Assembly: GCA_020853395.1 (NCBI GenBank) | Contig: JADYYY010000011.1 | Location: 362,166 to 426,165 of the forward strand | Source: Acidobacteriota bacterium | GTDB taxonomy: Bacteria; Acidobacteriota; Vicinamibacteria; Vicinamibacterales; SCN-69-37 | Direction of reading: 5' to 3' | DNA: 64,000 nucleotides | Shown: one piece after another, positions 1 through 64,000 of the stretch | How positions within the stretch are numbered: the first letter of the stretch is position 1 | How the letters are laid out: each line of letters starts with the position of its first letter | Position numbers and translations under genes: made by a program | Notes under the pieces: generated by a model | The model's database searches: none | Seen by the model: only the letters and a program-made list of their open reading frames with translations | Told to the model about the DNA's origin: nothing

Positions 1-251
1 TGCTCGTCGGGCCGTCGACGCTCGCGACCGTCTTGCTGCTCGAGCAGTCTGGCGCGTTGGCCACCTGGTGGCTCTTCGTGGCGGTCACGATCGCCTGGGC
101 CGTGAGCGGCATCATCCTGCTCTCGTCCACGTTCTTCTATCGCGTGCTGCGCGAGCGCGGCCTCGTCGCGATGGAGCGGCTGATGGGGATGCTGCTCGTC
201 ATGGTCGCGGTGCAGATGTTCGTGGACGGTGCGCGGACGTTGCTGCGCTGA
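1..251 (+). CDS. MarC/UPF0056-type integral membrane protein, C-terminal fragment (5' end lies upstream of the window)
   Basis: The frame is open from position 3 with no upstream stop. It contains hydrophobic helices (LVGPSTLATVLLL, WWLFVAVTIAWAVSGIILL, MGMLLVMVAVQMF) and ends at TGA 249-251. The family call is from memory of MarC C-termini only. Confidence 0.55.
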   Translation, partial: LVGPSTLATVLLLEQSGALATWWLFVAVTIAWAVSGIILLSSTFFYRVLRERGLVAMERLMGMLLVMVAVQMFVDGARTLLR

Positions 252-278
252 CCGGTCGCGCGGCACGCGCCGCGAGGT

Positions 279-1472
279 TCACTTCTTCAGCGCGCCGCGG
301 AGCTTCTCGGCGAGCGAGTCCCCGAACGGCTGAGGGGAAGCGTCCGGCCCAGGCGCAGCGTCCGTGGGTTCTTCGTGCGCCGTGCTGGCCGCGCGCGCCC
401 GCGGAGAGGCGTCGTCCACCGGCGACAGGCTGATGCGTTTCCTGTCGAGATCGATCGCGAGGACCTCGAAGGCGCCTGTCATCCCGACGTCTAGGGACTT
501 CGACCATCCGCCGCCGGCCCGGCCCGCGAGCGGAAACGTGGACGCGTGGGCGAGACCCTCGATGCCGGGCTCCAGTTCGACGAACGCGCCGAACTCGGCG
601 ATGCGTGTGACGCGGCCTTCGCGCACTTGTCCCACGCCGTAGGCGCCCGGCACCCTCGACCATGGATCCGCGAGCAGCGGCTTCAGGCTGAGCGTGATCT
701 GCCGCGTCGCATCGTCCATGCGCAGGACCGCGGCCGTGATCTCCTGCCCCTGAGCGGCCACCGCCGCCGGATTCGCGACGCGCGACCATCCCATCTCCGA
801 GACGGGCAGCAGAGCCTGTACGCCGCCACCGAGATCGACGAACGCGCCGAAGTCGCGCACCGACACCACCCGCCCGGTCACGACCGCGCCGACCGCGAGC
901 GCGCGGCGGACGTCCTCCGCGCGCGCCTGCTGCTCCTGCTCGAGGAGTGCACGGCGCGAGACGACGAACTTCCGGCCCTCGTCGGCGTACTCGAGGATCC
1001 TGAAGGCGTAGACGCGCCCCTCGTGCGTCTGGGGATCCGTGTCGCGGAGGATGTCGATCTGCGACTGAGGACAGAAGGCGCGCTGGCGTGCCATCGTGAC
1101 GTTGTAGCCGCCTTTCACCTGGCCCTCGACCTTCCCCTCGACCGGCAGGCCGGCACGAAACGCGCTCTCGAGCTGCCGCGCCGTCGCGGCACGCCGCTGC
1201 AGCTTGCGCGACAGCGTCAGTCCGCCCGCCGTGGACATGATGGTCGCCTGAAGGCGGTCGCCGACCGCGACCTCGAGCGCGCCGTCTTCGTCCCTCAACT
1301 CGGCCAGCGCGATCGTCGCCTCGCTCTTGGCCCCGACGTCCACGAAGGCCACGTCGGCACCCAGCGCGACGATCGTGCCTTCGACCGGCTGTCCGGTCTC
1401 GAACCGCTTCGTTCGCTCCGACGCCGCGAACAGCGCCGCGAAATCCTCGTCCTCCCGATCTTCCACGCACAC
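279..1472 (-). CDS. S1 RNA-binding domain protein (four S1/OB repeats)
   Basis: The S1 signature recurs, e.g. GTIVALGADVAFVDVGAKSEA, GKVEGQVKGGYNV, GRVVSVRDFGAFVDLGGGVQALLPVSEM and GRVTRIAEFGAFVELEPGIEGLAHAS. Amino-acid composition is normal, unlike the overlapping shadow ORFs. Confidence 0.8.
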   Translation of the reverse strand: MCVEDREDEDFAALFAASERTKRFETGQPVEGTIVALGADVAFVDVGAKSEATIALAELRDEDGALEVAVGDRLQATIMSTAGGLTLSRKLQRRAATARQLESAFRAGLPVEGKVEGQVKGGYNVTMARQRAFCPQSQIDILRDTDPQTHEGRVYAFRILEYADEGRKFVVSRRALLEQEQQARAEDVRRALAVGAVVTGRVVSVRDFGAFVDLGGGVQALLPVSEMGWSRVANPAAVAAQGQEITAAVLRMDDATRQITLSLKPLLADPWSRVPGAYGVGQVREGRVTRIAEFGAFVELEPGIEGLAHASTFPLAGRAGGGWSKSLDVGMTGAFEVLAIDLDRKRISLSPVDDASPRARAASTAHEEPTDAAPGPDASPQPFGDSLAEKLRGALKK

Positions 1473-1603
1473 GCTCCTCGCCGATTATTGATCTGACGTG
1501 GCGGCGACGTCCGCTGATCGCCGATAGCGCGGCTTGCGCGGACGACGCCCTTCTCTCTGGGCCGACGTGAGCCGACGTCAGCGACCGGACGTGTTGTACC
1601 GTC

Positions 1604-2119
1604 GTGGACGACGTGGCCGTCGACCTCGACCGCTTCATCCTCGCGCAGAACGACCCGATCGGCGGCTTCGTGACCGCGCTGGCCGAGCTTCGGGCAGACG
1701 GCAAGCGCAGCCACTGGATCTGGTACATCTTCCCGCAACTGGCGGGACTGGGCTCATCGCCGATGGCCGAGCGCTACGGGCTGCGCGGTGTGCTCGAAGC
1801 AATCGCCTACCTCGAGGAACCGCTCCTGCGCGAGCGGCTGCTGGCGGCGACCATCGCGGCCGCGGATCAGGTGAGGCGAGGGATGTCCCTGCACGCGCTC
1901 ATGGGCTCCGACGTCGACGTGCGCAAGCTCATCTCGTCGATGACGCTGTTCGGCGAGCTGACGCGCGGGCCTGCGCGCGCACGGAGCGAGCTCGCGACGC
2001 TCGACGCCGCGCAGGCGCTTCACGAGAACGCGGAGGTGATCCTCCGCGCTGCGGCGGAAGAGGGGTTGTCTCGCTGCGCGTTCACGTTGGATCGGCTGGG
2101 CAAGGCCGGCTCGGTGTAG
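1604..2119 (+). CDS. DUF1810 family protein
   Basis: The start is GTG. The motifs LDRFILAQ ... SHWIWYIFPQLAGLG are characteristic of DUF1810. The gene is divergent from the S1 gene. Confidence 0.8.
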   Translation: MDDVAVDLDRFILAQNDPIGGFVTALAELRADGKRSHWIWYIFPQLAGLGSSPMAERYGLRGVLEAIAYLEEPLLRERLLAATIAAADQVRRGMSLHALMGSDVDVRKLISSMTLFGELTRGPARARSELATLDAAQALHENAEVILRAAAEEGLSRCAFTLDRLGKAGSV

Positions 2120-2271
2120 CGACCCGTCGGCCCCTGCACTCTGCCGTCAGGCAGACGTCTCGCACCGAGTGCTCCACGACAGACCAGCCATTCCAGCACG
2201 TCGCACTTCGCGGTGCGCGTCGCGGGACAGCAGCCGCGGAGCGTTCGCGCCTCGTGCTACGGTAGACGCGC

Positions 2272-3030
2272 ATGTCTCGACCGCGCATCGGCCTGGAGCT
2301 GTGGACCGTCCGCACCGACGTCAACCGCGACCTGCTCGGCGCGCTCTCCCGCGTCGCCGAGCTCGGCTATGAGAGCGTCGAGTTCTACTCGACGTACCTC
2401 GACTGGACGCTGGACTTCGCGCGCGAGGTCCGAGCGCGGCTCGACGCCGTGGGGCTCGCGTGCAGTTCCACGCACAACGGCATGCGCGCGTTCACGCCCG
2501 ACGCGATGCGGAAGACGATCGATCTCAACCACGTCCTCGGCAGCCCGTTCGCCGTCGTCGCGAGCGTGCCGAAAATCGAGACGATCGAAGGATGGCGGGA
2601 GGCGACGGAGCGGTTCGCGGACGTCGCCGAACGGCTCCGGCCGTCCGGCTTGGCCGCTGGATTCCACAACCATCAGCGCGAATGGACGCTGCTCGACGGG
2701 CAGCTCCCCATCGACGTCGTCGCTGACGGCACGCCCTCGGACTTCGTCATGCAGATCGACGTCGCGCCGGCGGTGGAGTTCGGCATCGACGTGCCGGCCT
2801 GGATCCGGACCCATCCCGGCCGGGTGCGAAGCCTCCACGGCCGCGACTGGAGCGCGACGCGCGGGCCGAACCTGGCGTTCGGCGAGGGAGACTGTCCGTG
2901 GCGCGAGATCATCGTCGCGGCCGGCGCCACGAGCGACCTGCGCGACGTCCTCGTGGAGAACGGCCACAGCACGCCGGACGAGGAGTGGGACATCGCGGCT
3001 CGCAGCATCGCGAACTGGCGTGCGCTGTAA
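2272..3030 (+). CDS. sugar phosphate isomerase/epimerase (xylose isomerase-like TIM barrel)
   Basis: The N-terminus IGLELWTVR...LGYESVEF, the length of 252 aa and acidic/His residues spaced as in AP-endonuclease-2/xylose isomerase-like barrels support the call. Confidence 0.75.
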   Translation: MSRPRIGLELWTVRTDVNRDLLGALSRVAELGYESVEFYSTYLDWTLDFAREVRARLDAVGLACSSTHNGMRAFTPDAMRKTIDLNHVLGSPFAVVASVPKIETIEGWREATERFADVAERLRPSGLAAGFHNHQREWTLLDGQLPIDVVADGTPSDFVMQIDVAPAVEFGIDVPAWIRTHPGRVRSLHGRDWSATRGPNLAFGEGDCPWREIIVAAGATSDLRDVLVENGHSTPDEEWDIAARSIANWRAL

Positions 3031-3284
3031 GGACGATGATGACTATCGTCGATTCCGCGGCGATCGTTCACGCACTGTGAGGCCCTGGGCCCCGAATCGC
3101 ATGAACGTGGTCCAGCAGTGTGCGACCTCGGGCTGAACGAATCGCCGACGTCACTTGGCGTGACGTGCGCTCCGGGTAGGCACGCTCAGCCCGTCGGCAT
3201 GCTGTAACAGGCGCTGCACCTCGCGTGCGTTCGGCGCGTTGGGCGCACGCGAGTCGGCTGGCGGCTGGGCTGCCCTCGTGCCGC

Positions 3285-5449
3285 TCAGGTGGCCGAGCCT
3301 TTCAGCGCCTCCAGCACACGTGCGGGCGTCATGGGTAGCTGGCGCATGCGCACGCCGATCGCGTCGAAGACGGCGTTGGCGATGACGGCGCCCATCGGGA
3401 CGACCGATGGCTCGCCGCCGCCCTGCGCCGGCAGGTCGGACTTGACGATCACCGCCTGGAGCTTGGGCATCCACGAGAAGCGCGGCAACTGATACGTGCC
3501 GAAGTTGCGGTCGGTGACGTCGCCGTTCTTGAAGTGGACCTCCTCGGTGAGGACGTAGCCGAGGCCCTGCATCATGCCGCCGACGATCTGCTGCTCGAGG
3601 CCGTCCGGATTGATCGTGATGCCGTTGTCCTGCGCGCACACGACGCGCACGACCTGGACGCGGCCGGTCGTGCGGTCTACTTCCACTTCCGCCATGTTGG
3701 CCACGTAGGCGCCCGCATCTGCACCGATTGCCACGCCGACGCCGCGGCCGCTCGGGGCGGCCTTCGGCGTCCAGCCGAACGCCTGCGCGGCGGCGTGGAG
3801 CACGCCGCGGGCACGTTCGTCCGTCAGGTTCCTGAGGCGGAATTCGACCGGATCCTTGCCGGCCTTCGCCGCCATGACGTCGATCTGCGACTCGCGCCCG
3901 AACGCGTTGGCGTTCGCGCCCGGCGCGCGCCACGGGCCGACGGCGAACGGGTTCATGCCGGGCGTCGCGCCCTGCCAGCCGCCGCGGACGAGCGTGCGGT
4001 GGTGCGGGACGTCGTAGAGATGCTCGGCGCCGCGGCTTCCGGCGCCGATCACGGTGTAGTCCCAGAACGTGATCCGGTGGTTCGCGTCGAAACCCGATCG
4101 GATCGTGAGCACGGTCGCCGGGTCGAACGTGTCGAAGAAGAACTCCTCCTCGCGGCTCCACATCACGCGCACCGGCACGCCGGCGGCCACCGCGAGACGG
4201 GCGGCTTCGATCGCCTGCTGGCCGGCGCTCTTGCCGCCGAACCCGCCGCCGACGTACGGGGTGATCACGCGGACCTTGTCGGGCGCGACGTCGAGTGCGC
4301 TCGCGATCTGCGACTTGAGCGGGAAGGGCGTCTGGGTGCTCGCCCACACGGTGATCTTGCCGTTCTCCACCGCCGCAACCGCCGCGTGCGGCTCCATCGG
4401 CGCGTGCGCCACGTAGCCCTTGCGGTACGTCTCGTCGAAGACCTGCGTCGCGAGCGTGCGGCCGGCGGCCAGATCGCCGCTCGACGCGGTGACGTTGCCG
4501 GCCGGCGCCGCCTTGACGATGTGCTCGAAGATCGTCTGGTCGGTCACGGTGGACGGCGACGGCGAAAACGTCGCCTTCACGAGCCGCAGCGCCTTGTCGG
4601 CCTCGTCGCGATGCGCGTGCAGCACGGCCACCATGTTGCCGTCGCGCACCACCCGTACGCCTGGGACGCGTTCGGCCGCCGACGTGTCCACCGACTGCAG
4701 CGTGGCGCCGTGCGCCGGCGGACGCACGATTCGCGCGTGCAGCGCGCCGGGCGGCACGATGTCTCCGGCGTACTTCGCCTTGCCGGTGACCTTGTCCAGG
4801 CCATCACGGCGCAGCGTCGTCTTGCCGACGATCTCGAAGGCCGATGGCGGCTCGAGCGTGGGCTGGACCGAAACCTTGCGTTCGATGCGCCGGCCTTCGG
4901 TGAGCTGCCCGTAGCCGATGCGCTTCGTGGGGTCGCTGCGATGGACGACGGTGCCGGCGTCCACCTTCAGCTCCGACGCCGGGACGTGCCACCGTTCCGC
5001 CGCCATCTCGATGAGCACCGCCTTCGCTTCGGCAGCCGCGCGCCGCAGCACCGGCCCGAACTGGCGCGTGCTCAACGACCCGAACGTGCCGTTGTCGAAC
5101 GGACACAGATCCGTGTCGCCCATGACGATGTCGACCTGCGAGAGCGGCACGTCGAGCTCGTCGGCCGCCATCTGCGGCAGCGACGTCATGATGCCCTGGC
5201 CCATCTCGATCTTGCCGACCAGGCAGGTGACCCGGCCGTCCGCGCCGATGTGGAGGAACGCGTTGAGGTCCGTCGCTGCGGCGCCCCCTCGTCCCTGCGC
5301 GGCGGGCGAGGCCGCCGCCGGCCGCAGGTTGAACATCACGAGCAGGCCGGTGGTCGTCAGCTTGATGAAGTCGCGGCGATCGAACGTCGGGATGAAGCCC
5401 CATCCGTCCGGGACTTCCATGTCGTGATCGAGGTTCGGGTCGATGGCGT

Positions 5450-5453
<4 letters not shown>
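3285..5453 (-). CDS. xanthine dehydrogenase-family molybdopterin-binding subunit, IorB-like, with a Tat signal
   Basis: I trimmed the track ORF 3285..6131 to the ATG at 5453. The N-terminus carries the twin-arginine motif FDRRDFIKLTTTGLLVMF. The body is a long aldehyde-oxidase/XDH-type sequence (GGGFGGKS, PSVVPMGAVIANAV). The start overlaps the stop of the upstream 2Fe-2S subunit by 4 nt. Confidence 0.9.
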
Positions 5454-5929
<476 letters not shown>

Positions 5930-6045
5930 ACGGCCAATTATCGGCGAGGAGTCTGGAAATGTCGCGATTTGTTCTCTGGGTGTCGGTGCGACTCTTTGGT
6001 CGTCTGGTGGCCTGGAAAGGCGCGTCCGCGACACCGCCCTGCCGG

Positions 6046-6687
6046 CTAAGCCGCCAGGCCCTCGGTGAGCCGGATGAGCCGGCGCCACAGCGTGTCGGGC
6101 GCGGGGTCGAAGATCGCGCTGGCGTCGCCATCGAGCAGGTGCCAGGCGCCGGCGGCGATCTCGCGTTCGAGCTGTCCGGCGCCCCAGCCGGCGAAGCCGA
6201 CGTAGAGACGGAAGCGATCCGGGCCCGCGCCGGCCGAGAGGTCGTCCGCGATCTTCTCGCGCGAGTCGAGCAGGTACACGCCGTCGAGCACCCGAAGATC
6301 TCGCCGCGCGGTGACGGAACGCACGAGCGCGCGCGCCGCCGTCATCTCCACCGGCCCGCCGAGGAAGACGAGGCCGGGCGCCGGCTTCGCGACCGGCAGC
6401 CCGGGCAGGATGCGCTCGATCGCCACCTTCGTCTGCCGGTTGAGCACGAGGCCCGCGGTGCCATCCTTCGTCGCAGCGATGAGGACCACGACGGTCTCGA
6501 AGAAGTTGCGGTCGCCAAGGCCGCGCGAGGCGACGAGCAGCGTGCCGGGGGCGAGGTCGACCGCAAGGCGGCGCCCGCCTTGGCCCGCGGCGGACGAACG
6601 CTCGCCGGCGAGCAGGCCCGCACTGAGCACGATCGCGACGGCCACGGTCAGACACACGATCCAGGTTCGGCGTGCGGCGGCCGTCAT
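6046..6687 (-). CDS. YqgE/AlgH (UPF0301) family protein with an N-terminal hydrophobic anchor or signal
   Basis: GTLLVASRGLGDRNFFETVVVLI...GLVLNR...FLGGPVE...LYVGFAGWGAGQLEREI...GAWHLL matches the AlgH family pattern. The first ~30 residues (WIVCLTVAVAIVLSAGLLAG) are hydrophobic. Confidence 0.85.
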   Translation of the reverse strand: MTAAARRTWIVCLTVAVAIVLSAGLLAGERSSAAGQGGRRLAVDLAPGTLLVASRGLGDRNFFETVVVLIAATKDGTAGLVLNRQTKVAIERILPGLPVAKPAPGLVFLGGPVEMTAARALVRSVTARRDLRVLDGVYLLDSREKIADDLSAGAGPDRFRLYVGFAGWGAGQLEREIAAGAWHLLDGDASAIFDPAPDTLWRRLIRLTEGLAA

Positions 6688-6808
6688 GCGAGCTTATTAT
6701 CCCGCGGGGGCATTGAAGAGTTGATGCCTGTGGTGCAGGCTGATACCAACGATGGCCTGGCCATGAGCGGCGAGTGGGGCGTCGTTGGTCGGGCGTGATG
6801 AGCGAGTG

Positions 6809-7741
6809 ATGAGTCGGGAGGAACACGTGCTGACACGACGCGATCTGCTGGCCTCGATGCTCGTCGCTGCCGGTGCGCCGCTCGTTCGGACAACGTCTGC
6901 GTCCGCGGTGCAAACCGACGGCATGGCCGAGCTGGCGCTCTGCGGCTGGGACGAGGTGTTCATCGTGCGGATCGGCCGCTCGTCGCAACCGCCGGACAAG
7001 GTCTGGTCGTGGCGCGCCGCGGACGACAGCGCCATTCCGGCTGCGTTGAAAGACGCCTTTCGCACGACCGACGACTGCAAGCCGGTCGACGACGGCCGCG
7101 CCATCCTGATCTCGTCGTCATCGGGCGCGATCGCGCTCGTCGATCGCGCCACGCGGCGCGCCCGGTTCCACGCGCCCGTCGTCAACGCGCACTCGATCGA
7201 GCGGCTGCCGGGCGGCCGCGTCGCCGCGGCGGCGTCGGTGGCCACCGCCCCAGGCGGCAACCGCATCGTCGTCTTCGATGCCGCGAGCGGACAGGAGCTG
7301 GCGAGCGACGCGCTGCGATCGGCGCACGGGCTCGTATGGGACGACGCGGGCCGGCGGCTCTGGGCGCTGGGCGGCGACGTGCTGCGCGCCTACGACGTCG
7401 GCGTGGCCGGCGGGCCAACGGCGCTCACGCGCATCGACGAGGTGCCGCTGCCGACGCGAGGAGGCCATGACCTCGTGCCGCTGCCGGGATCGCCGCACCT
7501 CTTCTTCAGCACGGAGTCGGGCTGCTACCTGTTCGACCGCGAGACGCGTGGGATCGTCCCGCACGAGAGCCTCGGGCCGATGGTGAACGTCAAGAGCTAC
7601 TCGGTGCACGTGCGCGCCGGCCGCGTCGCCTACATCCAGGCCGAAGGGACGGATTGGTGGGCCGAGCACGTGCACTTCCAGCGGCCAGACGGCCAGATCC
7701 GCCTGCCCGGCGCCCGGCTCTACAAGGCTCGCTGGCTCTGA
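6809..7741 (+). CDS. hypothetical Tat-signal exported protein (family not confidently recognised, possibly propeller-like)
   Basis: The ATG at 6809 gives MSREEHVLTRRDLLASMLVAAGAPLV, a twin-arginine signal. The remainder has balanced composition with repeated hydrophobic-Gly-Asp strands. Confidence 0.6.
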   Translation: MSREEHVLTRRDLLASMLVAAGAPLVRTTSASAVQTDGMAELALCGWDEVFIVRIGRSSQPPDKVWSWRAADDSAIPAALKDAFRTTDDCKPVDDGRAILISSSSGAIALVDRATRRARFHAPVVNAHSIERLPGGRVAAAASVATAPGGNRIVVFDAASGQELASDALRSAHGLVWDDAGRRLWALGGDVLRAYDVGVAGGPTALTRIDEVPLPTRGGHDLVPLPGSPHLFFSTESGCYLFDRETRGIVPHESLGPMVNVKSYSVHVRAGRVAYIQAEGTDWWAEHVHFQRPDGQIRLPGARLYKARWL

Positions 7742-7771
7742 CCGGACCGCGCGCCGCCTCGCGCGAGCAGG

Positions 7772-9367
7772 TCACCGCCTCGCGATCCAGGTGGCGCGGC
7801 CGTATTCGCCGAGCGACACGTCGCCACGCATCTCGTCGCCGACCGCGACGCCCCTGAACTCGAAGTTCAGCCGCCGGCCGTCCGCCGTGTACCACGTCCA
7901 GATCAGCACGTCCTGCGCGCGGACCTGGCCGCGGAGCTCGCGCTCGGCGAATTCGCCGACGTGCAGGCCGGCGAGCTCGGTCCCGCGCTGTTCGATGACG
8001 AAGAGATGCTCCGCGCTGCCGCGTGCGAAGGTCATCGTGACGCGCCACGTTCCCGCGATGGCTGCCGGCGGTCCGCCGGCCTGTGCAGCCGGCCGCACCG
8101 GCGGGCTCGCGAAGAACGCGTGCAGCGCGTCGGCGACGATGCCGGCGTCGCCCTCGCGGAGCTGATACGGCACGATCGTGATGTTGGGCGCCGCGTTCGG
8201 CGGGAAGGGCAGGAAGCTGCCGGCGCCGCTCACCGCGATCCGCGGCGTGCCGTGGTAGAGCGCGTCCTCCACGTCGGCGCCCGACAGCGGGATCGCCTCC
8301 CTGTCCCACGCGATCGTCATCGTGGGCGTCCGGTTCGACAGCACGTCGGGTCCGGGCTGCAGGATCTCCGTGTGCACGCCGCGCACGTCCTTCAGCCGAT
8401 CGGCGATGAGCGCGAGCCACGCGTGCCACTGCTGCTGCTCGCGCGCGTGATCCCGCGCCCCCCAGGCCTCCACCGCGGCGAGCATGCCGATCATCTCCTC
8501 GCGGCCGACCTTGAAGCCCCGGCCGAACCCGTGATGCGGCGCGCTGTGCATCCACGCGGCGCGCGTGAGGCCGGCATCGCCGAGGAGCAGGCCGGCGCAC
8601 TGCGGACCGCGGAGGCACTTGCCGCCGCTGTAGGCCACGAGCGAGGCGCCACGCGCGAGGTGCGGGTTCGGCACGCGCAGTTCCTCGGCGGCGGCGTCCA
8701 CGAGCACCGGCACGCCGTGGTCGCGCGCCGCGCGGCACATCGCCTCGAGCGGCAACGGGCCATCGTCGGCGTCGGGGCCGGCGAGCACCATGACCATCGC
8801 GGTGCGCGGTCCGAGCGCGAACGTGAGCTCCGCCATCGTCCGCACCTCCACGATGCGCACGCCGACCGCGCGGACGGCCGCGTCGTACGCGGACCGCGAG
8901 GAGGCCGGCACGATGACCTCCTGCTTCATCCGGCTGAGATCCGGCAACTGCGCGAGCTTGTCCGGATCGGCGCCCGCGACGGCGGCGGCCGTCGCCAGCG
9001 TGAGCGCCGCCGAGCAGCCCGACGTCACGATCGCCCACTCGGCGCCGGCCAGCGAGGCGAGCCGCCTGCCGACGGCCTCGGCGAGCTCGTCGATGTGCAC
9101 GTACTCGCGGGTCGCCGCGTCCATCGCCCGCCGGACGTCGGCGGACATTTGCGAGCCGCCGAGCACCGTGATGGTGCCGCGCGCGTTGATGATCGGCCGC
9201 ACGCCGAGCGCGGCGTAGACGTCGCCGCCGGGCGCGCTCGCGAGCGGAGCGGGCGCCTGCGCGTCGAGCGGCCGCACCCTGCCGAGCAGGCCGGCGATCA
9301 CCGCGCCGTGTCCGCCGCGGGCCAGCCATTCGCGCCGTGTCAGCCCTCCGGATCCGGTGTCCGCCAT
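7772..9367 (-). CDS. SelA-like fold-type I PLP-dependent enzyme with a Tat signal and an extra C-terminal domain
   Basis: The start at 9367 (or 9388) gives MADTGSGGLTRREWLARGG, a Tat-like signal. YSGGKCLRGPQCAGLLLG resembles the SelA/DgaE PLP-lysine motif FSGDKLLGGPQAG. About 110 C-terminal residues lie beyond the PLP fold. Confidence 0.8.
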   Translation of the reverse strand: MADTGSGGLTRREWLARGGHGAVIAGLLGRVRPLDAQAPAPLASAPGGDVYAALGVRPIINARGTITVLGGSQMSADVRRAMDAATREYVHIDELAEAVGRRLASLAGAEWAIVTSGCSAALTLATAAAVAGADPDKLAQLPDLSRMKQEVIVPASSRSAYDAAVRAVGVRIVEVRTMAELTFALGPRTAMVMVLAGPDADDGPLPLEAMCRAARDHGVPVLVDAAAEELRVPNPHLARGASLVAYSGGKCLRGPQCAGLLLGDAGLTRAAWMHSAPHHGFGRGFKVGREEMIGMLAAVEAWGARDHAREQQQWHAWLALIADRLKDVRGVHTEILQPGPDVLSNRTPTMTIAWDREAIPLSGADVEDALYHGTPRIAVSGAGSFLPFPPNAAPNITIVPYQLREGDAGIVADALHAFFASPPVRPAAQAGGPPAAIAGTWRVTMTFARGSAEHLFVIEQRGTELAGLHVGEFAERELRGQVRAQDVLIWTWYTADGRRLNFEFRGVAVGDEMRGDVSLGEYGRATWIARR

Positions 9368-9392
9368 GCGGTTCGCCTCCCGATTCATGCGG

Positions 9393-11981
9393 TCATTCTG
9401 CACCGTGCGGCTCGACGGCGAGCGGAGGCTCGTCGCCGCGGCGTCTGATGCGATAGCCTCCGGCGACGATCGACGAGACATCCGCGAGCGCCCGTGGCAG
9501 ACGTATCCCGCCTGGATAAACGAAGTAACGCGGCTCCCACTGCGGGTGGAACTTCTCCTTGAACTCGCGCAGGCCCTGGAAGTTGTAGAGCCGGCCGCCG
9601 TGCCGGTAGACGGCGCCGCCGAGCCGCGTCCACAGCGGCGTCACGGGGGACGGCGCGAAGCCGGGCATCGGGGCCATGCCGAGGCCAAGCCACCGGTAGT
9701 TGCTGGCTTGGGCCCAACGCAGCAGGTGCACGACGAGCGCCTCCATGACGTTCTTCGGCGCATCGGGCCGGCGGCGCATCAGATCGATCGCGAGCTCCAC
9801 GCCGTCCGCTCCGGGCCAGAGGTTGGCGAACGCCTCGATCCGGCCTCGCCGTTCGACGATCGCGATCGGAAACCGCGCGAGATACGCCGGATCGAACGCC
9901 CCGAGCGAAAACCCCTTCTCCGCGGCGTGCTTCGCGCCGAGCCAGGCGTCGGAGACTTCGCGAAGTTGGGACATCAGCGCCGCCACCTCGCCGGGCGGCG
10001 CCACACGGAACGTCCCGCCCTCTCTCGCAAGGCGCGAGATCGCCAGCCGATGACCGCGCGCCCGGCCGCCCTGCATCGTGAACGCCGCGAGGTCGACGCG
10101 CGCCTCGTGGCCGAGAGGGACGGACGTCAGCCCGAAGTCGGCGTAACGATGGAGGTACCTCGGGCCGACGTCGTAGAACACCGGCGTGCAGCCGTAGTCG
10201 TCACAGCGCTCGAGGAACTCGCGGATCAGCGCGCTCGCGGCCGCGGGCGGTCCAATCGGATCGCCCATCGCCGCCCAGGTGCGTGCGTGGGCGCCGTACA
10301 TCAGGAAGCCGGTGCGCGCGCGGTTGAAGATGACGCCCTTGTCGCCGAGGTACACGAGATACGCATGCGTGGCGGTGTCCGCGGCGATGATCCGCGCCGC
10401 GTCCTCCAGATCCGACGGCGCCGGACGCGCGATCTCGTGCGGCACCGTTGCGGCCAGGCGCAGCGCCGCGAAGACCAGCACGGCGATCCCGGCGCCGACC
10501 GACGCCCGCAGCGCGCGCGATGCGTCCGCCGGCCACGCGAACTGCCACCACAGCGCGTGCGAATACTCGACGTGCTTGAACGCGAACAGCCCGAGCCAGA
10601 CCGAGGCGATGAAGGCCGCGGCCACCGCCGCGATCCAGCCGGCGGAGAAGCGCGTCGCGAAGAGCGCGGCACGCCGGCCGAAGTCCGCGCGCGACCTCAC
10701 GAGCAGCGCGAGCAACACCCCGAGGACGATCGCGTCCTCGACGTCGACCCCCTTGAGCATCGATACGACGATGCCGATCGCCAGGCTCGCGATCGTGAGG
10801 CGGTAGGCCGCGTGGAGCCGACGGGCAATCGGCTGCGACAGCAGGATCAGCACCATGCCGGTGACGCCGCCGAGAAAGTGCGACGTCTCGACGACGCCGA
10901 GCGGCAGCAGCCGGGTGAGCAGCGCAAGCCGCGCCGCCTCGGAGGGCGTGGCGCCGGAGAACAGCAGCACGGCGCCGGCGAGGAAGACGAACGTCGCGAG
11001 CAGCTTCGGCGTGAGCCAGGCTTCGAGCCGTCCGAAGAGTGCGCGCGCCCGCGGCAGCGACGACCGGCGCTGCCGCACTTCGTCGGCGACCAGGCCGACG
11101 AGCGCGACGCCGAGCGGCAGCAGGTAGTAGACGAACCGGTACACGACGAGTGCGGGCAGGAGCCGATCGGACGGCACGTACGGCCCGAGCAGCACCACCA
11201 TCAGGCCGTCGAACACGCCAAGGCCGCCCGGCACGTGGCTGGCGAGCCCGATCAACTGCGCGCTCACGAACGCGGACGTCGTCACCACGAACGGCACCGA
11301 GCCGGCGGGCAGCAGGACGTGCAGCACGCTGGCGGCGAGCGTCCAATCGATCACCGAGGCGGCGAGCTGGCCGATCGCGATCGGCAGCCGAGGCAGCGGC
11401 ACCCGGAACTGCCCGACGGCGATCGGTGCCTCGCGGGCCGCGGCCGCACCGACGTACGCGATCGGGACGAGGAGCAGCAGCCATCCGGCCGGCTCGGCGA
11501 GCGTGCGCACGGCGTGCGGCAGATCGTCGGGCCAGGGGCGCGTGACGAGGCTGAGCCCGCCGAGAAAGAGCAGGCCCAGCCAGAAGGTGGCCGAGTACGC
11601 GAGGACGATGCGCGACAGCTCCTCGCCCGTGATGCCCCAGCGCGTGTAGAAGCGATAGCGCACGGAGGCGCCCGAGAGCACCGCGAAGCCGACGTTGTTG
11701 GCGATCGCGTAGGCGACGAACGATGCGAGCGCCACCTTCCAGCGGGTCAGCCGCCGGCCGACGTACGCCAGCGCGAGGAAGTCGTAGCTCGTCAGCACCG
11801 CGTAGTTCGACGCGGTGAAGAGCAGCGACAGCAGCACGGCCGACCGCGGCATGCTGCGCAGGTCCGCGTGGAGCGACGTCCATGTTGCGGTGTGGAGCTG
11901 GCGGCGAAGGACCTCGAGCGCGAGCACGAACAGCAGGAGCCCTGCGAGGGCTCCCAGCGTGCGCCGCGACGCTTCCTGCAT
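9393..11981 (-). CDS. mprF: bifunctional lysyl-phosphatidylglycerol flippase/synthetase MprF
   Basis: The protein is 862 aa. The N-terminal half is polytopic membrane sequence (LTSYDFLALAYVGRRL, VRYRFYTRWG). The C-terminal half is a soluble synthase domain (DLMRRRPDAPKNVMEAL, LYNFQGLREFKEKFHPQWEPRY), which is diagnostic of MprF. Confidence 0.9.
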   Translation of the reverse strand: MQEASRRTLGALAGLLLFVLALEVLRRQLHTATWTSLHADLRSMPRSAVLLSLLFTASNYAVLTSYDFLALAYVGRRLTRWKVALASFVAYAIANNVGFAVLSGASVRYRFYTRWGITGEELSRIVLAYSATFWLGLLFLGGLSLVTRPWPDDLPHAVRTLAEPAGWLLLLVPIAYVGAAAAREAPIAVGQFRVPLPRLPIAIGQLAASVIDWTLAASVLHVLLPAGSVPFVVTTSAFVSAQLIGLASHVPGGLGVFDGLMVVLLGPYVPSDRLLPALVVYRFVYYLLPLGVALVGLVADEVRQRRSSLPRARALFGRLEAWLTPKLLATFVFLAGAVLLFSGATPSEAARLALLTRLLPLGVVETSHFLGGVTGMVLILLSQPIARRLHAAYRLTIASLAIGIVVSMLKGVDVEDAIVLGVLLALLVRSRADFGRRAALFATRFSAGWIAAVAAAFIASVWLGLFAFKHVEYSHALWWQFAWPADASRALRASVGAGIAVLVFAALRLAATVPHEIARPAPSDLEDAARIIAADTATHAYLVYLGDKGVIFNRARTGFLMYGAHARTWAAMGDPIGPPAAASALIREFLERCDDYGCTPVFYDVGPRYLHRYADFGLTSVPLGHEARVDLAAFTMQGGRARGHRLAISRLAREGGTFRVAPPGEVAALMSQLREVSDAWLGAKHAAEKGFSLGAFDPAYLARFPIAIVERRGRIEAFANLWPGADGVELAIDLMRRRPDAPKNVMEALVVHLLRWAQASNYRWLGLGMAPMPGFAPSPVTPLWTRLGGAVYRHGGRLYNFQGLREFKEKFHPQWEPRYFVYPGGIRLPRALADVSSIVAGGYRIRRRGDEPPLAVEPHGAE

Positions 11982-12011
11982 GCCGTCGATCCGCTCTCCG
12001 GCGCTCCGCGG

Positions 12012-14450
12012 CTACGGCGACCCTTCCTGCGACCCGCGCCACGCGACGCTCGTGGACTCACCCTGCGGCGCCCGTCCGCCGCCCGGAGCGGCGGTCGACG
12101 GCGACCACCGCCAGTCGCGGATCTCGGGCATGTCTTCGCCGTGCGCGCGAATGTAGTCGTGGTGCGCCTCGCGCTTCGCGCGCATCGCGCCGCGCACGCG
12201 GGCCGCGTCGGCCGCGGGCATCGGCACGCGATCGCAGACGTCCATCACGAGGTGGAAACGGTCGAGATCGTTCAGCACCGTCATGTCGAACGGCGTCGTG
12301 ATGGTGCCTTCCTCCTTGTAGCCGCGCACGTGCAGGTTCTGGTGGTTGGTGCGCCGGTACGCGAGCCGATGAACGAGCCACGGATAGCCGTGATACGCGA
12401 AGACGATCGGCCGGTCGGTCGTGAACAACGCGTCGAACTCGGCGTCGCTCAGCCCGTGGGGATGTTCGCGCGGCGGCTGCAGCCGCATGAGGTCGACGAC
12501 GTTCACGACGCGCACCTTGAGGCCTGGAAGCCACTCGCGCAAGAGTTGTGCGGCCGCGAGCGTTTCGAGCGTCGGCACGTCGCCGGCGCACGCCAGCACG
12601 ACGTCGGGGGCCTGCTCGCCGTCGTTCCCGGCCCAGTGCCAGGCGCCGATCCCCGCCGCGCAGTGCGCTTCGGCCTCGGCCATGGTCAGCCACTGCGGCG
12701 CGGGATGCTTGCCGGCGACGACGACGTTCACGTAGTGGCGGCTGCGGAGGCAGTGATCCATCACCGAGAGCAGGCAGTTCGCGTCGGGCGGCAGGTACAC
12801 CCGGATGATCTCGGCCTTCTTGTTCACGACGAGATCGATGAAGCCGGGATCCTGATGGGTGAAGCCGTTGTGATCCTGCCGCCACACGTGCGACGACAGC
12901 AGGATGTTGAGCGAGGCGATCGGCGCGCGCCACGGCAGCTCGCGGGTGACCTGCAGCCACTTCGCGTGCTGGTTGAACATCGAGTCGACGATGTGGATGA
13001 ACGCCTCGTACGAGTTGAACAGGCCGTGGCGGCCCGTCAGCAGGTAGCCTTCCAGCCAGCCCTGGCACTGGTGCTCGCTCAGCACCTCCATCACGCGCCC
13101 TTCATCGTCGAGGTGATCGTCGCCCGGCACGCGCGCGGCCATCCACTGGCGGTCCGTCACCTCGAACACGCGTCCGAGCTTGTTGGACGCGGTCTCGTCG
13201 GGACCGAAGATCCTGAAGTTGCGCGCGCCGGCGTTGGCGGCGACGACGTCGCGGAGCCACCCGCCGAGCGTCTCCGTGTCGGACGCCGTCGCCGCTCCGG
13301 GAGCTGGCAGGCTCACGCCGTAGCGCCGGTAGTCGGGCAGCGCGAGATCGCGGAGCAACAGGCCGCCGTTCGCGTGAGGGTTCGCACCCATGCGTCGCGT
13401 GCCGGCCGGCGCGAGCGCCTGCAGATCGGGAAAGAGCCGGCCGCCGGCGTCGAACAGCTCTTCCGGCCGATAGCTCCGCATCCACGTGTCGAGCACGGCG
13501 AGGTGCTCGGGATGATCGGCCGGCTGCGCGACCGGCACCTGGTGCGATCGCCAGGTCCCTTCGACCTGGAGCCCGTCGACGAAGCGCGGGCCGGTCCAGC
13601 CCTTCGGCGAGATCAGCACGATCATCGGCCAGCGTGGCCGGCTGCGATCGCCCTCGACGCGCGCCCGGTGCCGGATGCGCGCGATCTCGTCCATCACGCG
13701 GTCGAGCGCCGCCGCCATCGCCTCGTGCATCGGCTCGGGGTCCTCGCCTTCGACGACGTAGGGAACGTAGCCGTAGCCGCGGAACAGCGCGTCGAGCTCC
13801 TCACGCGTGATGCGCGCGAAGATCGTCGGGTTGGCAATCTTGTAGCCGTTGAGATGGAGAATCGGCAGCACGGCTCCGTCGCGCGCCGGGTTCAGGAACT
13901 TGTTGCCGTGCCACGCGGTGGCGAGCGGGCCCGTCTCGGCTTCGCCGTCGCCGACGACGCAGGCGGCGATGAGGCTCGGGTTGTCGAACACGGCGCCGAA
14001 CGCGTGGCTCAGCGAGTAGCCCAGCTCGCCGCCTTCGTGGATCGACCCGGGCGTCTCGGGCGCCGCGTGGCTCGGAATGCCGCCGGGAAACGAGAACTGC
14101 CTGAAGAGCGTCTTCAGGCCCGCGTCGTCGCGTGAGACGGCCGGATAGATCTCGCTGTAGGTCCCCTCGAGATACGTGTTCGCGACCACCGCCGGCCCGC
14201 CATGCCCTGGTCCGGAGAGGTAGATCATGTCCAGGTCGCGCTCGCGGATGACGCGGTTCAGGTGCACGTACACGAAGTTCTGCCCCGGCGTCGTGCCCCA
14301 GTGGCCGAGCAGGCGCGGCTTCACGTGCTCGAGCCGGAGCGGCTCTTTCAGGAGCGGGTTGTCGCGGAGGTAGATCTGCCCGACGGAGAGGTAGTTCGCC
14401 GCGCGCCAGTAGCGATCGAGGCGCGCGCGTTCGTCAGCCGACAGGGTCAT
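12012..14450 (-). CDS. xfp: phosphoketolase (xylulose-5-P/fructose-6-P phosphoketolase)
   Basis: [34 protein letters not shown]...[11 protein letters not shown]...GPGHGGPA...[15 protein letters not shown] are canonical Xfp signatures. The protein is 812 aa. Confidence 0.95.
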
Positions 14451-15613
14451 GCCCGTTCCTCCAGCACGCGGCAGGTCTGCCGCGCGACGACCAGGTTCTC
14501 GTTCGTACGCACGACGCGGACGTCAGGCCGCCCGCCGGGCGGGCTGATGAGATCCGCCGACGCGGCATTCGCCCGCGCGTCGAGACGAACCCCGAGGTGC
14601 TCGAGACCCTCGCAGACTTCCCGGCGGACGTCGGCCGATCGTTCGCCGATGCCGGCCGTGAACACGAGCGTGTCGAGCCCGCCGAGCGCAGCGGCGAACG
14701 CGCCGATCTGCTTGCGTACGTGGTAGCAGAACATCGTGATGGCGAGCGCCGCCTCGGGGCGCGTCGCGCGCTCGTCGAGCAGCGTCTTCATGTCGCCGCC
14801 CAGACCCGACACGCCGGCCAGCCCCGACTCGCGGTTCACGAGCGCATCGAGCGCCGGCGCGTCGTAGCGGTGCACCGTCGCGAGATGCAGCAGCACGCCG
14901 GGATCGAGATCGCCCGAGCGCGTGCTCATCATGATCCCGCCCGTCGGCGTCAGGCCCATCGTCGTGTCGATCGACACGCCATCGGCGACCGCCGCAAGAC
15001 TCGCGCCGTGGCCCAGGTGAGCAATGACCGCGCGGCCGAGCCGCTCGGCGCCGATGGTGTCGACCACGTACTCATACGAAAGACCGTGGAACCCGTACCG
15101 GCGGATGCCGCGGTCCCACAGCGTGCGCGGGAGCGCCAGCCGCCGTGCCCGCTCGGGCATGCGGTGATGGAAGGCCGTGTCGAAACAGGCGACTTGCGGG
15201 AGGGCAGGGAAGAGCGCGCTGGCGGCCGCGATGCCCGAGATCTCGGCGGGAAGGTGCAGCGGCGCGAAGGGAACGAGCGTCTCGAGCGTGGCCACGAGCG
15301 CCCGACCGAGGCGCGCCGGCCCGGTGTACGTCGCGCCGCCGAACACGACGCGATGGCCGATCGCCGCCGGCGCCGGCAACCTGGCCTCCCGGAGGTCCCG
15401 CACGGCAGCTTCGACGGCGGCACGGTGATCCGCAACCGGCCGCGATCGGCGCACGAGCTCGTTGCCGCGGCCATCCTCGAGCCAGGTGGTCGTCCCGCTT
15501 CCGCCGAGATCCTCGGCGGCGCCGGCCGCGAGCAGGGTGTCCGTGCGCCCGGCGACGTCGAAGAGCGAGAATTTCAGCGACGAGGAACCGCAGTTCAGGG
15601 CGAGAACGACCAT
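14447..15613 (-). CDS. ackA: acetate kinase
   Basis: [18 protein letters not shown] and later [12 protein letters not shown] and VFTAGIGE are acetate kinase motifs. The stop overlaps the xfp start (ATGA at 14447-14450). Confidence 0.95.
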
Positions 15614-15789
15614 GACGTGATCATCACGCTCTCGATCACTCTAAGCCACCGATCGTCCGCCGCGGCAAGATCGTTGCTTCAAGCGAGCTGGACGCGTCGG
15701 TCACGCCCAGCGAGATCGGTGCCCACACGACGGGTCATCTGATTCAGCCCGTCGCCGCCCGACAGGCCAGATGGGAGGGAGACCTCGCC

Positions 15790-17781
15790 ATGTTCCTCGA
15801 TCGCCGCGACGCCGGCGCCAAGCTGGCCACGTTCCTGCGCGAGTACGCGAACCGGTCCGATGTCCTCGTGCTCGGGCTGCCGCGCGGCGGCGTCGTCGTC
15901 GCCGCCGAGGTCGCACGCGCGCTGGGCGCACCGCTCGACGTGTTCCTCGTCCGCAAGCTCGGCGTGCCGGGCCAGCCCGAGCTGGCGATGGGCGCGATCG
16001 CCGAGGGCGGCGTTCGCGTGCTCGATCGGCAGTTGATCGATATGGCCGGCGTGCCGGACGCGCTCGTCGAGCAGGTCGCCGTGCGCGAGCGGCTGGAGCT
16101 CGAGCGCCGCGATCGGTTGTATCGCGGCGATCGGCGGCGCCCCGACCTCGCCGGCCGCACGCTCATCGTCGTCGACGACGGCCTGGCCACGGGCGCGACG
16201 ATGGAGGCAGCGGTGAAGGCGCTGCAGTCGTTCACGCCTGCCGCCATCGTCGTCGCCGTACCGGTCGGCGCACCCGAGACGTGCCGTCGCCTCTCCTCGC
16301 TGGTCACGGCCGTCGTCTGCGCGGAGATGCCGCGCGACCTTCGGGCGGTCGGCCTCTGGTATCGCGACTTCTCGCAGACGACCGACGACGAAGTGCGCGC
16401 GCTCGTCGGCGCGGCGCCTGCTGTTCCCGGACGGCCGGTGCGGCGTGCGTCGCCCGCAGATCTCCCCGCGTTCGTCCGCGAGTGCGGGCAGCCGCTGACA
16501 GGGGCGCCGGCCGAGTACGACGCGCTCGTCGCCGAGTTGGCGCGTGCGCGCGTCGTGCTGATCGGGGAAGCGACGCATGGCACGCACGAGTTCTACGAGC
16601 AGCGTGCGCTGCTGACGCGGCGGCTGATCGCCGAGCACCAGTTCGCGGCCGTCGCCGTCGAGGCGGACTGGCCCGACGCGTTCAGGGTGAACCGCTACGT
16701 GCGCGGCGATGGGGGCGACGCGAGCGCGGCCGCCGCGCTCGGCGACTTCGAGCGGTTTGCTGCCTGGATGTGGCGCAACGCCGACGTCGTCGCCTTCCTC
16801 GACTGGCTGCGACAGCGCAACGAGAGCCTGCCGCCGGCGCGCCGCGCAGGCTTCTACGGCCTCGATCTCTACAGCCTGCACGCCTCGATGCGCGCCGTGA
16901 TCGCGTTCCTCGAGCCAATCGACCCGGCGGCCGCGGCGCGGGCGCGTTCGCGCTACGCCTGCTTCGACCGGTTCGGCGACGCGATCGAAGCGTACGCGCA
17001 CGGCGCCGGGCTGGGCCTCGAGCCGTCGTGCGAGCGCGACGTGCTGTCGCAGCTCCTCGATCTGCGAGCGCGCGCGGCGGAGTACGCCCGCCTCGATGGC
17101 CGGCTCGGTCCGGACGATCTGTTCGCCGCCGAGCAGAACGCGCGCGTCGTGCGCAACGCCGAGGCGTACTACCGGACGATGATGGGCGGCCACGTCGAGT
17201 CCTGGAATCTGCGCGACCGTCACATGACCGAGACGTTGCTCGCCTTGATCCAGCACCTGTCGACGGGTGGTCACGCCTCGCGCGTGGTCGTGTGGGCGCA
17301 CAACTCGCACCTGGGCGACGCCCGCGCGACCGAGATGGGCGAGCGCGGCGAGCTGAACCTCGGCCAGCTCGTGCGAGAGCATTTCGGCCGCGACGCCGTA
17401 TCCGTGGGCTTCACGACCCACGCCGGCACCGTCACGGCCGCCGCGGACTGGGACGGACCAGCGCGTCGCCGCCGCGTGCGGCCGTCGCTCGCCGGCAGCG
17501 TCGAGCGCGTGTTCCACGACACGAACCGCGCTCGGTTCCTGCTGTCGTTCGCCGGCGACCCGGAGCTGGCCTCGGCGCTCGAGGTACGGAAGCTCGAACG
17601 CGCGATCGGCGTGCTGTATCGGCCGGAGACGGAGCGGCGCAGCCACTACTTCCACGCGCGCTTGTCCGCGCAGTTCGACCACGTCATCCACATCGACGAG
17701 ACGCACGCGCTCGAGCCGCTCGAGCGGACTGCACACTGGGAGGCGGGCGAGGCGGCCGAAACGTACCCGTCGGGACTGTAG
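15790..17781 (+). CDS. fusion protein: phosphoribosyltransferase domain + erythromycin esterase-family domain
   Basis: The N-terminal ~215 aa is PRTase-like (VLGLPRGGVVVAAEVA, LIVVDDGLATGATM). The C-terminal ~430 aa carries erythromycin-esterase family motifs (VVLIGEATHGTHEFY, YGLDLYS, VVWAHNSHLGDAR). Confidence 0.85.
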   Translation: MFLDRRDAGAKLATFLREYANRSDVLVLGLPRGGVVVAAEVARALGAPLDVFLVRKLGVPGQPELAMGAIAEGGVRVLDRQLIDMAGVPDALVEQVAVRERLELERRDRLYRGDRRRPDLAGRTLIVVDDGLATGATMEAAVKALQSFTPAAIVVAVPVGAPETCRRLSSLVTAVVCAEMPRDLRAVGLWYRDFSQTTDDEVRALVGAAPAVPGRPVRRASPADLPAFVRECGQPLTGAPAEYDALVAELARARVVLIGEATHGTHEFYEQRALLTRRLIAEHQFAAVAVEADWPDAFRVNRYVRGDGGDASAAAALGDFERFAAWMWRNADVVAFLDWLRQRNESLPPARRAGFYGLDLYSLHASMRAVIAFLEPIDPAAAARARSRYACFDRFGDAIEAYAHGAGLGLEPSCERDVLSQLLDLRARAAEYARLDGRLGPDDLFAAEQNARVVRNAEAYYRTMMGGHVESWNLRDRHMTETLLALIQHLSTGGHASRVVVWAHNSHLGDARATEMGERGELNLGQLVREHFGRDAVSVGFTTHAGTVTAAADWDGPARRRRVRPSLAGSVERVFHDTNRARFLLSFAGDPELASALEVRKLERAIGVLYRPETERRSHYFHARLSAQFDHVIHIDETHALEPLERTAHWEAGEAAETYPSGL

Positions 17782-17790
17782 AGATCGACC

Positions 17791-18453
17791 ATGACGAAGG
17801 CCATCAGGCTCGCCGCTGGCGAGGCGATCCTCGACGCCGATCTCGGCATGCCGCCCGGCCCGCCGGCCGGCATCGTCGTCTTCGCGCACGGGAGCGGCAG
17901 CAGCCGGCACAGCTCGCGCAACCGGTTCGTGGCGCGCCGGCTCGAGGACGCCGGCTTCGCCACGCTGCTCGCGGATCTGCTCACGGCCGGCGAGGAGCGG
18001 ATCGATCGCGTCACCGCCGAGTTCCGATTCGACATCGACCGGCTGGCCCGGCGCGTCGTCGCGATCAGCGACTGGCTGGCGGGCGAACACGAGTACGCCG
18101 CGCTGCCGGTGGGCTTGTTCGGCGCGAGCACGGGTGGCGGCGCGGCGCTGGTCGCGGCCGCGCGGCGGCCCGAGCGCATCGCGGCGGTCGTGTCCCGCGG
18201 CGGCAGGCCAGACCTCGCCGGCGCCGCGCTGGCCCACGTGCGCGCGCCCACGCTGCTCATCGTCGGTGGCGACGACGAGCCGGTCATCGAGATGAACAAG
18301 GACGCCAGGCGGCAGATGGCGGGCGTCGTGTCGCTCGTCATCGTGCCGGGTGCGACGCACCTCTTCGAGGAGCCGGGGACGCTCGAACGCGTCGCCGACG
18401 AGGCCGCGGCCTGGTTCAGGCGCTACCTGGGAGAGACGCGTCCGCCTCGGTGA
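17791..18453 (+). CDS. dienelactone hydrolase-like alpha/beta hydrolase
   Basis: IVVFAHGSGSSRHSSRN, the nucleophile elbow GLFGASTGGGAAL and a C-terminal His (GATHLFEEPG) support the call. The start is 9 nt after the preceding stop. Confidence 0.8.
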   Translation: MTKAIRLAAGEAILDADLGMPPGPPAGIVVFAHGSGSSRHSSRNRFVARRLEDAGFATLLADLLTAGEERIDRVTAEFRFDIDRLARRVVAISDWLAGEHEYAALPVGLFGASTGGGAALVAAARRPERIAAVVSRGGRPDLAGAALAHVRAPTLLIVGGDDEPVIEMNKDARRQMAGVVSLVIVPGATHLFEEPGTLERVADEAAAWFRRYLGETRPPR

Positions 18454-20056
18454 GGCGGAGCAGATCGCCGAGGACCGCGTCGGGCCGTGCGACCGCGGCT
18501 TCGATCAGCGCGAGATAGCGGGCCATGAACGCCGCGATCGCCGCCGGGCGGTACTTCTTGCCGTCGAAGCTCATCACCGCGATCACGCGAGGCTGCAGAT
18601 CCTGCGTCGAGATCGACAGACCCCAGCCATCGTCTGCGGTCGCCCGGCCTCGAACCAGCTCGATCGCCGTGTCCTTGAGCTCCAGCGCCCGCGGCAGGCT
18701 TCGCGAGTGCTCGTAGATGACCGAGATCGCCGGCGCCGGGCGTCCCCGAGCCTGCAGCGCTTCAGAGAGATCGTCGAACGGCATGTCCTGATGGGCCGAA
18801 GCGAGCCGGACGACGCCGTGCGTCGCCCGCAAGTGATCGAGGAACGCGGCGGACCGATCGACGCGGACGCGCAGCGGCAGCAGGTTGACGTAGCAGCCGA
18901 TGGCTCGCGACAGCGCCGATGATCCGCGCTCCGAGACGTAGGTGCCGACGATGGCGTCGGGCTCGCCGGTGGCGTCGGCCACGAGCGCCGCCAGCGCCGC
19001 CAGATGGATCGAGAACAGCGTCGTCTGCTCGCGCTGGGCGAGCGCGCGGAGCAGCGAGTCATCGGCGAGGATCCAGCGGAACGCGTCGATCGGCGGATCG
19101 GGCTCGACGAGATCGGGCCGCCGCTCGAACGGCAGCACCATGCGCGGCAGCGGCGGTTCGAGCAGCGCCGTCCACCAGTCGAGCAGCGCGCGGACACGCG
19201 GTCCGCCAGGACGAAGCTGCTCGCGCTGCAGCCGCGCGACGTCGCCGACCTGCACGGCCGGCGGCGGGAGCGCGGCGGCCCGCCCGTCGAGTGCCGCTGC
19301 GTAGCACTCGGCCAGCTCCTCGTAGAACACCCGGAAGGCGTACGCGTCGATGACGAGATGGTGCAGCGCGAGCACGATGCGCCAGTCGCGCTCGCCGACC
19401 CGGATCACGACAGCGCGCAGGAGCGGCCCGTTGTCGAGGCGCATCGGCCGCTGCTGTTCCTCGCGCATGAGGCGGTCGGCGTCTGCCGCCGGATCGGCCG
19501 CCGGACGCACGTCGTACGTCACGAGGTCGGGCCGGCCGGGCGCGTGAACGACCTGCGCCGGCTCGCCGGGCCGATCGAGGAACGTCGTTCGCAGGATCTC
19601 GTGGCGGGCGATGAGATCGCGGAGCGCGCGACCCAAGGCCGCGACGTCGAGATCGCCGGTCACGATCCAGCGGCGCACGATGACGTTGCGGTCGCCAATC
19701 GGGCCGTGCTCCGCGTGGCGCCAGAGGCGCGCCTGCTGGTAGGTCAGCGGCGCCTCGCGCTGCTCGCCCGTGGCGATGGCAGCCGGCGCGACATCGTCGC
19801 GGCCGCACGTCTCTTGGGCGATCGCGCGCGCCGCGTCCGTGATGGTCGGCGCGTCCCACAGGAGCATGGCCGGCAGCTCACGATTCAGCCACTCGGCCAG
19901 GTCGCCAGTGATCGTGAAGAGCGCCAGCGAGTCGAGCCCGAGCGAGAACAGCGGCTGCGTACGGTCGAGGGACGCGGGCTCGATGCTGAGCGCGGCGGCG
20001 ATGTGCCGCACGAGCCATGCCTCGATGACGTCGGTGGTCTTCAGTCCGTCGTCCAT
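18416..20056 (-). CDS. carrier protein (T/PCP) + condensation (C) didomain protein
   Basis: I trimmed track ORF 18416..20488 to the ATG at 20056 (MDDGLKTTD). The phosphopantetheine site is LFSLGLDSLALF. The C-domain core is LALHHLVIDAYAF (HHxxxD). No A, KS or TE domain is present. Confidence 0.85.
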   Translation of the reverse strand: MDDGLKTTDVIEAWLVRHIAAALSIEPASLDRTQPLFSLGLDSLALFTITGDLAEWLNRELPAMLLWDAPTITDAARAIAQETCGRDDVAPAAIATGEQREAPLTYQQARLWRHAEHGPIGDRNVIVRRWIVTGDLDVAALGRALRDLIARHEILRTTFLDRPGEPAQVVHAPGRPDLVTYDVRPAADPAADADRLMREEQQRPMRLDNGPLLRAVVIRVGERDWRIVLALHHLVIDAYAFRVFYEELAECYAAALDGRAAALPPPAVQVGDVARLQREQLRPGGPRVRALLDWWTALLEPPLPRMVLPFERRPDLVEPDPPIDAFRWILADDSLLRALAQREQTTLFSIHLAALAALVADATGEPDAIVGTYVSERGSSALSRAIGCYVNLLPLRVRVDRSAAFLDHLRATHGVVRLASAHQDMPFDDLSEALQARGRPAPAISVIYEHSRSLPRALELKDTAIELVRGRATADDGWGLSISTQDLQPRVIAVMSFDGKKYRPAAIAAFMARYLALIEAAVARPDAVLGDLLRLTEADASLPGSA

Positions 20057-21735
20057 GTCTGCAGCGTTCTCGAAAGGAACTGATCGCGGCAGACGTGCCG
20101 CTGGATCTTGCCGCTCGACGTACGCGGCAGCGTGCCGGGCCTGATCGGCAGGACGAGGTGCGGCTGGACGTCGTGGTGCTCGGCGACCCGGCGCCGGACG
20201 ACGGCTTCGAGCGCGGCGGTACCGGCGCGCCCGGCACTGCGCGCGACCTCCAGCACGATCACCACGCGCTCCACGTCGTCGACGTCCACCGGGAAGGCGG
20301 CGCACCCGTGCGTCCGGATCGCCGGATCGCACGCTTCGACCGTGTGCTCGATGTCGGCGGGATGATGGTTGCGGCCCGAGACGATGATGATGTCCTTCAC
20401 GCGGCCCGCGACGAACAGCTCGCCGTCGTGCACGAACCCGAGATCGCCCGTGCGCAGGAAGTGGCCGCCGGCATCGCCGGCCGCGCATGCCCGGAACGTG
20501 TCGCCGGACTCGCGCGGACGGCTCCAGTAGCCCGCGGCGACGTGCGGGCCGGCGACCCAGATTTCACCCACCCGATCGGGACCGCACGGTTGTGCGGTGG
20601 CGGGATCGACGATCGCGATGCGGCCGTCGCCGTAGGGCGTGCCGCAGCCGACGAGCGTGCGGGCCGGCGCGTCGCCGGCCGCGATGCGCACGCACCCGTG
20701 CGCGAGCGCGTCCGCGTCGAATGCGCGGGTGGTGACGGCGGCGTCGTGCCGGCAGCCCGCGGCCATGAGCGTCGCCTCCGCCAGCCCGTAGCACGGGCGC
20801 AGCGCCTGGCGGGAGAAACCTACCGGCGCGAAGCAGGTCGCGAACCGTTCGAGCGTGCGCGCGCGCACCGGCTCGGCTCCAACGTACGCGCGCAGCCAAT
20901 GGCTCAGGTCGAGGTCCGACATCTGCTCGGTCGTCACGCGCTCCGCGCAGAGGTCGTACGCGAACGTGGGCCCTCCGGACACCGCGGCGCGATAGCGCGA
21001 GATCGCTCGCAGCCATCGCACCGGCTTCATGAGGAAGGCTTCGGGCGGCATCAGCACGGACAGGTTGCCGGTGTACACGCCGCGCAGAGCGCCGGCCACG
21101 AGGCCCATGTCGTGAAAGGGCGGCAGCCAGCTCACGTGCGGGCTGGCTGCCGGCAGGTGCATGAACTGCTCCATCATCTGGAGGTTGGCCAGGAGACTGG
21201 CGTGCGTCACCATCACGCCCTTGGGCAGCGACGTCGACCCCGAGGTGTACTGCAGCAGCGCGACACCGTCGGAGGCGAGCGAGGGCGGCACCCACGCGGC
21301 GCCATCCGCGTCGAGCGTCCCGACCGGCAGCCAAGTCACCTCGGGCATCGCCGCTTCCAGCGCGGCGCGGTACCGATCCAGCACGGAGGTGACGCAGAGC
21401 GCGTAGCGCGGCGACGCGTCGCGTGCGATGCCGTGCAGCCGATCGACGTGGCGAGGCGCACGCGGTACCGGCACGGGCACGGCGATCGCGCCCGCGTAGA
21501 AGCAGCCGAACAGCGCGGCGACGAAGTCCAGGCCCGGCGGGCACAAGAGCAGGACGCGCTCGTCGCGCGCGCGGCGGCCGTGCAGGGCTGCCGCGATCTG
21601 CCGGGCCCGGGCATCCATGGCCCCGAAGCTGGCGGCGTCTTCGCGCTCGCCGTCCGGGAGGAAGACGAAGGCGCGCGCATCGCCGCGCTCGTCGGCGCGG
21701 GCTCTGACTAGGTCCGCGAACGTTCGCGCCTGCAT
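20041..21735 (-). CDS. fatty acyl-AMP ligase (FAAL-type adenylating enzyme)
   Basis: I trimmed track ORF 20041..22278 to the ATG at 21735 (MQARTFADLV). LQYTSGSTSLPKGVMVTHASLLANL, YGLAEATL, TGDLGF and SSGKIQR are present, with length and order typical of FadD32-like FAALs. The stop overlaps the T-C start by 16 nt. Confidence 0.9.
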   Translation of the reverse strand: MQARTFADLVRARADERGDARAFVFLPDGEREDAASFGAMDARARQIAAALHGRRARDERVLLLCPPGLDFVAALFGCFYAGAIAVPVPVPRAPRHVDRLHGIARDASPRYALCVTSVLDRYRAALEAAMPEVTWLPVGTLDADGAAWVPPSLASDGVALLQYTSGSTSLPKGVMVTHASLLANLQMMEQFMHLPAASPHVSWLPPFHDMGLVAGALRGVYTGNLSVLMPPEAFLMKPVRWLRAISRYRAAVSGGPTFAYDLCAERVTTEQMSDLDLSHWLRAYVGAEPVRARTLERFATCFAPVGFSRQALRPCYGLAEATLMAAGCRHDAAVTTRAFDADALAHGCVRIAAGDAPARTLVGCGTPYGDGRIAIVDPATAQPCGPDRVGEIWVAGPHVAAGYWSRPRESGDTFRACAAGDAGGHFLRTGDLGFVHDGELFVAGRVKDIIIVSGRNHHPADIEHTVEACDPAIRTHGCAAFPVDVDDVERVVIVLEVARSAGRAGTAALEAVVRRRVAEHHDVQPHLVLPIRPGTLPRTSSGKIQRHVCRDQFLSRTLQTWTTD

Positions 21736-23048
21736 CAGCCCACCGCCGTCGAGTCGTCGCGCGCGACGGCCGTTACGAGGAATCCGTGTTTCTGCCGCAG
21801 GGTGATCGCCGGATCCGGCTCCGGCTCGACCGCCCCGGCCGGCCGAATCCGCACGCGCTGCAGGACGATGGCGAGGATCAACTGCGCCTCGAGCAGGGCG
21901 AACGACTGGCCGATGCAGAGGTGGCGTCCGCCGCCGAACGGGAAGTACGCGTAGTGGTGCCGCGACGCCGCTCGTACGAACCGCTCCGGGTCGAAGCGGT
22001 CCGGGTCCGGCCAGAACGCCGCGTGCCGATGCGTCGTCCAGGCGCAGAGCAGCACGAGACCGCCGCGGGGGATCGGCACGCCGGCGATCTGCTGCGGCGA
22101 AACCGCCTGCCGCATCGTGAACGTCACCGGCGGATAGAGCCGCAGCACTTCCTGGATCACGCCGCGTGTGTAGTCGAGCGCCGGCATGTCTGCGGCCGTT
22201 GGCGTGCGGGCGCCGAGCCGCTCGTCGAGCTCCACGATCACCTGGCGTTCGACGTCGGGATGCCGGGTGAGCACCCACCAGAGCCAGGCGAGCGCCACGG
22301 CGGTCGTCTCGTGGCCGGCGATCAACATGGTGAGGATCTCGTCCCGGATGTCCGCGTGGTCGAGCGGCCGCCCGGTCGCATCGTCGGCCGTCTCGATCAG
22401 GGCCGTGAGCAAGTCCGCGGGACGCGACTCGACGTGTCGTCGATCGGCGATCAGCCGATCGACGTAGGCGTGCAGCGCGGCGAGCGCCGACCGGAACTCC
22501 GCCTGGCGCTGCGGCGTGAAGACGGGCGGCGCGACGTTGAAGGCGCCGCGCGCGATCGCGCTGACCTCGTCGATGACGCGGCTGAACGCCTCGTCGAAGC
22601 GCGCGGCGTCCTCGCCGAGGTCCACGCCGAAGAGCGCGCTCACCACGATCTCGAGCGTGAGACGCCGCATCTCGATCGCGACGTCGAAGGGCTCACCCGT
22701 ACGCATCGGCCCGCGCGCCCACCGATCCAAGAGCGCCAGCGTGTGGCGCACCACCGCGTCGCCGTAGCTGGCGACGCGGTGCTCGCCGAACGACGGCTGG
22801 ATGATCCGCCGGCGCCGCCGCCACACGTCGCCGTCGCTCGCCAAGAGACCGTTCCCCAGCACCATCCGGAAGAGCGCCGTCCGGATGAACTCGGGGTTCT
22901 GCAGCACCGCCTGCACGTGATCGGGATGGTTGAAGAAGTGGACGGGGCCGCGCGCGTTGTCGAAGCGCGCGATGTCGCCCTGCGTGCGCACCAGCTCTTC
23001 GACGAATGGCAGCGCGGAGGGCGGGGAAGGGTCGGTCCGGAGGCTCAA
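21735..23048 (-). CDS. cytochrome P450
   Basis: The heme loop is FPFGGGRHLCIGQSFA, with AGHETT (I-helix) and EVLRLYPP (ExxR). The start as given is TTG and is uncertain. The stop overlaps the FAAL ATG by 1 nt (TGATG). Confidence 0.9.
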   Translation of the reverse strand: MSLRTDPSPPSALPFVEELVRTQGDIARFDNARGPVHFFNHPDHVQAVLQNPEFIRTALFRMVLGNGLLASDGDVWRRRRRIIQPSFGEHRVASYGDAVVRHTLALLDRWARGPMRTGEPFDVAIEMRRLTLEIVVSALFGVDLGEDAARFDEAFSRVIDEVSAIARGAFNVAPPVFTPQRQAEFRSALAALHAYVDRLIADRRHVESRPADLLTALIETADDATGRPLDHADIRDEILTMLIAGHETTAVALAWLWWVLTRHPDVERQVIVELDERLGARTPTAADMPALDYTRGVIQEVLRLYPPVTFTMRQAVSPQQIAGVPIPRGGLVLLCAWTTHRHAAFWPDPDRFDPERFVRAASRHHYAYFPFGGGRHLCIGQSFALLEAQLILAIVLQRVRIRPAGAVEPEPDPAITLRQKHGFLVTAVARDDSTAVG

Positions 23049-23097
23049 AGCGTCGTGTATCGCGCCGGGGCGCCCTAGGATACCCCGGCCCGGCGCG

Positions 23098-24225
23098 TCA
23101 TCCGCCGGCGATCGTGGCGATGTCGGCGTCCGACAGCCCGCACGCGGCCAGAGAGGCGGGCCGGTAGGCAGGCGTGGGGTGCCTGGAAAGCCAAGCCCGT
23201 GCGGCCTGCTCGGCGGAGGCGGCCCACGGCAGCGCCAGCGTTGCGTGCAGCCGCCGGAGAACGCCGATCGGATCGGCGACGAGATCGTCGTAGTCCACGT
23301 CGATCAGGTGGCCAGGCGCGAACCGCACCGCGGCCGTGCTCGCTCGCCGAAGCGCCGCGCCCGCCATGCGGACGCATTCGGGGCCCACGGCGAGCGGATC
23401 GACCGCGTCGCTGTCGCCCGATCTCAGCAGATGGCACAGACGGGCGTACGACGCGATCGTGTCCGGCATCGCACGCCGAAGACGGAGCACGCGCACGTCT
23501 GGCCACACCGCCAGGACGGTCTCGAGATGCCAGAAATGGCTCGGGTCCTTGAGGAGGAGCGGCCGGGCGTCGCCGCCAGTGATCGCCTGGAGCGTGCGGG
23601 CGAGCTGCCGGTAGGCCGGCGTGAGGTCCGCGTGCATCTGCCACTCGAAGTACGAGGGCACGTGGTAGCGCGTGAACCAGGACGGCGCCGAGAACGTGTG
23701 TCCGAGCAGCAGGCTGCACTCGTCGGGATCGGTCGCGGCCATCGAATGCGCCGACCGCAGCGCCGGGAGCCGCGCGTAAACCGCGTCGATCTCCTGCTGC
23801 ACGGCCGCAATCTGACGCGCCCGCCCTGCGGCATCTTCCGGCGGCGTGGCGGCCCGGAGCATCTCCCATCGACGGACGGCCCGCACCTCGGGATTGCACG
23901 CGATGAGGTGCTGGAGAAGCGTCGTGCCGCTTCGCGGGAGGCCGGTGACGAGGATTGGGCTCGCGGTCGAGCTCGCACGATCCGCCTCGCCGTCGTGCGG
24001 CCGGACGAACCGCCAGCCAGCCACCGCGCAGCGGACGAGCTCCGCGGCGATTCGCCGTTCGCCCGCCGCGTGCAGCCGGGCGTCGTCTCTGAGCGATGTC
24101 ACGAAGGCGTCCAGCGCCGCGACATGAGGCGTCGCCGACACGTCGGTGCCCGCCAGCCGGCTGGCCGTTTCGAGGATGCGCCGCCGATCGAGCACGCCGG
24201 CTTCGAGCGCGGCGCCGCGCGTCAC
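23098..24225 (-). CDS. sulfotransferase family protein (PAPS-dependent type)
   Basis: This is the lower part of track ORF 23098..25548. I propose a GTG start at 24225 that overlaps the upstream stop (GTGA). The 5'-PSB-like motif is ILVTGLPRSGTTLLQHL. An Arg/Ser-rich 3'-PB-like region follows (RVLRLRRAMPDTIASY). Confidence 0.75.
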   Translation of the reverse strand: MTRGAALEAGVLDRRRILETASRLAGTDVSATPHVAALDAFVTSLRDDARLHAAGERRIAAELVRCAVAGWRFVRPHDGEADRASSTASPILVTGLPRSGTTLLQHLIACNPEVRAVRRWEMLRAATPPEDAAGRARQIAAVQQEIDAVYARLPALRSAHSMAATDPDECSLLLGHTFSAPSWFTRYHVPSYFEWQMHADLTPAYRQLARTLQAITGGDARPLLLKDPSHFWHLETVLAVWPDVRVLRLRRAMPDTIASYARLCHLLRSGDSDAVDPLAVGPECVRMAGAALRRASTAAVRFAPGHLIDVDYDDLVADPIGVLRRLHATLALPWAASAEQAARAWLSRHPTPAYRPASLAACGLSDADIATIAGG

Positions 24226-25454
24226 GGAAGATCGCGCAGCACGCGCAGCAGGTGGTCCACTTCGTCGGCCGTGTTGTAGTGGAGCAGGCCGATGCGGACG
24301 AGCCCGTCGGGCTCGACGCCGAGCACCTCGGTGAGCGGCAGCGCGTAGAAGTTGCCGCTCCACACGTAGACGCCGGCCTCGGCGAGCGTCCGCGCCACGT
24401 CGCCGGGCCGCATCGTGCGATGGCTGATCGCGAACGTCGGCACGCGCTCGTCGAACCTGGCCACGTCGGTGATGCCCCACGATCGAATCTGCGGCAGCGC
24501 GTCGAGGCCGTGCTGGAGGCGCTCGCCGAGCGCGCGTTCGTGCGCGACGATGGCGGCGAACGCCGCGTCGAGCGCCTCCGGGCGCGTGCGGGCGTCGTCT
24601 TCGCCGCGGCCGAGGCTCGCGATGTAGTCGATCGCGGCGAGCGTTCCGGCGATGCCTTCCGCGTTCGGCGTGCCGGTCATCCATCGCCCCGGCATCAGCT
24701 CCGGCGCGGGCCGTACCTTGTACGTCGGCAGCGTCTCGAGCAGATCGCGCCGGCCCCACATCAGCCCCACGTGCGGACCGAAGAACTTGTAGGCCGAGCA
24801 CACGAGCAGGTCGCAGCCCCACGCGGCGACGTCGATCCGCCGGTGCGGCGCGTAGTGGACGGCGTCGCAGAAGACCAGTGCGCCGGCGGCGTGCGCGAGC
24901 TCGGCGATCGTGCCGATCGGATTGACGGTGCCGACCGCGTTCGACGCGGCGCCCACCGCCACGAGCCGCGTGCGCGAAGACAGCTTCGACGCGAGGTCGC
25001 CGACGTCCAGCGTGCAGTCGGGGCGGATCGCCGCGTGTCGCACCTCCACGCCGGCCTCCTCGGCCGCGCGCGTCCACGGCGTGACGTTCGCGTCGTGGTC
25101 GAGCCGGGTGACGACGATGTTGTCGCCGGCGGTCCAGGTGCGGGCGAGCGCGCGGCTCAGCGCGAACGTCAGCGTCGTCATGTTGGCGCCGAAACAACAG
25201 CCGTCGGGGTCCGGCGCGCCCACGAAGTCCGCCGCCGCGCGGCGCGCCTCGGCGAGCATCGCGTCGCTCTCGCGGCTGGTGGCGAAGGCGCCGCCGTGGT
25301 TCGCGTTCGTCGTGGCGAGATAACGGCTCACGGCGTCGATCACGGTGCGCGGCACCTGGCTGCCCGCGGGGCCGTCGAAGAACACCGCCTCGCGGCCGGC
25401 GTCGCGCCGGCGAAGGGCTGGAAACTGCGCGCGCACGGCGCCGAGGTCGAGCAT
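24222..25454 (-). CDS. class-V aminotransferase-fold PLP enzyme (cysteine desulfurase-like family)
   Basis: The protein is 410 aa. The PLP-lysine context is LLVCSAYKFFGPHVG, with HDANV and the GTVNPI pattern of the NifS/CsdA-like fold. It resembles the uncharacterised VC1184-type subfamily (from memory). Confidence 0.85.
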   Translation of the reverse strand: MLDLGAVRAQFPALRRRDAGREAVFFDGPAGSQVPRTVIDAVSRYLATTNANHGGAFATSRESDAMLAEARRAAADFVGAPDPDGCCFGANMTTLTFALSRALARTWTAGDNIVVTRLDHDANVTPWTRAAEEAGVEVRHAAIRPDCTLDVGDLASKLSSRTRLVAVGAASNAVGTVNPIGTIAELAHAAGALVFCDAVHYAPHRRIDVAAWGCDLLVCSAYKFFGPHVGLMWGRRDLLETLPTYKVRPAPELMPGRWMTGTPNAEGIAGTLAAIDYIASLGRGEDDARTRPEALDAAFAAIVAHERALGERLQHGLDALPQIRSWGITDVARFDERVPTFAISHRTMRPGDVARTLAEAGVYVWSGNFYALPLTEVLGVEPDGLVRIGLLHYNTADEVDHLLRVLRDLP

Positions 25455-26332
25455 CAGCGCTTGAGGCCGCCCATGGCGTCGGACGTCTCGACGCCGAACT
25501 GGCGGAAGCGCCCGTACGTGGCGAGGCCGGACGTCTTCCGGCCGCCACGTTCGAGATACTCCTCCCGCATCTCGACCGGAATCGCCACGCCGAACTCCGA
25601 ATCGTGGCGGTAGCGCGTCGTCATCACCGCGCGAATGGATGCGGGGTCGTCGATCCAGAGCTCGGTGCGCATGACGACGCCGTCGGCTTGCAGCCAGACC
25701 TGCCCCGACATCGGCATGTCGCGGCCGCCAGGGCCCGTGATGATCGTCGGGTGCGCGTGCTCCCTGTAGTCGATGCGAAACACCGGCGTCTCCTCCACCG
25801 GCTCCGCCTTCACGCCGGAGAACTCGAAGCGCGCGTGGTTCGCCCCGCGCAGAATCTGCAGCGCCAGGATCGGCAGGTTCATCGTCCGCGACACGCCGAT
25901 GTTGTAGCTCGCGCTCTGCGCGACGATCGCCTGCGCCTGGAAGAGGGCCAGCGGGTCGGGCACCGACAGCAGGCGGACGAGCCGCTGATCGTGATCGCGC
26001 ACGCGCTGGCCGTCCACCGAGTAGACGTCGCGGAACGGCAGCCAGCCGTCGCCGCTCGACAGCTTGACCATCAGGAAGTCGGAGACGAGCTCGCGGCGCC
26101 GAGTGGGCAGGCCGCGGCTGTTGCCGAGCGTCTGCACGTAGCGCTCTTCGGCCACGACGTTGGCGAAGGCGGTGTCGAACCGTTCGACGTAGTCGGCGGC
26201 CGTGCTGAGGAGCCTGTCGAGATCGTCCGGCTGCTGACGCGCGGCGATTCCGCCCGTGGCCAGCGCCGAGAGCGCGGCACCGGAGGCGATCGCGCGGGCG
26301 AGCCGAAAAGCGGGTGCCGTGCGGCTGGCCAT
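25454..26332 (-). CDS. hypothetical secreted protein (first gene of the operon)
   Basis: The ATG is at 26332. The signal-like N-terminus is MASRTAPAFRLARAIASGAALSALATGG. Composition is balanced (Y, F, K, N, I present). The stop overlaps the next ATG by 1 nt. Confidence 0.6.
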   Translation of the reverse strand: MASRTAPAFRLARAIASGAALSALATGGIAARQQPDDLDRLLSTAADYVERFDTAFANVVAEERYVQTLGNSRGLPTRRRELVSDFLMVKLSSGDGWLPFRDVYSVDGQRVRDHDQRLVRLLSVPDPLALFQAQAIVAQSASYNIGVSRTMNLPILALQILRGANHARFEFSGVKAEPVEETPVFRIDYREHAHPTIITGPGGRDMPMSGQVWLQADGVVMRTELWIDDPASIRAVMTTRYRHDSEFGVAIPVEMREEYLERGGRKTSGLATYGRFRQFGVETSDAMGGLKR

Positions 26333-26519
26333 GATCCAGGGGGTAGTCTACGACGACGACGGGCTGGTTCCTACCCGGTGTGCACGGCGAAGACCTCGCG
26401 ACTCGTGTTGTGGCGCGTTCGGCGGCGTCGCGGTGCTGGCGGCCAGGCGCGCTTCCGCCACGGGCCTCGGCTTCGGACCAAAGAGAAGTCCGGAGCTGCA
26501 GGGCCTGTGGGCCCGCCGG

Positions 26520-27119
26520 CTACGAGTCGACCTTCGTCTCGGCCGCAAGCGGTCGCGCGGCGGCCTCCGGCTCTGGCCGTGACGTCGCCCGATCGCGGGC
26601 CTCGGACGCGACCATCCGCCAGCGGATGTAAGTGCCGAATCGTCCGTCCGGACCTTGGGTATCGCGCACGAGGGCCGGGACCGCGCCCAGCTTCGCCATG
26701 GCGCCGTGGACGCGGCCGTTGTTGACGAGCGACCAGGCATCCACGGCCGGCAGCCCCATCGTCGCGAAGGCGAAGTCGAGGGTCAGGCGCGCGGCGAGCT
26801 GGAACAGCCCCGTGCCCCACCACGCCGGCCCGAGCGCGAAGCCCCAGTCCCAACCCGATTGGGAATCGCCGGGCACATGCGTATGGAGGCAGATGACGCC
26901 CGCGGCCCGGTCATACCCATCCGGGATGACGCTGAAGTACACCGCAAGCCCTTCGCACCGCCGCCGCACCGCCCAGTGGGCGAAGCGCTCGAATCCTTCG
27001 TGATCCGCAGGCGGCGCGGGGATGAACCGCGTGACCTCGGGCGTCGCCAGGTGCTCGACGAAGGCGGCCCGGTCGTCCGGGCGTACTTCGCGGAGCACGA
27101 CCCGGCTGCCCACGAGCAT
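26520..27119 (-). CDS. GNAT family N-acetyltransferase (RimJ/RimL-like)
   Basis: MLVGSRVVLREVRPDDRAAFVEHL...WDWGFALGPAWWGTGL fits the RimJ-like GNAT pattern. An alternative upstream start lies at 27179. Confidence 0.7.
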   Translation of the reverse strand: MLVGSRVVLREVRPDDRAAFVEHLATPEVTRFIPAPPADHEGFERFAHWAVRRRCEGLAVYFSVIPDGYDRAAGVICLHTHVPGDSQSGWDWGFALGPAWWGTGLFQLAARLTLDFAFATMGLPAVDAWSLVNNGRVHGAMAKLGAVPALVRDTQGPDGRFGTYIRWRMVASEARDRATSRPEPEAAARPLAAETKVDS

Positions 27120-27319
27120 CGGCGGTGCTGCCTGCCACCCGGCTGCGGCTCCGGTTTGCACGTTCGGTCGCCCCTCCAACGCGAGGCCGACCCTGCAACG
27201 CGAGTGCCGCTTCGCGGGAGATTCAGCCGGGGTGCCCTGGTAGGACCGAAAAAGCCGCGAGCTCGCGTGCGGGAACCGTGCGACCCCGTATACTGACGGC
27301 TCACCGGAGCATCGCCCCT

Positions 27320-28528
27320 ATGGACAACCTGTCCCGCCGGGATCTCGCGCGGGTGGCCGCCGGGCTCGCTGCCGGCGCGGCACTGCCCTCGATCGCCGAG
27401 CCGGCCGGCGCCCAGGCGTCGTCCGCCGCACCGTCCCCGACGAATGGCTACATCGGACCGCTCACGGGTGTGACGGCGACGGCGATCGCCGGTCGGGTGT
27501 TCGATCCGGTTGCCTATTCGCGAGGGCTGCTCGCGGCCGCGCCGCGTGCGTTGCGGTTCCAGGCGTCGACACGCCTGGAGGCCGAACGGTGGCAAGCGGC
27601 GCTCCGGACGAAGCTCGTCGAGCTGCTCGGGGGCATTCCGGCCGGCACCGTGCCGTTGCGTGCCGAGACGCTCGAGGTTCGCGAGTTTCCGCGGTACCGC
27701 CGCGAGAAGCTCGTGTTCGACTCGGCGCCTGGCGTGAGCGTCGTCGCCTACGTGCTCGCGCCTGTCGGCCGGCCGAGGCCGCTCGCGACGATGATTTGCG
27801 TGCCGGGTCATGGCCGCGGCGTCGACGATATCGTCGGCATCGACGAGGCGGGTCGGGATCGGAGCGACAAGGCGGGCTATCAGCACGATTTCGCGATCCA
27901 GGTCGTCGAGGCCGGGATGGCCGCGGTGGCGATCGAGCCGATGGGCTTCGGCGCCCGGCGCGACGAGCGCAACGCGCGCCGCGGGTTGGGGCAGAAGGCC
28001 TGCGACCCGACTGCCGGCGGTGCGCTGCTCGTGGGGCAGACGCTCCTGGGCTGGCGCGTGCGCGACGTGATGCGGACGCTCGACCTCATCGCCGAGCGTC
28101 CAGAGCTGGACGCGTCCCGCGTGGGCTGCATGGGGATCTCCGGCGGCGGCACCGTCACGCTGTTCTCGGCGGCGCTCGAGCCGCGGCTCGGGGCCGCGAT
28201 GGTGAGCGGATACCTGAACACGTTTCGCGACAGCATCGGCAGCCTCGTGCACTGCGCTGACAACTACGTTCCCGGCATCCTCGACTGGGCGGAGATGCAC
28301 GACGTCGCCGGTCTCATCGCCCCGCGGCCGCTGTTCGTCGAATCGGGGACGCGCGACGACATCTTTCCGATCGCCGCGAGCACCGAGAGCGTCGCGCGCG
28401 TGCGCGACGTCTACCGCGTGTTCGGGGCCGACGCCGCGCTCGACCACGAGATCTTCGACGGCGAACACTCGTTCTGGGGCCGGCGCGGGATTCCGTTTCT
28501 CGCCAGCCGGTTCGGGGCGGCCCGATGA
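27320..28528 (+). CDS. Tat-signal alpha/beta hydrolase (esterase-like)
   Basis: I trimmed track ORF 27125.. to the ATG at 27320 (MDNLSRRDLARVAAGLAAGAAL). The nucleophile elbow is CMGISGGG. The late Asp/His region reads ESGTRDDIFP...GEHSF. Confidence 0.7.
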   Translation: MDNLSRRDLARVAAGLAAGAALPSIAEPAGAQASSAAPSPTNGYIGPLTGVTATAIAGRVFDPVAYSRGLLAAAPRALRFQASTRLEAERWQAALRTKLVELLGGIPAGTVPLRAETLEVREFPRYRREKLVFDSAPGVSVVAYVLAPVGRPRPLATMICVPGHGRGVDDIVGIDEAGRDRSDKAGYQHDFAIQVVEAGMAAVAIEPMGFGARRDERNARRGLGQKACDPTAGGALLVGQTLLGWRVRDVMRTLDLIAERPELDASRVGCMGISGGGTVTLFSAALEPRLGAAMVSGYLNTFRDSIGSLVHCADNYVPGILDWAEMHDVAGLIAPRPLFVESGTRDDIFPIAASTESVARVRDVYRVFGADAALDHEIFDGEHSFWGRRGIPFLASRFGAAR

Positions 28529-30450
28529 TCCGGCTCCGCGCGTTCGCCGCCGCGGCGCTGGCGATCGGCGCGACGATGGCGCTGCCGCGCGCGCAGGCCG
28601 GCCCGGCGCAAGTGTTCACCGGCGCGGTCGATCTCGTGGACGTCGAGGTCTCGGTCCTCGACCGTCATCGGCTGCCGGTCCGCGATCTCACGACCGCCGA
28701 CTTCACGGTGCTCGAAGAGGGGCAGCCACGGCCGATCGTCGCGTTCACGCCGGTCGATCTGCCGCGGCGCGTGCTGCCGCCGGCCGCCTGGATGGACGAC
28801 GTCGCGCCGGACGTGCACACGAACGTCTTTCCGCGCGAGGGCCGGCTCGTCGTCATCCTGCTCGACGCGTTCATCGACGCTGCCGATGCGGTAGAGGGCC
28901 GGCGGATCGCCGAGGCGGCGGTGCAGCAACTGCGGCACGGCGACATGGCGGCGATCGCCTGGACGATGCCGGGCGTGCCGCAGAACTTCACGGCGGACCG
29001 CCAGCGGCTGTTGGACGTGATCCGGCAGCCGGTGTTCAACGTGCCGGGCGGCGAGCGCACCGGCACGGGCTTCTGTCCCTGCGGTAACGGCGCGTGCGCG
29101 ATGGAGGCGATCGCGTCGGCCGCCGAAGGGATCCAGGACGTCGGGTGGCGGCGCAAGATCCTGCTGTTCGTCGGCCGGCGGCTGCCGCTGCGCGGACAGG
29201 GCGGATGCGGGTCGATGATCGACGCGGCGCGGCGGCGGGCGCTCCGTGCATCGGAAGCCGGCAATCTCACGATCCACGTGATCGACCCGCGCGGCCTCGA
29301 CACGCTCGCGCCGCCGGCCTCGGCGCGCGGCATCGTGTCGCGGCCGCCGCCGGGCATGGACGCGCGGCGGATCTCCGGTCTGCTCGCCGTCACGTCGCCG
29401 ACCGGTGGCCGGCTGGTCACGCGCAACGATCCATCGGCGGTGCTGCCGGAAGTGTTCCGCGAGAGCGATGCGTACTACGTGCTGGGATTCCCGCCTGCCG
29501 CCGTGAAGCCCGACGGGCGCTTCCGGCGGATCACGGTGAAGGTGAACCGGAAGGACGTGACGCTGCAGGCGCGGCGCGGCTACTACGCGGGCGGCCACCC
29601 GCTGCCGAAGCCGGCGCGCCTGGCGGAGGGCCTGCCGCCGGCGCTGGTCGCCAGCGTCACCGGCCTGTGGCCGAAGACCGATCTGCAGATGGCGCTGAGC
29701 GCCGTGCCGGTCGCGCGGCCGGGGCTGCGCGGCGGCGTCGTGGCCGTGCTGGTGCGCGTGCGGCGGGACCGCGTCGCGGCCGAGAGCGGCATCGCCGTGG
29801 CGCCGGACGCTGGCTCGGGCGCGAACGCCGTCCTGCTCACGACCGCGCTCGACAGCAACGGCAACACGCTCGGCCTCGATCGCCGCGATGCGACCGTGAC
29901 GCCGAGGCGCACCGGCGATGGCCTCGTGGAGTACGAGCTGGCGTCGCGTCTGGAATTGAAGCCGGGGCGCTACGAGATCCGCGCGGCCGTCGAGGACGCC
30001 GCGACCGGGCGGACCGGCAGCGCTTACACGTACGTCGACGTGCCGGACTTCGGCCGGCAGCTCGTGTCGTTGTCGGGCATGTTCGTCCAGGCGGGAGGCG
30101 ACGCCGGGGCGATTGCCGGGGCGCCGCTCGTCGATCTCACGCCGCTCGTGCCGACGACGCGCCGCGAGTTCTCGCGCACCGAGCGCGTGCGCGCGTTCGT
30201 GCACGAGTACCAGAGCGCCGCGCGGACGTTCATGCCCGGCTACGCGACGACGGAGATCCGCGACGATACGGATACGCGCGTCTATCACCGCGAGGAGCGG
30301 ATCGTCCCGGCCGGCCCGCAGCACCAGGCGATGGACTTCGCGGTGGACGTCCCCGTGTCGTCGCTGCGGCCCGGCGCGCACGTTCTGACGTTCACGGTCC
30401 GGCACGGGAACGAGACGGCGCGCCGCGAGGTGCGCTTCGTCGTGGAGTGA
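28525..30450 (+). CDS. VWFA-related exported protein of the acidobacterial type
   Basis: There is a signal peptide, then FTGAVDLVDVEVSVLDRHRLPVRDLTTADFTVLEEGQPRPI and YYVLGF...DGRFRRITVKV, as in the family I recall as the acidobacterial VWFA-related domain. An ATGA overlap joins it to the upstream gene. Confidence 0.75.
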   Translation: MIRLRAFAAAALAIGATMALPRAQAGPAQVFTGAVDLVDVEVSVLDRHRLPVRDLTTADFTVLEEGQPRPIVAFTPVDLPRRVLPPAAWMDDVAPDVHTNVFPREGRLVVILLDAFIDAADAVEGRRIAEAAVQQLRHGDMAAIAWTMPGVPQNFTADRQRLLDVIRQPVFNVPGGERTGTGFCPCGNGACAMEAIASAAEGIQDVGWRRKILLFVGRRLPLRGQGGCGSMIDAARRRALRASEAGNLTIHVIDPRGLDTLAPPASARGIVSRPPPGMDARRISGLLAVTSPTGGRLVTRNDPSAVLPEVFRESDAYYVLGFPPAAVKPDGRFRRITVKVNRKDVTLQARRGYYAGGHPLPKPARLAEGLPPALVASVTGLWPKTDLQMALSAVPVARPGLRGGVVAVLVRVRRDRVAAESGIAVAPDAGSGANAVLLTTALDSNGNTLGLDRRDATVTPRRTGDGLVEYELASRLELKPGRYEIRAAVEDAATGRTGSAYTYVDVPDFGRQLVSLSGMFVQAGGDAGAIAGAPLVDLTPLVPTTRREFSRTERVRAFVHEYQSAARTFMPGYATTEIRDDTDTRVYHREERIVPAGPQHQAMDFAVDVPVSSLRPGAHVLTFTVRHGNETARREVRFVVE

Positions 30451-30451
30451 C

Positions 30452-31282
30452 GTGAGGCTCGCGGCCTGCAACGAGATGTTCGAGGGCTGGCCGTTCAGCC
30501 GCGTCTGCCGGACGCTCGCCGGCCTCGGCTACGACGGTGTCGAGCTGGCGCCGTTCACGTTCGCGCCGGCGATCGGAGGCTGGTCGCGTGACGCCCGTGC
30601 CGCCGCACGCCGGATCGCCTCGGACGCCGGGCTCGAGGTCGTCGGCTTGCACTGGCTGCTGGCGCGCACGGAGGGACTGCACCTCACGTCACCCGATCCC
30701 GACGCGCGCGCTCGCACGAGCGCTTACCTGATCGATCTGGCGCACGCCTGCCACGACCTTGGCGGGACCGTGATGGTCTTCGGATCTCCGGCCCAACGCC
30801 AGCGGCTTCCCGGCGTGTCGCACGATGCGGCCATGGACTACGCGGTGGAGACGTTTCGCGCCGCGATGCCGGCGATCGGCGATCTGGGCGTGCGGATCTG
30901 CATGGAGCCGCTGTCGCCCGACGAGACCAACTTCGTGAACACGTGCGCGGACGCGATCGACTTGATCGACGCCGTGGACCATCCGCAGTTCGTCCTGCAG
31001 CTCGACGTCAAGGCCATGGCGAGCGAGACGGTACCGGTCGCCGAGCTGATTCGACGCCACGCGGGACGGGCCGGCCACGTTCACGCGAACGATCCCAACC
31101 GGCGCGGGCCGGGATTCGGCGACGAGGACTTCGCGCCGATCCTCCGCGCGCTCGACGAGCGGCACTATCGCGGGTGGATCTCGGTCGAGGTCTTCGACTA
31201 CACACCCGATCCTGAAACGATCGCGCGGCGGAGCCTCGAGTACTTGCGACAATGCCACCGCGCGGTGGAGACGACGAGATGA
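30452..31282 (+). CDS. sugar phosphate isomerase/epimerase (xylose isomerase-like TIM barrel)
   Basis: The GTG start lies 1 nt after the preceding stop. LGYDGVELAPF, CMEPL, HVHAND and WISVE match the TIM-barrel metal-site pattern. Confidence 0.75.
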   Translation: MRLAACNEMFEGWPFSRVCRTLAGLGYDGVELAPFTFAPAIGGWSRDARAAARRIASDAGLEVVGLHWLLARTEGLHLTSPDPDARARTSAYLIDLAHACHDLGGTVMVFGSPAQRQRLPGVSHDAAMDYAVETFRAAMPAIGDLGVRICMEPLSPDETNFVNTCADAIDLIDAVDHPQFVLQLDVKAMASETVPVAELIRRHAGRAGHVHANDPNRRGPGFGDEDFAPILRALDERHYRGWISVEVFDYTPDPETIARRSLEYLRQCHRAVETTR

Positions 31283-32232
31283 GCTGGACGCCGTTCGCCG
31301 GGTTCGCGCTGATCGGGATCGCCGCCGTGGCGGCACAGTCCTCGCCGCCGGGGATCGAGATCTCACCCGATGCCGCGCGCCAGCAGGTGGCGATCGCCAT
31401 CGACGGCAAGCCGTTCACGACCTATCGGTACGGGCCGGCGTTTCCCGACAAGCCGGTGTTCTACCCCGTGCTCGGCCCGAACGGCGCGCGCGTGAATCGC
31501 GAGTTTCCGATGGTGAAGGACGTGCCGGGTGAATCGAACGATCACCCGCACCATCAGTCGCTGTTCTTCACGTACGACGAGGTGAACGGCACGAACTTCT
31601 GGAATCCGGAGCCGACCGGCCGTCGCATCGTCCATCGCGATCTGCGCGTGGAGGGCAGCACGCTCACGGCGGTGCTCGAGTGGCGCGACAACGGCGGCGG
31701 CCTGGTGTTCGAGGAGACGAAGCGCGTGACCTTCGGCGGCGCCCGCGACGTGTTCTGGATGGACCACGACATCACGCTCCGCGCGCCCGACGTGGCCGTG
31801 ACGATGGGCGACACGAAGGAAGGCGCATTCGGCCTGCGGCTGAACGACACGTTGAAGGAGGCGGGCGGCACCGGCCGGTACATCGACGCCGAAGGCCGGG
31901 AGACGGCGGCGAACGTCTGGGGCAAGACCAGCCGATGGGTGGCGATCCGCGGCACCGTCCGGGACCAGGCGGGCAGCCACGACGTGACCGTCGCGATCTT
32001 CGCGCATCCGTCGACGATCAACGCGCCGCCGTACTGGCACGCGCGCGACTACGGGCTGTTCGCGATGAATCCTTTCTCGCGCAACGGCTACGATCCGTCC
32101 CAACCCAAACGGATCACCACGGTGGCGAAGGGCGGCGCGATCCACGTACGCGCGCGCCTGGCCGTCTACGCCGGCCAGGTGGACAAGGCGCGGCTGGATC
32201 GCGACGCCGCGTCGGCGGCCGCGGCACGCTAG
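31279..32232 (+). CDS. PmoA-like family protein (DUF6807-type), secreted
   Basis: The start ATG at 31279 overlaps the upstream stop (ATGA). DKPVFYPVLGPNG, HPHHQSLFFTY, NFWN and YWHARDYGLFAMNPF are typical of the so-called PmoA family proteins. Confidence 0.75.
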   Translation: MSWTPFAGFALIGIAAVAAQSSPPGIEISPDAARQQVAIAIDGKPFTTYRYGPAFPDKPVFYPVLGPNGARVNREFPMVKDVPGESNDHPHHQSLFFTYDEVNGTNFWNPEPTGRRIVHRDLRVEGSTLTAVLEWRDNGGGLVFEETKRVTFGGARDVFWMDHDITLRAPDVAVTMGDTKEGAFGLRLNDTLKEAGGTGRYIDAEGRETAANVWGKTSRWVAIRGTVRDQAGSHDVTVAIFAHPSTINAPPYWHARDYGLFAMNPFSRNGYDPSQPKRITTVAKGGAIHVRARLAVYAGQVDKARLDRDAASAAAAR

Positions 32233-32368
32233 CCGCAGCGTGTGCGCTCGTCCGCGGGGCTGGAGCCCTGCAGTGGCACGCGTCGAGTCCTCGCTTGCGG
32301 CCGGACCGTCGAGCCTCCAGAGCACGATGGCCTTCGGCCGCCGGTATAGAGTCGTGGGCGACGCCTGC

Positions 32369-34099
32369 ATGACGCGTGCGCGCCTGCTCCTCACCGCCAT
32401 CGTCTTCGCCTTGCCGGCGGCGCTCCTGACGAACGAGCGCTTCCGTCCGGTCGACGAGCGCGTCGCGATCTCGTCGGCGCATCCGATCCACGACTTCGCG
32501 CTCGATCGCGCGGAGCCCATCTACGTCGAGTACGGCCTGACGCTCCGCTCGTCCGGCGAGCGGCGGCCGACGGCGACGATCGATGTGAACGGCGTGCCGG
32601 TGGCGATCGTGCCGGGCGAGCGGCTCTACGTGGCGATCGGCGGCAGGGTGCTCGCGCCGGTCACGGCCGCACGTGCCGGCCGCAACGCGCTCGGCGTGCG
32701 GCTTCAGGGCGATCCCGGCGCCACCTTCGAGCTGCGCGGGCGCGTGCAGAACTACTACGGCATCGCGCCCGACTTCCCGCGCGTGTTCGTCGTCGCCGAC
32801 GAGAGCGTGCGCCAGCGTGACGCGCTCGAGCCGGGCGCCGTCACGGCGCGACGCTGGGCCATCTGCCTCGTCGCGGGGTTCGCCTTCGCCGCCGCCCTCG
32901 ATCGCGTCGTCGCGCGCGGACGCCGCCGGTGGGTCGTGCTCACGTCGCCGGCGTGGCTGCTGTGGGTGGTTCTCATCTACGGCATGGCGACGCCGCTGCA
33001 CGTCTGGCTGTCGGTCGAGGCGACCGGCGCTTGCGCGGCCGTCGGATGCCTGCTGGCCTTTGGGCTGCGCGCGGTGACCACGCATCGGCGCGCGGTCCTC
33101 AAATGGGCGGCGGTCGTGCTCGTCAACGTCCTCGTGCTCGAGGGCGCGCTGCGGGTGTTCAACGCGGTGCGGCCGAGTTTCATCTTCTACACGAGCGGAT
33201 ACGAACGGTATCGAGGCCGTCCCGGCGCGCCGTTCTTCGACACGCGCCTCAACTCGGGCGGCTTCAACGACAGAGCGCATCCGCTCGTGCGGCCTCCGAA
33301 CGTGAGACGGCGCATTGCCGCGATCGGCGACTCGTTCGCGTTGGGCGTCGTGCCGCACCGAGACAACTTCCTCACGCGGCTCGAAACCGAGCTGGACGCC
33401 GGCGGGTCGGTCGAGGTCATCAACATCGGCATTCCGGCGACCGAGCCTGCCGACTACCTGGCGATGCTCGTCGGGGAGGCGCTGCCGTACGCGCCGGATC
33501 TGGTGCTGACGTGCGTGTTCATCGGCAACGACTTCGAAACGCCCGGCCGTCGCTGGTACGACCGTTCGTTCGCCGCCACGTTCGTCCGTGCGTTGTGGCG
33601 GCTGCGCGGCGGCGTGCCGCCGGCGCCAGCGGCGGCAGGCGGCGCTGCTGTCGAGTATCACGACGACGAGCCGAGCCTGCCGACGGATCGATTTCTCGAG
33701 ATCGAAGTCGATCGGTCGTGGCTCTATGTGCGCGGCGGCAGCGTGTTGCCGGTAGCCGCCAGCCGCGTCGCCGGAGAGCTCGGCGCCATGCGCGACGTCG
33801 CGCGGCGTGCGGGGGCAGACTTCGCGGTCGCGCTGATTCCCGACGAAGTCCAGGTCGACGAGCGGCTGCGAGCCGACGTCGCGCGCGCGTCCGGGCACGC
33901 CGAGGGCGACCTCGACTTCGAGCAGCCGAATCGGCTGCTCTCGGATCGGCTCAGGGCTGACGGGATCCAGGTGATCGATCTGCTGCCGGCCTTTGCCGCG
34001 GCGGGCCGCACCACGCGCTTGTACAAGCCGCAGGACACGCACTGGAACATCGCCGGCAATCGGCTCGCGGCGACAGAAATCGCAGCGGCGCTGCGCTGA
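32369..34099 (+). CDS. membrane-anchored SGNH/GDSL-type hydrolase or O-acyltransferase (AlgX/AlgJ-like)
   Basis: The SGNH blocks are IAAIGDSFALG (block I), CVFIGNDFE (block III) and PQDTHWN (block V). Several TM helices lie upstream. The start is uncertain (32240, 32327 or 32369). Confidence 0.7.
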   Translation: MTRARLLLTAIVFALPAALLTNERFRPVDERVAISSAHPIHDFALDRAEPIYVEYGLTLRSSGERRPTATIDVNGVPVAIVPGERLYVAIGGRVLAPVTAARAGRNALGVRLQGDPGATFELRGRVQNYYGIAPDFPRVFVVADESVRQRDALEPGAVTARRWAICLVAGFAFAAALDRVVARGRRRWVVLTSPAWLLWVVLIYGMATPLHVWLSVEATGACAAVGCLLAFGLRAVTTHRRAVLKWAAVVLVNVLVLEGALRVFNAVRPSFIFYTSGYERYRGRPGAPFFDTRLNSGGFNDRAHPLVRPPNVRRRIAAIGDSFALGVVPHRDNFLTRLETELDAGGSVEVINIGIPATEPADYLAMLVGEALPYAPDLVLTCVFIGNDFETPGRRWYDRSFAATFVRALWRLRGGVPPAPAAAGGAAVEYHDDEPSLPTDRFLEIEVDRSWLYVRGGSVLPVAASRVAGELGAMRDVARRAGADFAVALIPDEVQVDERLRADVARASGHAEGDLDFEQPNRLLSDRLRADGIQVIDLLPAFAAAGRTTRLYKPQDTHWNIAGNRLAATEIAAALR

Positions 34100-34260
34100 G
34101 CCCTCGAGTCCGTTTCAAGACTTCCGCGGCGGGGCTGGCGCCGGATGGGGCCGCCCCGCGTGACGCGCAGGCGACGCGCGCGATCACGCGCTGTGGGCCG
34201 AGCCCCGCGTCGGGCTGTCCGGCGACAGGGCCCGCGCTCGCCGAGGTTCGAAACGCGTTC

Positions 34261-34629
34261 TCAGCGGACGGCGGCCACCGTCAGCTCGTTCGATCCGTTC
34301 GCGCGCAGGACGACATGCCGGTGGCCGTGCGGGCACGTGAGCTCGATCGCGCCCTCGTCGTTCGATATCGCGCTCACGTGCAATCGGGCACCGCAGCCGC
34401 CCTCGCGACACGAGAAGAACGCGAGATCGGCGACGACATCTGGCGTGAACGGACCCTCGAGCCGCTGCTTCCACGCCTTCTCGCACGGAAAACAGAGGTA
34501 ATGCCGTGTGTAGGGCGTCGTGTTGAAGTGATCGCCGCGCTTGTGCGCGCCCTGACCGCTCGTGTCTTCGTAGGCGAACGTCAACGGGTCGTCGCAGTCA
34601 GGGCAGGGCGGCGCGTGCCGGTCGGTCAT
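34261..34629 (-). CDS. hypothetical Cys-rich (double zinc-ribbon-like) protein
   Basis: This is the lower part of track ORF 34261..35208, with the ATG at 34629. The Cys pairs are CPDC...CFPC and CREGGC...CPHGH. It lies 11 nt downstream of the receiver gene. Confidence 0.5.
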   Translation of the reverse strand: MTDRHAPPCPDCDDPLTFAYEDTSGQGAHKRGDHFNTTPYTRHYLCFPCEKAWKQRLEGPFTPDVVADLAFFSCREGGCGARLHVSAISNDEGAIELTCPHGHRHVVLRANGSNELTVAAVR

Positions 34630-34640
34630 CGACCGACACG

Positions 34641-35006
34641 CTATCGTGCCGGCGGCGACGCGAGCAACTGCTTGATCGCATCCACGAGCGCCGTGAAGTC
34701 GATCGGCTTGCGGATCGCGACGTCGTACTCGCCGGCGTCTGGCGGCGGCAGCTTCGCCGCCGCGCTGGCCAGGATGATCGGCACGCGCGGGCCGGCGGAC
34801 GCGCGGATGCGCCGCGCGAGCTCGAGCCCATCCATGCGCGGCATCATGTAGTCCGTGATCACGAGATCGGGATGGCGATCCTGGAACGTCGCCCAGGCCT
34901 GCGCGCCCTCGGCGGCGGTCTGCACGTCGAACCCTTCGGCGCACAGCAACCAGTCGAGCACGACGAGCGTGTCCGGTTCGTCGTCGACGATCAGGATGGT
35001 GCTCAC
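34641..35006 (-). CDS. single-domain response regulator (receiver only)
   Basis: The GTG start at 35006 gives VSTILIVDDEPD. The phospho-acceptor context is DLVITDYMMPRMDG and the conserved Lys lies in VAIRKP. There is no output domain. Confidence 0.8.
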   Translation of the reverse strand: MSTILIVDDEPDTLVVLDWLLCAEGFDVQTAAEGAQAWATFQDRHPDLVITDYMMPRMDGLELARRIRASAGPRVPIILASAAAKLPPPDAGEYDVAIRKPIDFTALVDAIKQLLASPPAR

Positions 35007-35271
35007 GGGATAGTGGAAACCGTGTCGGGGACACCCTTCTCGACGAGCTGCAGGTCGACGCCGATGGTGGACCCCGACATTCGTATGGTCTTTCGCGGAG
35101 CAACTGCCGTGCCGTAGGCGGCCCTCCGATGGGGCAGGCCGCAACCATGACGAGGTCGCCCCGGAGGGAGACGAGGCTTGCCGGCCGTGGCACCGGAGAG
35201 CCCGACATGGGAATCGCGGGGCGTCCTGCGCGGCAGCCCGGCGGGATACGTGCGGAGGCCGGACGGCCGCC

Positions 35272-36531
35272 TCAATGCTCGACGAAATCGAGGTCGCGGC
35301 CGTGGGTTTCCGGCAGGCGAGCCAGGGCGAGGAACGCCACGGCGAGCACGACGGCGCCGACGAGCGCGCCCGCGCCCGCAAGGCCCAGCGTTGGCGCGAG
35401 CGCCTGGAACCCTGACGTGATCGGCACCACCGCGCCGCGGACGAAGTTGGGCGCCGTCGTCGTCGCCGTCGCGCGGAGGTTGGTGCCGAACTGCTCGGCC
35501 GCGACGGTCACGAACACCGCCCAGTATCCGGTCGCGACGCCGAGCGCGCCGCAGAGCGCGTAGAAGACCGCGGGCGACTTGTCCCAGGGCAGAAAGTACG
35601 CAGCGACGCCGAGCGTGGTGAGCGAGAGAAACCACCGCAGCACGCGCTTCCGGCTCGCGACGACCTGCGACAGCGCGCCGCTCGCGAGGTCGCCGACCGA
35701 CAGGCCGATGTACGCGAACAGGATCGCTCGTGCCGACGTCGGCGCCGGCACGATACCCATCGTGCGTCCGAACTCCGGGGAGAACGTGATCAGGATCGCG
35801 ACGACGTACCAGATCGGAATGCCGACGGCGATCACGGCGAGATAGCGCGTGGCGCGCTCGCGGGTCGCGAAGAGCTGCAGGAACCGCCCGCGGGTGAGCG
35901 CGGTCTTCGTGACCGCCTCGAACAGGCCGGACTCGCGGACGCCGAGACGGAGCACGAGGAGCAGCAGGCCCATCACGCCGCCCACGGCGTACGCCGCGCG
36001 CCAGTCGAACAGGTCGCCCACCACGACGGCCGCGATGGCGCCAGACAGGCCGATGCCGGCGACGGCACCGGTGGCGTAGCCTCGCTGGTGACGCGGCACG
36101 AGCTCGCTCACGAGCGTGATGCCGGCTCCGAGCTCGCCCGCCAGGCCGATCCCCGCGATGAACCGCAGCACCGCGTACTGTTCGACCGATGTGACGAGCG
36201 CGTTGAGCAGGTTCGCGATCGAGTACACGATGATCGATCCGAAGAGCACCGACAGCCGCCCGCGCCGATCGCCGAGCACGCCCCACGCGACGCCGCCGAT
36301 CAGCATCCCGAGCATCTGCATGTTCAGCAGGTGCACGCCGGTGGACAGCAGGTCCGCCGCCGGCACGCCGATCGCGCTCAGGCTCCGGATTCTGACGACG
36401 CTGAAGAGGAGGACGTCGTAGATGTCGACGAAGTAGCCCAGCGCGGCGACCAGCACCGCGACGAGGGCCGTGTGGCGAGGCGGCGACGCTGCCGGCGGCA
36501 CGTCGGAACCGTCCGGGCGCGGGAAAGGCAT
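35272..36531 (-). CDS. MFS transporter
   Basis: The protein is 419 aa with about 12 predicted helices. The MFS loop motif GVLGDRRGRL lies between TM2 and TM3. Confidence 0.85.
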   Translation of the reverse strand: MPFPRPDGSDVPPAASPPRHTALVAVLVAALGYFVDIYDVLLFSVVRIRSLSAIGVPAADLLSTGVHLLNMQMLGMLIGGVAWGVLGDRRGRLSVLFGSIIVYSIANLLNALVTSVEQYAVLRFIAGIGLAGELGAGITLVSELVPRHQRGYATGAVAGIGLSGAIAAVVVGDLFDWRAAYAVGGVMGLLLLVLRLGVRESGLFEAVTKTALTRGRFLQLFATRERATRYLAVIAVGIPIWYVVAILITFSPEFGRTMGIVPAPTSARAILFAYIGLSVGDLASGALSQVVASRKRVLRWFLSLTTLGVAAYFLPWDKSPAVFYALCGALGVATGYWAVFVTVAAEQFGTNLRATATTTAPNFVRGAVVPITSGFQALAPTLGLAGAGALVGAVVLAVAFLALARLPETHGRDLDFVEH

Positions 36532-36547
36532 GGCCGCGACGGCCGCC

Positions 36548-38596
36548 TCACCAGATCCGCACGCGCGCCTCGGGCGGCAGGAACAGCTTCTGGCTCGGCG
36601 TCGCGCCGAAGGCCGCGTACCACGCGTCCATGTTGCGGACCACGCCGTTCACGCGGTAGCGCGCCGGGCTGTGCGGATCGCTCATGACCTGCGTGCGCAG
36701 CCGCTCGTCGCGGATGACCTCGCGCCACACCTGCGCCCACGAGAGGAAGAAACGCTGATCGCCCGTGAGGGTCCGCAGCACCGGTGCCTCGCGGCCGCCG
36801 AGCGACAAGCGGTAGGCCTCGCGGGCGACGGACAACCCGCCGAGATCGCCGATGTTCTCGCCGAGCGTCAGCCGGCCGTTCACACGCAGCCCGGCCAGCG
36901 GCTCGTAGGCGTCGTACTGCGCGGCCAGGTCGCCCGTGCGCTGCTGGAAGGCGACCTCGTCTTCGGGCTGCCACCACGTGCGCAGGATGCCGTTCGCGTC
37001 CGACTTCGCTCCCTGATCGTCGAAGCCGTGGCCCATCTCGTGGCCGATGACGCCGCCGATGCCGCCGTAGTTGACCGCGTCGTCGGCGGACGGATCGAAG
37101 AACGGCGGCTGGAGGATCGCCGCGGGAAACACGATCTCGTTGAAGACCGAGCGGTAGTAGGCGTTGACGGTGTGGGGCGTCATCGCCCATTCGTCCCGAT
37201 CGGTCGGCGCGTCGATCCGGCTGCGCACCCGGTGCCAGTCGAACCGCTCGGCGCGGACGAGGTTGCCGAAGGCGTCGCCCGGGCGCACGTCGAGCGCGCC
37301 GTAGTCGCGCCATCGATCGGGATAGCCGATCTTCGGACGGAACGAGGCGAGCTTCTCGAGCGCGACCGTTTTCGTCGCCGGCGACATCCAGGAGAGGTTC
37401 CGAATGCGCTCGCCGTACGCCCGGCGGAGGTTCTCGACGAGGGCGAGCATCTTGGTCTTCGCCTCGGGCGGGAAATGGCGCGCGACGTAGAGCGCGCCGA
37501 CGGCTTCGCCGAGCGCCTCGCTCGTCGCCGTGACGGCGCGCTTCCAGCGATCGCGCAACTGCTGCTGGCCGTTCAGCGTGCGCCCGTGAAACGCGAAGTT
37601 CTCCTCGTCGAAGCGCTTCGGCAGGACGGCGGCCCGATTGTGGAGCAGGTGGTAGCGCAGATAGCTCTGCCAGGTCGGGACGGGGACGTCGCGGAACATC
37701 GCCGCCAGCGCAGCCACGGCGTCGATCTCGAGGACGACGAACTCGCGGCGATCGTCGAGACCGGCGGGCGCGAGGAGCGCCGTCCAGGGGAACGCCGGCG
37801 CGAGCGCGTCGAGCGCCGCGCGATCCCGCAGGTTGTACGTCAGGCTGCGGTCGCGGCGCTTGGCGATCGGCCAGTGCAGCTCGGCGATGCGCGTCTCGAG
37901 CGCCAGGATCGCGTCGGCCTGGCCGTCGGCATTCGGCGAGTGGGCGAGGCCGAGCATCCGGGCGACGTGCGCGCGGTACTGCGCGCGGATCTCGGCGAAG
38001 CTGGCGTCGGGCCTGAGGTAGTACTCGCGGTCTGGAAGGCCGAGGCCGCCTTGGCCGACGAGGGTGACGTAGCGATCGGGGTTCTTTTGATCGACGCCGA
38101 TGCCGAACGCGACCGGGCCGTCGAGATCGAGGCCAGGATCGCCCAGGAGCGCGAGGAGCGCCTCGTGGGTCGCGGCACGGTCGATCGCGGCGAGCGTCGG
38201 TGCGATCGGCGCCAGCCCGGCCGCGTCGATCGCGGCCGCGTCGAGGTAGGCGCGGTAGTAATCGCCGACTTTCCTCTGCGCCGAGCCGGCCGGGGCATCG
38301 GCCGGCAACGCGTCGATGATGGCGCGCACCTGTTCTTCGGCGCGCACCGACAGTTGATCGAACGCGCCCCATCGCGTGCGATCGGGCGGCACTTGGCTGG
38401 CGTCGATCCACTTGCCGTTCGCGTAGCGGTAGAAGTCGTCGCCGGGCGCAACGGACGGATCCTGCGCCGTCAGATCCAGGCCGAACTCCCCGATCGCGGC
38501 GGTGTGGCCGCCCTGCGCGCCGACGGTGGTGCAGCCGCAGAGAGACAGGGCGACCGACAGACAGGCCAGCACCCGCCGAAGCACAGCAATCGTCAT
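36548..38596 (-). CDS. M13 family metallopeptidase (PepO/endothelin-converting enzyme-like), probable lipoprotein
   Basis: The zinc site is VIGHEMGHGFDDQG (HExxH), with ENIGDLGG and NAYY. The N-terminal signal contains Cys residues (LSLCGC). Confidence 0.9.
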   Translation of the reverse strand: MTIAVLRRVLACLSVALSLCGCTTVGAQGGHTAAIGEFGLDLTAQDPSVAPGDDFYRYANGKWIDASQVPPDRTRWGAFDQLSVRAEEQVRAIIDALPADAPAGSAQRKVGDYYRAYLDAAAIDAAGLAPIAPTLAAIDRAATHEALLALLGDPGLDLDGPVAFGIGVDQKNPDRYVTLVGQGGLGLPDREYYLRPDASFAEIRAQYRAHVARMLGLAHSPNADGQADAILALETRIAELHWPIAKRRDRSLTYNLRDRAALDALAPAFPWTALLAPAGLDDRREFVVLEIDAVAALAAMFRDVPVPTWQSYLRYHLLHNRAAVLPKRFDEENFAFHGRTLNGQQQLRDRWKRAVTATSEALGEAVGALYVARHFPPEAKTKMLALVENLRRAYGERIRNLSWMSPATKTVALEKLASFRPKIGYPDRWRDYGALDVRPGDAFGNLVRAERFDWHRVRSRIDAPTDRDEWAMTPHTVNAYYRSVFNEIVFPAAILQPPFFDPSADDAVNYGGIGGVIGHEMGHGFDDQGAKSDANGILRTWWQPEDEVAFQQRTGDLAAQYDAYEPLAGLRVNGRLTLGENIGDLGGLSVAREAYRLSLGGREAPVLRTLTGDQRFFLSWAQVWREVIRDERLRTQVMSDPHSPARYRVNGVVRNMDAWYAAFGATPSQKLFLPPEARVRIW

Positions 38597-38954
38597 GGTC
38601 CGCCGATTCTACCCGGGAGCGACGGCCGCCGGTGACGGTCGTCGCCATGAACCGTGAGAGTGTGTTTCAACACTCGGTGAGCGCGGGTCCTGTCGCCGGA
38701 CGGCCCCACGTGGTGCTCGGCACCACGCGCGTGATCACGGGCGTCGTCTGCGCGCCACCGCGGGGCGGCCCCGTCCGGCGCCACGTCGATCGCCTGCCTT
38801 CATCGTGCGCGGGCCTCGCGGAGGCCTGGTGCAGGCCGACGGTGTTCGGCATGCGCCGTTCCGCTATGATGCGGGCCGCGGCGGCCGCGCTCGGTCGCGA
38901 GGACAGCGAACGGCGCCAGGCCGCGCGCGTCCGAGTGATGCAGGAGACAGGACG

Positions 38955-40163
38955 ATGAAGACGATTCTCGCGGTGCTGCTCGTGGCGGCGTGCCTCGTTC
39001 CGTCGGCGGTGCCGGCGCAAGGCGTGCAACCGGGCATCGAGGTGTTCCTGGCCGATCTGCCCGCTGCCGTGCGCGGCAAGCGCGTCGGCTTGATCACGAA
39101 CCACTCGGCGATCGATCGCGCGCGCTCTCTCGACATCGACCTGATCGCGGCGCGCAAGGATCTTCAGCTCGTCGCGCTCTTCGCGCCGGAGCACGGCATC
39201 CGCGGCGTGGCGCCGGCCGGCGCGAAGATCACCGACGAGGTCGACCAGAAGACCGGCGTGCCGATCTACTCGCTCTACGGCGGCGCCGATCGCGGCCCGA
39301 CGCCGAAGATGCTCGAGCACGTCGACGTGCTCGTCTACGACCTGCAGGAGGTCGGCGGCCGCACCTGGACGTACGTCTCGACGATGGCGCTGGCGATGCA
39401 GGCGGCGGTGAAGAAGGGCATCCCGTTCGTCGTGCTCGATCGGCCCAATCCGATCGGCGGCGAGATCGTCGAGGGCGCGCAGCTCGACCCGGCGTTCGCG
39501 TCGTTCGTCGGGATGTACCCGATTCCCGCGCGGCACGGCATGACGGTGGGCGAGCTCGCCACGCTCTTCAACCAGCGCCACGCCATCGGCGCCAACCTCA
39601 TCGTCGTCCGCGCGGCCAACTGGCGGCGTGCCGACTGGCAGGACGAGACCGGCTTGCCGTGGGTGAACCCGTCGCCCAACCTGCGGTCGCTCGCGGCGGT
39701 GACGAACTATCCAGGCGCCGTGTACTTCGAGGGCACCAACGTCGCGGAAGGGCGCGGCACCGAGCGGCCGTTCGAGCAGGTGGGCGCGCCCTGGCTCGAC
39801 GCGCCGGGAATCGTCCGCCGCATGAACGAGCTGCACCTGCCGGGAATCCGGTTCGAGGCGATCACGATGTCGATCGAGCCCGCGGCGGGCAAGTACCCCG
39901 GGCAGACGATTCCCGCGATCCGGTACGTCATCACGGACCGGCGCGCGTATCGGCCCGTGCGCGCCTCGCTCCTGCTGATCGACGAGATCCGCAAGGCGCA
40001 TCCGGCGGACTTCGCCTGGCGGCCGTCGATCGATCGGCTCACCGGCACGGACAAGGTGCGGCTGGCGATCGACGCCGGACAGCTCGCACCGCTCCTGGAG
40101 CAGTGGGACCGCGAGGCGGCGGCCTTCGCGGAGAGCCGCGCACCGTTCCTGCTGTACCGCTGA
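38955..40163 (+). CDS. DUF1343 family protein (NamZ-like exo-beta-N-acetylmuramidase family), secreted
   Basis: I trimmed track ORF 38805.. to the ATG at 38955, which is preceded by AGGAGA. GLITNHSAID, LFAPEHGIRG, IYSLYG, DLQEVGGRTWTY, VLDRPNP and PSPNL are family hallmarks. Confidence 0.85.
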   Translation: MKTILAVLLVAACLVPSAVPAQGVQPGIEVFLADLPAAVRGKRVGLITNHSAIDRARSLDIDLIAARKDLQLVALFAPEHGIRGVAPAGAKITDEVDQKTGVPIYSLYGGADRGPTPKMLEHVDVLVYDLQEVGGRTWTYVSTMALAMQAAVKKGIPFVVLDRPNPIGGEIVEGAQLDPAFASFVGMYPIPARHGMTVGELATLFNQRHAIGANLIVVRAANWRRADWQDETGLPWVNPSPNLRSLAAVTNYPGAVYFEGTNVAEGRGTERPFEQVGAPWLDAPGIVRRMNELHLPGIRFEAITMSIEPAAGKYPGQTIPAIRYVITDRRAYRPVRASLLLIDEIRKAHPADFAWRPSIDRLTGTDKVRLAIDAGQLAPLLEQWDREAAAFAESRAPFLLYR

Positions 40164-40178
40164 CATCTGGCGGCACAC

Positions 40179-40954
40179 GTGCCGAGCTGGAGCAGCGCGC
40201 AGTACTTGAAGTTCGCCGAGGAGCGGACGCGCCCGGCGCGTGATCTCGCGGCCGCGATCACGGTGGCGAGTCCGCGCCGCGTCATCGATCTCGGCTGCGG
40301 GCCAGCGAACAGCACGGCCGTGCTCGCGCGCCGATGGCCGTCCGCCGCGGTCACGGGCCTGGACAGCTCGGCAGAGATGCTGGCGGCGGCGAGCCATGAG
40401 CTGCCTGGCGCCGCCTGGATCCAGGCCGACATCGCGGCCTGGCGGCCTGACGCCGCCGAGCGCTTCGACGTGGTGTTCGCGAACGCGTCGCTGCAGTGGG
40501 TGCCCGATCACGCGCACCTGTGCCCGCGGCTGCTGTCATACGTGGCCGACGGCGGAGCGTTCGCCATGCAGGTGCCGGCCAACCAGGACGCCGCGCCGCA
40601 CCGCGCCATGCGCGAGCTCGCCGGATCTGACGCCTGGCGCTCCCGCTTCTCGACGCCGCCCCGCCAGTGGCACTCGCACTCGCCGACTTCTACTACGACG
40701 TGCTCGCGCCGCACGCGCGCCGCATCGACATCTGGTGCACGGACTACGTCCACGTGCTCGCGTCGGTCGACGAGATCGTCGAGTGGTACCGCGGCACCGG
40801 GCTCAGGCCGTGGCTCGACGTCCTGCCGGACGAGGTGACGCGCCGGAAGCTCGAGCGCGACTATCGCGCACGACTCGCGCCCGAGTTTCCGCCGCGTGCT
40901 GACGGCCGCGTGCTCTTTCCGTTCCGGCGGCTGTTCGCGATCGCGTACCGCTGA
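40179..40954 (+). pseudogene. tam: trans-aconitate 2-methyltransferase-like gene interrupted by a frameshift
   Basis: The N-terminal 160 codons (frame of 40179) read WSSAQYLKFAEERTRPARDL...DLGCGPANST...FANASLQWVPDH. The C-terminal part (frame of 40667) reads ADFYYDVLAP...IDIWCTDYVH...GTGLRPWL...FPFRRLFAIAYR. Together they are colinear with E. coli Tam. The frame switch is at or near the C4 run at 40659-40662. Confidence 0.6.
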
Positions 40955-41322
40955 TCGTCGCTCCAAGGCCGCGGGCCGCGGCGGCGCTGAATCACGCGAG
41001 ACCGCGCCCACCGGCCGGACGTCGCCGAACGTCGCCGCAGCCCACTCGAGATGTCGTTGCCGAATGCGGCCAGCGAGCCAAGGCGGGAACTGCGATGTGC
41101 CGGAATGGCTGGTATGTCGTGGGCACTTGGGGCGAGACGTCTGCCTCGCGGCAGACTACAGCGCGTCCAAGCGCCCTTGTTGCGTGCTGACCTCGATACG
41201 CCGAACGTGAGGCGCCCACCTGCTGATCGGCGGTATCGTTGGTTCTGGGTGATGGAGATGCGGCCGGCGGTGAAGACGTGGCGCTTGCCGTCGCCCGACG
41301 GTCAGCCGGACGAAGTCACGAC

Positions 41323-41958
41323 ATGCTGACGCGCCTCCAAGACATGGGTCGGCTGAAGGGCTCGAAGGAGGCCGCGTTGCTGTTGGCTTCGCTCTTCGCG
41401 GCGCCGGTCTGGACCGCGGCACAGGCCCTGACAGCAACAGAGCGCGCCAGCCCGTCGCCCGAGGCTCGGATGCTGGCGGCACGACGCGCGCTTCGTAACC
41501 CTGCCGTGCCCGTCGCGGAGCTGGACCGCGCGCAGCGGCCGGCGGGTTGGGATTACGTGCAGGGACTCCAGCATGGCGACGAGGTGCGGGTCACGCTGAC
41601 GGCCGGCGAGGACGTTGTCGGCCGGTTCGTCTCGGCAGACCAAGCCGGTCTCGTCCTCGTTCCCGGCGGCCAGGGCGCGGCACGGACAATCCTGCGCGAC
41701 GACGTCGCGGTCGTGGCCGCGCGTGGACCGTCGCGCGGCTCGAAGATCGGCGCGCTTGCCGGCGCAGGCATCGGCGCGTTCGCCGGCTTCGTCGCGGCGC
41801 TCCACCTCGGCTACAAGGACTGCGGCGGCGACTGCTCGGACGAACGGGTGCTCATCGGCGCCTCGGTCGTCGGTGTGCCGGTCGCCGCCGGCTGGCTCGG
41901 CTACCGGCTCTTCGCTCGGCCCGGCGACCTGAAGACGATCTACCGCCGCGCGCCCTGA
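41323..41958 (+). CDS. hypothetical exported/membrane protein with a glycine-zipper segment
   Basis: The signal-like N-terminus is AALLLASLFAAPVWTAAQA. An SH3/LSm-like strand region follows (GDEVRVTLTAGEDVVGRFVSAD), then the Gly-zipper GSKIGALAGAGIGAFAGFVAAL. The start is uncertain (41323 or 41344). Confidence 0.5.
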   Translation: MLTRLQDMGRLKGSKEAALLLASLFAAPVWTAAQALTATERASPSPEARMLAARRALRNPAVPVAELDRAQRPAGWDYVQGLQHGDEVRVTLTAGEDVVGRFVSADQAGLVLVPGGQGAARTILRDDVAVVAARGPSRGSKIGALAGAGIGAFAGFVAALHLGYKDCGGDCSDERVLIGASVVGVPVAAGWLGYRLFARPGDLKTIYRRAP

Positions 41959-42063
41959 TTCGGCCGGCGCCCGGACTTGATTGCCCGGAGGGGAAGGGCT
42001 AACGTGCCGCAGATCTGTTTCCCGCGCCGGCGCGACGCGTGCCGGCAAAGAAGTGAGGACGTC

Positions 42064-44058
42064 ATGAGAAGCCCCCTGCGTTCGCTGGCGGTTACGACGA
42101 CGGCTCTGGTGGCGATGGCCCTGGGGCTCCGCGCCGCCGATCCCGCCAATTTCAAACCCGACGGTTCGTTCAAAGGCTCGACGCTGGCCGGCTGGCACGT
42201 GGTCGGCGGCGCCGACTGGAGCGCGCAGAACGGCGAGCTCATCGGCCGGGCCAAGCCCGGCACGAACGGCGGATGGCTCGTCATGGACAAGAACTTTCAG
42301 GACGTGCAGCTCTACACGAACTTCAAGTGCATCGGCCAGTGCACGTCCGGCGTCCTGCTGCGCGCGCGCAAAACGCCCGACGGCGGCATGACGGGCGTGT
42401 TCGTCTCGCTCAGCGGCGACGACACCAACGCGTACGCGGTGACGCTCGATGCGACCGGTAAGGAGACCGGCCGTGAGCAGCTCGCCGCACCGGCTCGCGG
42501 CGGCGGTGCTGCCGGCGCCGCGCGTGGAGGTGCCGCGCCCGCCCGTGGCGCGGCGCCCGCGCCCGGCGCAGCCCCCGCACCTGCGGCACCGCCTCCCGCA
42601 CCCGCGCGAGGTACCCAGGTCGGCAGTTCGGGGCGCGGCCGGCCCACGCTGAAAGCCGGTGACTGGAACGAGGCCTACATCACGATCGCGACCGACGGGC
42701 CGCCGGCCGGCAGCCAGACGGGCCCGGTGCGCGTCGTGTCCACCTACACCGGCACGGTGCCGGTCGACGAGAAGAACGCGTACGGCTACGGTGCGATCGC
42801 CCTCTACGTCGGCGGCACGGGCGAAGCGCACTACAAGGACCTCGCGTGGAAAGACATGCTGTCGGTCGTCGAGCCGAAGGAGCAGGTCTCGCCGCGCTTC
42901 ACCATCCAGCGGTTGACGACGATGTACTACGGCTGGGGCGCGGCGACGGCGGACGTCAACCGTGACGGCAACCTCGACGTCATCTCCGGGCCGTTCTACT
43001 ACGCCGGCCCCAGCTTCACCGATCGCCGCCGCTATCGCGACGGCAATCTCTTCAATCCCGAAAACCAGTTCGCGCCCGACATGGTGAACCTGGCCGCCGA
43101 CTTCACCGGCGACGGCTGGCCCGACGTGCTCTCGTCGCTCGGCAATCGCCACATGGATCTCCACGTGAATCCGAAGGGCGAATCGCGCCGCTGGGACAAG
43201 TTCAGCGTGCTGCCGACGATCTCGTCAGAGATCGTCCTCATGAAGGATCTCGACCAGGACGGCAAGCCGGAAGTCGTGTTCGGCCAGGGCGCGGCCGGCG
43301 GCTACGCGTGGGCCAAGCCCGATCCAGTGAACCCGAGCGCCGTGTGGACGCCGCACGTGATCTCGAGCCCGGGTCAGGCCGTGAACGGCCATGGCCTCGG
43401 CGTCGGCGACGTCAACCACGACGGCCGCCTCGACATCGTCGTGCCGACGGGCTGGTACGAGCAGCCGGCGGCGGGGATCGGTGCCAGCCCGTGGACGTTC
43501 CACGAGGCGGAGCTGGGCGACCCGTCGACCTTCGGGAGCGGCGGCGGCGAAATGGGCGTCTACGACGTCAACGGTGACGGCCTGATCGACGTCGTCGCCG
43601 GCTCGGCGCACAACTGGGGCATGAACTGGTTCGAGCAGAAGAAGGACGGCACGTTCGTGCGCCACTCGATCGCGCAGAACTTCGCGACCGAGAACGCCGG
43701 CGGCGTGGTGTTCTCCGAATCGCACGCGGCACGCTTCGTGGACATGAACGGCGACAAGATCCCCGACATGATCACGGGCAAGCGGTACTGGTCGGAGGCG
43801 GGCAACAACACGCTGACGCACACCGATCCGTTCGGCGCGCCGGTGCTCTACATCTATCGGACGGTGCGCGATCCGAAAGCGCCCGGCGGCGCCCGTTTCG
43901 TGCCCGAGCTCGTCCACAACAAGTCGGGCATCGGCTCGTCGTTCGACGTCGTCGATCTCAACAAGGACGGACGGCCCGACATCGCGGTGGCGACGACGTT
44001 CGGGACGTACGTGTTCTTCGGCAAGCCTGCGGCGCCGGCGTCCACCGCCAAGCCGTAG
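42064..44058 (+). CDS. secreted DUF1080 (3-keto-disaccharide hydrolase-like) + FG-GAP/VCBS-repeat protein, paralog 1
   Basis: The ATG at 42064 follows GAGGA. The N-terminal domain reads GW..VGGADWSAQNGELIG...GGWLV.DK.F.DV.L...F.C. The C-terminal repeats read [59 protein letters not shown] and DLNKDGRPDI. Confidence 0.8.
   Translation: MRSPLRSLAVTTTALVAMALGLRAADPANFKPDGSFKGSTLAGWHVVGGADWSAQNGELIGRAKPGTNGGWLVMDKNFQDVQLYTNFKCIGQCTSGVLLRARKTPDGGMTGVFVSLSGDDTNAYAVTLDATGKETGREQLAAPARGGGAAGAARGGAAPARGAAPAPGAAPAPAAPPPAPARGTQVGSSGRGRPTLKAGDWNEAYITIATDGPPAGSQTGPVRVVSTYTGTVPVDEKNAYGYGAIALYVGGTGEAHYKDLAWKDMLSVVEPKEQVSPRFTIQRLTTMYYGWGAATADVNRDGNLDVISGPFYYAGPSFTDRRRYRDGNLFNPENQFAPDMVNLAADFTGDGWPDVLSSLGNRHMDLHVNPKGESRRWDKFSVLPTISSEIVLMKDLDQDGKPEVVFGQGAAGGYAWAKPDPVNPSAVWTPHVISSPGQAVNGHGLGVGDVNHDGRLDIVVPTGWYEQPAAGIGASPWTFHEAELGDPSTFGSGGGEMGVYDVNGDGLIDVVAGSAHNWGMNWFEQKKDGTFVRHSIAQNFATENAGGVVFSESHAARFVDMNGDKIPDMITGKRYWSEAGNNTLTHTDPFGAPVLYIYRTVRDPKAPGGARFVPELVHNKSGIGSSFDVVDLNKDGRPDIAVATTFGTYVFFGKPAAPASTAKP
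42484..42645 (+). repeat. low-complexity G/A/P/R-rich coding insert inside the DUF1080 domain of paralog 1
   Basis: The translation is AAPARGGGAAGAARGGAAPARGAAPAPGAAPAPAAPPPAPARGTQVGSSGRGRP. At DNA level this is GCN/CCN/GGN-rich simple sequence. Confidence 0.7.
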
Positions 44059-44080
44059 CCGCGCGCAGACGATCCACTCG

Positions 44081-44113
44081 ACCGCCGGGCGGCTCGCGCC
44101 CGGCGGTCTTTCT
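44081..44113 (+). terminator. intrinsic terminator downstream of the DUF1080/FG-GAP gene
   Basis: An 11-bp perfect stem pairs ACCGCCGGGCG (44081-44091) with CGCCCGGCGGT (44097-44107). The loop is 5 nt and is followed by CTTTCT. The hairpin starts 22 nt after the TAG stop at 44056-44058. Confidence 0.6.
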
Positions 44114-44167
44114 CCGCCGGACGCGCCGGCGGCCCTTGGCGCCGGACGCTATGCTGGATCAGCAGGC

Positions 44168-45277
44168 ATGCACGTCCGCTCGGCCGCCTCTCCAGTCCTT
44201 CCGCTCGTCGTCGCTCTTGCTGGGCTGACCGCGTGCGCCCACGTCTCGCCCGCGGCCCAGGCCGGGCACGCGCCTCGCGCCGCGGTGTGCCGCGCTCTCG
44301 TCGACGCGACTGGACGACCTGCGGATGCATCGATGCAATGGCACGAGACGGCCCGACCCGGACGCGCGAGTGCGGCACTCGCGGCCGCGTGCGCGACCGT
44401 TGGTCCAAGCGTGTACCAGGCGCCTGCCGCCAGCGCGGGCGGACGCGCGATCGACCGGCTGGCAATCGTCAGTTGGAACGTCCACGTGGGTGGCGGCGAC
44501 CTTGCCGCGCTGGTCGCCGGGCTGCGAGAAGGACGGTTGACCGGCGGTGAGCCGGTGGCGGACTTCGTCCTGCTGCTTCACGAGGCATTCCGCGGCGGGG
44601 CCGGCGTTCCGGCCGATCTTCCGGCGGGCGTGCCGGTGCCGAGACGCATCGCTCCTGGACCGCCATCGGGTCGTCGGCTCGACGTCGTCCGCACGGCGCG
44701 CGCGTTGGGGCTCGGCGTGTTCTACGTGCCGTCGATGCGCAACGGCGATGACGAGAAGCCGGCCGAGGATCGGGGGAACGCCATCCTGTCGACGTTGCCG
44801 TTCGACGCGCTCGCCGGCGTCGAGCTGCCGCACGCGCGTCAGCGTCGCGTCGCGATCAGCGCCGTCGTGCATGGATTCGACGCTGATGCGCGTCCGTGGC
44901 GACTGCGTCTCGTCAGCGCTCATCTGAACGCGACGGCAGGCCCCGATCGGCTCTGGATCTTCGCGAGCGGCCTGCGCGAACGGCAGGCGCGGCACCTGAT
45001 CGACGCGCTGGGCGAGGATGCCACGCCCACCGTCGTCGGCTCCGACTTGAACACGTGGGCCGGCGGGTTTCGCGAGCCGGCGTTCGTCGAGCTGCAGCGG
45101 CGGTTTCCCGAGACCGACCCTGCCGCTGGCGGCGCGATGTTCCGCGGCGGACCTCGACTGGACTTCGTGTTCTTTGGCTTGCCGGCGTCATGGCAGGGCC
45201 GCGTGCGGCCGTTGGCCGATCGCTTCGGGTCCGACCATCATCCCCTTGTCGGCTGGATCAGCGTCCGCGACGGTTGA
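44168..45277 (+). CDS. endonuclease/exonuclease/phosphatase (EEP) family lipoprotein
   Basis: The lipobox is LAGLTAC. The EEP motifs are IVSWNVHVGGGD, EDRGNAILS, LRLVSAHL, VVGSDLN and the C-terminal GSDHHPLV. Confidence 0.75.
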   Translation: MHVRSAASPVLPLVVALAGLTACAHVSPAAQAGHAPRAAVCRALVDATGRPADASMQWHETARPGRASAALAAACATVGPSVYQAPAASAGGRAIDRLAIVSWNVHVGGGDLAALVAGLREGRLTGGEPVADFVLLLHEAFRGGAGVPADLPAGVPVPRRIAPGPPSGRRLDVVRTARALGLGVFYVPSMRNGDDEKPAEDRGNAILSTLPFDALAGVELPHARQRRVAISAVVHGFDADARPWRLRLVSAHLNATAGPDRLWIFASGLRERQARHLIDALGEDATPTVVGSDLNTWAGGFREPAFVELQRRFPETDPAAGGAMFRGGPRLDFVFFGLPASWQGRVRPLADRFGSDHHPLVGWISVRDG

Positions 45278-45404
45278 CCGCACACGCGTGGCCGAGCGCG
45301 GCCGCCGTTGTCGCGGCGCGCCACGAGCGCGACGTCGTGTCGACGGCTGACGGCCCCTGGCCGCGAGCGCGGATCGCCGCCAGCCACGGACGAGACGTGG
45401 CGGG

Positions 45405-45746
45405 CTACGACGCGGTGGCGACGCCGTGAACGCGTGCGTTCAGCTCGCCGATGGCCGCCTCTGACTCGGCGTTCTCGACCAGGAACACCCACCTGCTGAC
45501 GTACGCGAGCTGCGGGCCGTCAGCCTCGAAGCAGCCCACGCATCGAGCGCCGAGAATCACGGACGACCCGCCGTGTACGAACTCGAAGGCCATCGGCATT
45601 TGCAGCAGCACGGCGGCGTCGGTCTCGATGTCGAAACCCGCTGGCGTCAAGTTGCGGCAGCGCAGCACGCGGAGCGGCCGTCCGATGGCCGTGAGGCGGA
45701 GGCACTCGAGACCGGCCATGGCGCGGCGAGCAGATGTGTCGTGCAT
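45405..45746 (-). CDS. small hypothetical protein, possibly PilZ-like
   Basis: This is the lower part of track ORF 45405..46061, with the ATG at 45746. Third-codon-position GC is high and composition is normal. RNLTPAGFDIET resembles the PilZ (D/N)xSxxG motif, but the RxxxR motif is degenerate (ARRAMAG). Confidence 0.35.
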   Translation of the reverse strand: MHDTSARRAMAGLECLRLTAIGRPLRVLRCRNLTPAGFDIETDAAVLLQMPMAFEFVHGGSSVILGARCVGCFEADGPQLAYVSRWVFLVENAESEAAIGELNARVHGVATAS

Positions 45747-46229
45747 GTCGACGTCCTGCCCTTGAAGTAGGCAAGCGGCGTGCCTGCGTCGACGTTGAGC
45801 GGTCCGGCGGCCCAGGTGACGAGCTGCCGCCGGCGCCCGCGGAATACTCCACGGGCGCGCGGAAACTGCAGCGATCGGTCGGCGCGTCGGCCGACCGGCG
45901 CGGCCAGCGGACGCCGATACCGGGGTTGTCGTGCCACTTGGCGCCCGGCGGACGCGTGCGGTGGCCTTGGTCCACATCTGGACGGCTGCCGCGCCAGGAG
46001 CACGGGCGGAGGTCGCCGTCGATCCGCGTGTCGACGACGGCAGCGGGCCACGTCGTCGCACCCGTCAAGGGCGAGATCGAACGTACCGTCGGCGCCCTCG
46101 TCGATGGATCTCGAACGCGGTGCCGGGGTGTCGACGCCGAGCGCGCGCGGCACGGCGATCGCCTCGTGGCGAACGGCAGCCGTCTCTTCAGTTGATCTCC
46201 TAATGGAATGTGCTGTAGCCTGCAGTCGG

Positions 46230-47333
46230 ATGGCTAATGAAGCCGCGCGGCTGCGGACGAAGCCCCGGGTCGCCGAGGCGCTGGACGTCCTCGTGCTGCA
46301 CCTGCTGGAGCGATCCGGGCCGCTGCACGGCTATCGGATCGCGGCGCTGCTCGAGCGGGTCGTCGGACCAGAGGATGCCACGTTCGATTTGCCCACGCTG
46401 TACTCGGCGATCCTGCAGCAGAAGCAGCGAGGGCTGCTGAGCGCCACGTTCGCCGAGTGCGAGGGCCGCAGGGTCAAAACCTACGCCATCACCGCGCGAG
46501 GGCGCCGATACCTGAAGAGCGCGCGCATCGCATGGGAACGAAGCGCATCGCTGCTCGGCGGCCTGCTCGAGGAGCAGCGGAGGCAGCGCCGTGAGCTGGA
46601 GCTCGCTCGAGAGGTCCAGACCCATTTCTTCTCGTCGCTCGCCCCGGCGGCGAGCCTCGGGCTCGACGTCGCCGGACGCTATCGCCCGGCGCGTCACGTC
46701 GGCGGCGACTACTACGACATCATTCGGCTGTCGGACACGGCGGTCGCGCTGACCCTGGGCGACGTGGCGGGCAAGGGCCTGTTCGCCGCGCTGCTGATGG
46801 CCACGCTCAGGGCGTTCGTGCGCAGTCAGCGGAGCGGCGCCGAGCAGCTCGGGGCGCTCATGTCGCGGCTCAATCATCTGCTGCGCGAGAGCTGCCCGCG
46901 CGATCGATTCGCGACCCTGTTCTACGCCGTGTACGAGTCGACCGGTGCCGACCTCGTGTACGTGAACGCCGGACATCACCCGCCGCTGCTGCTCGATCCG
47001 GCCGCCGGCGCAGGCCTCCTCCGTCTCGATCGCGGCGGCCCCGTGCTCGGGCTCCTGCCGAACTGCACGTACGAGACGGGGAGCGCGCCCTTCGCCGCAG
47101 GAAGCGTGCTGGTTGCCTACACCGACGGCGTGACGGAGGCTTGCGACGCGAACGGATCGGACTGGGGAGAAGAGCGGTTGGCTGCGGCCATCCGCCGCGG
47201 GTGCACGGCGTCCGCCGATGCGCTCGCCGACTGGCTGTTGTCGGACGTGACGCGATTCATGGCAGACGGACATCAAGAGGACGACATGACCTTACTCGTG
47301 GCTCGCAGAGTCGGCGCGGTGGACGAGCGATGA
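46230..47333 (+). CDS. fusion protein: PadR-type winged-helix domain + PP2C/SpoIIE-family serine phosphatase domain
   Basis: I trimmed track ORF 45780.. to the ATG at 46230 (alternative 46203). The PadR-like region is LDVLVLHLLERSGPLHGYRIAALLE...LYSAILQQKQRGLL...KTYAITARGRRYL. The SpoIIE motifs are VGGDYYDI, LGDVAGKGL, VAYTDGVTEA and EDDMTLLVAR. Confidence 0.8.
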   Translation: MANEAARLRTKPRVAEALDVLVLHLLERSGPLHGYRIAALLERVVGPEDATFDLPTLYSAILQQKQRGLLSATFAECEGRRVKTYAITARGRRYLKSARIAWERSASLLGGLLEEQRRQRRELELAREVQTHFFSSLAPAASLGLDVAGRYRPARHVGGDYYDIIRLSDTAVALTLGDVAGKGLFAALLMATLRAFVRSQRSGAEQLGALMSRLNHLLRESCPRDRFATLFYAVYESTGADLVYVNAGHHPPLLLDPAAGAGLLRLDRGGPVLGLLPNCTYETGSAPFAAGSVLVAYTDGVTEACDANGSDWGEERLAAAIRRGCTASADALADWLLSDVTRFMADGHQEDDMTLLVARRVGAVDER

Positions 47334-47677
47334 CGCCGCAAGAGAGGAGCAAGACGGAAGTGCTGCACGGGACCCTCGATCTCATGGTCCTGCAGACGTT
47401 GGCCACGCTCGGGCCGCTTCACGGGTACGCGATCGCCGCGCGGCTCGAGCAAGTGTCGTCCGGCGCCCTTCGTCTCAACATGGGCTCGCTCTATCCGGGT
47501 CTCGTCCGGCTGCAGCAACGCGGGCTCGTGCGCGCGCGCTGGGCGGTCACCGAGAACAACCGGCGCGCACGGTTCTACGAGATCACCGCCAGCGGACGCC
47601 GGCAGCTCGCCACCGAGAAGGCCGAGTGGCATCGCATGACCGACATCATGCGGAGCCTGTTGGAGCCGGAACGCTGA
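47330..47677 (+). CDS. PadR family transcriptional regulator (acidobacterial PadR type)
   Basis: The ATG at 47330 overlaps the preceding stop (ATGA). LHGTLDLMVLQTLATLGPLHGYAIAARLEQ...LYPGLVRLQQRGLV...RFYEITASGRRQL supports the call. The protein is 115 aa. Confidence 0.85.
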   Translation: MTPQERSKTEVLHGTLDLMVLQTLATLGPLHGYAIAARLEQVSSGALRLNMGSLYPGLVRLQQRGLVRARWAVTENNRRARFYEITASGRRQLATEKAEWHRMTDIMRSLLEPER

Positions 47678-47698
47678 GCGGCGAGCAGCACCTGGGGG

Positions 47699-50407
47699 AT
47701 GGACACCATGGGCACACTGCGCGAGTGGGTCAGCCGGCTCTGGGGCGTGCTGTCGCCCGACCGGCCGGATCGGGAGCTGGAAGAGGAGCTGCGGCAGCAT
47801 CTCGAGTTCGCGGCCGAGGACGCCCGCCGTCGCGGGCAGACGTCCGAGCGCGACGTGCGGGCGATTCGGTTGCGCGCCGGCGGAATCACGCAGGCCATGG
47901 AAGCGGTGCGCGCCCAGCGCCGCATCCCGACGATCGAGTCCGTCGTGCGCGACGTGCGGTACGGCCTGCGGCAGCTTCGGCTCAGCCCCGGCTTCACGAT
48001 CGTGGCCCTGCTGTCGCTGGCGCTCGGAATCGGCGCCAACTCGGCGATGTTCCAGTTGCTCAATGCGGTTCGGCTGCGCCCGCTCCCGGTCGCCCGGCCC
48101 GCGGAACTGGCGGTCGTGACGCGCTCGGGCTCGTTCTACGGCGCCGGCTGGTCGACGGGGCGCAACGAGTCGTTCACGTTCGCCCAGTACCAGGAGATCT
48201 CGCGGCGCCAGCAGGCGTTCTCGGGCCTGCTGGCGTTCAGCACGCGGCGCTTCAACCTGAGCAGCGGTGGCCAGGTGCGCTACGCGGAAGGTCTGTACGT
48301 GAGCCCGAACTTCCTCGAGGTCCTGGGCGTGAGGCCCCAGCTCGGCGCCTGGCCGGCCGACGTCGACCCGCGCGACTGCGGGCGCGAGGGCGTGCTCTTG
48401 AACGATGGATTCTGGCGACGGGAGTTCGGCGCCGATCCTGGCGTGATCGGCCGCACGATGACGCTCGACGGACGACGGCTTCCCGTGCTCGCGGTCGCGC
48501 CGCCGGCATTCTACGGCGTCGAGCCCGCCTATCGCTTCGACATCGCGGTGCCGCTCTGCGCCGACGCCGGCGCTGACCGGGAGAGCCGCCTCTCCCTGAA
48601 GTGGGCCTGGTGGCTCACGATGATGGGCCGGCTCGAGCCGGGCTGGACGGTGGAGCGCGCCGCGCGTCACCTCCACGAGATCTCGCCGGCGGTCTTCGCG
48701 GAAACCGTGCCCGAGACGTACCGGCCCGACGTGGCGGCGCGCTATCTCGAGAACCGCCTGGGCGCCGCGTCGGCGCAGGCCGGCGTGTCGTCGCTGCGCG
48801 AGCAGTACGAAGGCGCGCTCTGGATCCTGCTGGGCATGACCGCGCTCGTCCTGTGCATTGCGTGCGCGAACCTGGCGAATCTGCTGCTCGCGCGCGCGGC
48901 CGCCCGCGAGCGCGAGGCCGTGCTGCGCCAGGCGCTCGGCGCCTCTCGCGGCCGCCTCGTCCGCCAATTGATGTGCGAGAGCCTGATCCTCGCCGTCGCC
49001 GGCGCTCTCATCGGCACCTGGTTCGCACACGCCTCGAGCCGTGCGCTCGTCGCGTTCCTCAGCGGGTCCGAGGGCGGCCTCTACCTCCCGATCGATCTCG
49101 ACTGGCGCGTGTTGGGATTCACGATCGCCCTCGCCGGCGGGACGTGCGTGCTGTTCGGCCTCGGGCCCGCCCTGCGGGCGACGCTCGTGAGCCCGGCGAG
49201 CGTGATGCACGGCGGCCGCGGCCCGACGTCGCTGGCCGACCGCCACACGTTTCGCCGAGGCCTCGTGGTCTTCCAGGTCGCGCTGTCGTTCGTGCTCCTC
49301 TCCGGCGCCCTGCTGTTCGGCCGAAGCCTGCGGAATCTGACGACGGCCGAAACCGGCATGGTGACGGAGGGTGTGCTCGCGGCCACCGTCACGACAGAGG
49401 CCGACAAGGGGCGGCGGCCTCTCCTGTTCAACGACATCGAAGACCGGGTTCGGCGCCTCCCCGACGTCGCGGCGGCCGCCATCGTGCTCTATCCGCCCTT
49501 CTCGCCAGCCGGATGGAACCAAGAGGTCTACGTCGGATCGGACAAGGCGAAGACGGCGCTCGCGTGGCTCAACCGCGTCAGCCCGCACTACTTCGAGACG
49601 ATGGGCACGCCGATTGTCGCCGGGCGCGACTTCTCGGCGCAGGATCGCGCCGGCACGCCGAACGTCGCCATCGTCAACCAGGCCTTCGCGCGCGCCGTGT
49701 TCGGCGACGCGAACCCGATCGGCGCCCGCTTCGAGTACGAAGCCCAGGCCGGCGAGCAGGACCCGGTCTTCACCGTCGTCGGGCTCGTCGGCAACACGAA
49801 GTACGGCGCGATCCGCGAGAGCACGCGGCTCATCGCGTTCCTTCCCGTTGCGCAGGACGTGCCGATGTCCGATCGGCTCACCGTCGTGCTGCGGGCGCGC
49901 GGCGCGATGAGCAGCGCGCAGGCGGGCGTCGAGCGCGAAGTCGCATCGGTCGATCCACGGGCGCTGATCGAGTTCAAGCCGCTCGACGTGCAGATCGCCG
50001 ACTCGCTGGCCCGCGAGCGGCTCGTCGCGAGCCTGTCAGGCGGGTTCGGCGCGCTGGCCGTCGTGCTCGCGACCCTGGGACTCTACGGCGTGATGGCGTA
50101 CATCATCGCGCGGCGCCGCTCCGAGATCGGTGTCCGCATGGCGCTCGGCGCCGGCCGTGTCGACATCCTCGCGCTCGTGTTCGGCGAGGCGAGCCGCCTG
50201 ATGGTGATCGGCATCGTCCTGGGCGTCGGCGGCAGCCTCCTCGTCCTGCGCTCCGCTACGTCCCTGCTGTTCGGCCTGTCGCCCACCGATCCGGCAACGC
50301 TCGCAATCGCGGCCGTGTGCCTGGCCATCACCGGCCTCATCGCCGTGCTCTTGCCCACGAGGAACGCCGTCCGCACGGATCCCGCGGTGGTGCTGCGCGG
50401 AGACTGA
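47699..50407 (+). CDS. duplicated FtsX/MacB-type permease (ADOP, acidobacterial duplicated orphan permease type)
   Basis: The protein is 902 aa. The characteristic N-terminal leader is LREWVSRLWGVLSPDRPDRELEEELRQHLE. Two MacB-like periplasmic plus FtsX 4-TM modules follow. No ATPase gene is adjacent. It lies 21 nt after the PadR gene. Confidence 0.9.
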   Translation: MDTMGTLREWVSRLWGVLSPDRPDRELEEELRQHLEFAAEDARRRGQTSERDVRAIRLRAGGITQAMEAVRAQRRIPTIESVVRDVRYGLRQLRLSPGFTIVALLSLALGIGANSAMFQLLNAVRLRPLPVARPAELAVVTRSGSFYGAGWSTGRNESFTFAQYQEISRRQQAFSGLLAFSTRRFNLSSGGQVRYAEGLYVSPNFLEVLGVRPQLGAWPADVDPRDCGREGVLLNDGFWRREFGADPGVIGRTMTLDGRRLPVLAVAPPAFYGVEPAYRFDIAVPLCADAGADRESRLSLKWAWWLTMMGRLEPGWTVERAARHLHEISPAVFAETVPETYRPDVAARYLENRLGAASAQAGVSSLREQYEGALWILLGMTALVLCIACANLANLLLARAAAREREAVLRQALGASRGRLVRQLMCESLILAVAGALIGTWFAHASSRALVAFLSGSEGGLYLPIDLDWRVLGFTIALAGGTCVLFGLGPALRATLVSPASVMHGGRGPTSLADRHTFRRGLVVFQVALSFVLLSGALLFGRSLRNLTTAETGMVTEGVLAATVTTEADKGRRPLLFNDIEDRVRRLPDVAAAAIVLYPPFSPAGWNQEVYVGSDKAKTALAWLNRVSPHYFETMGTPIVAGRDFSAQDRAGTPNVAIVNQAFARAVFGDANPIGARFEYEAQAGEQDPVFTVVGLVGNTKYGAIRESTRLIAFLPVAQDVPMSDRLTVVLRARGAMSSAQAGVEREVASVDPRALIEFKPLDVQIADSLARERLVASLSGGFGALAVVLATLGLYGVMAYIIARRRSEIGVRMALGAGRVDILALVFGEASRLMVIGIVLGVGGSLLVLRSATSLLFGLSPTDPATLAIAAVCLAITGLIAVLLPTRNAVRTDPAVVLRGD

Positions 50408-50647
50408 CACGACGCGGCACTCCGTCTGCCGCAACGTCGCGGTGCGAGGACGACGCGCGCCGATCCGGCTGGAGGACGAGCGCTCGGACGCGCGCCAATC
50501 GACGCCGCGGTCGGCTGCATGGACATGCACCGCCGCTGCATAGAAATGCGTTCATTGTGTCGCGTGCGGTTTTCAACGATTCTTTCCCCAATGAATGCCT
50601 GACAGCGCATCTCGATCTGCCGCTGCGACGTCGTCATTGAGGTACCC

Positions 50648-53958
<3,311 letters not shown>

Positions 53959-54159
53959 TCGCGCGGCGCGCGAACTCTGGTCCACCGCGCGCAGCCGACT
54001 CGTCCACGCTGCTACATCGATAGGGGCCGCGGTTCGTCAGACTCGCGTGTCCCACGGTGACGCTCCGAGCGGAGTCCACTCGGGAAGGTCATCATCCGTC
54101 CGAAATGGTGCCGTCCCGTCGGTCGGCGTGTCAGCCCGTTGGTCGGCAGACGGCCGGCA

Positions 54160-54182
54160 ATTTCGCGTCCACAACGCGAAAT
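54160..54182 (-). terminator. possible stem-loop downstream of tRNA-Leu
   Basis: An 8-bp stem pairs ATTTCGCG with CGCGAAAT around a 7-nt loop. It lies about 30 nt beyond the tRNA 3' end on the minus strand. There is no clear U-tract, so support is weak. Confidence 0.3.
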
Positions 54183-54211
54183 CGCTCGGGTGTCCTGGCT
54201 CTTGTCTTGGT

Positions 54212-54298
54212 TGGTGCGGAAGGAGAGATTCGAACTCTCACGGTCTTGCGACCGCCAGCCCCTCAAGCTGGTGCGTCTGCCAGTTCCGCCACTTCCGC
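54212..54298 (-). tRNA. tRNA-Leu (anticodon GAG), class II with a long variable arm, CCA encoded
   Basis: The reverse complement reads GCGGAAGTGGCGGAACTGGCAGACGCACCAGCTTGAGGGGCTGGCGGTCGCAAGACCGTGAGAGTTCGAATCTCTCCTTCCGCACCA. The acceptor stem is GCGGAAG/CTTCCGC. The anticodon stem is CCAGC/GCTGG with loop TTGAGGG. The variable arm is CGGTC-GCAA-GACCG. The T arm is GAGAG-TTCGAAT-CTCTC. Confidence 0.9.
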
Positions 54299-54387
54299 AG
54301 GGAGGTTGGACGTTCGTCGCGCACCGGCGGGCGCGAGCACATCAGTATACCTCGGCGCCAGACGGTCGCGAGCGGCCGCGTGGCGCC

Positions 54388-54759
54388 TCAGTTCGAGTCT
54401 GCCGTCCCGTCGCTGGGGTCTGACCCAAATCGCAGCACGTGGCCATCAGGATCGGTGACTCGCATCTCGACTGCCCACGGGAAGTGCTCAGGCGGTTGGA
54501 CGATGAACGCGCCGCGAGCCTGATACTCACGGTGAAGTGCCTCTACGTTCCCGACTCCGAGCCAGACCCACGTCCCCGGATGGCCTTGATCGCCGAGGGC
54601 CAGATAAATCGACGCACCGTCGCGTGTCACACAGGCGAACTCGTCGCCGCTCCATTCCTCGTTCGTGAAGCCCAGAGCTTCCTCGTAGTAGCGGATGCTC
54701 CGCGCCATGTCATCGACGCGCAGAATCGGGCTCGCATGCTCGAACTTCGTCTGATTCAT
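54388..54759 (-). CDS. VOC/glyoxalase-bleomycin resistance family protein
   Basis: The ATG is at 54759 (the track start at 54774 is TTG). SPILRVDDMARSIRYYEEALGF...MRVTDPDGHVLRFG is the typical VOC beta-alpha-beta-beta-beta module. Confidence 0.8.
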   Translation of the reverse strand: MNQTKFEHASPILRVDDMARSIRYYEEALGFTNEEWSGDEFACVTRDGASIYLALGDQGHPGTWVWLGVGNVEALHREYQARGAFIVQPPEHFPWAVEMRVTDPDGHVLRFGSDPSDGTADSN

Positions 54760-54872
54760 CCCGTGCTCCTGCAAACCGCGACGCTACCGGCGGCCGCAGC
54801 ATGGCGTGCGCGGCGGCAGCCGCAAACCGACGGGCGCCACTCGGCGCCGGTCCGGGCGGACGCTCGTGACGC

Positions 54873-55538
54873 TCAACGCCGCGACATGAACCCGCGGATG
54901 GAGAAGGCCGCGGCCATCCCGAAGCAGATCAGAATCCCGACCCACGGCGCGACGACCGAGACGACGAACGCGGTGGCATAGGCGAGCGGCCCCCACCGGT
55001 ACTGCGCCGACATCGCCTGCACCTCCGCCTCCATGTGGCCGGGCGTGAGCAGGCGGCCTCGCCGGATCGCGTGGCGCCACACGCCGGTGAACGCCAGCGC
55101 GCTGAGCAGACCGTGCCCCGAGTAGACGATGGCGGCGAGCCGCAGTTGCTCGTGCGTGCCCTCGCCCATGTACTCGGCGAGGAGCGCGGTCGGGAACGGC
55201 ACGAACGTGACCGCCATCAGCAGGAGCCCGTTCCAGAACAGGAACGCATCGTCGGATCGCCGGACGACCGTGAAGATGCGGTGATGGTTGACCCACATCA
55301 CGAGGACGATCGCGAAGCTCATCACGAACGCGAGCAGCGACGGCCAGAGGTGGAGCAACGCGCCGCCGAGATCGAAGGCGGCGGCCTCGTCGGCCGGCGG
55401 CCGTGGCACCCGGATGTCGAGGATGAGCAGCGTGATCGCGATGGCGAAGACGCCGTCGCTGAACGCCTCGATGCGGCCGGTTTCCTTCTCCGGGACGGCA
55501 GGCGGGGACGGACCACTGGCGTGCGGTGATGACGGCAT
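54873..55538 (-). CDS. TMEM175/DUF1211 family potassium channel-like membrane protein
   Basis: The hallmark RIEAFSDGVFAIAITLLILD lies in the first helix. There are six hydrophobic helices. I chose the start at 55538; the track start is 55589. Confidence 0.85.
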   Translation of the reverse strand: MPSSPHASGPSPPAVPEKETGRIEAFSDGVFAIAITLLILDIRVPRPPADEAAAFDLGGALLHLWPSLLAFVMSFAIVLVMWVNHHRIFTVVRRSDDAFLFWNGLLLMAVTFVPFPTALLAEYMGEGTHEQLRLAAIVYSGHGLLSALAFTGVWRHAIRRGRLLTPGHMEAEVQAMSAQYRWGPLAYATAFVVSVVAPWVGILICFGMAAAFSIRGFMSRR

Positions 55539-55673
55539 GGCCGCGCATTCTACGCGGGATGAAGCCGGCGTGCACTCGCCGCGCGACATCGGCCGCCGCC
55601 TCGCACGATGGCATTTGACGCAGGCGCGCCGCGGTGTTCATGATCGGTGCGGTGGCCGATGGGATCGACTCCA

Positions 55674-56189
55674 ATGCGTGAGCGCCGGGTTCGGGTGGCT
55701 GGATCGAGCTTGCTGGTGGCGGCGTTCCTGCTGGTTGGCCCGCGGCCCGTGCTCGCGCAGCTTCCGGACGGGCCGGGCAAGGAGACCGTCGTCAAGGTGT
55801 GCGGCGTGTGCCACGACCCGGCGATCGCGGCGTCCATCAAGCTCACGCGCGACGGCTGGCAGACGACGATCGGCGACATGGTCTCGCGCGGGGCGAAGGC
55901 CAGCGACGAGGATCTGAACGCGATCCTCGATTACCTCAGCCGCCACTTCCTCGGCGAGGCCGACAAGCCGCTGAACATGAACCTGGCCACGGCCGTCGAG
56001 CTCGAGAGCGTGCTCGAGCTGCTGCGGAAGGAAGCGGCGGCGCTCATCGCCGAGCGCGAAAAGCGCAAGGGATTCACCTCGATCGACGACCTCAAGAACA
56101 TCCCCGGCGTGCCGTTCAAGAAGATCGAGGCGAAGAAAGATCGGCTGGTCTTCGTCATCTTGCCGCCGAACCCGCCGTCCTCGCCGTAG
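55674..56189 (+). CDS. exported mono-heme c-type cytochrome domain fused to a ComEA-like helix-hairpin-helix domain
   Basis: A signal peptide is followed by the heme site VCGVCHD, then GWQTTIGDMVSRGA...LNAILDYL. The C-terminal LNMNLATAVELESV...GFTSIDDLKNIPGVPFKKIE is HhH/ComEA-like. The start is uncertain (55647, 55659 or 55674). Confidence 0.7.
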   Translation: MRERRVRVAGSSLLVAAFLLVGPRPVLAQLPDGPGKETVVKVCGVCHDPAIAASIKLTRDGWQTTIGDMVSRGAKASDEDLNAILDYLSRHFLGEADKPLNMNLATAVELESVLELLRKEAAALIAEREKRKGFTSIDDLKNIPGVPFKKIEAKKDRLVFVILPPNPPSSP

Positions 56190-56192
56190 CCG

Positions 56193-57902
56193 TCAGTGCT
56201 CCATCGGCACGCCGAACGCGTAGAGACGGTTGTCGTACGTCACCAGGTACACCTGGCCGGCGGCCGCGACGATGCCGCCGCGCACGAACGAGCGGATCGT
56301 GAGCCCGCTGTTCCAGAGCTCCTTGCCGCTGGCACCGTCGAGCGCGTAGAGCACACCGTTCGTCGAGCGTGACGCGCGCGCGGCCGCGCTCATCTCGCCA
56401 GCCGGCCGGTGCTCGCCGCTCGCGGCCACGAACACCAGGCCATTGACGACGGTCGGCGGCGTTGGCGCCGGGACGTTGCGCGAGCGCCACGCCGGTTCGA
56501 CGGCGAGCGTGCCTCCCTTCTCGACGAGCCTGAAGGCGACGACGCTGCCGGCCGCGGCGACGCCGTTGCCGGCGAACGCGGCGCCGCCAGCAGGCGCCGC
56601 GCCCGACGTCGCGAGAATCCACTGCGTGCTGGCGTCCTGCCACGTCGCCAGTCCCGGCATGGCGCCGGGCGCGGTGAACGCGTCGCTCACGGCCACGGCG
56701 GTGCGATGGTCGGCGCCGCCGAGCGCCGCGGCATCGAGCAGGTACAGCTTGCCGTCGCTCGCCGTGACGGCGACGAGGTCGCGGTTGCCGCGGCGTACAA
56801 CGATCGGCGGCGACGTGAGCTCGAGGCCCGGCACCGAGAACCAGTTCTTCACCGTGAGCGTCTCGCGGTCGAGCGCGACGACGGCATGGGCATGGCGCGC
56901 GACCGGCGCGGCGGACGCGGAGAGCACGGTGGCGCGCCGCACCGGTTCGGCGCCGAGCGTGACGAACAGCGTGCCGTCGGCGGCGAACGCCGGCGTGCCG
57001 CCGCCGACGAAGTCGGCGCCGCCCGTCTCCCACTTCGTCACCTTGTGTTCCGGCGTCGTCGTGTCGAGGGCCCAGATCGCGTTCGGCACGGCGCCGCAGT
57101 CGTGCGAGGTCGTCGTGTAGACGACGCCGTCAATCCAGATCAGCGCGGAGGCACGGACGTCCGGCGGCAGGAACGGGATCGGCGCGGCGGCTTCGCTGCC
57201 GTTGCTCGCGCGCAGCGTGCGCAGCAGGCCGTCGCTGCCGACGGCGTAGATGGGGTCCACGCCGCCGAACGGCACCGGCGGGACGGCGGCGCGGGCGCCG
57301 CGCGCCGGCCCGGCCGGCGGCGGCGCGGCGGGGGCCGGGCCGCGCCCGCGCTGCTGCGCCAGCACGGCCGCGCCCTGTCCGGGCTCGCCGACGGCGCTGC
57401 CGCTCCGCGCGCCGCGCCCGCCGCCCCCGCCCCGGCCGAAGGCCGAGGGCGCCAGGTTCGTGCGGCGCGTCGGCGTCGCCGTCAGGCCGCCAGGGCAGAG
57501 CCACGTGCTCGGCGGCTGGCCGCCGGTCGCGGCCGAGTAGGTGAGGTGCGCCGTCCAGTAGGGCCGGTTCAGGTCGGTGTCGATCGCGAACACGCGGTCG
57601 GCGCTGCCGCCGACGAACGCGAGCGCCTTGAAGCCGCGATAGCCGATCAGCCGGTCGAGGATCACCGGCGGCGTGAGCGCGTTGAGCTGGCGCGTCTCGT
57701 TGTCGAGCTCGGCGCGCCACAGGAACTTGAAGTTGCCGCTCGTGACGGCGTCCTTCGTGAGGCGCTCATCGGCCCGGACCCACGCGGTCTGCTGCGCGTC
57801 GAACCGGCTCGTCGTCCACTCGCCGCCCTGGCCGCGCACGGCCATGGCGGAGGCGAGCGTGAGGACGGCGGTCAACGGCAGCGTCAGCGGCATTCGCGTC
57901 AT
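56193..57902 (-). CDS. secreted PQQ-like (BamB-type) beta-propeller repeat protein, copy 1
   Basis: It has a signal peptide and repeated motifs of the form G.VY....DG.LYALD..TG...W (NGVLYALDGASGKELW, GQVYLVTYDNRLYAFG). LCPGGLTATP is shared with copy 2. Confidence 0.75.
   Translation of the reverse strand: MTRMPLTLPLTAVLTLASAMAVRGQGGEWTTSRFDAQQTAWVRADERLTKDAVTSGNFKFLWRAELDNETRQLNALTPPVILDRLIGYRGFKALAFVGGSADRVFAIDTDLNRPYWTAHLTYSAATGGQPPSTWLCPGGLTATPTRRTNLAPSAFGRGGGGGRGARSGSAVGEPGQGAAVLAQQRGRGPAPAAPPPAGPARGARAAVPPVPFGGVDPIYAVGSDGLLRTLRASNGSEAAAPIPFLPPDVRASALIWIDGVVYTTTSHDCGAVPNAIWALDTTTPEHKVTKWETGGADFVGGGTPAFAADGTLFVTLGAEPVRRATVLSASAAPVARHAHAVVALDRETLTVKNWFSVPGLELTSPPIVVRRGNRDLVAVTASDGKLYLLDAAALGGADHRTAVAVSDAFTAPGAMPGLATWQDASTQWILATSGAAPAGGAAFAGNGVAAAGSVVAFRLVEKGGTLAVEPAWRSRNVPAPTPPTVVNGLVFVAASGEHRPAGEMSAAARASRSTNGVLYALDGASGKELWNSGLTIRSFVRGGIVAAAGQVYLVTYDNRLYAFGVPMEH
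57261..57452 (-). repeat. low-complexity G/R/A/P-rich coding insert in PQQ-like propeller copy 1
   Basis: The translation is APSAFGRGGGGGRGARSGSAVGEPGQGAAVLAQQRGRGPAPAAPPPAGPARGARAAVPPVPFGG. The insert is absent from copy 2 at the corresponding position. Confidence 0.65.
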
Positions 57903-57977
57903 CGAACGGTTCTCCCATGCACGTCGGGCCGGCCGGCGCCTCGGGCAATGGCGCCGGCGACGACCCGCGCGCGCCGG

Positions 57978-59576
57978 TTACGGCCTGATCCCGAAGCAGT
58001 ACAACTTCCCGTCGTAGGTCCCGATGTACACGCGGCCGTTCGCCATCGACAGGCTCGTGAAGTGGTTGAACGACGTGATCGTGTCGCCGCTCGACCACAG
58101 CGTCTCGCCCGTCTTCGCGTCGAGCGCGTAGAGGACGGCGTGCGTCGAGCGGGCGATGCGATTGGCGGCCGTGTTGTAGGCCAGCCCGATGTCGGCGGTC
58201 GCCTGCGTGCCGTCCTCGCCGCTGCCGTAGCCGAAGACGACGCCGTTGGCGACGAGCGCGGGGTCAGCCATGTTCATGTCGCGCGACAGCCAGGCCGGCG
58301 CCAGCCGCACCTCTGTGCCGGCCGTCTCCATCCGGAACGCGGCGATCGCACCGTGCACCACCTCGCCATGCTCGATCGGCGCGCTGAACTTCGAGTGCTT
58401 CGGTCCCCAGAAGGGCATCAGGATCCAGCGCGTGCCGTTCGGCTCCTCCCACGTGGCGAGCGCGCCCCACACGCCCGCCGAGGCGAACTGCACTTCCTCG
58501 TTGCAGACGAGGGGCGTCCGATATACCGGCGTGCGATGGTCTTCGCCGCCGAGCGCCGACGTGTCGAGCAGCCAGAGACGGCACTCCTTGCTCGACTGGA
58601 CCGTGTACTCCCGGCCCTTGTAGTCGAACACCGGGCCGGTGACGTTCATGTCGAGATCGCGCTTGCGGAGCCAGTAGGCGTTCGATGGCGCGTACCAGTC
58701 GGCGAGCTCCATGGCTTTCGTCAGCGGATTCTGTTTCGCCGCGACGATCGCCTGGCCGTACACCTGCTGGGCCGGGTAGTAGTCGCCGTCGCCGCTGCCC
58801 GCGTACACGCGGCCGTCCTTGCCGATCGACGGACCGAGCCTCGGCCACAGTCCGCCGCTGCCGGGATTGAAGCTGCCGACCTTCTTCGTCTCGAGGTCGT
58901 ACGAGTAGAACTGGTTCGGGTTGCCGCCGCAGCCCTGCGCCGTCGTCGTGTAGAGCACGTTCTCGTGGATGTTGAGCGCGTAGGGCTTGCCGTTCGGCGG
59001 CAGGAAGGGTTCGGCGGGCGCGAGGTCTTCGCCGGTCGCGACGTCGAGCTGCCTGAGCCGGCCATCCCAGGAGATGGCGTAGATCCGGTACTTGCCCGGC
59101 TGTCCGGCCGGCACGACGAGCGGCGTGGCGGTCAGGCCGCCGGGGCAGAGCGGCCCGTAGCCCTGGCCGTTGGCCGGCGGCGTGAAGGTGCTGTCGAACC
59201 GGCGCTTCCAGAGCTGCCGGCCGGTCGCGAGGTCGACGCCGTAGATGTTGTCCGAGACGCCGGCGAGCACGCCGATGTCTCGCGGCCCGCCGGCGGTCGC
59301 CACGTCCGGCACGAGCAGCGGCGGAAAGAGATTGTGCATCTGCCGCGGCTCGTTGTCGGTCTGCAGCGTCCAGAGCAGCGTCATGTCGCGGACGGTGGCC
59401 GGGCTGATGATCGTCTCGTGCCGCTGCCATGACGTGCGCTGCGGATCGCCGCCGTCCATGAGCCAACTGGCCTTCACCGCCGGCGCGGCCGACTGGCGGC
59501 CGTCAGGGGCCGACCCGGCCCGCAGGGACGCGGCCGCGGCGATCGCAGCGGCCACGGCGATGGCGATACGTCTCAT
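57978..59576 (-). CDS. secreted PQQ-like (BamB-type) beta-propeller repeat protein, copy 2
   Basis: It has a signal peptide. NIYGVDLATGRQLW, GRVYAGSGDGDYY, AVLYALDAKTGETLW and GRVYIGTYDGKLYCFG are repeat motifs. LCPGGLTATP is present. Confidence 0.75.
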   Translation of the reverse strand: MRRIAIAVAAAIAAAASLRAGSAPDGRQSAAPAVKASWLMDGGDPQRTSWQRHETIISPATVRDMTLLWTLQTDNEPRQMHNLFPPLLVPDVATAGGPRDIGVLAGVSDNIYGVDLATGRQLWKRRFDSTFTPPANGQGYGPLCPGGLTATPLVVPAGQPGKYRIYAISWDGRLRQLDVATGEDLAPAEPFLPPNGKPYALNIHENVLYTTTAQGCGGNPNQFYSYDLETKKVGSFNPGSGGLWPRLGPSIGKDGRVYAGSGDGDYYPAQQVYGQAIVAAKQNPLTKAMELADWYAPSNAYWLRKRDLDMNVTGPVFDYKGREYTVQSSKECRLWLLDTSALGGEDHRTPVYRTPLVCNEEVQFASAGVWGALATWEEPNGTRWILMPFWGPKHSKFSAPIEHGEVVHGAIAAFRMETAGTEVRLAPAWLSRDMNMADPALVANGVVFGYGSGEDGTQATADIGLAYNTAANRIARSTHAVLYALDAKTGETLWSSGDTITSFNHFTSLSMANGRVYIGTYDGKLYCFGIRP

Positions 59577-59693
59577 CTCTCGACTCCTTCAGGCACGCGA
59601 CGCATCCGACGACCCAACGTGCGCGCGCGCCCTGGCCTGTCCGAACACATCCGTGCCACGGTACTCACGCGGCGTCCCGATCCGCACGCGACG

Positions 59694-61847
59694 TCATGAC
59701 ACGTGCACGGCGGCGACTTCGTAATCCACCACCCGCGGGATCGTGAACGTGACCGAGGCCTCGTCGGCCCGGAACGGCACGGCCATCTCGGCCTTGAGCA
59801 GCTCGACGCGCGTCACGCGCCGGCCCGCCGAGAGCCGCAGGCGCACTTCCTGCGCGCCGATGGGGAAGAACTCGCGGATCGTCCCTTTGTGCATCGCCGG
59901 GTTCGTGTAGTTGAGCACGTGAACGCTGAAACCGGGCCGCGTCTCCCAGACGAACGTCTCGATCACGCCCGGCCCCGCGATCGTCGCGGGCGCGTCATCG
60001 TGCGACACCCATCGGACGGCGTTCTGCACGAGCCGCGTGAGGTCCGTGTGGCCGGTGCGCCAGAGCGTCCGCTCCACGTCGCCCGGGAAGTAGGCGGCGC
60101 GGCTGCGTCCGTTCTCGCGGAGCACGACGGCCGGCTCGGTCGTGCGCGCCGGATCCGGGTACGACAGCTCGGGCGGATACGCGACGTAGCCGGGCACGAC
60201 GGTGAGGACCGGTGGATCGGCCGATCCGGTCACGGCGACCGGGATGCGGTACTCGGCGCCGGGCACGAGCGACGTGCCGGTGAACCCCGCGACGAGCGCG
60301 TGCGGCCGCTCGATCCGGCCCATGTACGCGTTGCCCGTCGTGCCGACGAGGTCGCCCGCTCTGCGAATGCCGAGGACGTCGGCGAGGCCGAAATCGGCTC
60401 GACGTTCGTTCCGCTCGGTGAAGAGGCTCGTTTGGAACGTCGCGAGGAGCGAGCCGCCGCGATCGACGAACGCGCGGATCTGCCGGCACTGCTCGTCGCT
60501 GATCACCGCGACGTTCGGCAGGATCAGCGTCGAGTACTTCGCCAGCTCCGGCGCCGACAGCTTGTCCTCGTGGACGAAGTCGAAGAGGAAGCGGCCCTCG
60601 AGCAGCGCGTAGTAGAGGCCGCTCATGTGCTGCGCCATCGTCGATCCGGGCGGCGGCTGATGGAACAGGTGCGTGCGCTGCCCCATGACGACGCCGATTG
60701 ACGCGACCGAGCGGGTGTTGACGAAGTGCTCGTCGTGCCGGGCCATCCAGTTGAAGTACTGCCGTGCCGGATCGAGCGCGCGGCGATCCTCGCCAAGGCC
60801 GGTCTCGCCGCCGATGATGTGGTGATACGGCACCATCCCGGACGCGAGCGTCTCGTTCATCCACATCTGCGCTTCGGGAAGCGACTTGTGGACGTTGCGC
60901 CAGCGCGGGCTGCCGGTGGACCAGGCGCCCGTCACGTTGGTCGCCATCTTCCCGGACTGCACGGCCTGACAGACGCGCCCCTGCATCGCGCAGCCCCAAA
61001 TCGGCGCATCGTCGCCGCCCCGTCCCTGGTTGTCGCATTGGAACCACTCGCACAGCTTGCCGAGCTCGACGAGGTTGGCCGAGGAGCGGATGCCGCCGCC
61101 CAGGTTCGCGAAGTAGAAGTTCGACGGGTGCTTCTCCTTCGCGATGCCGTCGTACAGCTTCCACAGCATGACGGTCCGCTCGTTGAACGCCTCCCAGTAA
61201 GCGAGCGAGCCCGGCGGCGGCAGCGTCCGGCAGACGTCGCACCGGCAGGTGGGGAGCGATCCGAGCGGCGGCCAGGCGTTCGTGAAGAGACCGTCGACGT
61301 CGTAGCGCGCGTTGATCTCCTTCATGATCGCGACCATGTAGTCGGTCATGTACGTGGAGAACATGCACGTGCGGAAGAGGCGGGGATCCTCCGTGTGGCG
61401 AACGACCGCGCCTTGGGCGTTGCGCTGGAACCACTCGGGATGCGCCGCGACCGCGTCTTCCCAGTTGAGGTCCGGGCTCATGCGCGCGATCACGTGGATG
61501 CCGCGCTTCTTCGCCGCCGCGCAGCAGTCGCCGAAGAAGTCGCGCGTGCCGAGGTACTTGCCCTTCCGATGGAACGGGACGTTCGTCTGGTAGAACGCGA
61601 GAATGCCCGTGACCGAGACGAGCACGGCGTCCACCTTCAGGCTCGCCCAGTAGTCGGCCCACGCCTCGACGTCGAGCACGAGCGGATCGTGCTCGGTCAT
61701 GTTGAGCTGGCCGAGCCGGCGGATCGTTCGGGCCCACGGCGTCACGGCGCCCGTGGCGATGGTCTGCGCGCGCACCGCAGCCGGCGCCGCGCTCGACAAT
61801 GCCGCGGCGGCTGGCAGGATGAGCAGCTCCCGTCGACTGAGATCCAT
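59694..61847 (-). CDS. Tat-signal putative glycoside hydrolase-like protein (GHL6 / GH42-related TIM barrel plus glutamine-amidotransferase-like trimerisation domain)
   Basis: MDLSRRELLILPAAAAL is a Tat-type signal. GIHVIARMSPD, HPEWF and DGLFTNAWPP resemble the hypothetical-glycosyl-hydrolase-6 pattern. A conserved Cys cluster (CRCDVC) follows. The family call is from memory and only moderately supported. Confidence 0.65.
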   Translation of the reverse strand: MDLSRRELLILPAAAALSSAAPAAVRAQTIATGAVTPWARTIRRLGQLNMTEHDPLVLDVEAWADYWASLKVDAVLVSVTGILAFYQTNVPFHRKGKYLGTRDFFGDCCAAAKKRGIHVIARMSPDLNWEDAVAAHPEWFQRNAQGAVVRHTEDPRLFRTCMFSTYMTDYMVAIMKEINARYDVDGLFTNAWPPLGSLPTCRCDVCRTLPPPGSLAYWEAFNERTVMLWKLYDGIAKEKHPSNFYFANLGGGIRSSANLVELGKLCEWFQCDNQGRGGDDAPIWGCAMQGRVCQAVQSGKMATNVTGAWSTGSPRWRNVHKSLPEAQMWMNETLASGMVPYHHIIGGETGLGEDRRALDPARQYFNWMARHDEHFVNTRSVASIGVVMGQRTHLFHQPPPGSTMAQHMSGLYYALLEGRFLFDFVHEDKLSAPELAKYSTLILPNVAVISDEQCRQIRAFVDRGGSLLATFQTSLFTERNERRADFGLADVLGIRRAGDLVGTTGNAYMGRIERPHALVAGFTGTSLVPGAEYRIPVAVTGSADPPVLTVVPGYVAYPPELSYPDPARTTEPAVVLRENGRSRAAYFPGDVERTLWRTGHTDLTRLVQNAVRWVSHDDAPATIAGPGVIETFVWETRPGFSVHVLNYTNPAMHKGTIREFFPIGAQEVRLRLSAGRRVTRVELLKAEMAVPFRADEASVTFTIPRVVDYEVAAVHVS

Positions 61848-61926
61848 GCGCCCTCCGCGTGTGGGGAGCGCCCATCATACGGCAGGTCGCGCCGATGACA
61901 GCGGGTCCGGCGGGGGATAATTCCCC

Positions 61927-62712
61927 ATGCGATGCTGCCACGCACGACGTCGACGGGTCGTCCGCGCCCTCTTTCTCATCGCTGCCGCGGCCGCCTGCGG
62001 CTCGACCTCGACGACGACGCCGACCACGCCGGCGCAGGACGTGCGGCGTCCGCGCGTGCTGATGCTCACCGCCACCGCGGGCTTTCGGCACGAGGCGATC
62101 GACACCGCGCGGCTCGTGATGCCCGGCCTCGTCGCCTCCACGGGCGCGTTCACGGTGACGATGACCGAGGACCTGGAAGTGCTGCAGGCGGCGACGCTGT
62201 CGACCTACGACGTGCTGATGTTCGCGCTGACGAGCGGCGATCTGGCGCTGCGGCCGGATCAGAAGCAGGCCCTGCTCGACTTCGTGCGCGGCGGCGGCGG
62301 CTTCATCGGCGTGCACAGCGCCACCGATACGCTTTACGGCTGGCCCGAGTACGGCGACATGCTCGGGGCGTACTTCAAGGAGCATCCCTGGACCCGCCAG
62401 GCGACCGTCATCGTCGAGAACACGACGCATCCGGCGACGGCCGGGCTGGGCGCGTCGTTCGCGATCACCGACGAGTTCTACACGTTCCGCGAGAACCCAC
62501 GCCCGCGAGTGCAGACGCTGCTGAGCCTGGACGCCGCCTCGGTTGGCGCCACCGGCGACTATCCGCTCGCCTGGGTGCGCGAGTACGGCAGAGGCCGCGT
62601 GTACTACAACGCGCTCGGGCACTTCGCCGCGACGTGGAGCGACCCGCGGTTCCAGCGCCAGATCAGCGGGGCAATCGCTTGGGCCGGCGCTGGGGCCGCC
62701 TCGGGAAACTGA
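61927..62712 (+). CDS. ThuA domain-containing protein, probable lipoprotein
   Basis: RVLMLTATAGFRHEAI, GGGFIGVHSATDT, WPEYGDMLGAYF, THPAT, DEFYTF and PLAWVREYGRGRVYYNALGH are typical ThuA motifs. The signal contains AAAACGS. Confidence 0.85.
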   Translation: MRCCHARRRRVVRALFLIAAAAACGSTSTTTPTTPAQDVRRPRVLMLTATAGFRHEAIDTARLVMPGLVASTGAFTVTMTEDLEVLQAATLSTYDVLMFALTSGDLALRPDQKQALLDFVRGGGGFIGVHSATDTLYGWPEYGDMLGAYFKEHPWTRQATVIVENTTHPATAGLGASFAITDEFYTFRENPRPRVQTLLSLDAASVGATGDYPLAWVREYGRGRVYYNALGHFAATWSDPRFQRQISGAIAWAGAGAASGN

Positions 62713-62791
62713 GTCGGTCCCGCGGTCGCCGACAGTCTGGGCGATGCGTCTTCACCGATGTCGAGCGGAAGATGACCGGGCGTGAGGCGCG

Positions 62792-64000
62792 GTGAAGGCG
62801 CAGCACGATCCGGTGGCGGTGCTGGGCGCCGGGATCATGGGCACCTGTACGGCGCTTTGGCTGGCGCGCCGCGGCGTGCCCGCGGTGGTGTTCGACGAAG
62901 CGGCCGCGCCGCTCTCGGGTGCCAGCCGCTGGAACGAAGGCAAGATCCATCTGGGATATCTCTACGCCGCCGCGCCGTCGCTCGACACCGCGCGCGTGCT
63001 GATTCCAGGCGGCCTCGCGTTCAAGCCGCTCGTCCAGGAGCTCATCGGCGCCGATCTCGAGCCGGCGACCACGGGCGAGGACGACCTCTACCTCGTGCAT
63101 CGCGAGAGCGTGATCGGGGCCGACGCCGCCGAACGCCACTACGAGTCCACCGCGGCGATCGTGCGAGCGCACGCCGGCGCGTCCGCTTACCTTGCGGACG
63201 CGCGCGCTTCGCGCGTCGTCCGCCTGTCGGGGCGTGAGTTGGATCGGCTGGCGGAGGGCGCGATCGTCGAGGCGGGATTCCGCGTGCTCGAACGATCGGT
63301 ATTCACCGCATGGGTGGCGGATCGGCTCGCGGCGGCGCTTGGCGCCGACCCTCTCGTCTCGCTGGCGCTGGAGCATCGAGTCACCGACGTCGTCTCGGTC
63401 ACGGGTGACCGCGAAGGTCCATGGCGGGTGCACGCGAACGGCGTCGCCTTCGGTCCGTTCCGCCACGTCGTCAACGCGCTCTGGCACGGACGTCCGGCGA
63501 TCGATCGGCGCGTCGGAGACTGCGTCGATCGCGCGGTTCATCACCGGTACCGGGTCGCGCTGTTCGTTCGTACCGCCGTCCCGGTGACCGTGCCGAGCGC
63601 GATCGTCTGCGTCGGCCCCTACGGCGACGTGAAGAACTACACCGGCCGGGACTTCTACGTGTCGTGGTATCCGGCCGGCCTGCTCGCGAGCGGCGACGGG
63701 ATCGTGCCTCCGCCCACGCCGCAGATCGATGCCGATCGCCAGCGCGCGATCGTGTCGGACGTCTTCGACGGGCTCGGCCGGATCCTGCCCGGCGTGCGTG
63801 AGATTCGCGAACGGGCCACGTCGCTGGCGGTCGAAGGGGGCTGGGTGTACGCCCAGGGCCACGGCACGCTGGACGACCCGCGTTCGACGCTCCACCGCCG
63901 CGATCACCTGGGCATCAAGTGGTTCGGCACGTACGCGTCGGTCGACACGGGCAAGTACTCGGTCGCACCGTACCTGGCGCGCGACCTGGCGAGCCGGATC
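62792..64000 (+). CDS. FAD-dependent oxidoreductase, 3'-truncated by the window end (not in the supplied ORF track)
   Basis: The GTG at 62792 follows GAGG, and there is an in-frame stop at 62783-62785. My translation is VKAQHDPVAVLGAGIMGTCTALWLARRGVPAVVFDE, a Rossmann GxGxxG plus acidic residue. The frame stays open for 403 codons to position 64000 with high third-position GC and normal composition. Confidence 0.7.
   Translation, partial: MKAQHDPVAVLGAGIMGTCTALWLARRGVPAVVFDEAAAPLSGASRWNEGKIHLGYLYAAAPSLDTARVLIPGGLAFKPLVQELIGADLEPATTGEDDLYLVHRESVIGADAAERHYESTAAIVRAHAGASAYLADARASRVVRLSGRELDRLAEGAIVEAGFRVLERSVFTAWVADRLAAALGADPLVSLALEHRVTDVVSVTGDREGPWRVHANGVAFGPFRHVVNALWHGRPAIDRRVGDCVDRAVHHRYRVALFVRTAVPVTVPSAIVCVGPYGDVKNYTGRDFYVSWYPAGLLASGDGIVPPPTPQIDADRQRAIVSDVFDGLGRILPGVREIRERATSLAVEGGWVYAQGHGTLDDPRSTLHRRDHLGIKWFGTYASVDTGKYSVAPYLARDLASRI

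Follow-up and report, generated by a model that had tools for sequence, protein, structure and literature searches.

Gene layout and flanking regions

The window (the whole stretch of DNA analysed, 64 kb) contains a six-gene operon of an uncultured soil Vicinamibacterales (Acidobacteriota) bacterium, located at 18416-26332 on the minus strand. In order of transcription, the genes encode a secreted protein (gene 1), a class-V PLP enzyme (gene 2), a PAPS-type sulfotransferase (gene 3), a cytochrome P450 (gene 4), a fatty acyl-AMP ligase (FAAL; gene 5) and a stand-alone carrier-condensation (T-C) didomain (gene 6), with products of 292, 410, 375, 437, 564 and 546 aa, respectively. The original prediction of six minus-strand genes, including their coordinates and overlaps, was confirmed by direct reading of ORFs and sequence; an independent gene prediction for a Logan contig of identical sequence agrees, and identical copies are found on five contigs from four sequencing runs. 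Each of the predicted domain calls is supported by Pfam profiles, gene 1 being without a family, and the motifs on which they had been based (LQYTSGSTSLPKGV, LGLDSL, HHLVID, GLPRSGTTLL, SAYKF and the P450 heme loop, FGGGRHLCIG) are present in the translations.

All five junctions of the operon measure 49 nt or less, and four of them are overlaps: a 1-nt overlap read from the sequence as TGATG between genes 1 and 2 (25454), a GTGA overlap between genes 2 and 3 (24222-24225), another 1-nt TGATG overlap between genes 4 and 5 (21735), and a 16-nt overlap between genes 5 and 6 (20041-20056), all on the minus strand. Genes 3 and 4 are separated by a gap of 49 nt on the same strand (23049-23097) that contains a GC-rich hairpin (-34.2 kcal/mol over 71 nt), the stability of which is not distinguishable from background (z = -1.07 against shuffles); a search of this gap for a T-tract terminator found none. 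The six-gene block is made up of two translationally coupled triads. Its sole non-overlapping junction, with the hairpin, separates the triad of genes 1-3 from the triad of genes 4-6.

The only sizeable gap 5' of gene 1 is the intergenic region at 26333-26519 (minus strand, 187 nt), which presumably contains the promoter and the 5' UTR; a scan for the sigma-70 consensus found nothing there, a negative that is uninformative in an acidobacterium of 71% GC. Further upstream, 187 nt from gene 1, a co-directional GNAT gene (Acetyltransf_3, Pfam, 69.6 bits) is located at 26520-27179 on the minus strand; it is missing from the syntenic relative of 77% identity (L004/L005) and probably is not part of the six-gene unit. 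At the other end, gene 6 is convergent with a DLH hydrolase gene, with a 38-nt overlap of the 3' ends. The GC3 content is uniform over the operon and its flanks (0.85-0.94) and, thus, gives no sign of recent import.

The P450-FAAL-T-C genes

Gene 4 (21735-23048, minus strand; TTG start) encodes a cytochrome P450 (p450, 260 bits) with the heme loop FGGGRHLCIG, the I-helix motif AGHETT and the ExxR motif (EVLR) of this family; its relatives in the PDB comprise 7wzl, CYP97A3, P450 BM3 and CYP170A1. Homologues at 38-51% identity adjoin FAAL genes in three other loci (L011, L026 and L019), and in a further locus, P0002, a P450 gene is positioned directly upstream of the FAAL gene. The link between P450 and FAAL that had been proposed for the operon is therefore borne out by adjacency in other phyla, in one case (L026) with the same 1-nt stop/start overlap.

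Gene 5 (20041-21735, minus strand) encodes the predicted FAAL, with an AMP-binding domain (205 bits) and a DIP2-like C-terminal domain in Pfam. The protein matches PRK05691, the model of PvdL-type NRPSs, over positions 9-563 (508 bits). The top 15 matches in the PDB are all FAALs (1e-154 to 1e-65), the best being the Ols FAAL domain (7R7E-G, 1e-154), followed by LpFAAL, FadD32, FadD23, FadD28 and EcFAAL; adenylation (A) domains appear first at 1e-42. With the NCBIfam FAAL models the protein scores 383-427 bits, which is under their full-length cutoffs (600-775). Compared with three NRPS A domains it has about 24 extra residues (CRHDAAVTTRAFDADALAHG...) after YGLAE (YGxxE), a segment that we take to be the expected position of the FAAL-specific insertion. 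By these sequence comparisons, the gene 5 product groups with FAALs rather than with acyl-CoA ligases or the A domains of NRPSs.

Gene 6 (18416-20056, minus strand) encodes a PP-binding domain (residues 14-79, 45 bits) and a Condensation domain (residues 99-539, 199 bits) in Pfam, the latter near full length (PF00668, model positions 2-451 of 456). It matches PRK05691 over positions 602-1114, such that the FAAL and T-C proteins together are collinear with positions 9-1114 of this model, i.e. with the N-terminal ~1,100 residues of PvdL-type NRPSs. Just one orthologue of gene 6 was found (in the P0002 locus, 40% identity), and the T-C family is very rare. The GLDSL and HHLVID motifs are conserved in this orthologue (HHLLYD there), and the T serine and the C histidines are intact. 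The residue that follows the Asp of HHxxxD is A, not the usual G, in both proteins.

The best PDB matches of gene 6 are Txo1 and then PvdL (first C domain, 134.8 bits); the first C domain of PvdL follows the FAAL-T part of that protein. The C domains of CDA and surfactin, which are classical starters, reach only 57-62 bits, VibH (1l5a) is matched at 2.7e-7, and the score with the NCBIfam model of PapA5 (46.3 bits, cutoff 396) indicates that the C domain is not PapA-type. In a neighbor-joining tree of 24 C domains, gene 6 and its P0002 orthologue branch together as a deep clade of their own, separate from the other FAAL-preceded C domains; hence, the subtype and the acceptor are not readable from the phylogeny.

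P450-FAAL-T-C is a recurrent lipoinitiation cassette, with occurrences in Gammaproteobacteria, Abditibacteriota, Myxococcota and other Acidobacteriota; the order of the genes recurs in P0002, L011 and L026. It shares the domain order and the family models of PvdL-type FAAL-T-C lipoinitiation (N-terminus of the pyoverdine synthetase PvdL), the T serine and HHxxxD are intact, and several of the PvdL-type relatives have an associated P450 as well. For comparison, two PvdL-type loci, L018 and L019, represent single-module FAAL plus T-C-A-T-TE lipoamino-acid synthetases. In the window, however, the FAAL and the T-C didomain are split proteins that stop after C, the 64 kb lack an A, a second T and a TE domain, and genes for a sulfotransferase, a PLP enzyme and a LolA-like protein precede the cassette.

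The secreted protein, PLP enzyme and sulfotransferase

Gene 3 (23098-24225, minus strand) encodes a Stf1/Stf9-like sulfotransferase (Sulfotransfer_3, PF13469, 121 bits, cutoff 27). Its best and only strong solved relatives are 2zq5 (1.2e-31) and 2z6v (1.7e-20), which presumably are the mycobacterial Stf1 and Stf9; we know of no substrates for these two enzymes. They share with gene 3 an N-terminal extension of ~90 residues and the PAPS loop, the 5'-PSB loop PRSGTT of gene 3 aligning to the loops of both, and the match is limited to the alignment of residues 87-354. Apart from these, the PDB search returned only a tyrosylprotein sulfotransferase, with no CurM-ST (at E<=0.01) and no Stf0, both of which have solved structures; gene 3 is not the Stf0 of the sulfolipid-1 system. 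Nothing above 34% identity to gene 3 was found among 5.8 billion proteins, and the neighbourhoods of its distant homologues are unrelated.

Gene 2 (24222-25454, minus strand) encodes a class-V PLP enzyme (Aminotran_5, 232 bits, Pfam) that passes the NCBIfam model TIGR01976 (VC1184, 'cysteine desulfurase-like') with 485.6 bits (cutoff 352.35; model positions 2-401 of 401). The PLP lysine is present (SAYKF), whereas the catalytic Cys is replaced, with the GHHCA motif of SufS aligning to SGNFYA and no Cys at all beyond residue 219; the SufS model was not passed (237 bits, cutoff 475). An assignment of gene 2 as cysteine desulfurase (SufS/NifS/IscS) is therefore rejected. The best PDB match is Fgm3 (2.3e-52), and UstD, a decarboxylative aldol enzyme, is also listed. 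Fgm3 is a retro-aldolase that acts on 4-hydroxy-arginine, for which Y225 has been proposed as the general base (bioRxiv 10.1101/2023.03.21.533663). Like gene 2, Fgm3 is without the SufS catalytic Cys; it has a tyrosine, possibly this Y225, after the PLP lysine (KVYGPH), where gene 2 has F (KFFGPH). In addition, gene 2 belongs to the bacterial TIGR01976, a family of unknown function, and its reaction may differ from those of Fgm3 and UstD. With its catalytic Cys missing and a retro-aldolase as its nearest solved relative, gene 2 is not considered a sulfur donor, and the sulfur chemistry that the original prediction had allowed for this enzyme is unlikely.

Gene 1 (25454-26332, minus strand) encodes a protein with a signal-peptide-like N-terminus (MASRTAPAFRLARAIASGAALSALATGGIAA) and no match to any Pfam or NCBIfam family. 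Its AF2 model (pLDDT 85.7, pTM 0.80) gave LolA3, DUF1329, LolA and LolB as the best Foldseek matches in the PDB, with LppX further down the list. The matches to LolA-type structures are at E = 1.7e-5 and probability 1.0, with TM scores of just 0.37-0.45 (<0.5), and the predicted fold may be described as LolA-superfamily-like. With the periplasmic lipoprotein/lipid carriers LolA, LolB and LppX, gene 1 would thus share the predicted fold and a signal-peptide-like N-terminus, whereas it has no membership in their sequence families and represents a lineage-restricted family with variable neighbours. A total of 122 homologues were found, and the few with a named source are nearly all Vicinamibacterales MAGs; the family appears restricted to Vicinamibacterales-like genomes. 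The homologues at 44-48% identity are located in three unrelated contexts, one of which is shared by two of the four that were looked up. In locus L006, a member of the gene 1 family comes after a MacB-type ABC permease.

The coupling of gene 1 to the PLP gene is found also in the relative of 77% identity (L004), the contig of which ends there, so that the rest is unseen. The pair of secreted protein and PLP enzyme recurs only in this relative, the sulfotransferase is without any orthologue, and there is no such partnership of the three genes elsewhere.

Proposed pathway and competing explanations

The locus joins a common lipopeptide-starting fatty-acid cassette, here without its usual amino-acid-activating partner, to genes for a sulfotransferase, a PLP enzyme of an unusual kind and a secreted protein that resembles lipid carriers. 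Our preferred reading, judged to have just short of an even chance, is a lineage-specific operon that joins two translationally coupled triads and makes an acylated amphiphile. The most likely product, as judged from a single lineage, would be an amphiphile with an acyl group and possibly with hydroxyl and sulfate groups as well, e.g. a sulfated lipoamino-acid-like lipid or surfactant.

By homology, the FAAL adenylates a fatty acid and loads it onto the phosphopantetheine arm that T carries, from which the condensation domain (HHxxxD) passes the acyl group to a nucleophile; the P450 may hydroxylate the fatty acid or the acyl-S-T intermediate. Because there is no A-T module in cis, the nucleophile would be free or supplied in trans, i.e. 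a free amine, an amino acid or an alcohol, or an aminoacyl-carrier protein. Gene order suggests possible roles for the other three proteins: the Stf-type PAPS sulfotransferase might O-sulfate a hydroxyl group of the product, the Cys-less PLP enzyme might make or trim an amino-acid-derived head group (by beta-elimination, aldol or retro-aldol reaction), and the LolA-fold secreted protein might shield the amphiphile in the periplasm. The two triads have been seen joined in a single genome lineage.

The free-standing condensation enzymes VibH, SgcC5 and PapA5 work on soluble acceptors. If no NRPS acts in trans, the logic here would be the same, with a carrier-bound acyl group transferred to a free amine or alcohol by an enzyme of the C fold; the sequence relationship of gene 6 to VibH and PapA5 is weak, however, and here the donor T and the C domain form one protein. 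For this part of the pathway, the FAAL to T to C logic of the original prediction holds, given the collinearity with PRK05691, whereas the transfer to a soluble acceptor stays conjectural, as the relatives mostly carry an A domain.

Indeed, an A domain in cis accompanies almost every other relative of the C domain, which makes an NRPS partner in trans, outside of the window, a real alternative. The locus would then consist of two unrelated adjacent units: the P450-FAAL-T-C cassette would feed an NRPS module elsewhere in the genome, for the synthesis of a lipoamino acid or lipopeptide, and the secreted protein, the PLP enzyme and the sulfotransferase would serve another substrate. We regard this as plausible, if clearly below an even chance. 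Among the 27 related loci, 22 show an A domain near the C domain, which is nearly every locus with sufficient flank, and T and TE domains often accompany it; none of the 27 has a match to the sulfotransferase or the PLP enzyme. The P0002 locus pairs the cassette with a convergent C-A-T-TE gene and is without sulfotransferase, PLP gene and secreted protein, and the secreted-protein/PLP pair is found in a relative where the remainder is unseen. The original prediction had made its reading depend on co-conservation of the six genes, which the neighbourhood analysis did not find: what other genomes share is only the P450-FAAL-T-C half of the set. Also, the one junction without overlap falls exactly between the triads. 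On the other hand, this same-strand gap of 49 nt has no recognisable terminator and a hairpin not exceeding those of shuffled sequences, which favours co-transcription, and the partner module is absent within 64 kb. For the latter, the Pfam scans of 30 ORFs of the window, among them almost all of its ORFs >400 aa, detected no A, KS or TE domains, and a six-frame tblastn of the 64 kb with NRPS A, T and TE domains gave nothing at E<=0.01, while a C-domain control matched; the predicted lack of adenylation, ketosynthase and thioesterase domains in the window thus holds.

It appears improbable that the locus is a relic, i.e. a lipopeptide cluster that is minus its A-T-TE module and no longer productive. 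Such a loss would fit the sole member of its kind without an A domain in cis, and a T-C family of such rarity; against it, the three ORFs are intact with a GC3 content (0.89-0.92) like that of their neighbours, the GLDSL and HHxxxD motifs, the heme Cys and the FAAL core are preserved, and the copies on the five contigs from four runs are identical.

A pathway like that of sulfolipid-1 (sulfation of a sugar core and then PapA-type acylation; FadD23, Pks2, PapA1/2, Stf0 and MmpL8) or like CurM/Ols (sulfate-activated decarboxylative elimination to a terminal olefin, by a sulfotransferase-thioesterase pair that follows a KS-AT-KR-ACP module), both offered earlier as analogies, is very improbable and is contradicted on defining components: the window lacks KS/PKS, KR, TE and MmpL (Pfam scans for KS/PKS and MmpL) as well as any glycosyl or trehalose enzyme, the C domain is NRPS-type, and the sulfotransferase is Stf1/Stf9-like, with neither CurM-ST nor Stf0 among its PDB matches. 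The sulfolipid-1 analogy is therefore loose, and the CurM/Ols analogy fails on the type of sulfotransferase and the missing TE. The resemblance to CurM/Ols is that of the FAAL only, its best solved relative being the FAAL domain of an olefin synthase; on the side of sulfolipid-1, FadD23 is also matched by the FAAL, and the two solved proteins that are most like the sulfotransferase presumably are mycobacterial Stf enzymes.

Operon structure and base composition

The six open reading frames of the original prediction are present on the minus strand exactly where they had been placed, and an independent gene call on an identical public contig yielded the same six products: a secreted protein (gene 1), a PLP enzyme (gene 2) and a sulfotransferase (gene 3), together triad A, followed by a P450 (gene 4), a FAAL (gene 5) and a T-C protein (gene 6), together triad B. 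All five junctions were read from the sequence as predicted, i.e. TGATG at 25454, GTGA at 24222-24225, a 49-nt gap at 23049-23097, TGATG at 21735, and a 16-nt overlap at 20041-20056. Pfam assigned Aminotran_5, Sulfotransfer_3, p450, AMP-binding, and PP-binding plus Condensation domains, and the motifs quoted in the prediction were found in the translations. Its statement that A, KS and TE domains are absent was borne out by Pfam scans of 30 window ORFs, in which none was found; furthermore, six-frame tblastn of the 64-kb window with NRPS A, T and TE domains as queries gave no match at E<=0.01, and the C-domain control matched.

The GC content of the window is ~71% throughout, and GC3 is uniform (0.85-0.94) across all operon genes and their flanks; thus, nothing looks recently imported, and recent horizontal import of the operon was ruled out.

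The P450-FAAL-T-C cassette

The FAAL and T-C proteins align to successive stretches of PRK05691, a PvdL-type NRPS model (positions 9-563, 508 bits, and positions 602-1114, 195 bits, respectively), and together they therefore look like a PvdL-style initiation module split into two proteins. The FAAL has roughly 24 residues more than NRPS A domains in the alignment, a segment that sits at what we take to be the expected position of the FAAL insertion. Its nearest solved relatives in a PDB search were exclusively FAALs, of which the FAAL domain 7R7E-G, from the Picosynechococcus PCC 7002 olefin-synthase PKS (PMC11837247), ranked first (1e-154). For the C domain of gene 6, the top-scoring solved relatives were those of Txo1 and PvdL, and the PapA5 model scored 46 bits against a cutoff of 396; hence, a PapA-type identity was ruled out and the domain is assigned as NRPS-type. 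A neighbor-joining tree was star-like and gave no assignment of C-domain subtype. The P450 translation contains all catalytic motifs, and its solved relatives comprise 7wzl, CYP97A3, P450 BM3 and CYP170A1.

In a collection of 5.8 billion proteins, one real orthologue of the T-C protein was found (P0002; 540 aa, 40% identity), in which both the GLDSL motif of the T domain and the HHLVID motif of the C domain are kept. In the P0002 locus, P450, FAAL and T-C stand in the order seen in the window, and a C-A-T-TE gene in convergent orientation comes next; Pfam flagged neither a sulfotransferase nor a class-V PLP enzyme nor a gene 1 homologue there. This locus lies on a 21-kb contig (JGI 3300043331), with unknown proteins of 263 aa and 543 aa among its neighbours, and it has a single A domain for two C domains (T-C plus C-A-T-TE); accordingly, the C domain of the T-C clade of P0002 and the window may perform a non-standard step and not the usual first condensation.

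When 185,579 species genomes and JGI metagenomes were scanned, 27 more distant loci were obtained, of which at least seven have a close FAAL homologue just upstream of the T-C match. A homologous P450 is also present in L011 (Abditibacteriia), L019 (Myxococcota) and L026 (gammaproteobacterial MAG), and in the last of these the P450 and FAAL genes overlap by 1 nt, as in the window. An A domain lies near the C domain in 22 of the 27 loci, i.e. nearly all with enough flank, including FAAL plus (T-)C-A-T-TE in L018 and L019. P450-FAAL-T-C thus recurs as a unit, with an amino-acid module as the usual recipient of its product, and the window is the exception because it has no such module in cis. In the compact lipopeptide locus of the Abditibacteriia MAG (L011, 1-8809), the order is P450 - FAAL - (T-)C-A - C-T-TE - PPTase, with the P450-FAAL head as in the window plus a complete assembly line.

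In the GTDB genome scan, identities over the C domain reached no more than ~33%, and the window's own species is thus absent from that scan set; similarly, the metagenome scan with a T-C alignment recovered neither the P0002 contig nor any close relative. The exhaustive representative search with the T-C protein was dominated by giant multi-module NRPSs, with scores summed over several T-C pairs, and so told nothing about stand-alone T-C proteins; the context of P0012, a further protein looked up, was not informative. The C-domain clade of gene 6 is, as far as these sequence comparisons indicate, deep and very rare.

PLP enzyme, sulfotransferase and LolA-like protein

The PLP enzyme passes the TIGR01976 model ('cysteine desulfurase-like protein', a family of unknown function). 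The original prediction had considered sulfur chemistry from this enzyme; the catalytic GHHCA of SufS aligns to SGNFYA, and there are no cysteines past residue 219, so that a role as sulfur donor was ruled out and the enzyme should not be expected to mobilise sulfur, judging from its sequence. Among solved structures it is closest to Fgm3, a PLP retro-aldolase, and UstD is also among the matches.

In the sulfotransferase, the PAPS loop is present, and the only strong solved relatives in the PDB search are 2zq5 and 2z6v, which we take to be Stf1 of M. tuberculosis and Stf9 of M. avium. In the 5.8-billion-protein collection, identity to the sulfotransferase did not exceed 34%, and three distant homologues that were looked up (29-34% identity) lie in unrelated contexts. 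Likewise, tblastn over the 27 related loci gave no match to the sulfotransferase or to the PLP enzyme.

The gene 1 protein matches no Pfam or NCBIfam family and belongs to an unannotated family of >120 proteins, whose few named members are almost all from Vicinamibacterales MAGs, which makes it reasonable to regard the window as acidobacterial. Its AlphaFold model (pLDDT 85.7) was matched by Foldseek to LolA3, DUF1329, LolA, LolB and LppX (probability 1.0, E = 1.7e-5, with modest TM-scores of 0.37-0.45); together with a signal-peptide-like N-terminus, this modelled fold suggests a periplasmic carrier of hydrophobic ligands. In a 77%-identity relative, the pair of gene 1 and PLP gene is kept, with the 1-nt overlap and the flanking synteny as in the window; the contig stops within the PLP gene. 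Four homologues at 44-48% identity lie in three unrelated neighbourhoods. In L006, another locus with a gene 1 homologue (5302-8840), this homologue lies 48 nt behind a MacB_PCD/FtsX ABC permease gene, and an overlap couples it to the gene of a Pfam-less 402-aa protein; the arrangement of permease and gene 1 homologue recalls LolCDE-LolA and agrees with the predicted LolA-like fold.

Candidate pathway, alternatives and flanking genes

The gene content is confirmed and the gene combination is unique. The stand-alone T-C protein with no A domain nearby is unusual, as are the three genes attached upstream of the cassette, which encode the sulfotransferase, the desulfurase-like enzyme that lacks the catalytic cysteine, and the LolA-fold protein. 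Homology shows that the FAAL adenylates a fatty acid and loads it onto the T domain, and that the catalytically intact C domain transfers the acyl group; the conserved adjacency of the P450 points to action on the fatty acyl chain. With no A domain in cis, the acceptor would be either a nucleophile in free form or an amino acid on a carrier protein that acts in trans. From the operon structure, the sulfotransferase might sulfate the product at a hydroxyl group, the PLP enzyme might make or trim the head group, and the LolA-like protein might chaperone the amphiphile. Compared with a PvdL-type lipoinitiation module, the locus would work alike, with tailoring enzymes added.

That the six genes act as one such integrated pathway is a tentative reading, to which we give not quite an even chance. 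The original prediction had named co-conservation of the six genes as decisive; the six were not found co-conserved, and their functional link rests on one lineage. Functionally independent triads, with the P450-FAAL-T-C cassette serving an NRPS elsewhere in the genome, are a somewhat less likely alternative. The junction between the triads (23049-23097) is the only non-overlapping one of the five and contains a GC hairpin; however, the stability of this hairpin does not exceed that of shuffled sequence (z = -1.07), and consensus scans for promoters and terminators gave nothing above background, with no terminator detected in the 49-nt gap. Given the intact ORFs and motifs, the cassette is unlikely to be a relic. 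The proposed analogies to sulfolipid-1 (SL-1) and CurM/Ols pathways fail, since their defining components are missing from the locus, which belongs to none of the SL-1, PapA and CurM/Ols systems.

If the six genes act together, biosynthesis of a sulfated acyl lipid would become known for the first time in the Acidobacteriota, an abundant soil phylum with, to our knowledge, hardly any characterised lipids or natural products; the pathway would also represent an NRPS lipoinitiation module functioning without any adenylation domain, and would provide functions for the TIGR01976 PLP enzymes and for the LolA-like protein specific to Vicinamibacterales, both of them orphan families. With independent triads, the locus would be another, ordinary orphan lipopeptide starter cassette. 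A broader proposal is improbable at present, namely that Vicinamibacteria make sulfated acyl lipids or surfactants of a class not known before, by a route that uses no A domain, in which a FAAL-loaded T-C protein would acylate a free head group built by the cysteine-less PLP enzyme, with Stf-type sulfation and delivery to the envelope or the outside by the LolA-fold carrier. Literature searches on a FAAL / C / P450 / sulfotransferase cluster found no described pathway of this composition, in line with the original prediction, and no described Vicinamibacteria BGC of this kind was found in the literature.

A GNAT gene (Acetyltransf_3; 26520-27179, minus strand) lies 187 nt upstream of the operon on the same strand, between the operon and a divergent Abhydrolase_7 gene; the 77%-identity relative (L004/L005) lacks it, although the gene order is otherwise syntenic, and has an intergenic region of only 165 bp. 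At its 3' end, the operon converges with a gene for a small dienelactone-hydrolase-family protein, and the hydrolase and T-C genes share 38 nt at their 3' ends. The hydrolase gene follows that of a phosphoribosyltransferase carrying a fused erythromycin-esterase-family domain (PF05139, 430 bits), the two occupying 15790-18453 on the plus strand. An MprF-like lysyl-phosphatidylglycerol synthase gene adjoins an overlap-coupled phosphoketolase (XFP)/acetate kinase pair (9393-15613, minus strand), and an AT-skew spike (+0.287) at 10-12 kb falls inside the MprF-like gene. Two strongly coding genes without a Pfam family encode large proteins of 509 aa (7772-9301, minus strand) and 641 aa (28525-30450, plus strand); at the position matching the latter, L004 has a Pfam-less 642-aa gene in an Abhydrolase_7 / AP_endonuc_2 / DUF6807 / ALGX block.

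Follow-up and report, generated by a model that had tools for sequence, protein, structure and literature searches.

Phosphatases, PadR Regulators, and Orphan Permeases

RsbU-type PPM phosphatases, such as B. subtilis RsbU, the P. aeruginosa REC-PP2C protein RssB (3F7A/3EQ2), M. tuberculosis Rv1364c, and P. aeruginosa SiaA, belong to a single catalytic family (PF07228) and share a layout in which an N-terminal dimeric domain is followed by a long helical linker and the PP2C domain. Their input domains are drawn from PAS, REC, GAF, HAMP, and RsbU-N, and polar residues at the a and d heptad positions of their linkers have been described (PMC12143880). HAAS-PadR dyads, a computational proposal put forward as an alternative to two-component systems, pair a winged helix-turn-helix (wHTH) protein of PadR subfamily 2 (PadR-s2) with an adjoining membrane protein, the proposed signaling partner being the helical cytoplasmic domain at its N terminus (PMC11237479). 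They include acidobacterial pairs of PadR (TIGR03433) and the orphan permease ADOP (TIGR03434), an A. capsulatum ADOP being given as an example (PMC11237479). Other PadR-s2 proteins repress transporter operons, e.g., LmrR (acting on LmrCD) and bcPadR2; these are short PadR proteins of the same fold, with a single C-terminal dimerization helix and a conserved Trp, and LmrR-type genes lie just upstream of their transporter gene.

The locus considered here lies in a 64-kb stretch of acidobacterial DNA (the window), the host being a soil bacterium, and carries a PadR-PP2C fusion gene, a stand-alone PadR gene, and an ADOP gene, in that order on the + strand. The fusion differs from the RsbU-type class in that its input is a PadR DNA-binding domain, outside the list above, and in that genes for STAS, RsbW, and RsbT partners are absent nearby, the conserved neighbor being the orphan permease. 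Compared with HAAS-PadR dyads, the difference is that a second PadR domain bears an enzyme. The reading that we favor, at a probability of about 0.45, is that the PadR head is a targeting and input domain that shares its target with the stand-alone PadR and drives the phosphatase through the linker. Such an arrangement suggests a permease module of an uncharacterized kind, which would signal by dephosphorylation as well as by transcription.

The PadR-PP2C Fusion Protein

The fusion gene (46230–47333) encodes 367 aa. Profile scans bear out its first-pass annotation as PadR followed by SpoIIE/PP2C, with both Pfam PadR (35.9 bits, cut-off 27, residues 22–96) and SpoIIE (164 bits, cut-off 25, residues 169–360) over their cut-offs. 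An in-frame ATG lies upstream at 46203, but comparison of loci favors the start at 46230, because a stop codon closes the 46203 frame in the other seven. The PadR-s2 head (46269–46565, residues 14–112) consists of a wHTH and a C-terminal dimerization helix with Trp102, and its profile matches the short PadR structures 5DYM, 9QBC, and LmrR 3F8B (positions 9–116). Unlike in LmrR-type repressors, the C-terminal helix continues into a linker and phosphatase; in an AF2 model (mean pLDDT 79.6), residues 89–134 form a single continuous helix joining the PadR wing to the PP2C. The linker (46566–46631, residues 113–134, LEEQRRQRRELELAREVQTHFF) aligns by profile with that of RssB (3EQ2) and, as in the RsbU-type class, has polar a/d residues, with heptad periodicity and conserved Gln/His at positions 116, 119, and 130; E122, E124, R127, V129, and Q130 are invariant among 29 homologs. 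The SpoIIE/RsbU-type PP2C (PPM) catalytic domain (46632–47309, residues 135–360) carries the motifs GGDYYD, DVAGKG, YTDGVTEA, and DDMTLL, whose key residues are unchanged in the same alignment (D160, D163, D178, G181, K182, G183, D299, G300, D351, and D352). Its best sequence and fold matches are RssB, Rv1364c, and SiaA, with Foldseek hits to SiaA-PP2C (6K4E), RssB (3F79/3F7A), Rv1364c (3KE6), and SpoIIE (5UCG) at E values of ~1e-13 to 1e-12.

About 30 protein clusters (clustering at 90% identity) carry PadR and PP2C at the same length, with 41–75% identity. The architecture is rare, being found in 3 of the 150 best representatives from a library of 1.84 billion proteins, and a literature search found no paper describing a PadR-PP2C fusion. 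The 29 aligned homologs form three clades (A, B, and C). In A and B the junction has no indels and the linker helix is of constant length, and identity within clade A is 75% for the head, 72% for the PP2C, and highest (86%) for the linker; judged by sequence, all three parts are under similar or stronger constraint in clade A. By the same kind of evidence, the fusion is a real conserved protein, made of a complete short-type (subfamily 2) PadR, a conserved helix, and an RsbU/SpoIIE-type PP2C.

An artefact, in which assembly or gene calling joined two separate genes, was considered and ruled out, its chances being negligible. A protein identical to that of the window occurs on independent assemblies, and the clusters, which come from JGI, ENA, NCBI, and Logan, share length and junction, with none of the ~30 split there. 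GC3 is even along the gene (head 0.85, PP2C 0.85).

The dimerization helix raises the question of ligand gating. W102 is kept in 28/29 sequences and occupies heptad position a where the continuous helix begins. PadR-s2 proteins have a conserved Trp at the equivalent place, and in LmrR this residue binds drugs (PMC3506622); the head profile, as noted, matches LmrR structures. A small molecule held between W102 and W102′ at the dimer interface might therefore switch the PP2C in an LmrR-like manner, and directly, since the W102 helix runs straight into the linker. We regard this as improbable: outside LmrR, PadR-s2 structures have this Trp buried in a closed interface, and it is not believed to bind ligand there (PMC3506622), and ligand gating accounts for neither the conservation of the ADOP prefix nor the parallel with GntR-headed fusions, both described below.

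A Cassette With a Module-Specific PadR and ADOP

The stand-alone PadR (47330–47677, 115 aa) matches TIGR03433 at 131 bits (cut-off 101.8). Its start overlaps the stop of the fusion in an ATGA at 47330–47333, as read from the window at first pass; this 4-nt overlap is not kept in other loci, which have gaps of 5–7 nt, whereas tight same-strand spacing of the two genes is a conserved trait. The ADOP gene (47699–50407) encodes a duplicated FtsX/MacB-type permease with two MacB_PCD and two FtsX domains (Pfam), matching TIGR03434 at 800 bits (cut-off 622). Identification of the downstream gene as ADOP therefore stands, but its start is more probably the ATG at 47708 (899 aa) than that at 47699, because homologs begin with MxGxLREW and the gene call in the L005 locus agrees. 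The description of these two genes as a canonical PadR-ADOP pair holds insofar as both pass their NCBIfam cut-offs; they are nevertheless a distinct sub-type. The stand-alone PadR is 82–88% identical among clade-A loci and 70–72% identical to that of the clade-B locus L004, vs. ~31% to a generic ADOP-linked PadR, and on this comparison the window pair belongs to a sub-family of its own.

The feature that tracks the fusion, missed at first pass, is on sequence grounds the N-terminal cytoplasmic prefix of ADOP (47714–47923, residues 6–75), which is module-specific, of perm_prefix_1 type, and HAAS-type in the literature. Prefixes are 81–96% identical among clade-A-linked ADOPs, vs. 26–37% for the permease bodies, a level typical of paralogs; as judged from these alignments, conservation of the prefix follows the cassette, and the body is interchangeable. 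An HMM of the prefix scores 122–141 bits on full-length prefixes when the ADOP is linked to clade A or clade B, 107 bits on the L089 prefix, which is cut off at the end of its locus, 30 bits on the ADOP of L096 (linked to clade C), and 13 bits on the generic ADOP of the generic pair in the same locus; by this last score and the ~31% PadR identity, the cassette departs from the generic dyad pair. The prefix had no Pfam match and no significant PDB sequence match, and its weak AF2 model (pLDDT 66) gave no significant Foldseek match. NF038403 is matched by 8/8 prefixes tested, at 27.1 bits for the prefix scored here, just under the cut-off of 30. The HAAS assignment comes from the annotation of a different ADOP (PMC11237479, Table S4); that the class is borrowed and the score falls short count against the targeting reading.

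ADOP adjoins the fusion in the window (the same DNA as L005), L001, L003, L089, L090, L091–94, L004, the P0029 contig, and L096, i.e., in all but one of the recovered contexts and with three gene orders; the P0018 contig ends in an unidentified ORF directly after PadR. In three clade-A loci (L001, L003, and L089) the fusion directly precedes ADOP. Genes flanking the cassette differ from locus to locus, while fusion, PadR, and ADOP are kept together in lineages just 42–47% identical. By this linkage the fusion is a member of a three-gene cassette with a module-specific PadR and ADOP, which also fits the earlier suggestion of an extra regulatory layer on the PadR-ADOP module. The exception is L002 (clade B), which keeps the fusion with no ADOP or PadR within 10 kb, an observation that runs against the targeting reading.

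At first pass it had been suggested that the head heterodimerizes with the neighboring PadR, which would titrate it, or that the PP2C dephosphorylates that PadR or a permease loop. Head and neighbor are paralogous over the full PadR length, C-terminal dimerization helix included (42% identity over 101 aa in the window; 49–61% for clade-B heads and the module PadR), and their genes are translationally coupled or closely spaced, in agreement with such contact. Obligatory heterodimerization is unlikely, however, as L001, L003, and L089 have no stand-alone PadR between fusion and ADOP; in these loci no PadR-domain protein other than the fusion adjoins ADOP, and the ADOP prefix is still conserved. 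Dephosphorylation of PadR or a permease loop is unsupported: neither the 9 loci that have gene tables nor the scanned window ORFs showed a Ser/Thr kinase gene. We give either option a low probability. To our knowledge, phosphorylation of a PadR protein has not been described.

A Proposed Shared Target for the Head and the Stand-Alone PadR

In the targeting reading, the head would not primarily be a second repressor; it would be the dimeric domain through which the phosphatase is targeted and receives its input, a role comparable to that of REC, GAF, PAS, or RsbU-N elsewhere among PPM phosphatases. Head and stand-alone PadR may share as their target the ADOP prefix, of the HAAS class that is the PadR partner in the literature, and probably also the AATGGA-type repeats that are conserved at the promoter of the cassette. 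A change in the state of the permease would pass through the prefix and re-order the head dimer and linker, which would turn the PP2C dimer on or off. A single signal could then have two outputs, transcriptional by way of the stand-alone PadR and phosphatase by way of the fusion. As substrate of the phosphatase, the most likely candidate is a phospho-Ser/Thr partner-switching protein whose gene lies elsewhere in the genome. A Pfam scan of ~45 window ORFs, mostly the larger ones, found no STAS, RsbW-like, or Ser/Thr kinase gene, in keeping with the earlier remark that STAS and RsbW-like genes are absent from the window. Neither the window nor any related locus that has a gene table yielded a substrate, a STAS protein, or a kinase, which weighs against the targeting reading.

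GntR-Headed Relatives

A sister family with the same operon logic, overlooked at first pass, is recognizable by sequence in the GntR(wHTH)-SpoIIE fusions (e.g., P0071 and P0095), for which a literature search found no paper. These have the same size (~370 aa), and their linker and PP2C are 46% identical to clade A and 59% to clade B. As in the cassette, the fusion is followed by a paralogous stand-alone regulator (4-nt overlap) and a transporter, giving the order fusion, GntR, ABC transporter. They differ in the wHTH family, in their partner (an ATPase-bearing ABC transporter in place of an orphan ADOP), and in that their heads are much closer to the neighboring regulator (76–78% identity) than is the PadR-PP2C head. 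This similarity covers exactly the wHTH and stops at its end, leaving out the dimerization region, which argues against heterodimerization with the neighbor. The likeness in the wHTH favors a shared operator over a shared protein partner; heads that share a DNA-binding wHTH with their neighbor, and have no known HAAS-like partner, sit poorly with the targeting reading.

In its PP2C, clade B resembles GntR- and GAF-headed proteins (0.59) more than it does clade A (0.47), suggesting repeated origin; on this evidence, the PadR-PP2C architecture probably arose more than once.

Putative Promoter and Candidate Operator

A promoter-like element (46192–46221), with TTGATC (46192–46197) as putative −35, an 18-nt spacer, and TAGCCT (46216–46221) as putative −10, is conserved upstream of the fusion ATG. 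It was passed over by a generic sigma-70 scan, since its −10 has just 3/6 positions matching. The ATG lies 8 nt downstream of the −10, so the cassette mRNA, if transcribed from this predicted promoter, is probably leaderless or nearly so. Across 8 clade-A loci, conservation covers some 50 nt ahead of the ATG, and similarity is absent further upstream.

A direct repeat (46200–46242), a candidate operator, has copies CTAATGGAA (46200–46208) and CTAATGAAG (46234–46242), which flank the −10 and start codon and are the only exact CTAATGRAR matches in the window. Copies 33–34 nt apart recur in clade-A loci, including loci without a stand-alone PadR, so the head may simply bind DNA. It would then occupy the operator of the stand-alone PadR, the AATGGA-type repeats over the −10 and start codon, and repress or co-repress the cassette as a second regulator, with the PP2C as a sensor (e.g., by binding Mn2+ or a phospho-partner) or with its activity gated by DNA binding, and with the prefix uninvolved.

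Besides the GntR parallel and the promoter repeats, this account draws on the head itself, which retains the PadR DNA-contact motifs HGY, LY, and wing R..Y, with Y35, Y58, R80, R83, and Y85 invariant or nearly so; in clade-B heads the recognition helix and wing are still fully canonical, as in the module PadR. In clade A, however, the stretch of helix 3 predicted to contact bases reads YSAILQQK in place of the canonical YPxLxRLE, a further departure from LmrR-type repressors, the corresponding stretch of the window's stand-alone PadR being YPGLVRLQ. The account also leaves unexplained a prefix that travels with the fusion at 81–96% identity on permease bodies that are not orthologous, and invariance of the catalytic residues speaks for the PP2C as an enzymatic output and not just a sensor. 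Operator binding as the whole explanation is somewhat unlikely, though the strongest competitor to the targeting reading.

The second repeat copy falls within codons 2–4 of the fusion gene, and constraint on the encoded residues may explain part of its conservation. One copy of the pair is off by one base in L003 and L090, and the clade-B locus L004 has a one-mismatch copy in the divergent region between ADOP and fusion.

The PadR-PP2C Fusion Protein

The ORF at 46230-47333 (+) encodes a 367-aa protein which the first-pass annotation had read as a PadR winged helix fused to a SpoIIE/PP2C phosphatase, and HMM domain scans place both domains above their Pfam cut-offs within the one reading frame: PadR (PF03551) at 35.9 bits against a cut-off of 27, over residues 22-96, and SpoIIE (PF07228) at 164 bits against 25, over residues 169-360. 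Taken alone, the head (residues 14-112) reaches 38.4 bits against Pfam PadR. Proteins of the PadR-s2 type are recognized by the motifs YGYE(I/L), EGT(L/I)YPxLxRLE and G(P/R)RKYYx(L/I)TxxG and by a conserved Trp in a single C-terminal helix (PMC3506622). The head retains HGYRI, the wing GRRVKTYAITARG and W102; the helix-3 motif is retained in full by clade-B homologs and partly by the heads of clade A, the group that includes the window, where it reads TLYSAILQQK with P, R, L and E replaced. The head scores 51.6 bits against TIGR03433 (padR_acidobact), below the curated cut-off of 101.8, and is 42% identical over 101 residues, C-terminal helix included, to the protein encoded immediately downstream. 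A family profile matched solved short-type PadR proteins (5DYM, 9QBC, and LmrR, 3F8B) over positions 9-116, and Rv1364c, P. aeruginosa RssB and SpoIIE over its PP2C part. All 29 aligned sequences keep the catalytic motifs (GGDYYD, GDVxGKG, DG, and DDMT) and residues D160, D163, D178, G181-K182-G183, D299-G300, and D351-D352 without change. Homologs of the fusion are annotated at JGI as plain RsbU.

An AF2 model of the fusion (mean pLDDT 79.6) shows a normal winged helix-turn-helix (wHTH), and Foldseek matched the catalytic part to SiaA-PP2C, RssB, Rv1364c and SpoIIE. Residues 89-134 are modeled in the monomer as a single helix that continues the C-terminal helix of PadR into PP2C; pLDDT is 46-64 along most of it and low at 104-112. 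Its heptad a/d positions are L95, A98, W102, S105, L109, L112, Q116, Q119, L123, A126, Q130 and F133, and the polar side chains among them (116, 119 and 130) are conserved. Identity within clade A is 75% for the head, 86% for the linker (residues 113-134) and 72% for the PP2C part. In RsbU-type phosphatases, an N-terminal regulatory domain is joined to PP2C by a dimerizing helical linker, described as metastable and crossing, with polar residues in its core, and the input domains named are PAS, REC, GAF, HAMP and RsbU-N, with no DNA-binding domain among them (PMC12143880). In the fusion, the modeled linker helix has heptad periodicity, and the head is of a DNA-binding family. The protein is thus best described as a PPM phosphatase of the RsbU type whose putative input domain belongs to a new class and whose partner is likewise new, and no published description of PadR-SpoIIE, GntR-SpoIIE or fused wHTH-PP2C proteins was found in the literature searched. 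For the PPM-phosphatase field, this adds a DNA-binding domain to the exchangeable N-terminal input modules and, as a naturally occurring case, could be used to test the coiled-coil linker model.

Homologs and Rarity

Approximately 30 clusters carrying both domains (342-404 aa, 41-75% identity) were recovered from 5.8 billion clustered proteins; they derive from JGI, ENA, NCBI and Logan assemblies. The 29 aligned members fall into three groups: clade A, sharing at least 67% identity with the window protein; clade B, with 42-47%; and a third lineage comprising P0056 and P0129. The junction carries no indels within clade A or within clade B, and no homolog is split. The fusion is real: an assembly artefact joining two genes is ruled out by the ~30 unsplit clusters, by an independent 8.5-kb contig encoding an identical protein, and by uniform GC3 (0.85 in the head and 0.85 in the PP2C part). 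The architecture is rare. In a set of 1.84 billion 50%-identity representatives, full-length matches accounted for 3 of the best 150 of 136,686 SpoIIE-like matches. A profile search of genome contigs with the full-length alignment, its patterns derived from the PP2C motifs, found no PadR or GntR heads in 80 loci among the matches listed, all of which were long sensor-PP2C proteins. A search of metagenome contigs with clade-A heads yielded three short contigs, which were used for the promoter alignment and for the gene order at locus L089.

Gene Order and the Stand-Alone PadR

The stop codon of the fusion overlaps the start of the next gene in an ATGA at 47330-47333, as first described. That gene (47330-47677, +) encodes a 115-aa canonical acidobacterial PadR (TIGR03433, 131.1 bits against a cut-off of 101.8), and is followed by an ADOP permease (47699-50407, +; TIGR03434, 799.6 bits against 622.3) in which MacB_PCD and FtsX each match twice; both assignments of the first-pass annotation stand. 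These two signature families suggest Acidobacteriota as the source of the window. The permease has in-frame ATGs at 47699 and 47708, of which the latter (giving 899 aa) is favored because it fits the N-termini of homologs and has a GGGGGA run 9-10 nt upstream.

Homologs do not always sit upstream of a PadR-ADOP pair. The order fusion, 115-aa PadR, ADOP recurs in clade A at the window locus (L005), L090 and L091-94, and the contig of P0018 begins in the same way, ending after PadR in an unidentified ORF. At three further clade-A loci (L001, L003, and L089) the ADOP follows the fusion with no stand-alone PadR between them. In clade B (L004 and the P0029 contigs) the ADOP (-) is divergent from the fusion (+), which is followed by PadR (-), and at L002 there is no ADOP within 10 kb; at L096, of the third lineage, the ADOP precedes the fusion. 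Since the flanking genes differ at every locus, the cassette consists of the fusion, usually PadR, and the ADOP. An obligatory heterodimer of the fusion with the adjacent PadR was rejected, given the three loci with no PadR between fusion and ADOP. The stand-alone PadR is also specific to the module: clade-A loci share 82-88% identity in it, and it has 70-72% identity to that of clade-B locus L004 and approximately 31% to a generic ADOP-linked PadR. Fusion heads are 49-61% identical to the stand-alone PadR in clade B and 30-38% in clade A.

At L001 (11095-16591), two tandem ADOPs with nearly identical N-terminal prefixes come right after the fusion, with PadR absent. The second is split into ORFs of 615 and 284 aa by a frameshift or long-read assembly error, and has nearly the same prefix as the single ADOP of L091, plus the same stretch just beyond it.

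The ADOP Prefix

The N-terminal cytoplasmic prefix of the permease (residues 6-75; 47714-47923) is 81-96% identical among clade-A-linked ADOPs, whereas the permease bodies (47924-50407 in the window) share 26-37%, the level seen between unrelated ADOP paralogs; an orthologous body (78%) is common to the window and L090 only. Different ADOP bodies have therefore received the prefix along with the fusion/PadR cassette, and this mosaic points to the prefix as the signaling interface. An HMM of the prefix scored 122-141 bits for every full-length prefix of clade-A- and clade-B-linked ADOPs and 107 bits at L089, where the prefix is cut off by the end of the locus, compared to 30 bits at L096; a generic PadR-ADOP pair, present in L091, gave 13 bits. 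It is the ADOP prefix that tracks the fusion.

The HAAS domain has been defined elsewhere, with HAAS-PadR dyads proposed as an alternative to two-component systems and an A. capsulatum ADOP entered as an example (PMC11237479). Here a PadR-like wHTH is encoded beside a protein whose prefix is a HAAS candidate, the label following from that A. capsulatum entry. The NCBIfam model perm_prefix_1 (NF038403) was matched by all eight prefixes tested, the window prefix falling below the cut-off (27.1 against 30 bits). The prefix had no Pfam match at E<=10 and no significant PDB match in a profile search. An AF2 model of the prefix (pLDDT 66), for which Foldseek found no significant match, has helices at 7-18, 24-44 and 50-74. 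The HAAS core is described as three helices, the third kinked at a GxP motif (PMC11237479); the third helix of this weak model carries an invariant G62 (mostly GG) rather than GxP. A homolog search with the 84-aa prefix returned only six fragments and did not recover the window's own ADOP.

The Upstream Region

Among eight clade-A loci, upstream conservation is limited to the 50 nt before ATG 46230. This stretch contains a conserved -35-like TTGATC (46192-46197, +), an 18-nt spacer and a conserved -10-like TAGCCT (46216-46221, +) with the ATG 8 nt later; as there is no Shine-Dalgarno sequence before ATG 46230, the cassette mRNA is probably leaderless. This promoter reading is based on between-locus comparison only, and a generic sigma-70 and terminator scan called no promoter or terminator. 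An upstream fusion start at the in-frame ATG 46203 was rejected. The only exact matches to CTAATGRAR in the 64-kb window lie at 46200 and 46234. Clade-A loci, with or without a stand-alone PadR, repeat the pair at a spacing of 33-34 nt, with one of the two copies off by one base at L003 and L090, and the divergent region of clade-B L004 holds a one-mismatch copy. The repeat is a candidate operator.

Farther upstream, no convincing coding signal was found on either strand of 45747-46229, and because the only Rfam match over the window is to a tRNA, the 480-nt upstream region belongs to no known RNA family. The ~430 nt at 45747-46180 have no similarity to other loci, are unusually long for this genome, and may be a gene remnant.

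GntR-Headed Phosphatases

Many matches of approximately 370 aa are headed by GntR, with a related linker and PP2C domain, and these are more numerous than the PadR type. In two long contigs (L006:8001-10931 and L095:5001-8711), GntR(wHTH)-SpoIIE fusions of ~373-380 aa are followed by a GntR gene (4-nt overlap), an ABC ATPase, and small proteins that match nothing in Pfam; between the head and the wHTH of the neighboring GntR, identity is 76-78%. The clade-B PP2C has 0.59 identity to GntR- and GAF-headed proteins vs. 0.47 to clade A, and a crude neighbor-joining tree places the three PadR-headed lineages apart, a pattern suggesting that acquisition or exchange of heads took place on more than one occasion. 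Repetition of the same logic by GntR heads and ABC transporters, with several independent origins probable, suggests selection for coupling transporter-linked repressors to phospho-signaling.

Possible Mechanism and Significance

The architecture, its conservation, the cassette, the mosaic of prefix and body, and the parallel GntR family are demonstrated by these comparisons. Beyond these, we infer, at somewhat under even odds, that the head serves as a dimeric input and targeting domain of the phosphatase, that it and the stand-alone PadR would recognize a common target, either the prefix, the operator or both, and that the linker would relay this state to an active PP2C, so that a phosphatase output would accompany the transcriptional one. 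The absence of a STAS or RsbW-like gene, remarked on from the start, was borne out by domain scans of ~45 window ORFs, and no partner-switching genes (STAS substrate, RsbW, or kinase) were found there or in nine gene-table loci with a PadR-type fusion. The main rival, itself compatible with an input-domain role, makes the fusion a DNA-bound co-repressor with PP2C as its sensing part; we regard it as somewhat less likely. In its favor, the head retains most DNA-contact motifs, the GntR heads have exactly the wHTH in common with the neighboring GntR, and the conserved repeats at the putative promoter are indirect evidence for DNA binding.

PadR- and GntR-headed PP2C proteins could together form one unrecognized class, in which a repressor-type wHTH receives the transporter's cytoplasmic signal (from a HAAS-type prefix or equivalent) and turns transporter state into Ser/Thr-phosphatase activity. 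We consider this broader reading unlikely. If true, one sensor would feed both a transcriptional branch, through the stand-alone wHTH, and a post-translational branch, through wHTH-PP2C and then partner switching, and it would provide the first functional handle on the large uncharacterized ADOP family. Few gene families of soil Acidobacteria are as expanded as the ADOPs and the PadR proteins that partner them; to our knowledge no function is known for either, and ADOPs are barely mentioned in the literature searched. A phosphatase wired to one PadR-ADOP sub-family offers a testable output for them.

Other Features of the Window

Paralogous FG-GAP/3-keto-disaccharide-hydrolase proteins of 693 aa (41977-44058) and 694 aa (50648-52732), 48% identical over 477 aa, flank the cassette block. 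Between the first of these and the cassette lie a 369-aa ORF (44168-45277), with an endonuclease/exonuclease/phosphatase-fold look by eye and no Pfam match, and a 113-aa ORF (45405-45746, -). A stand-alone PCP-condensation (NRPS-like) protein is encoded near a cytochrome P450 on the minus strand (18416-23048), with ~20489-21734 between them lacking a Pfam assignment. A response-regulator receiver match in the ORF at 34641-35381 (-) covers the C-terminal half only, the N-terminal ~120 residues having no match and the start codon being uncertain. A tRNA-Leu(GAG) at 54212-54298 (-) is the sole RNA gene detected in the window, and an MprF-like lysyl-phosphatidylglycerol synthase (9393-11981, -) adjoins a phosphoketolase-acetate kinase pair (12012-15613, -).
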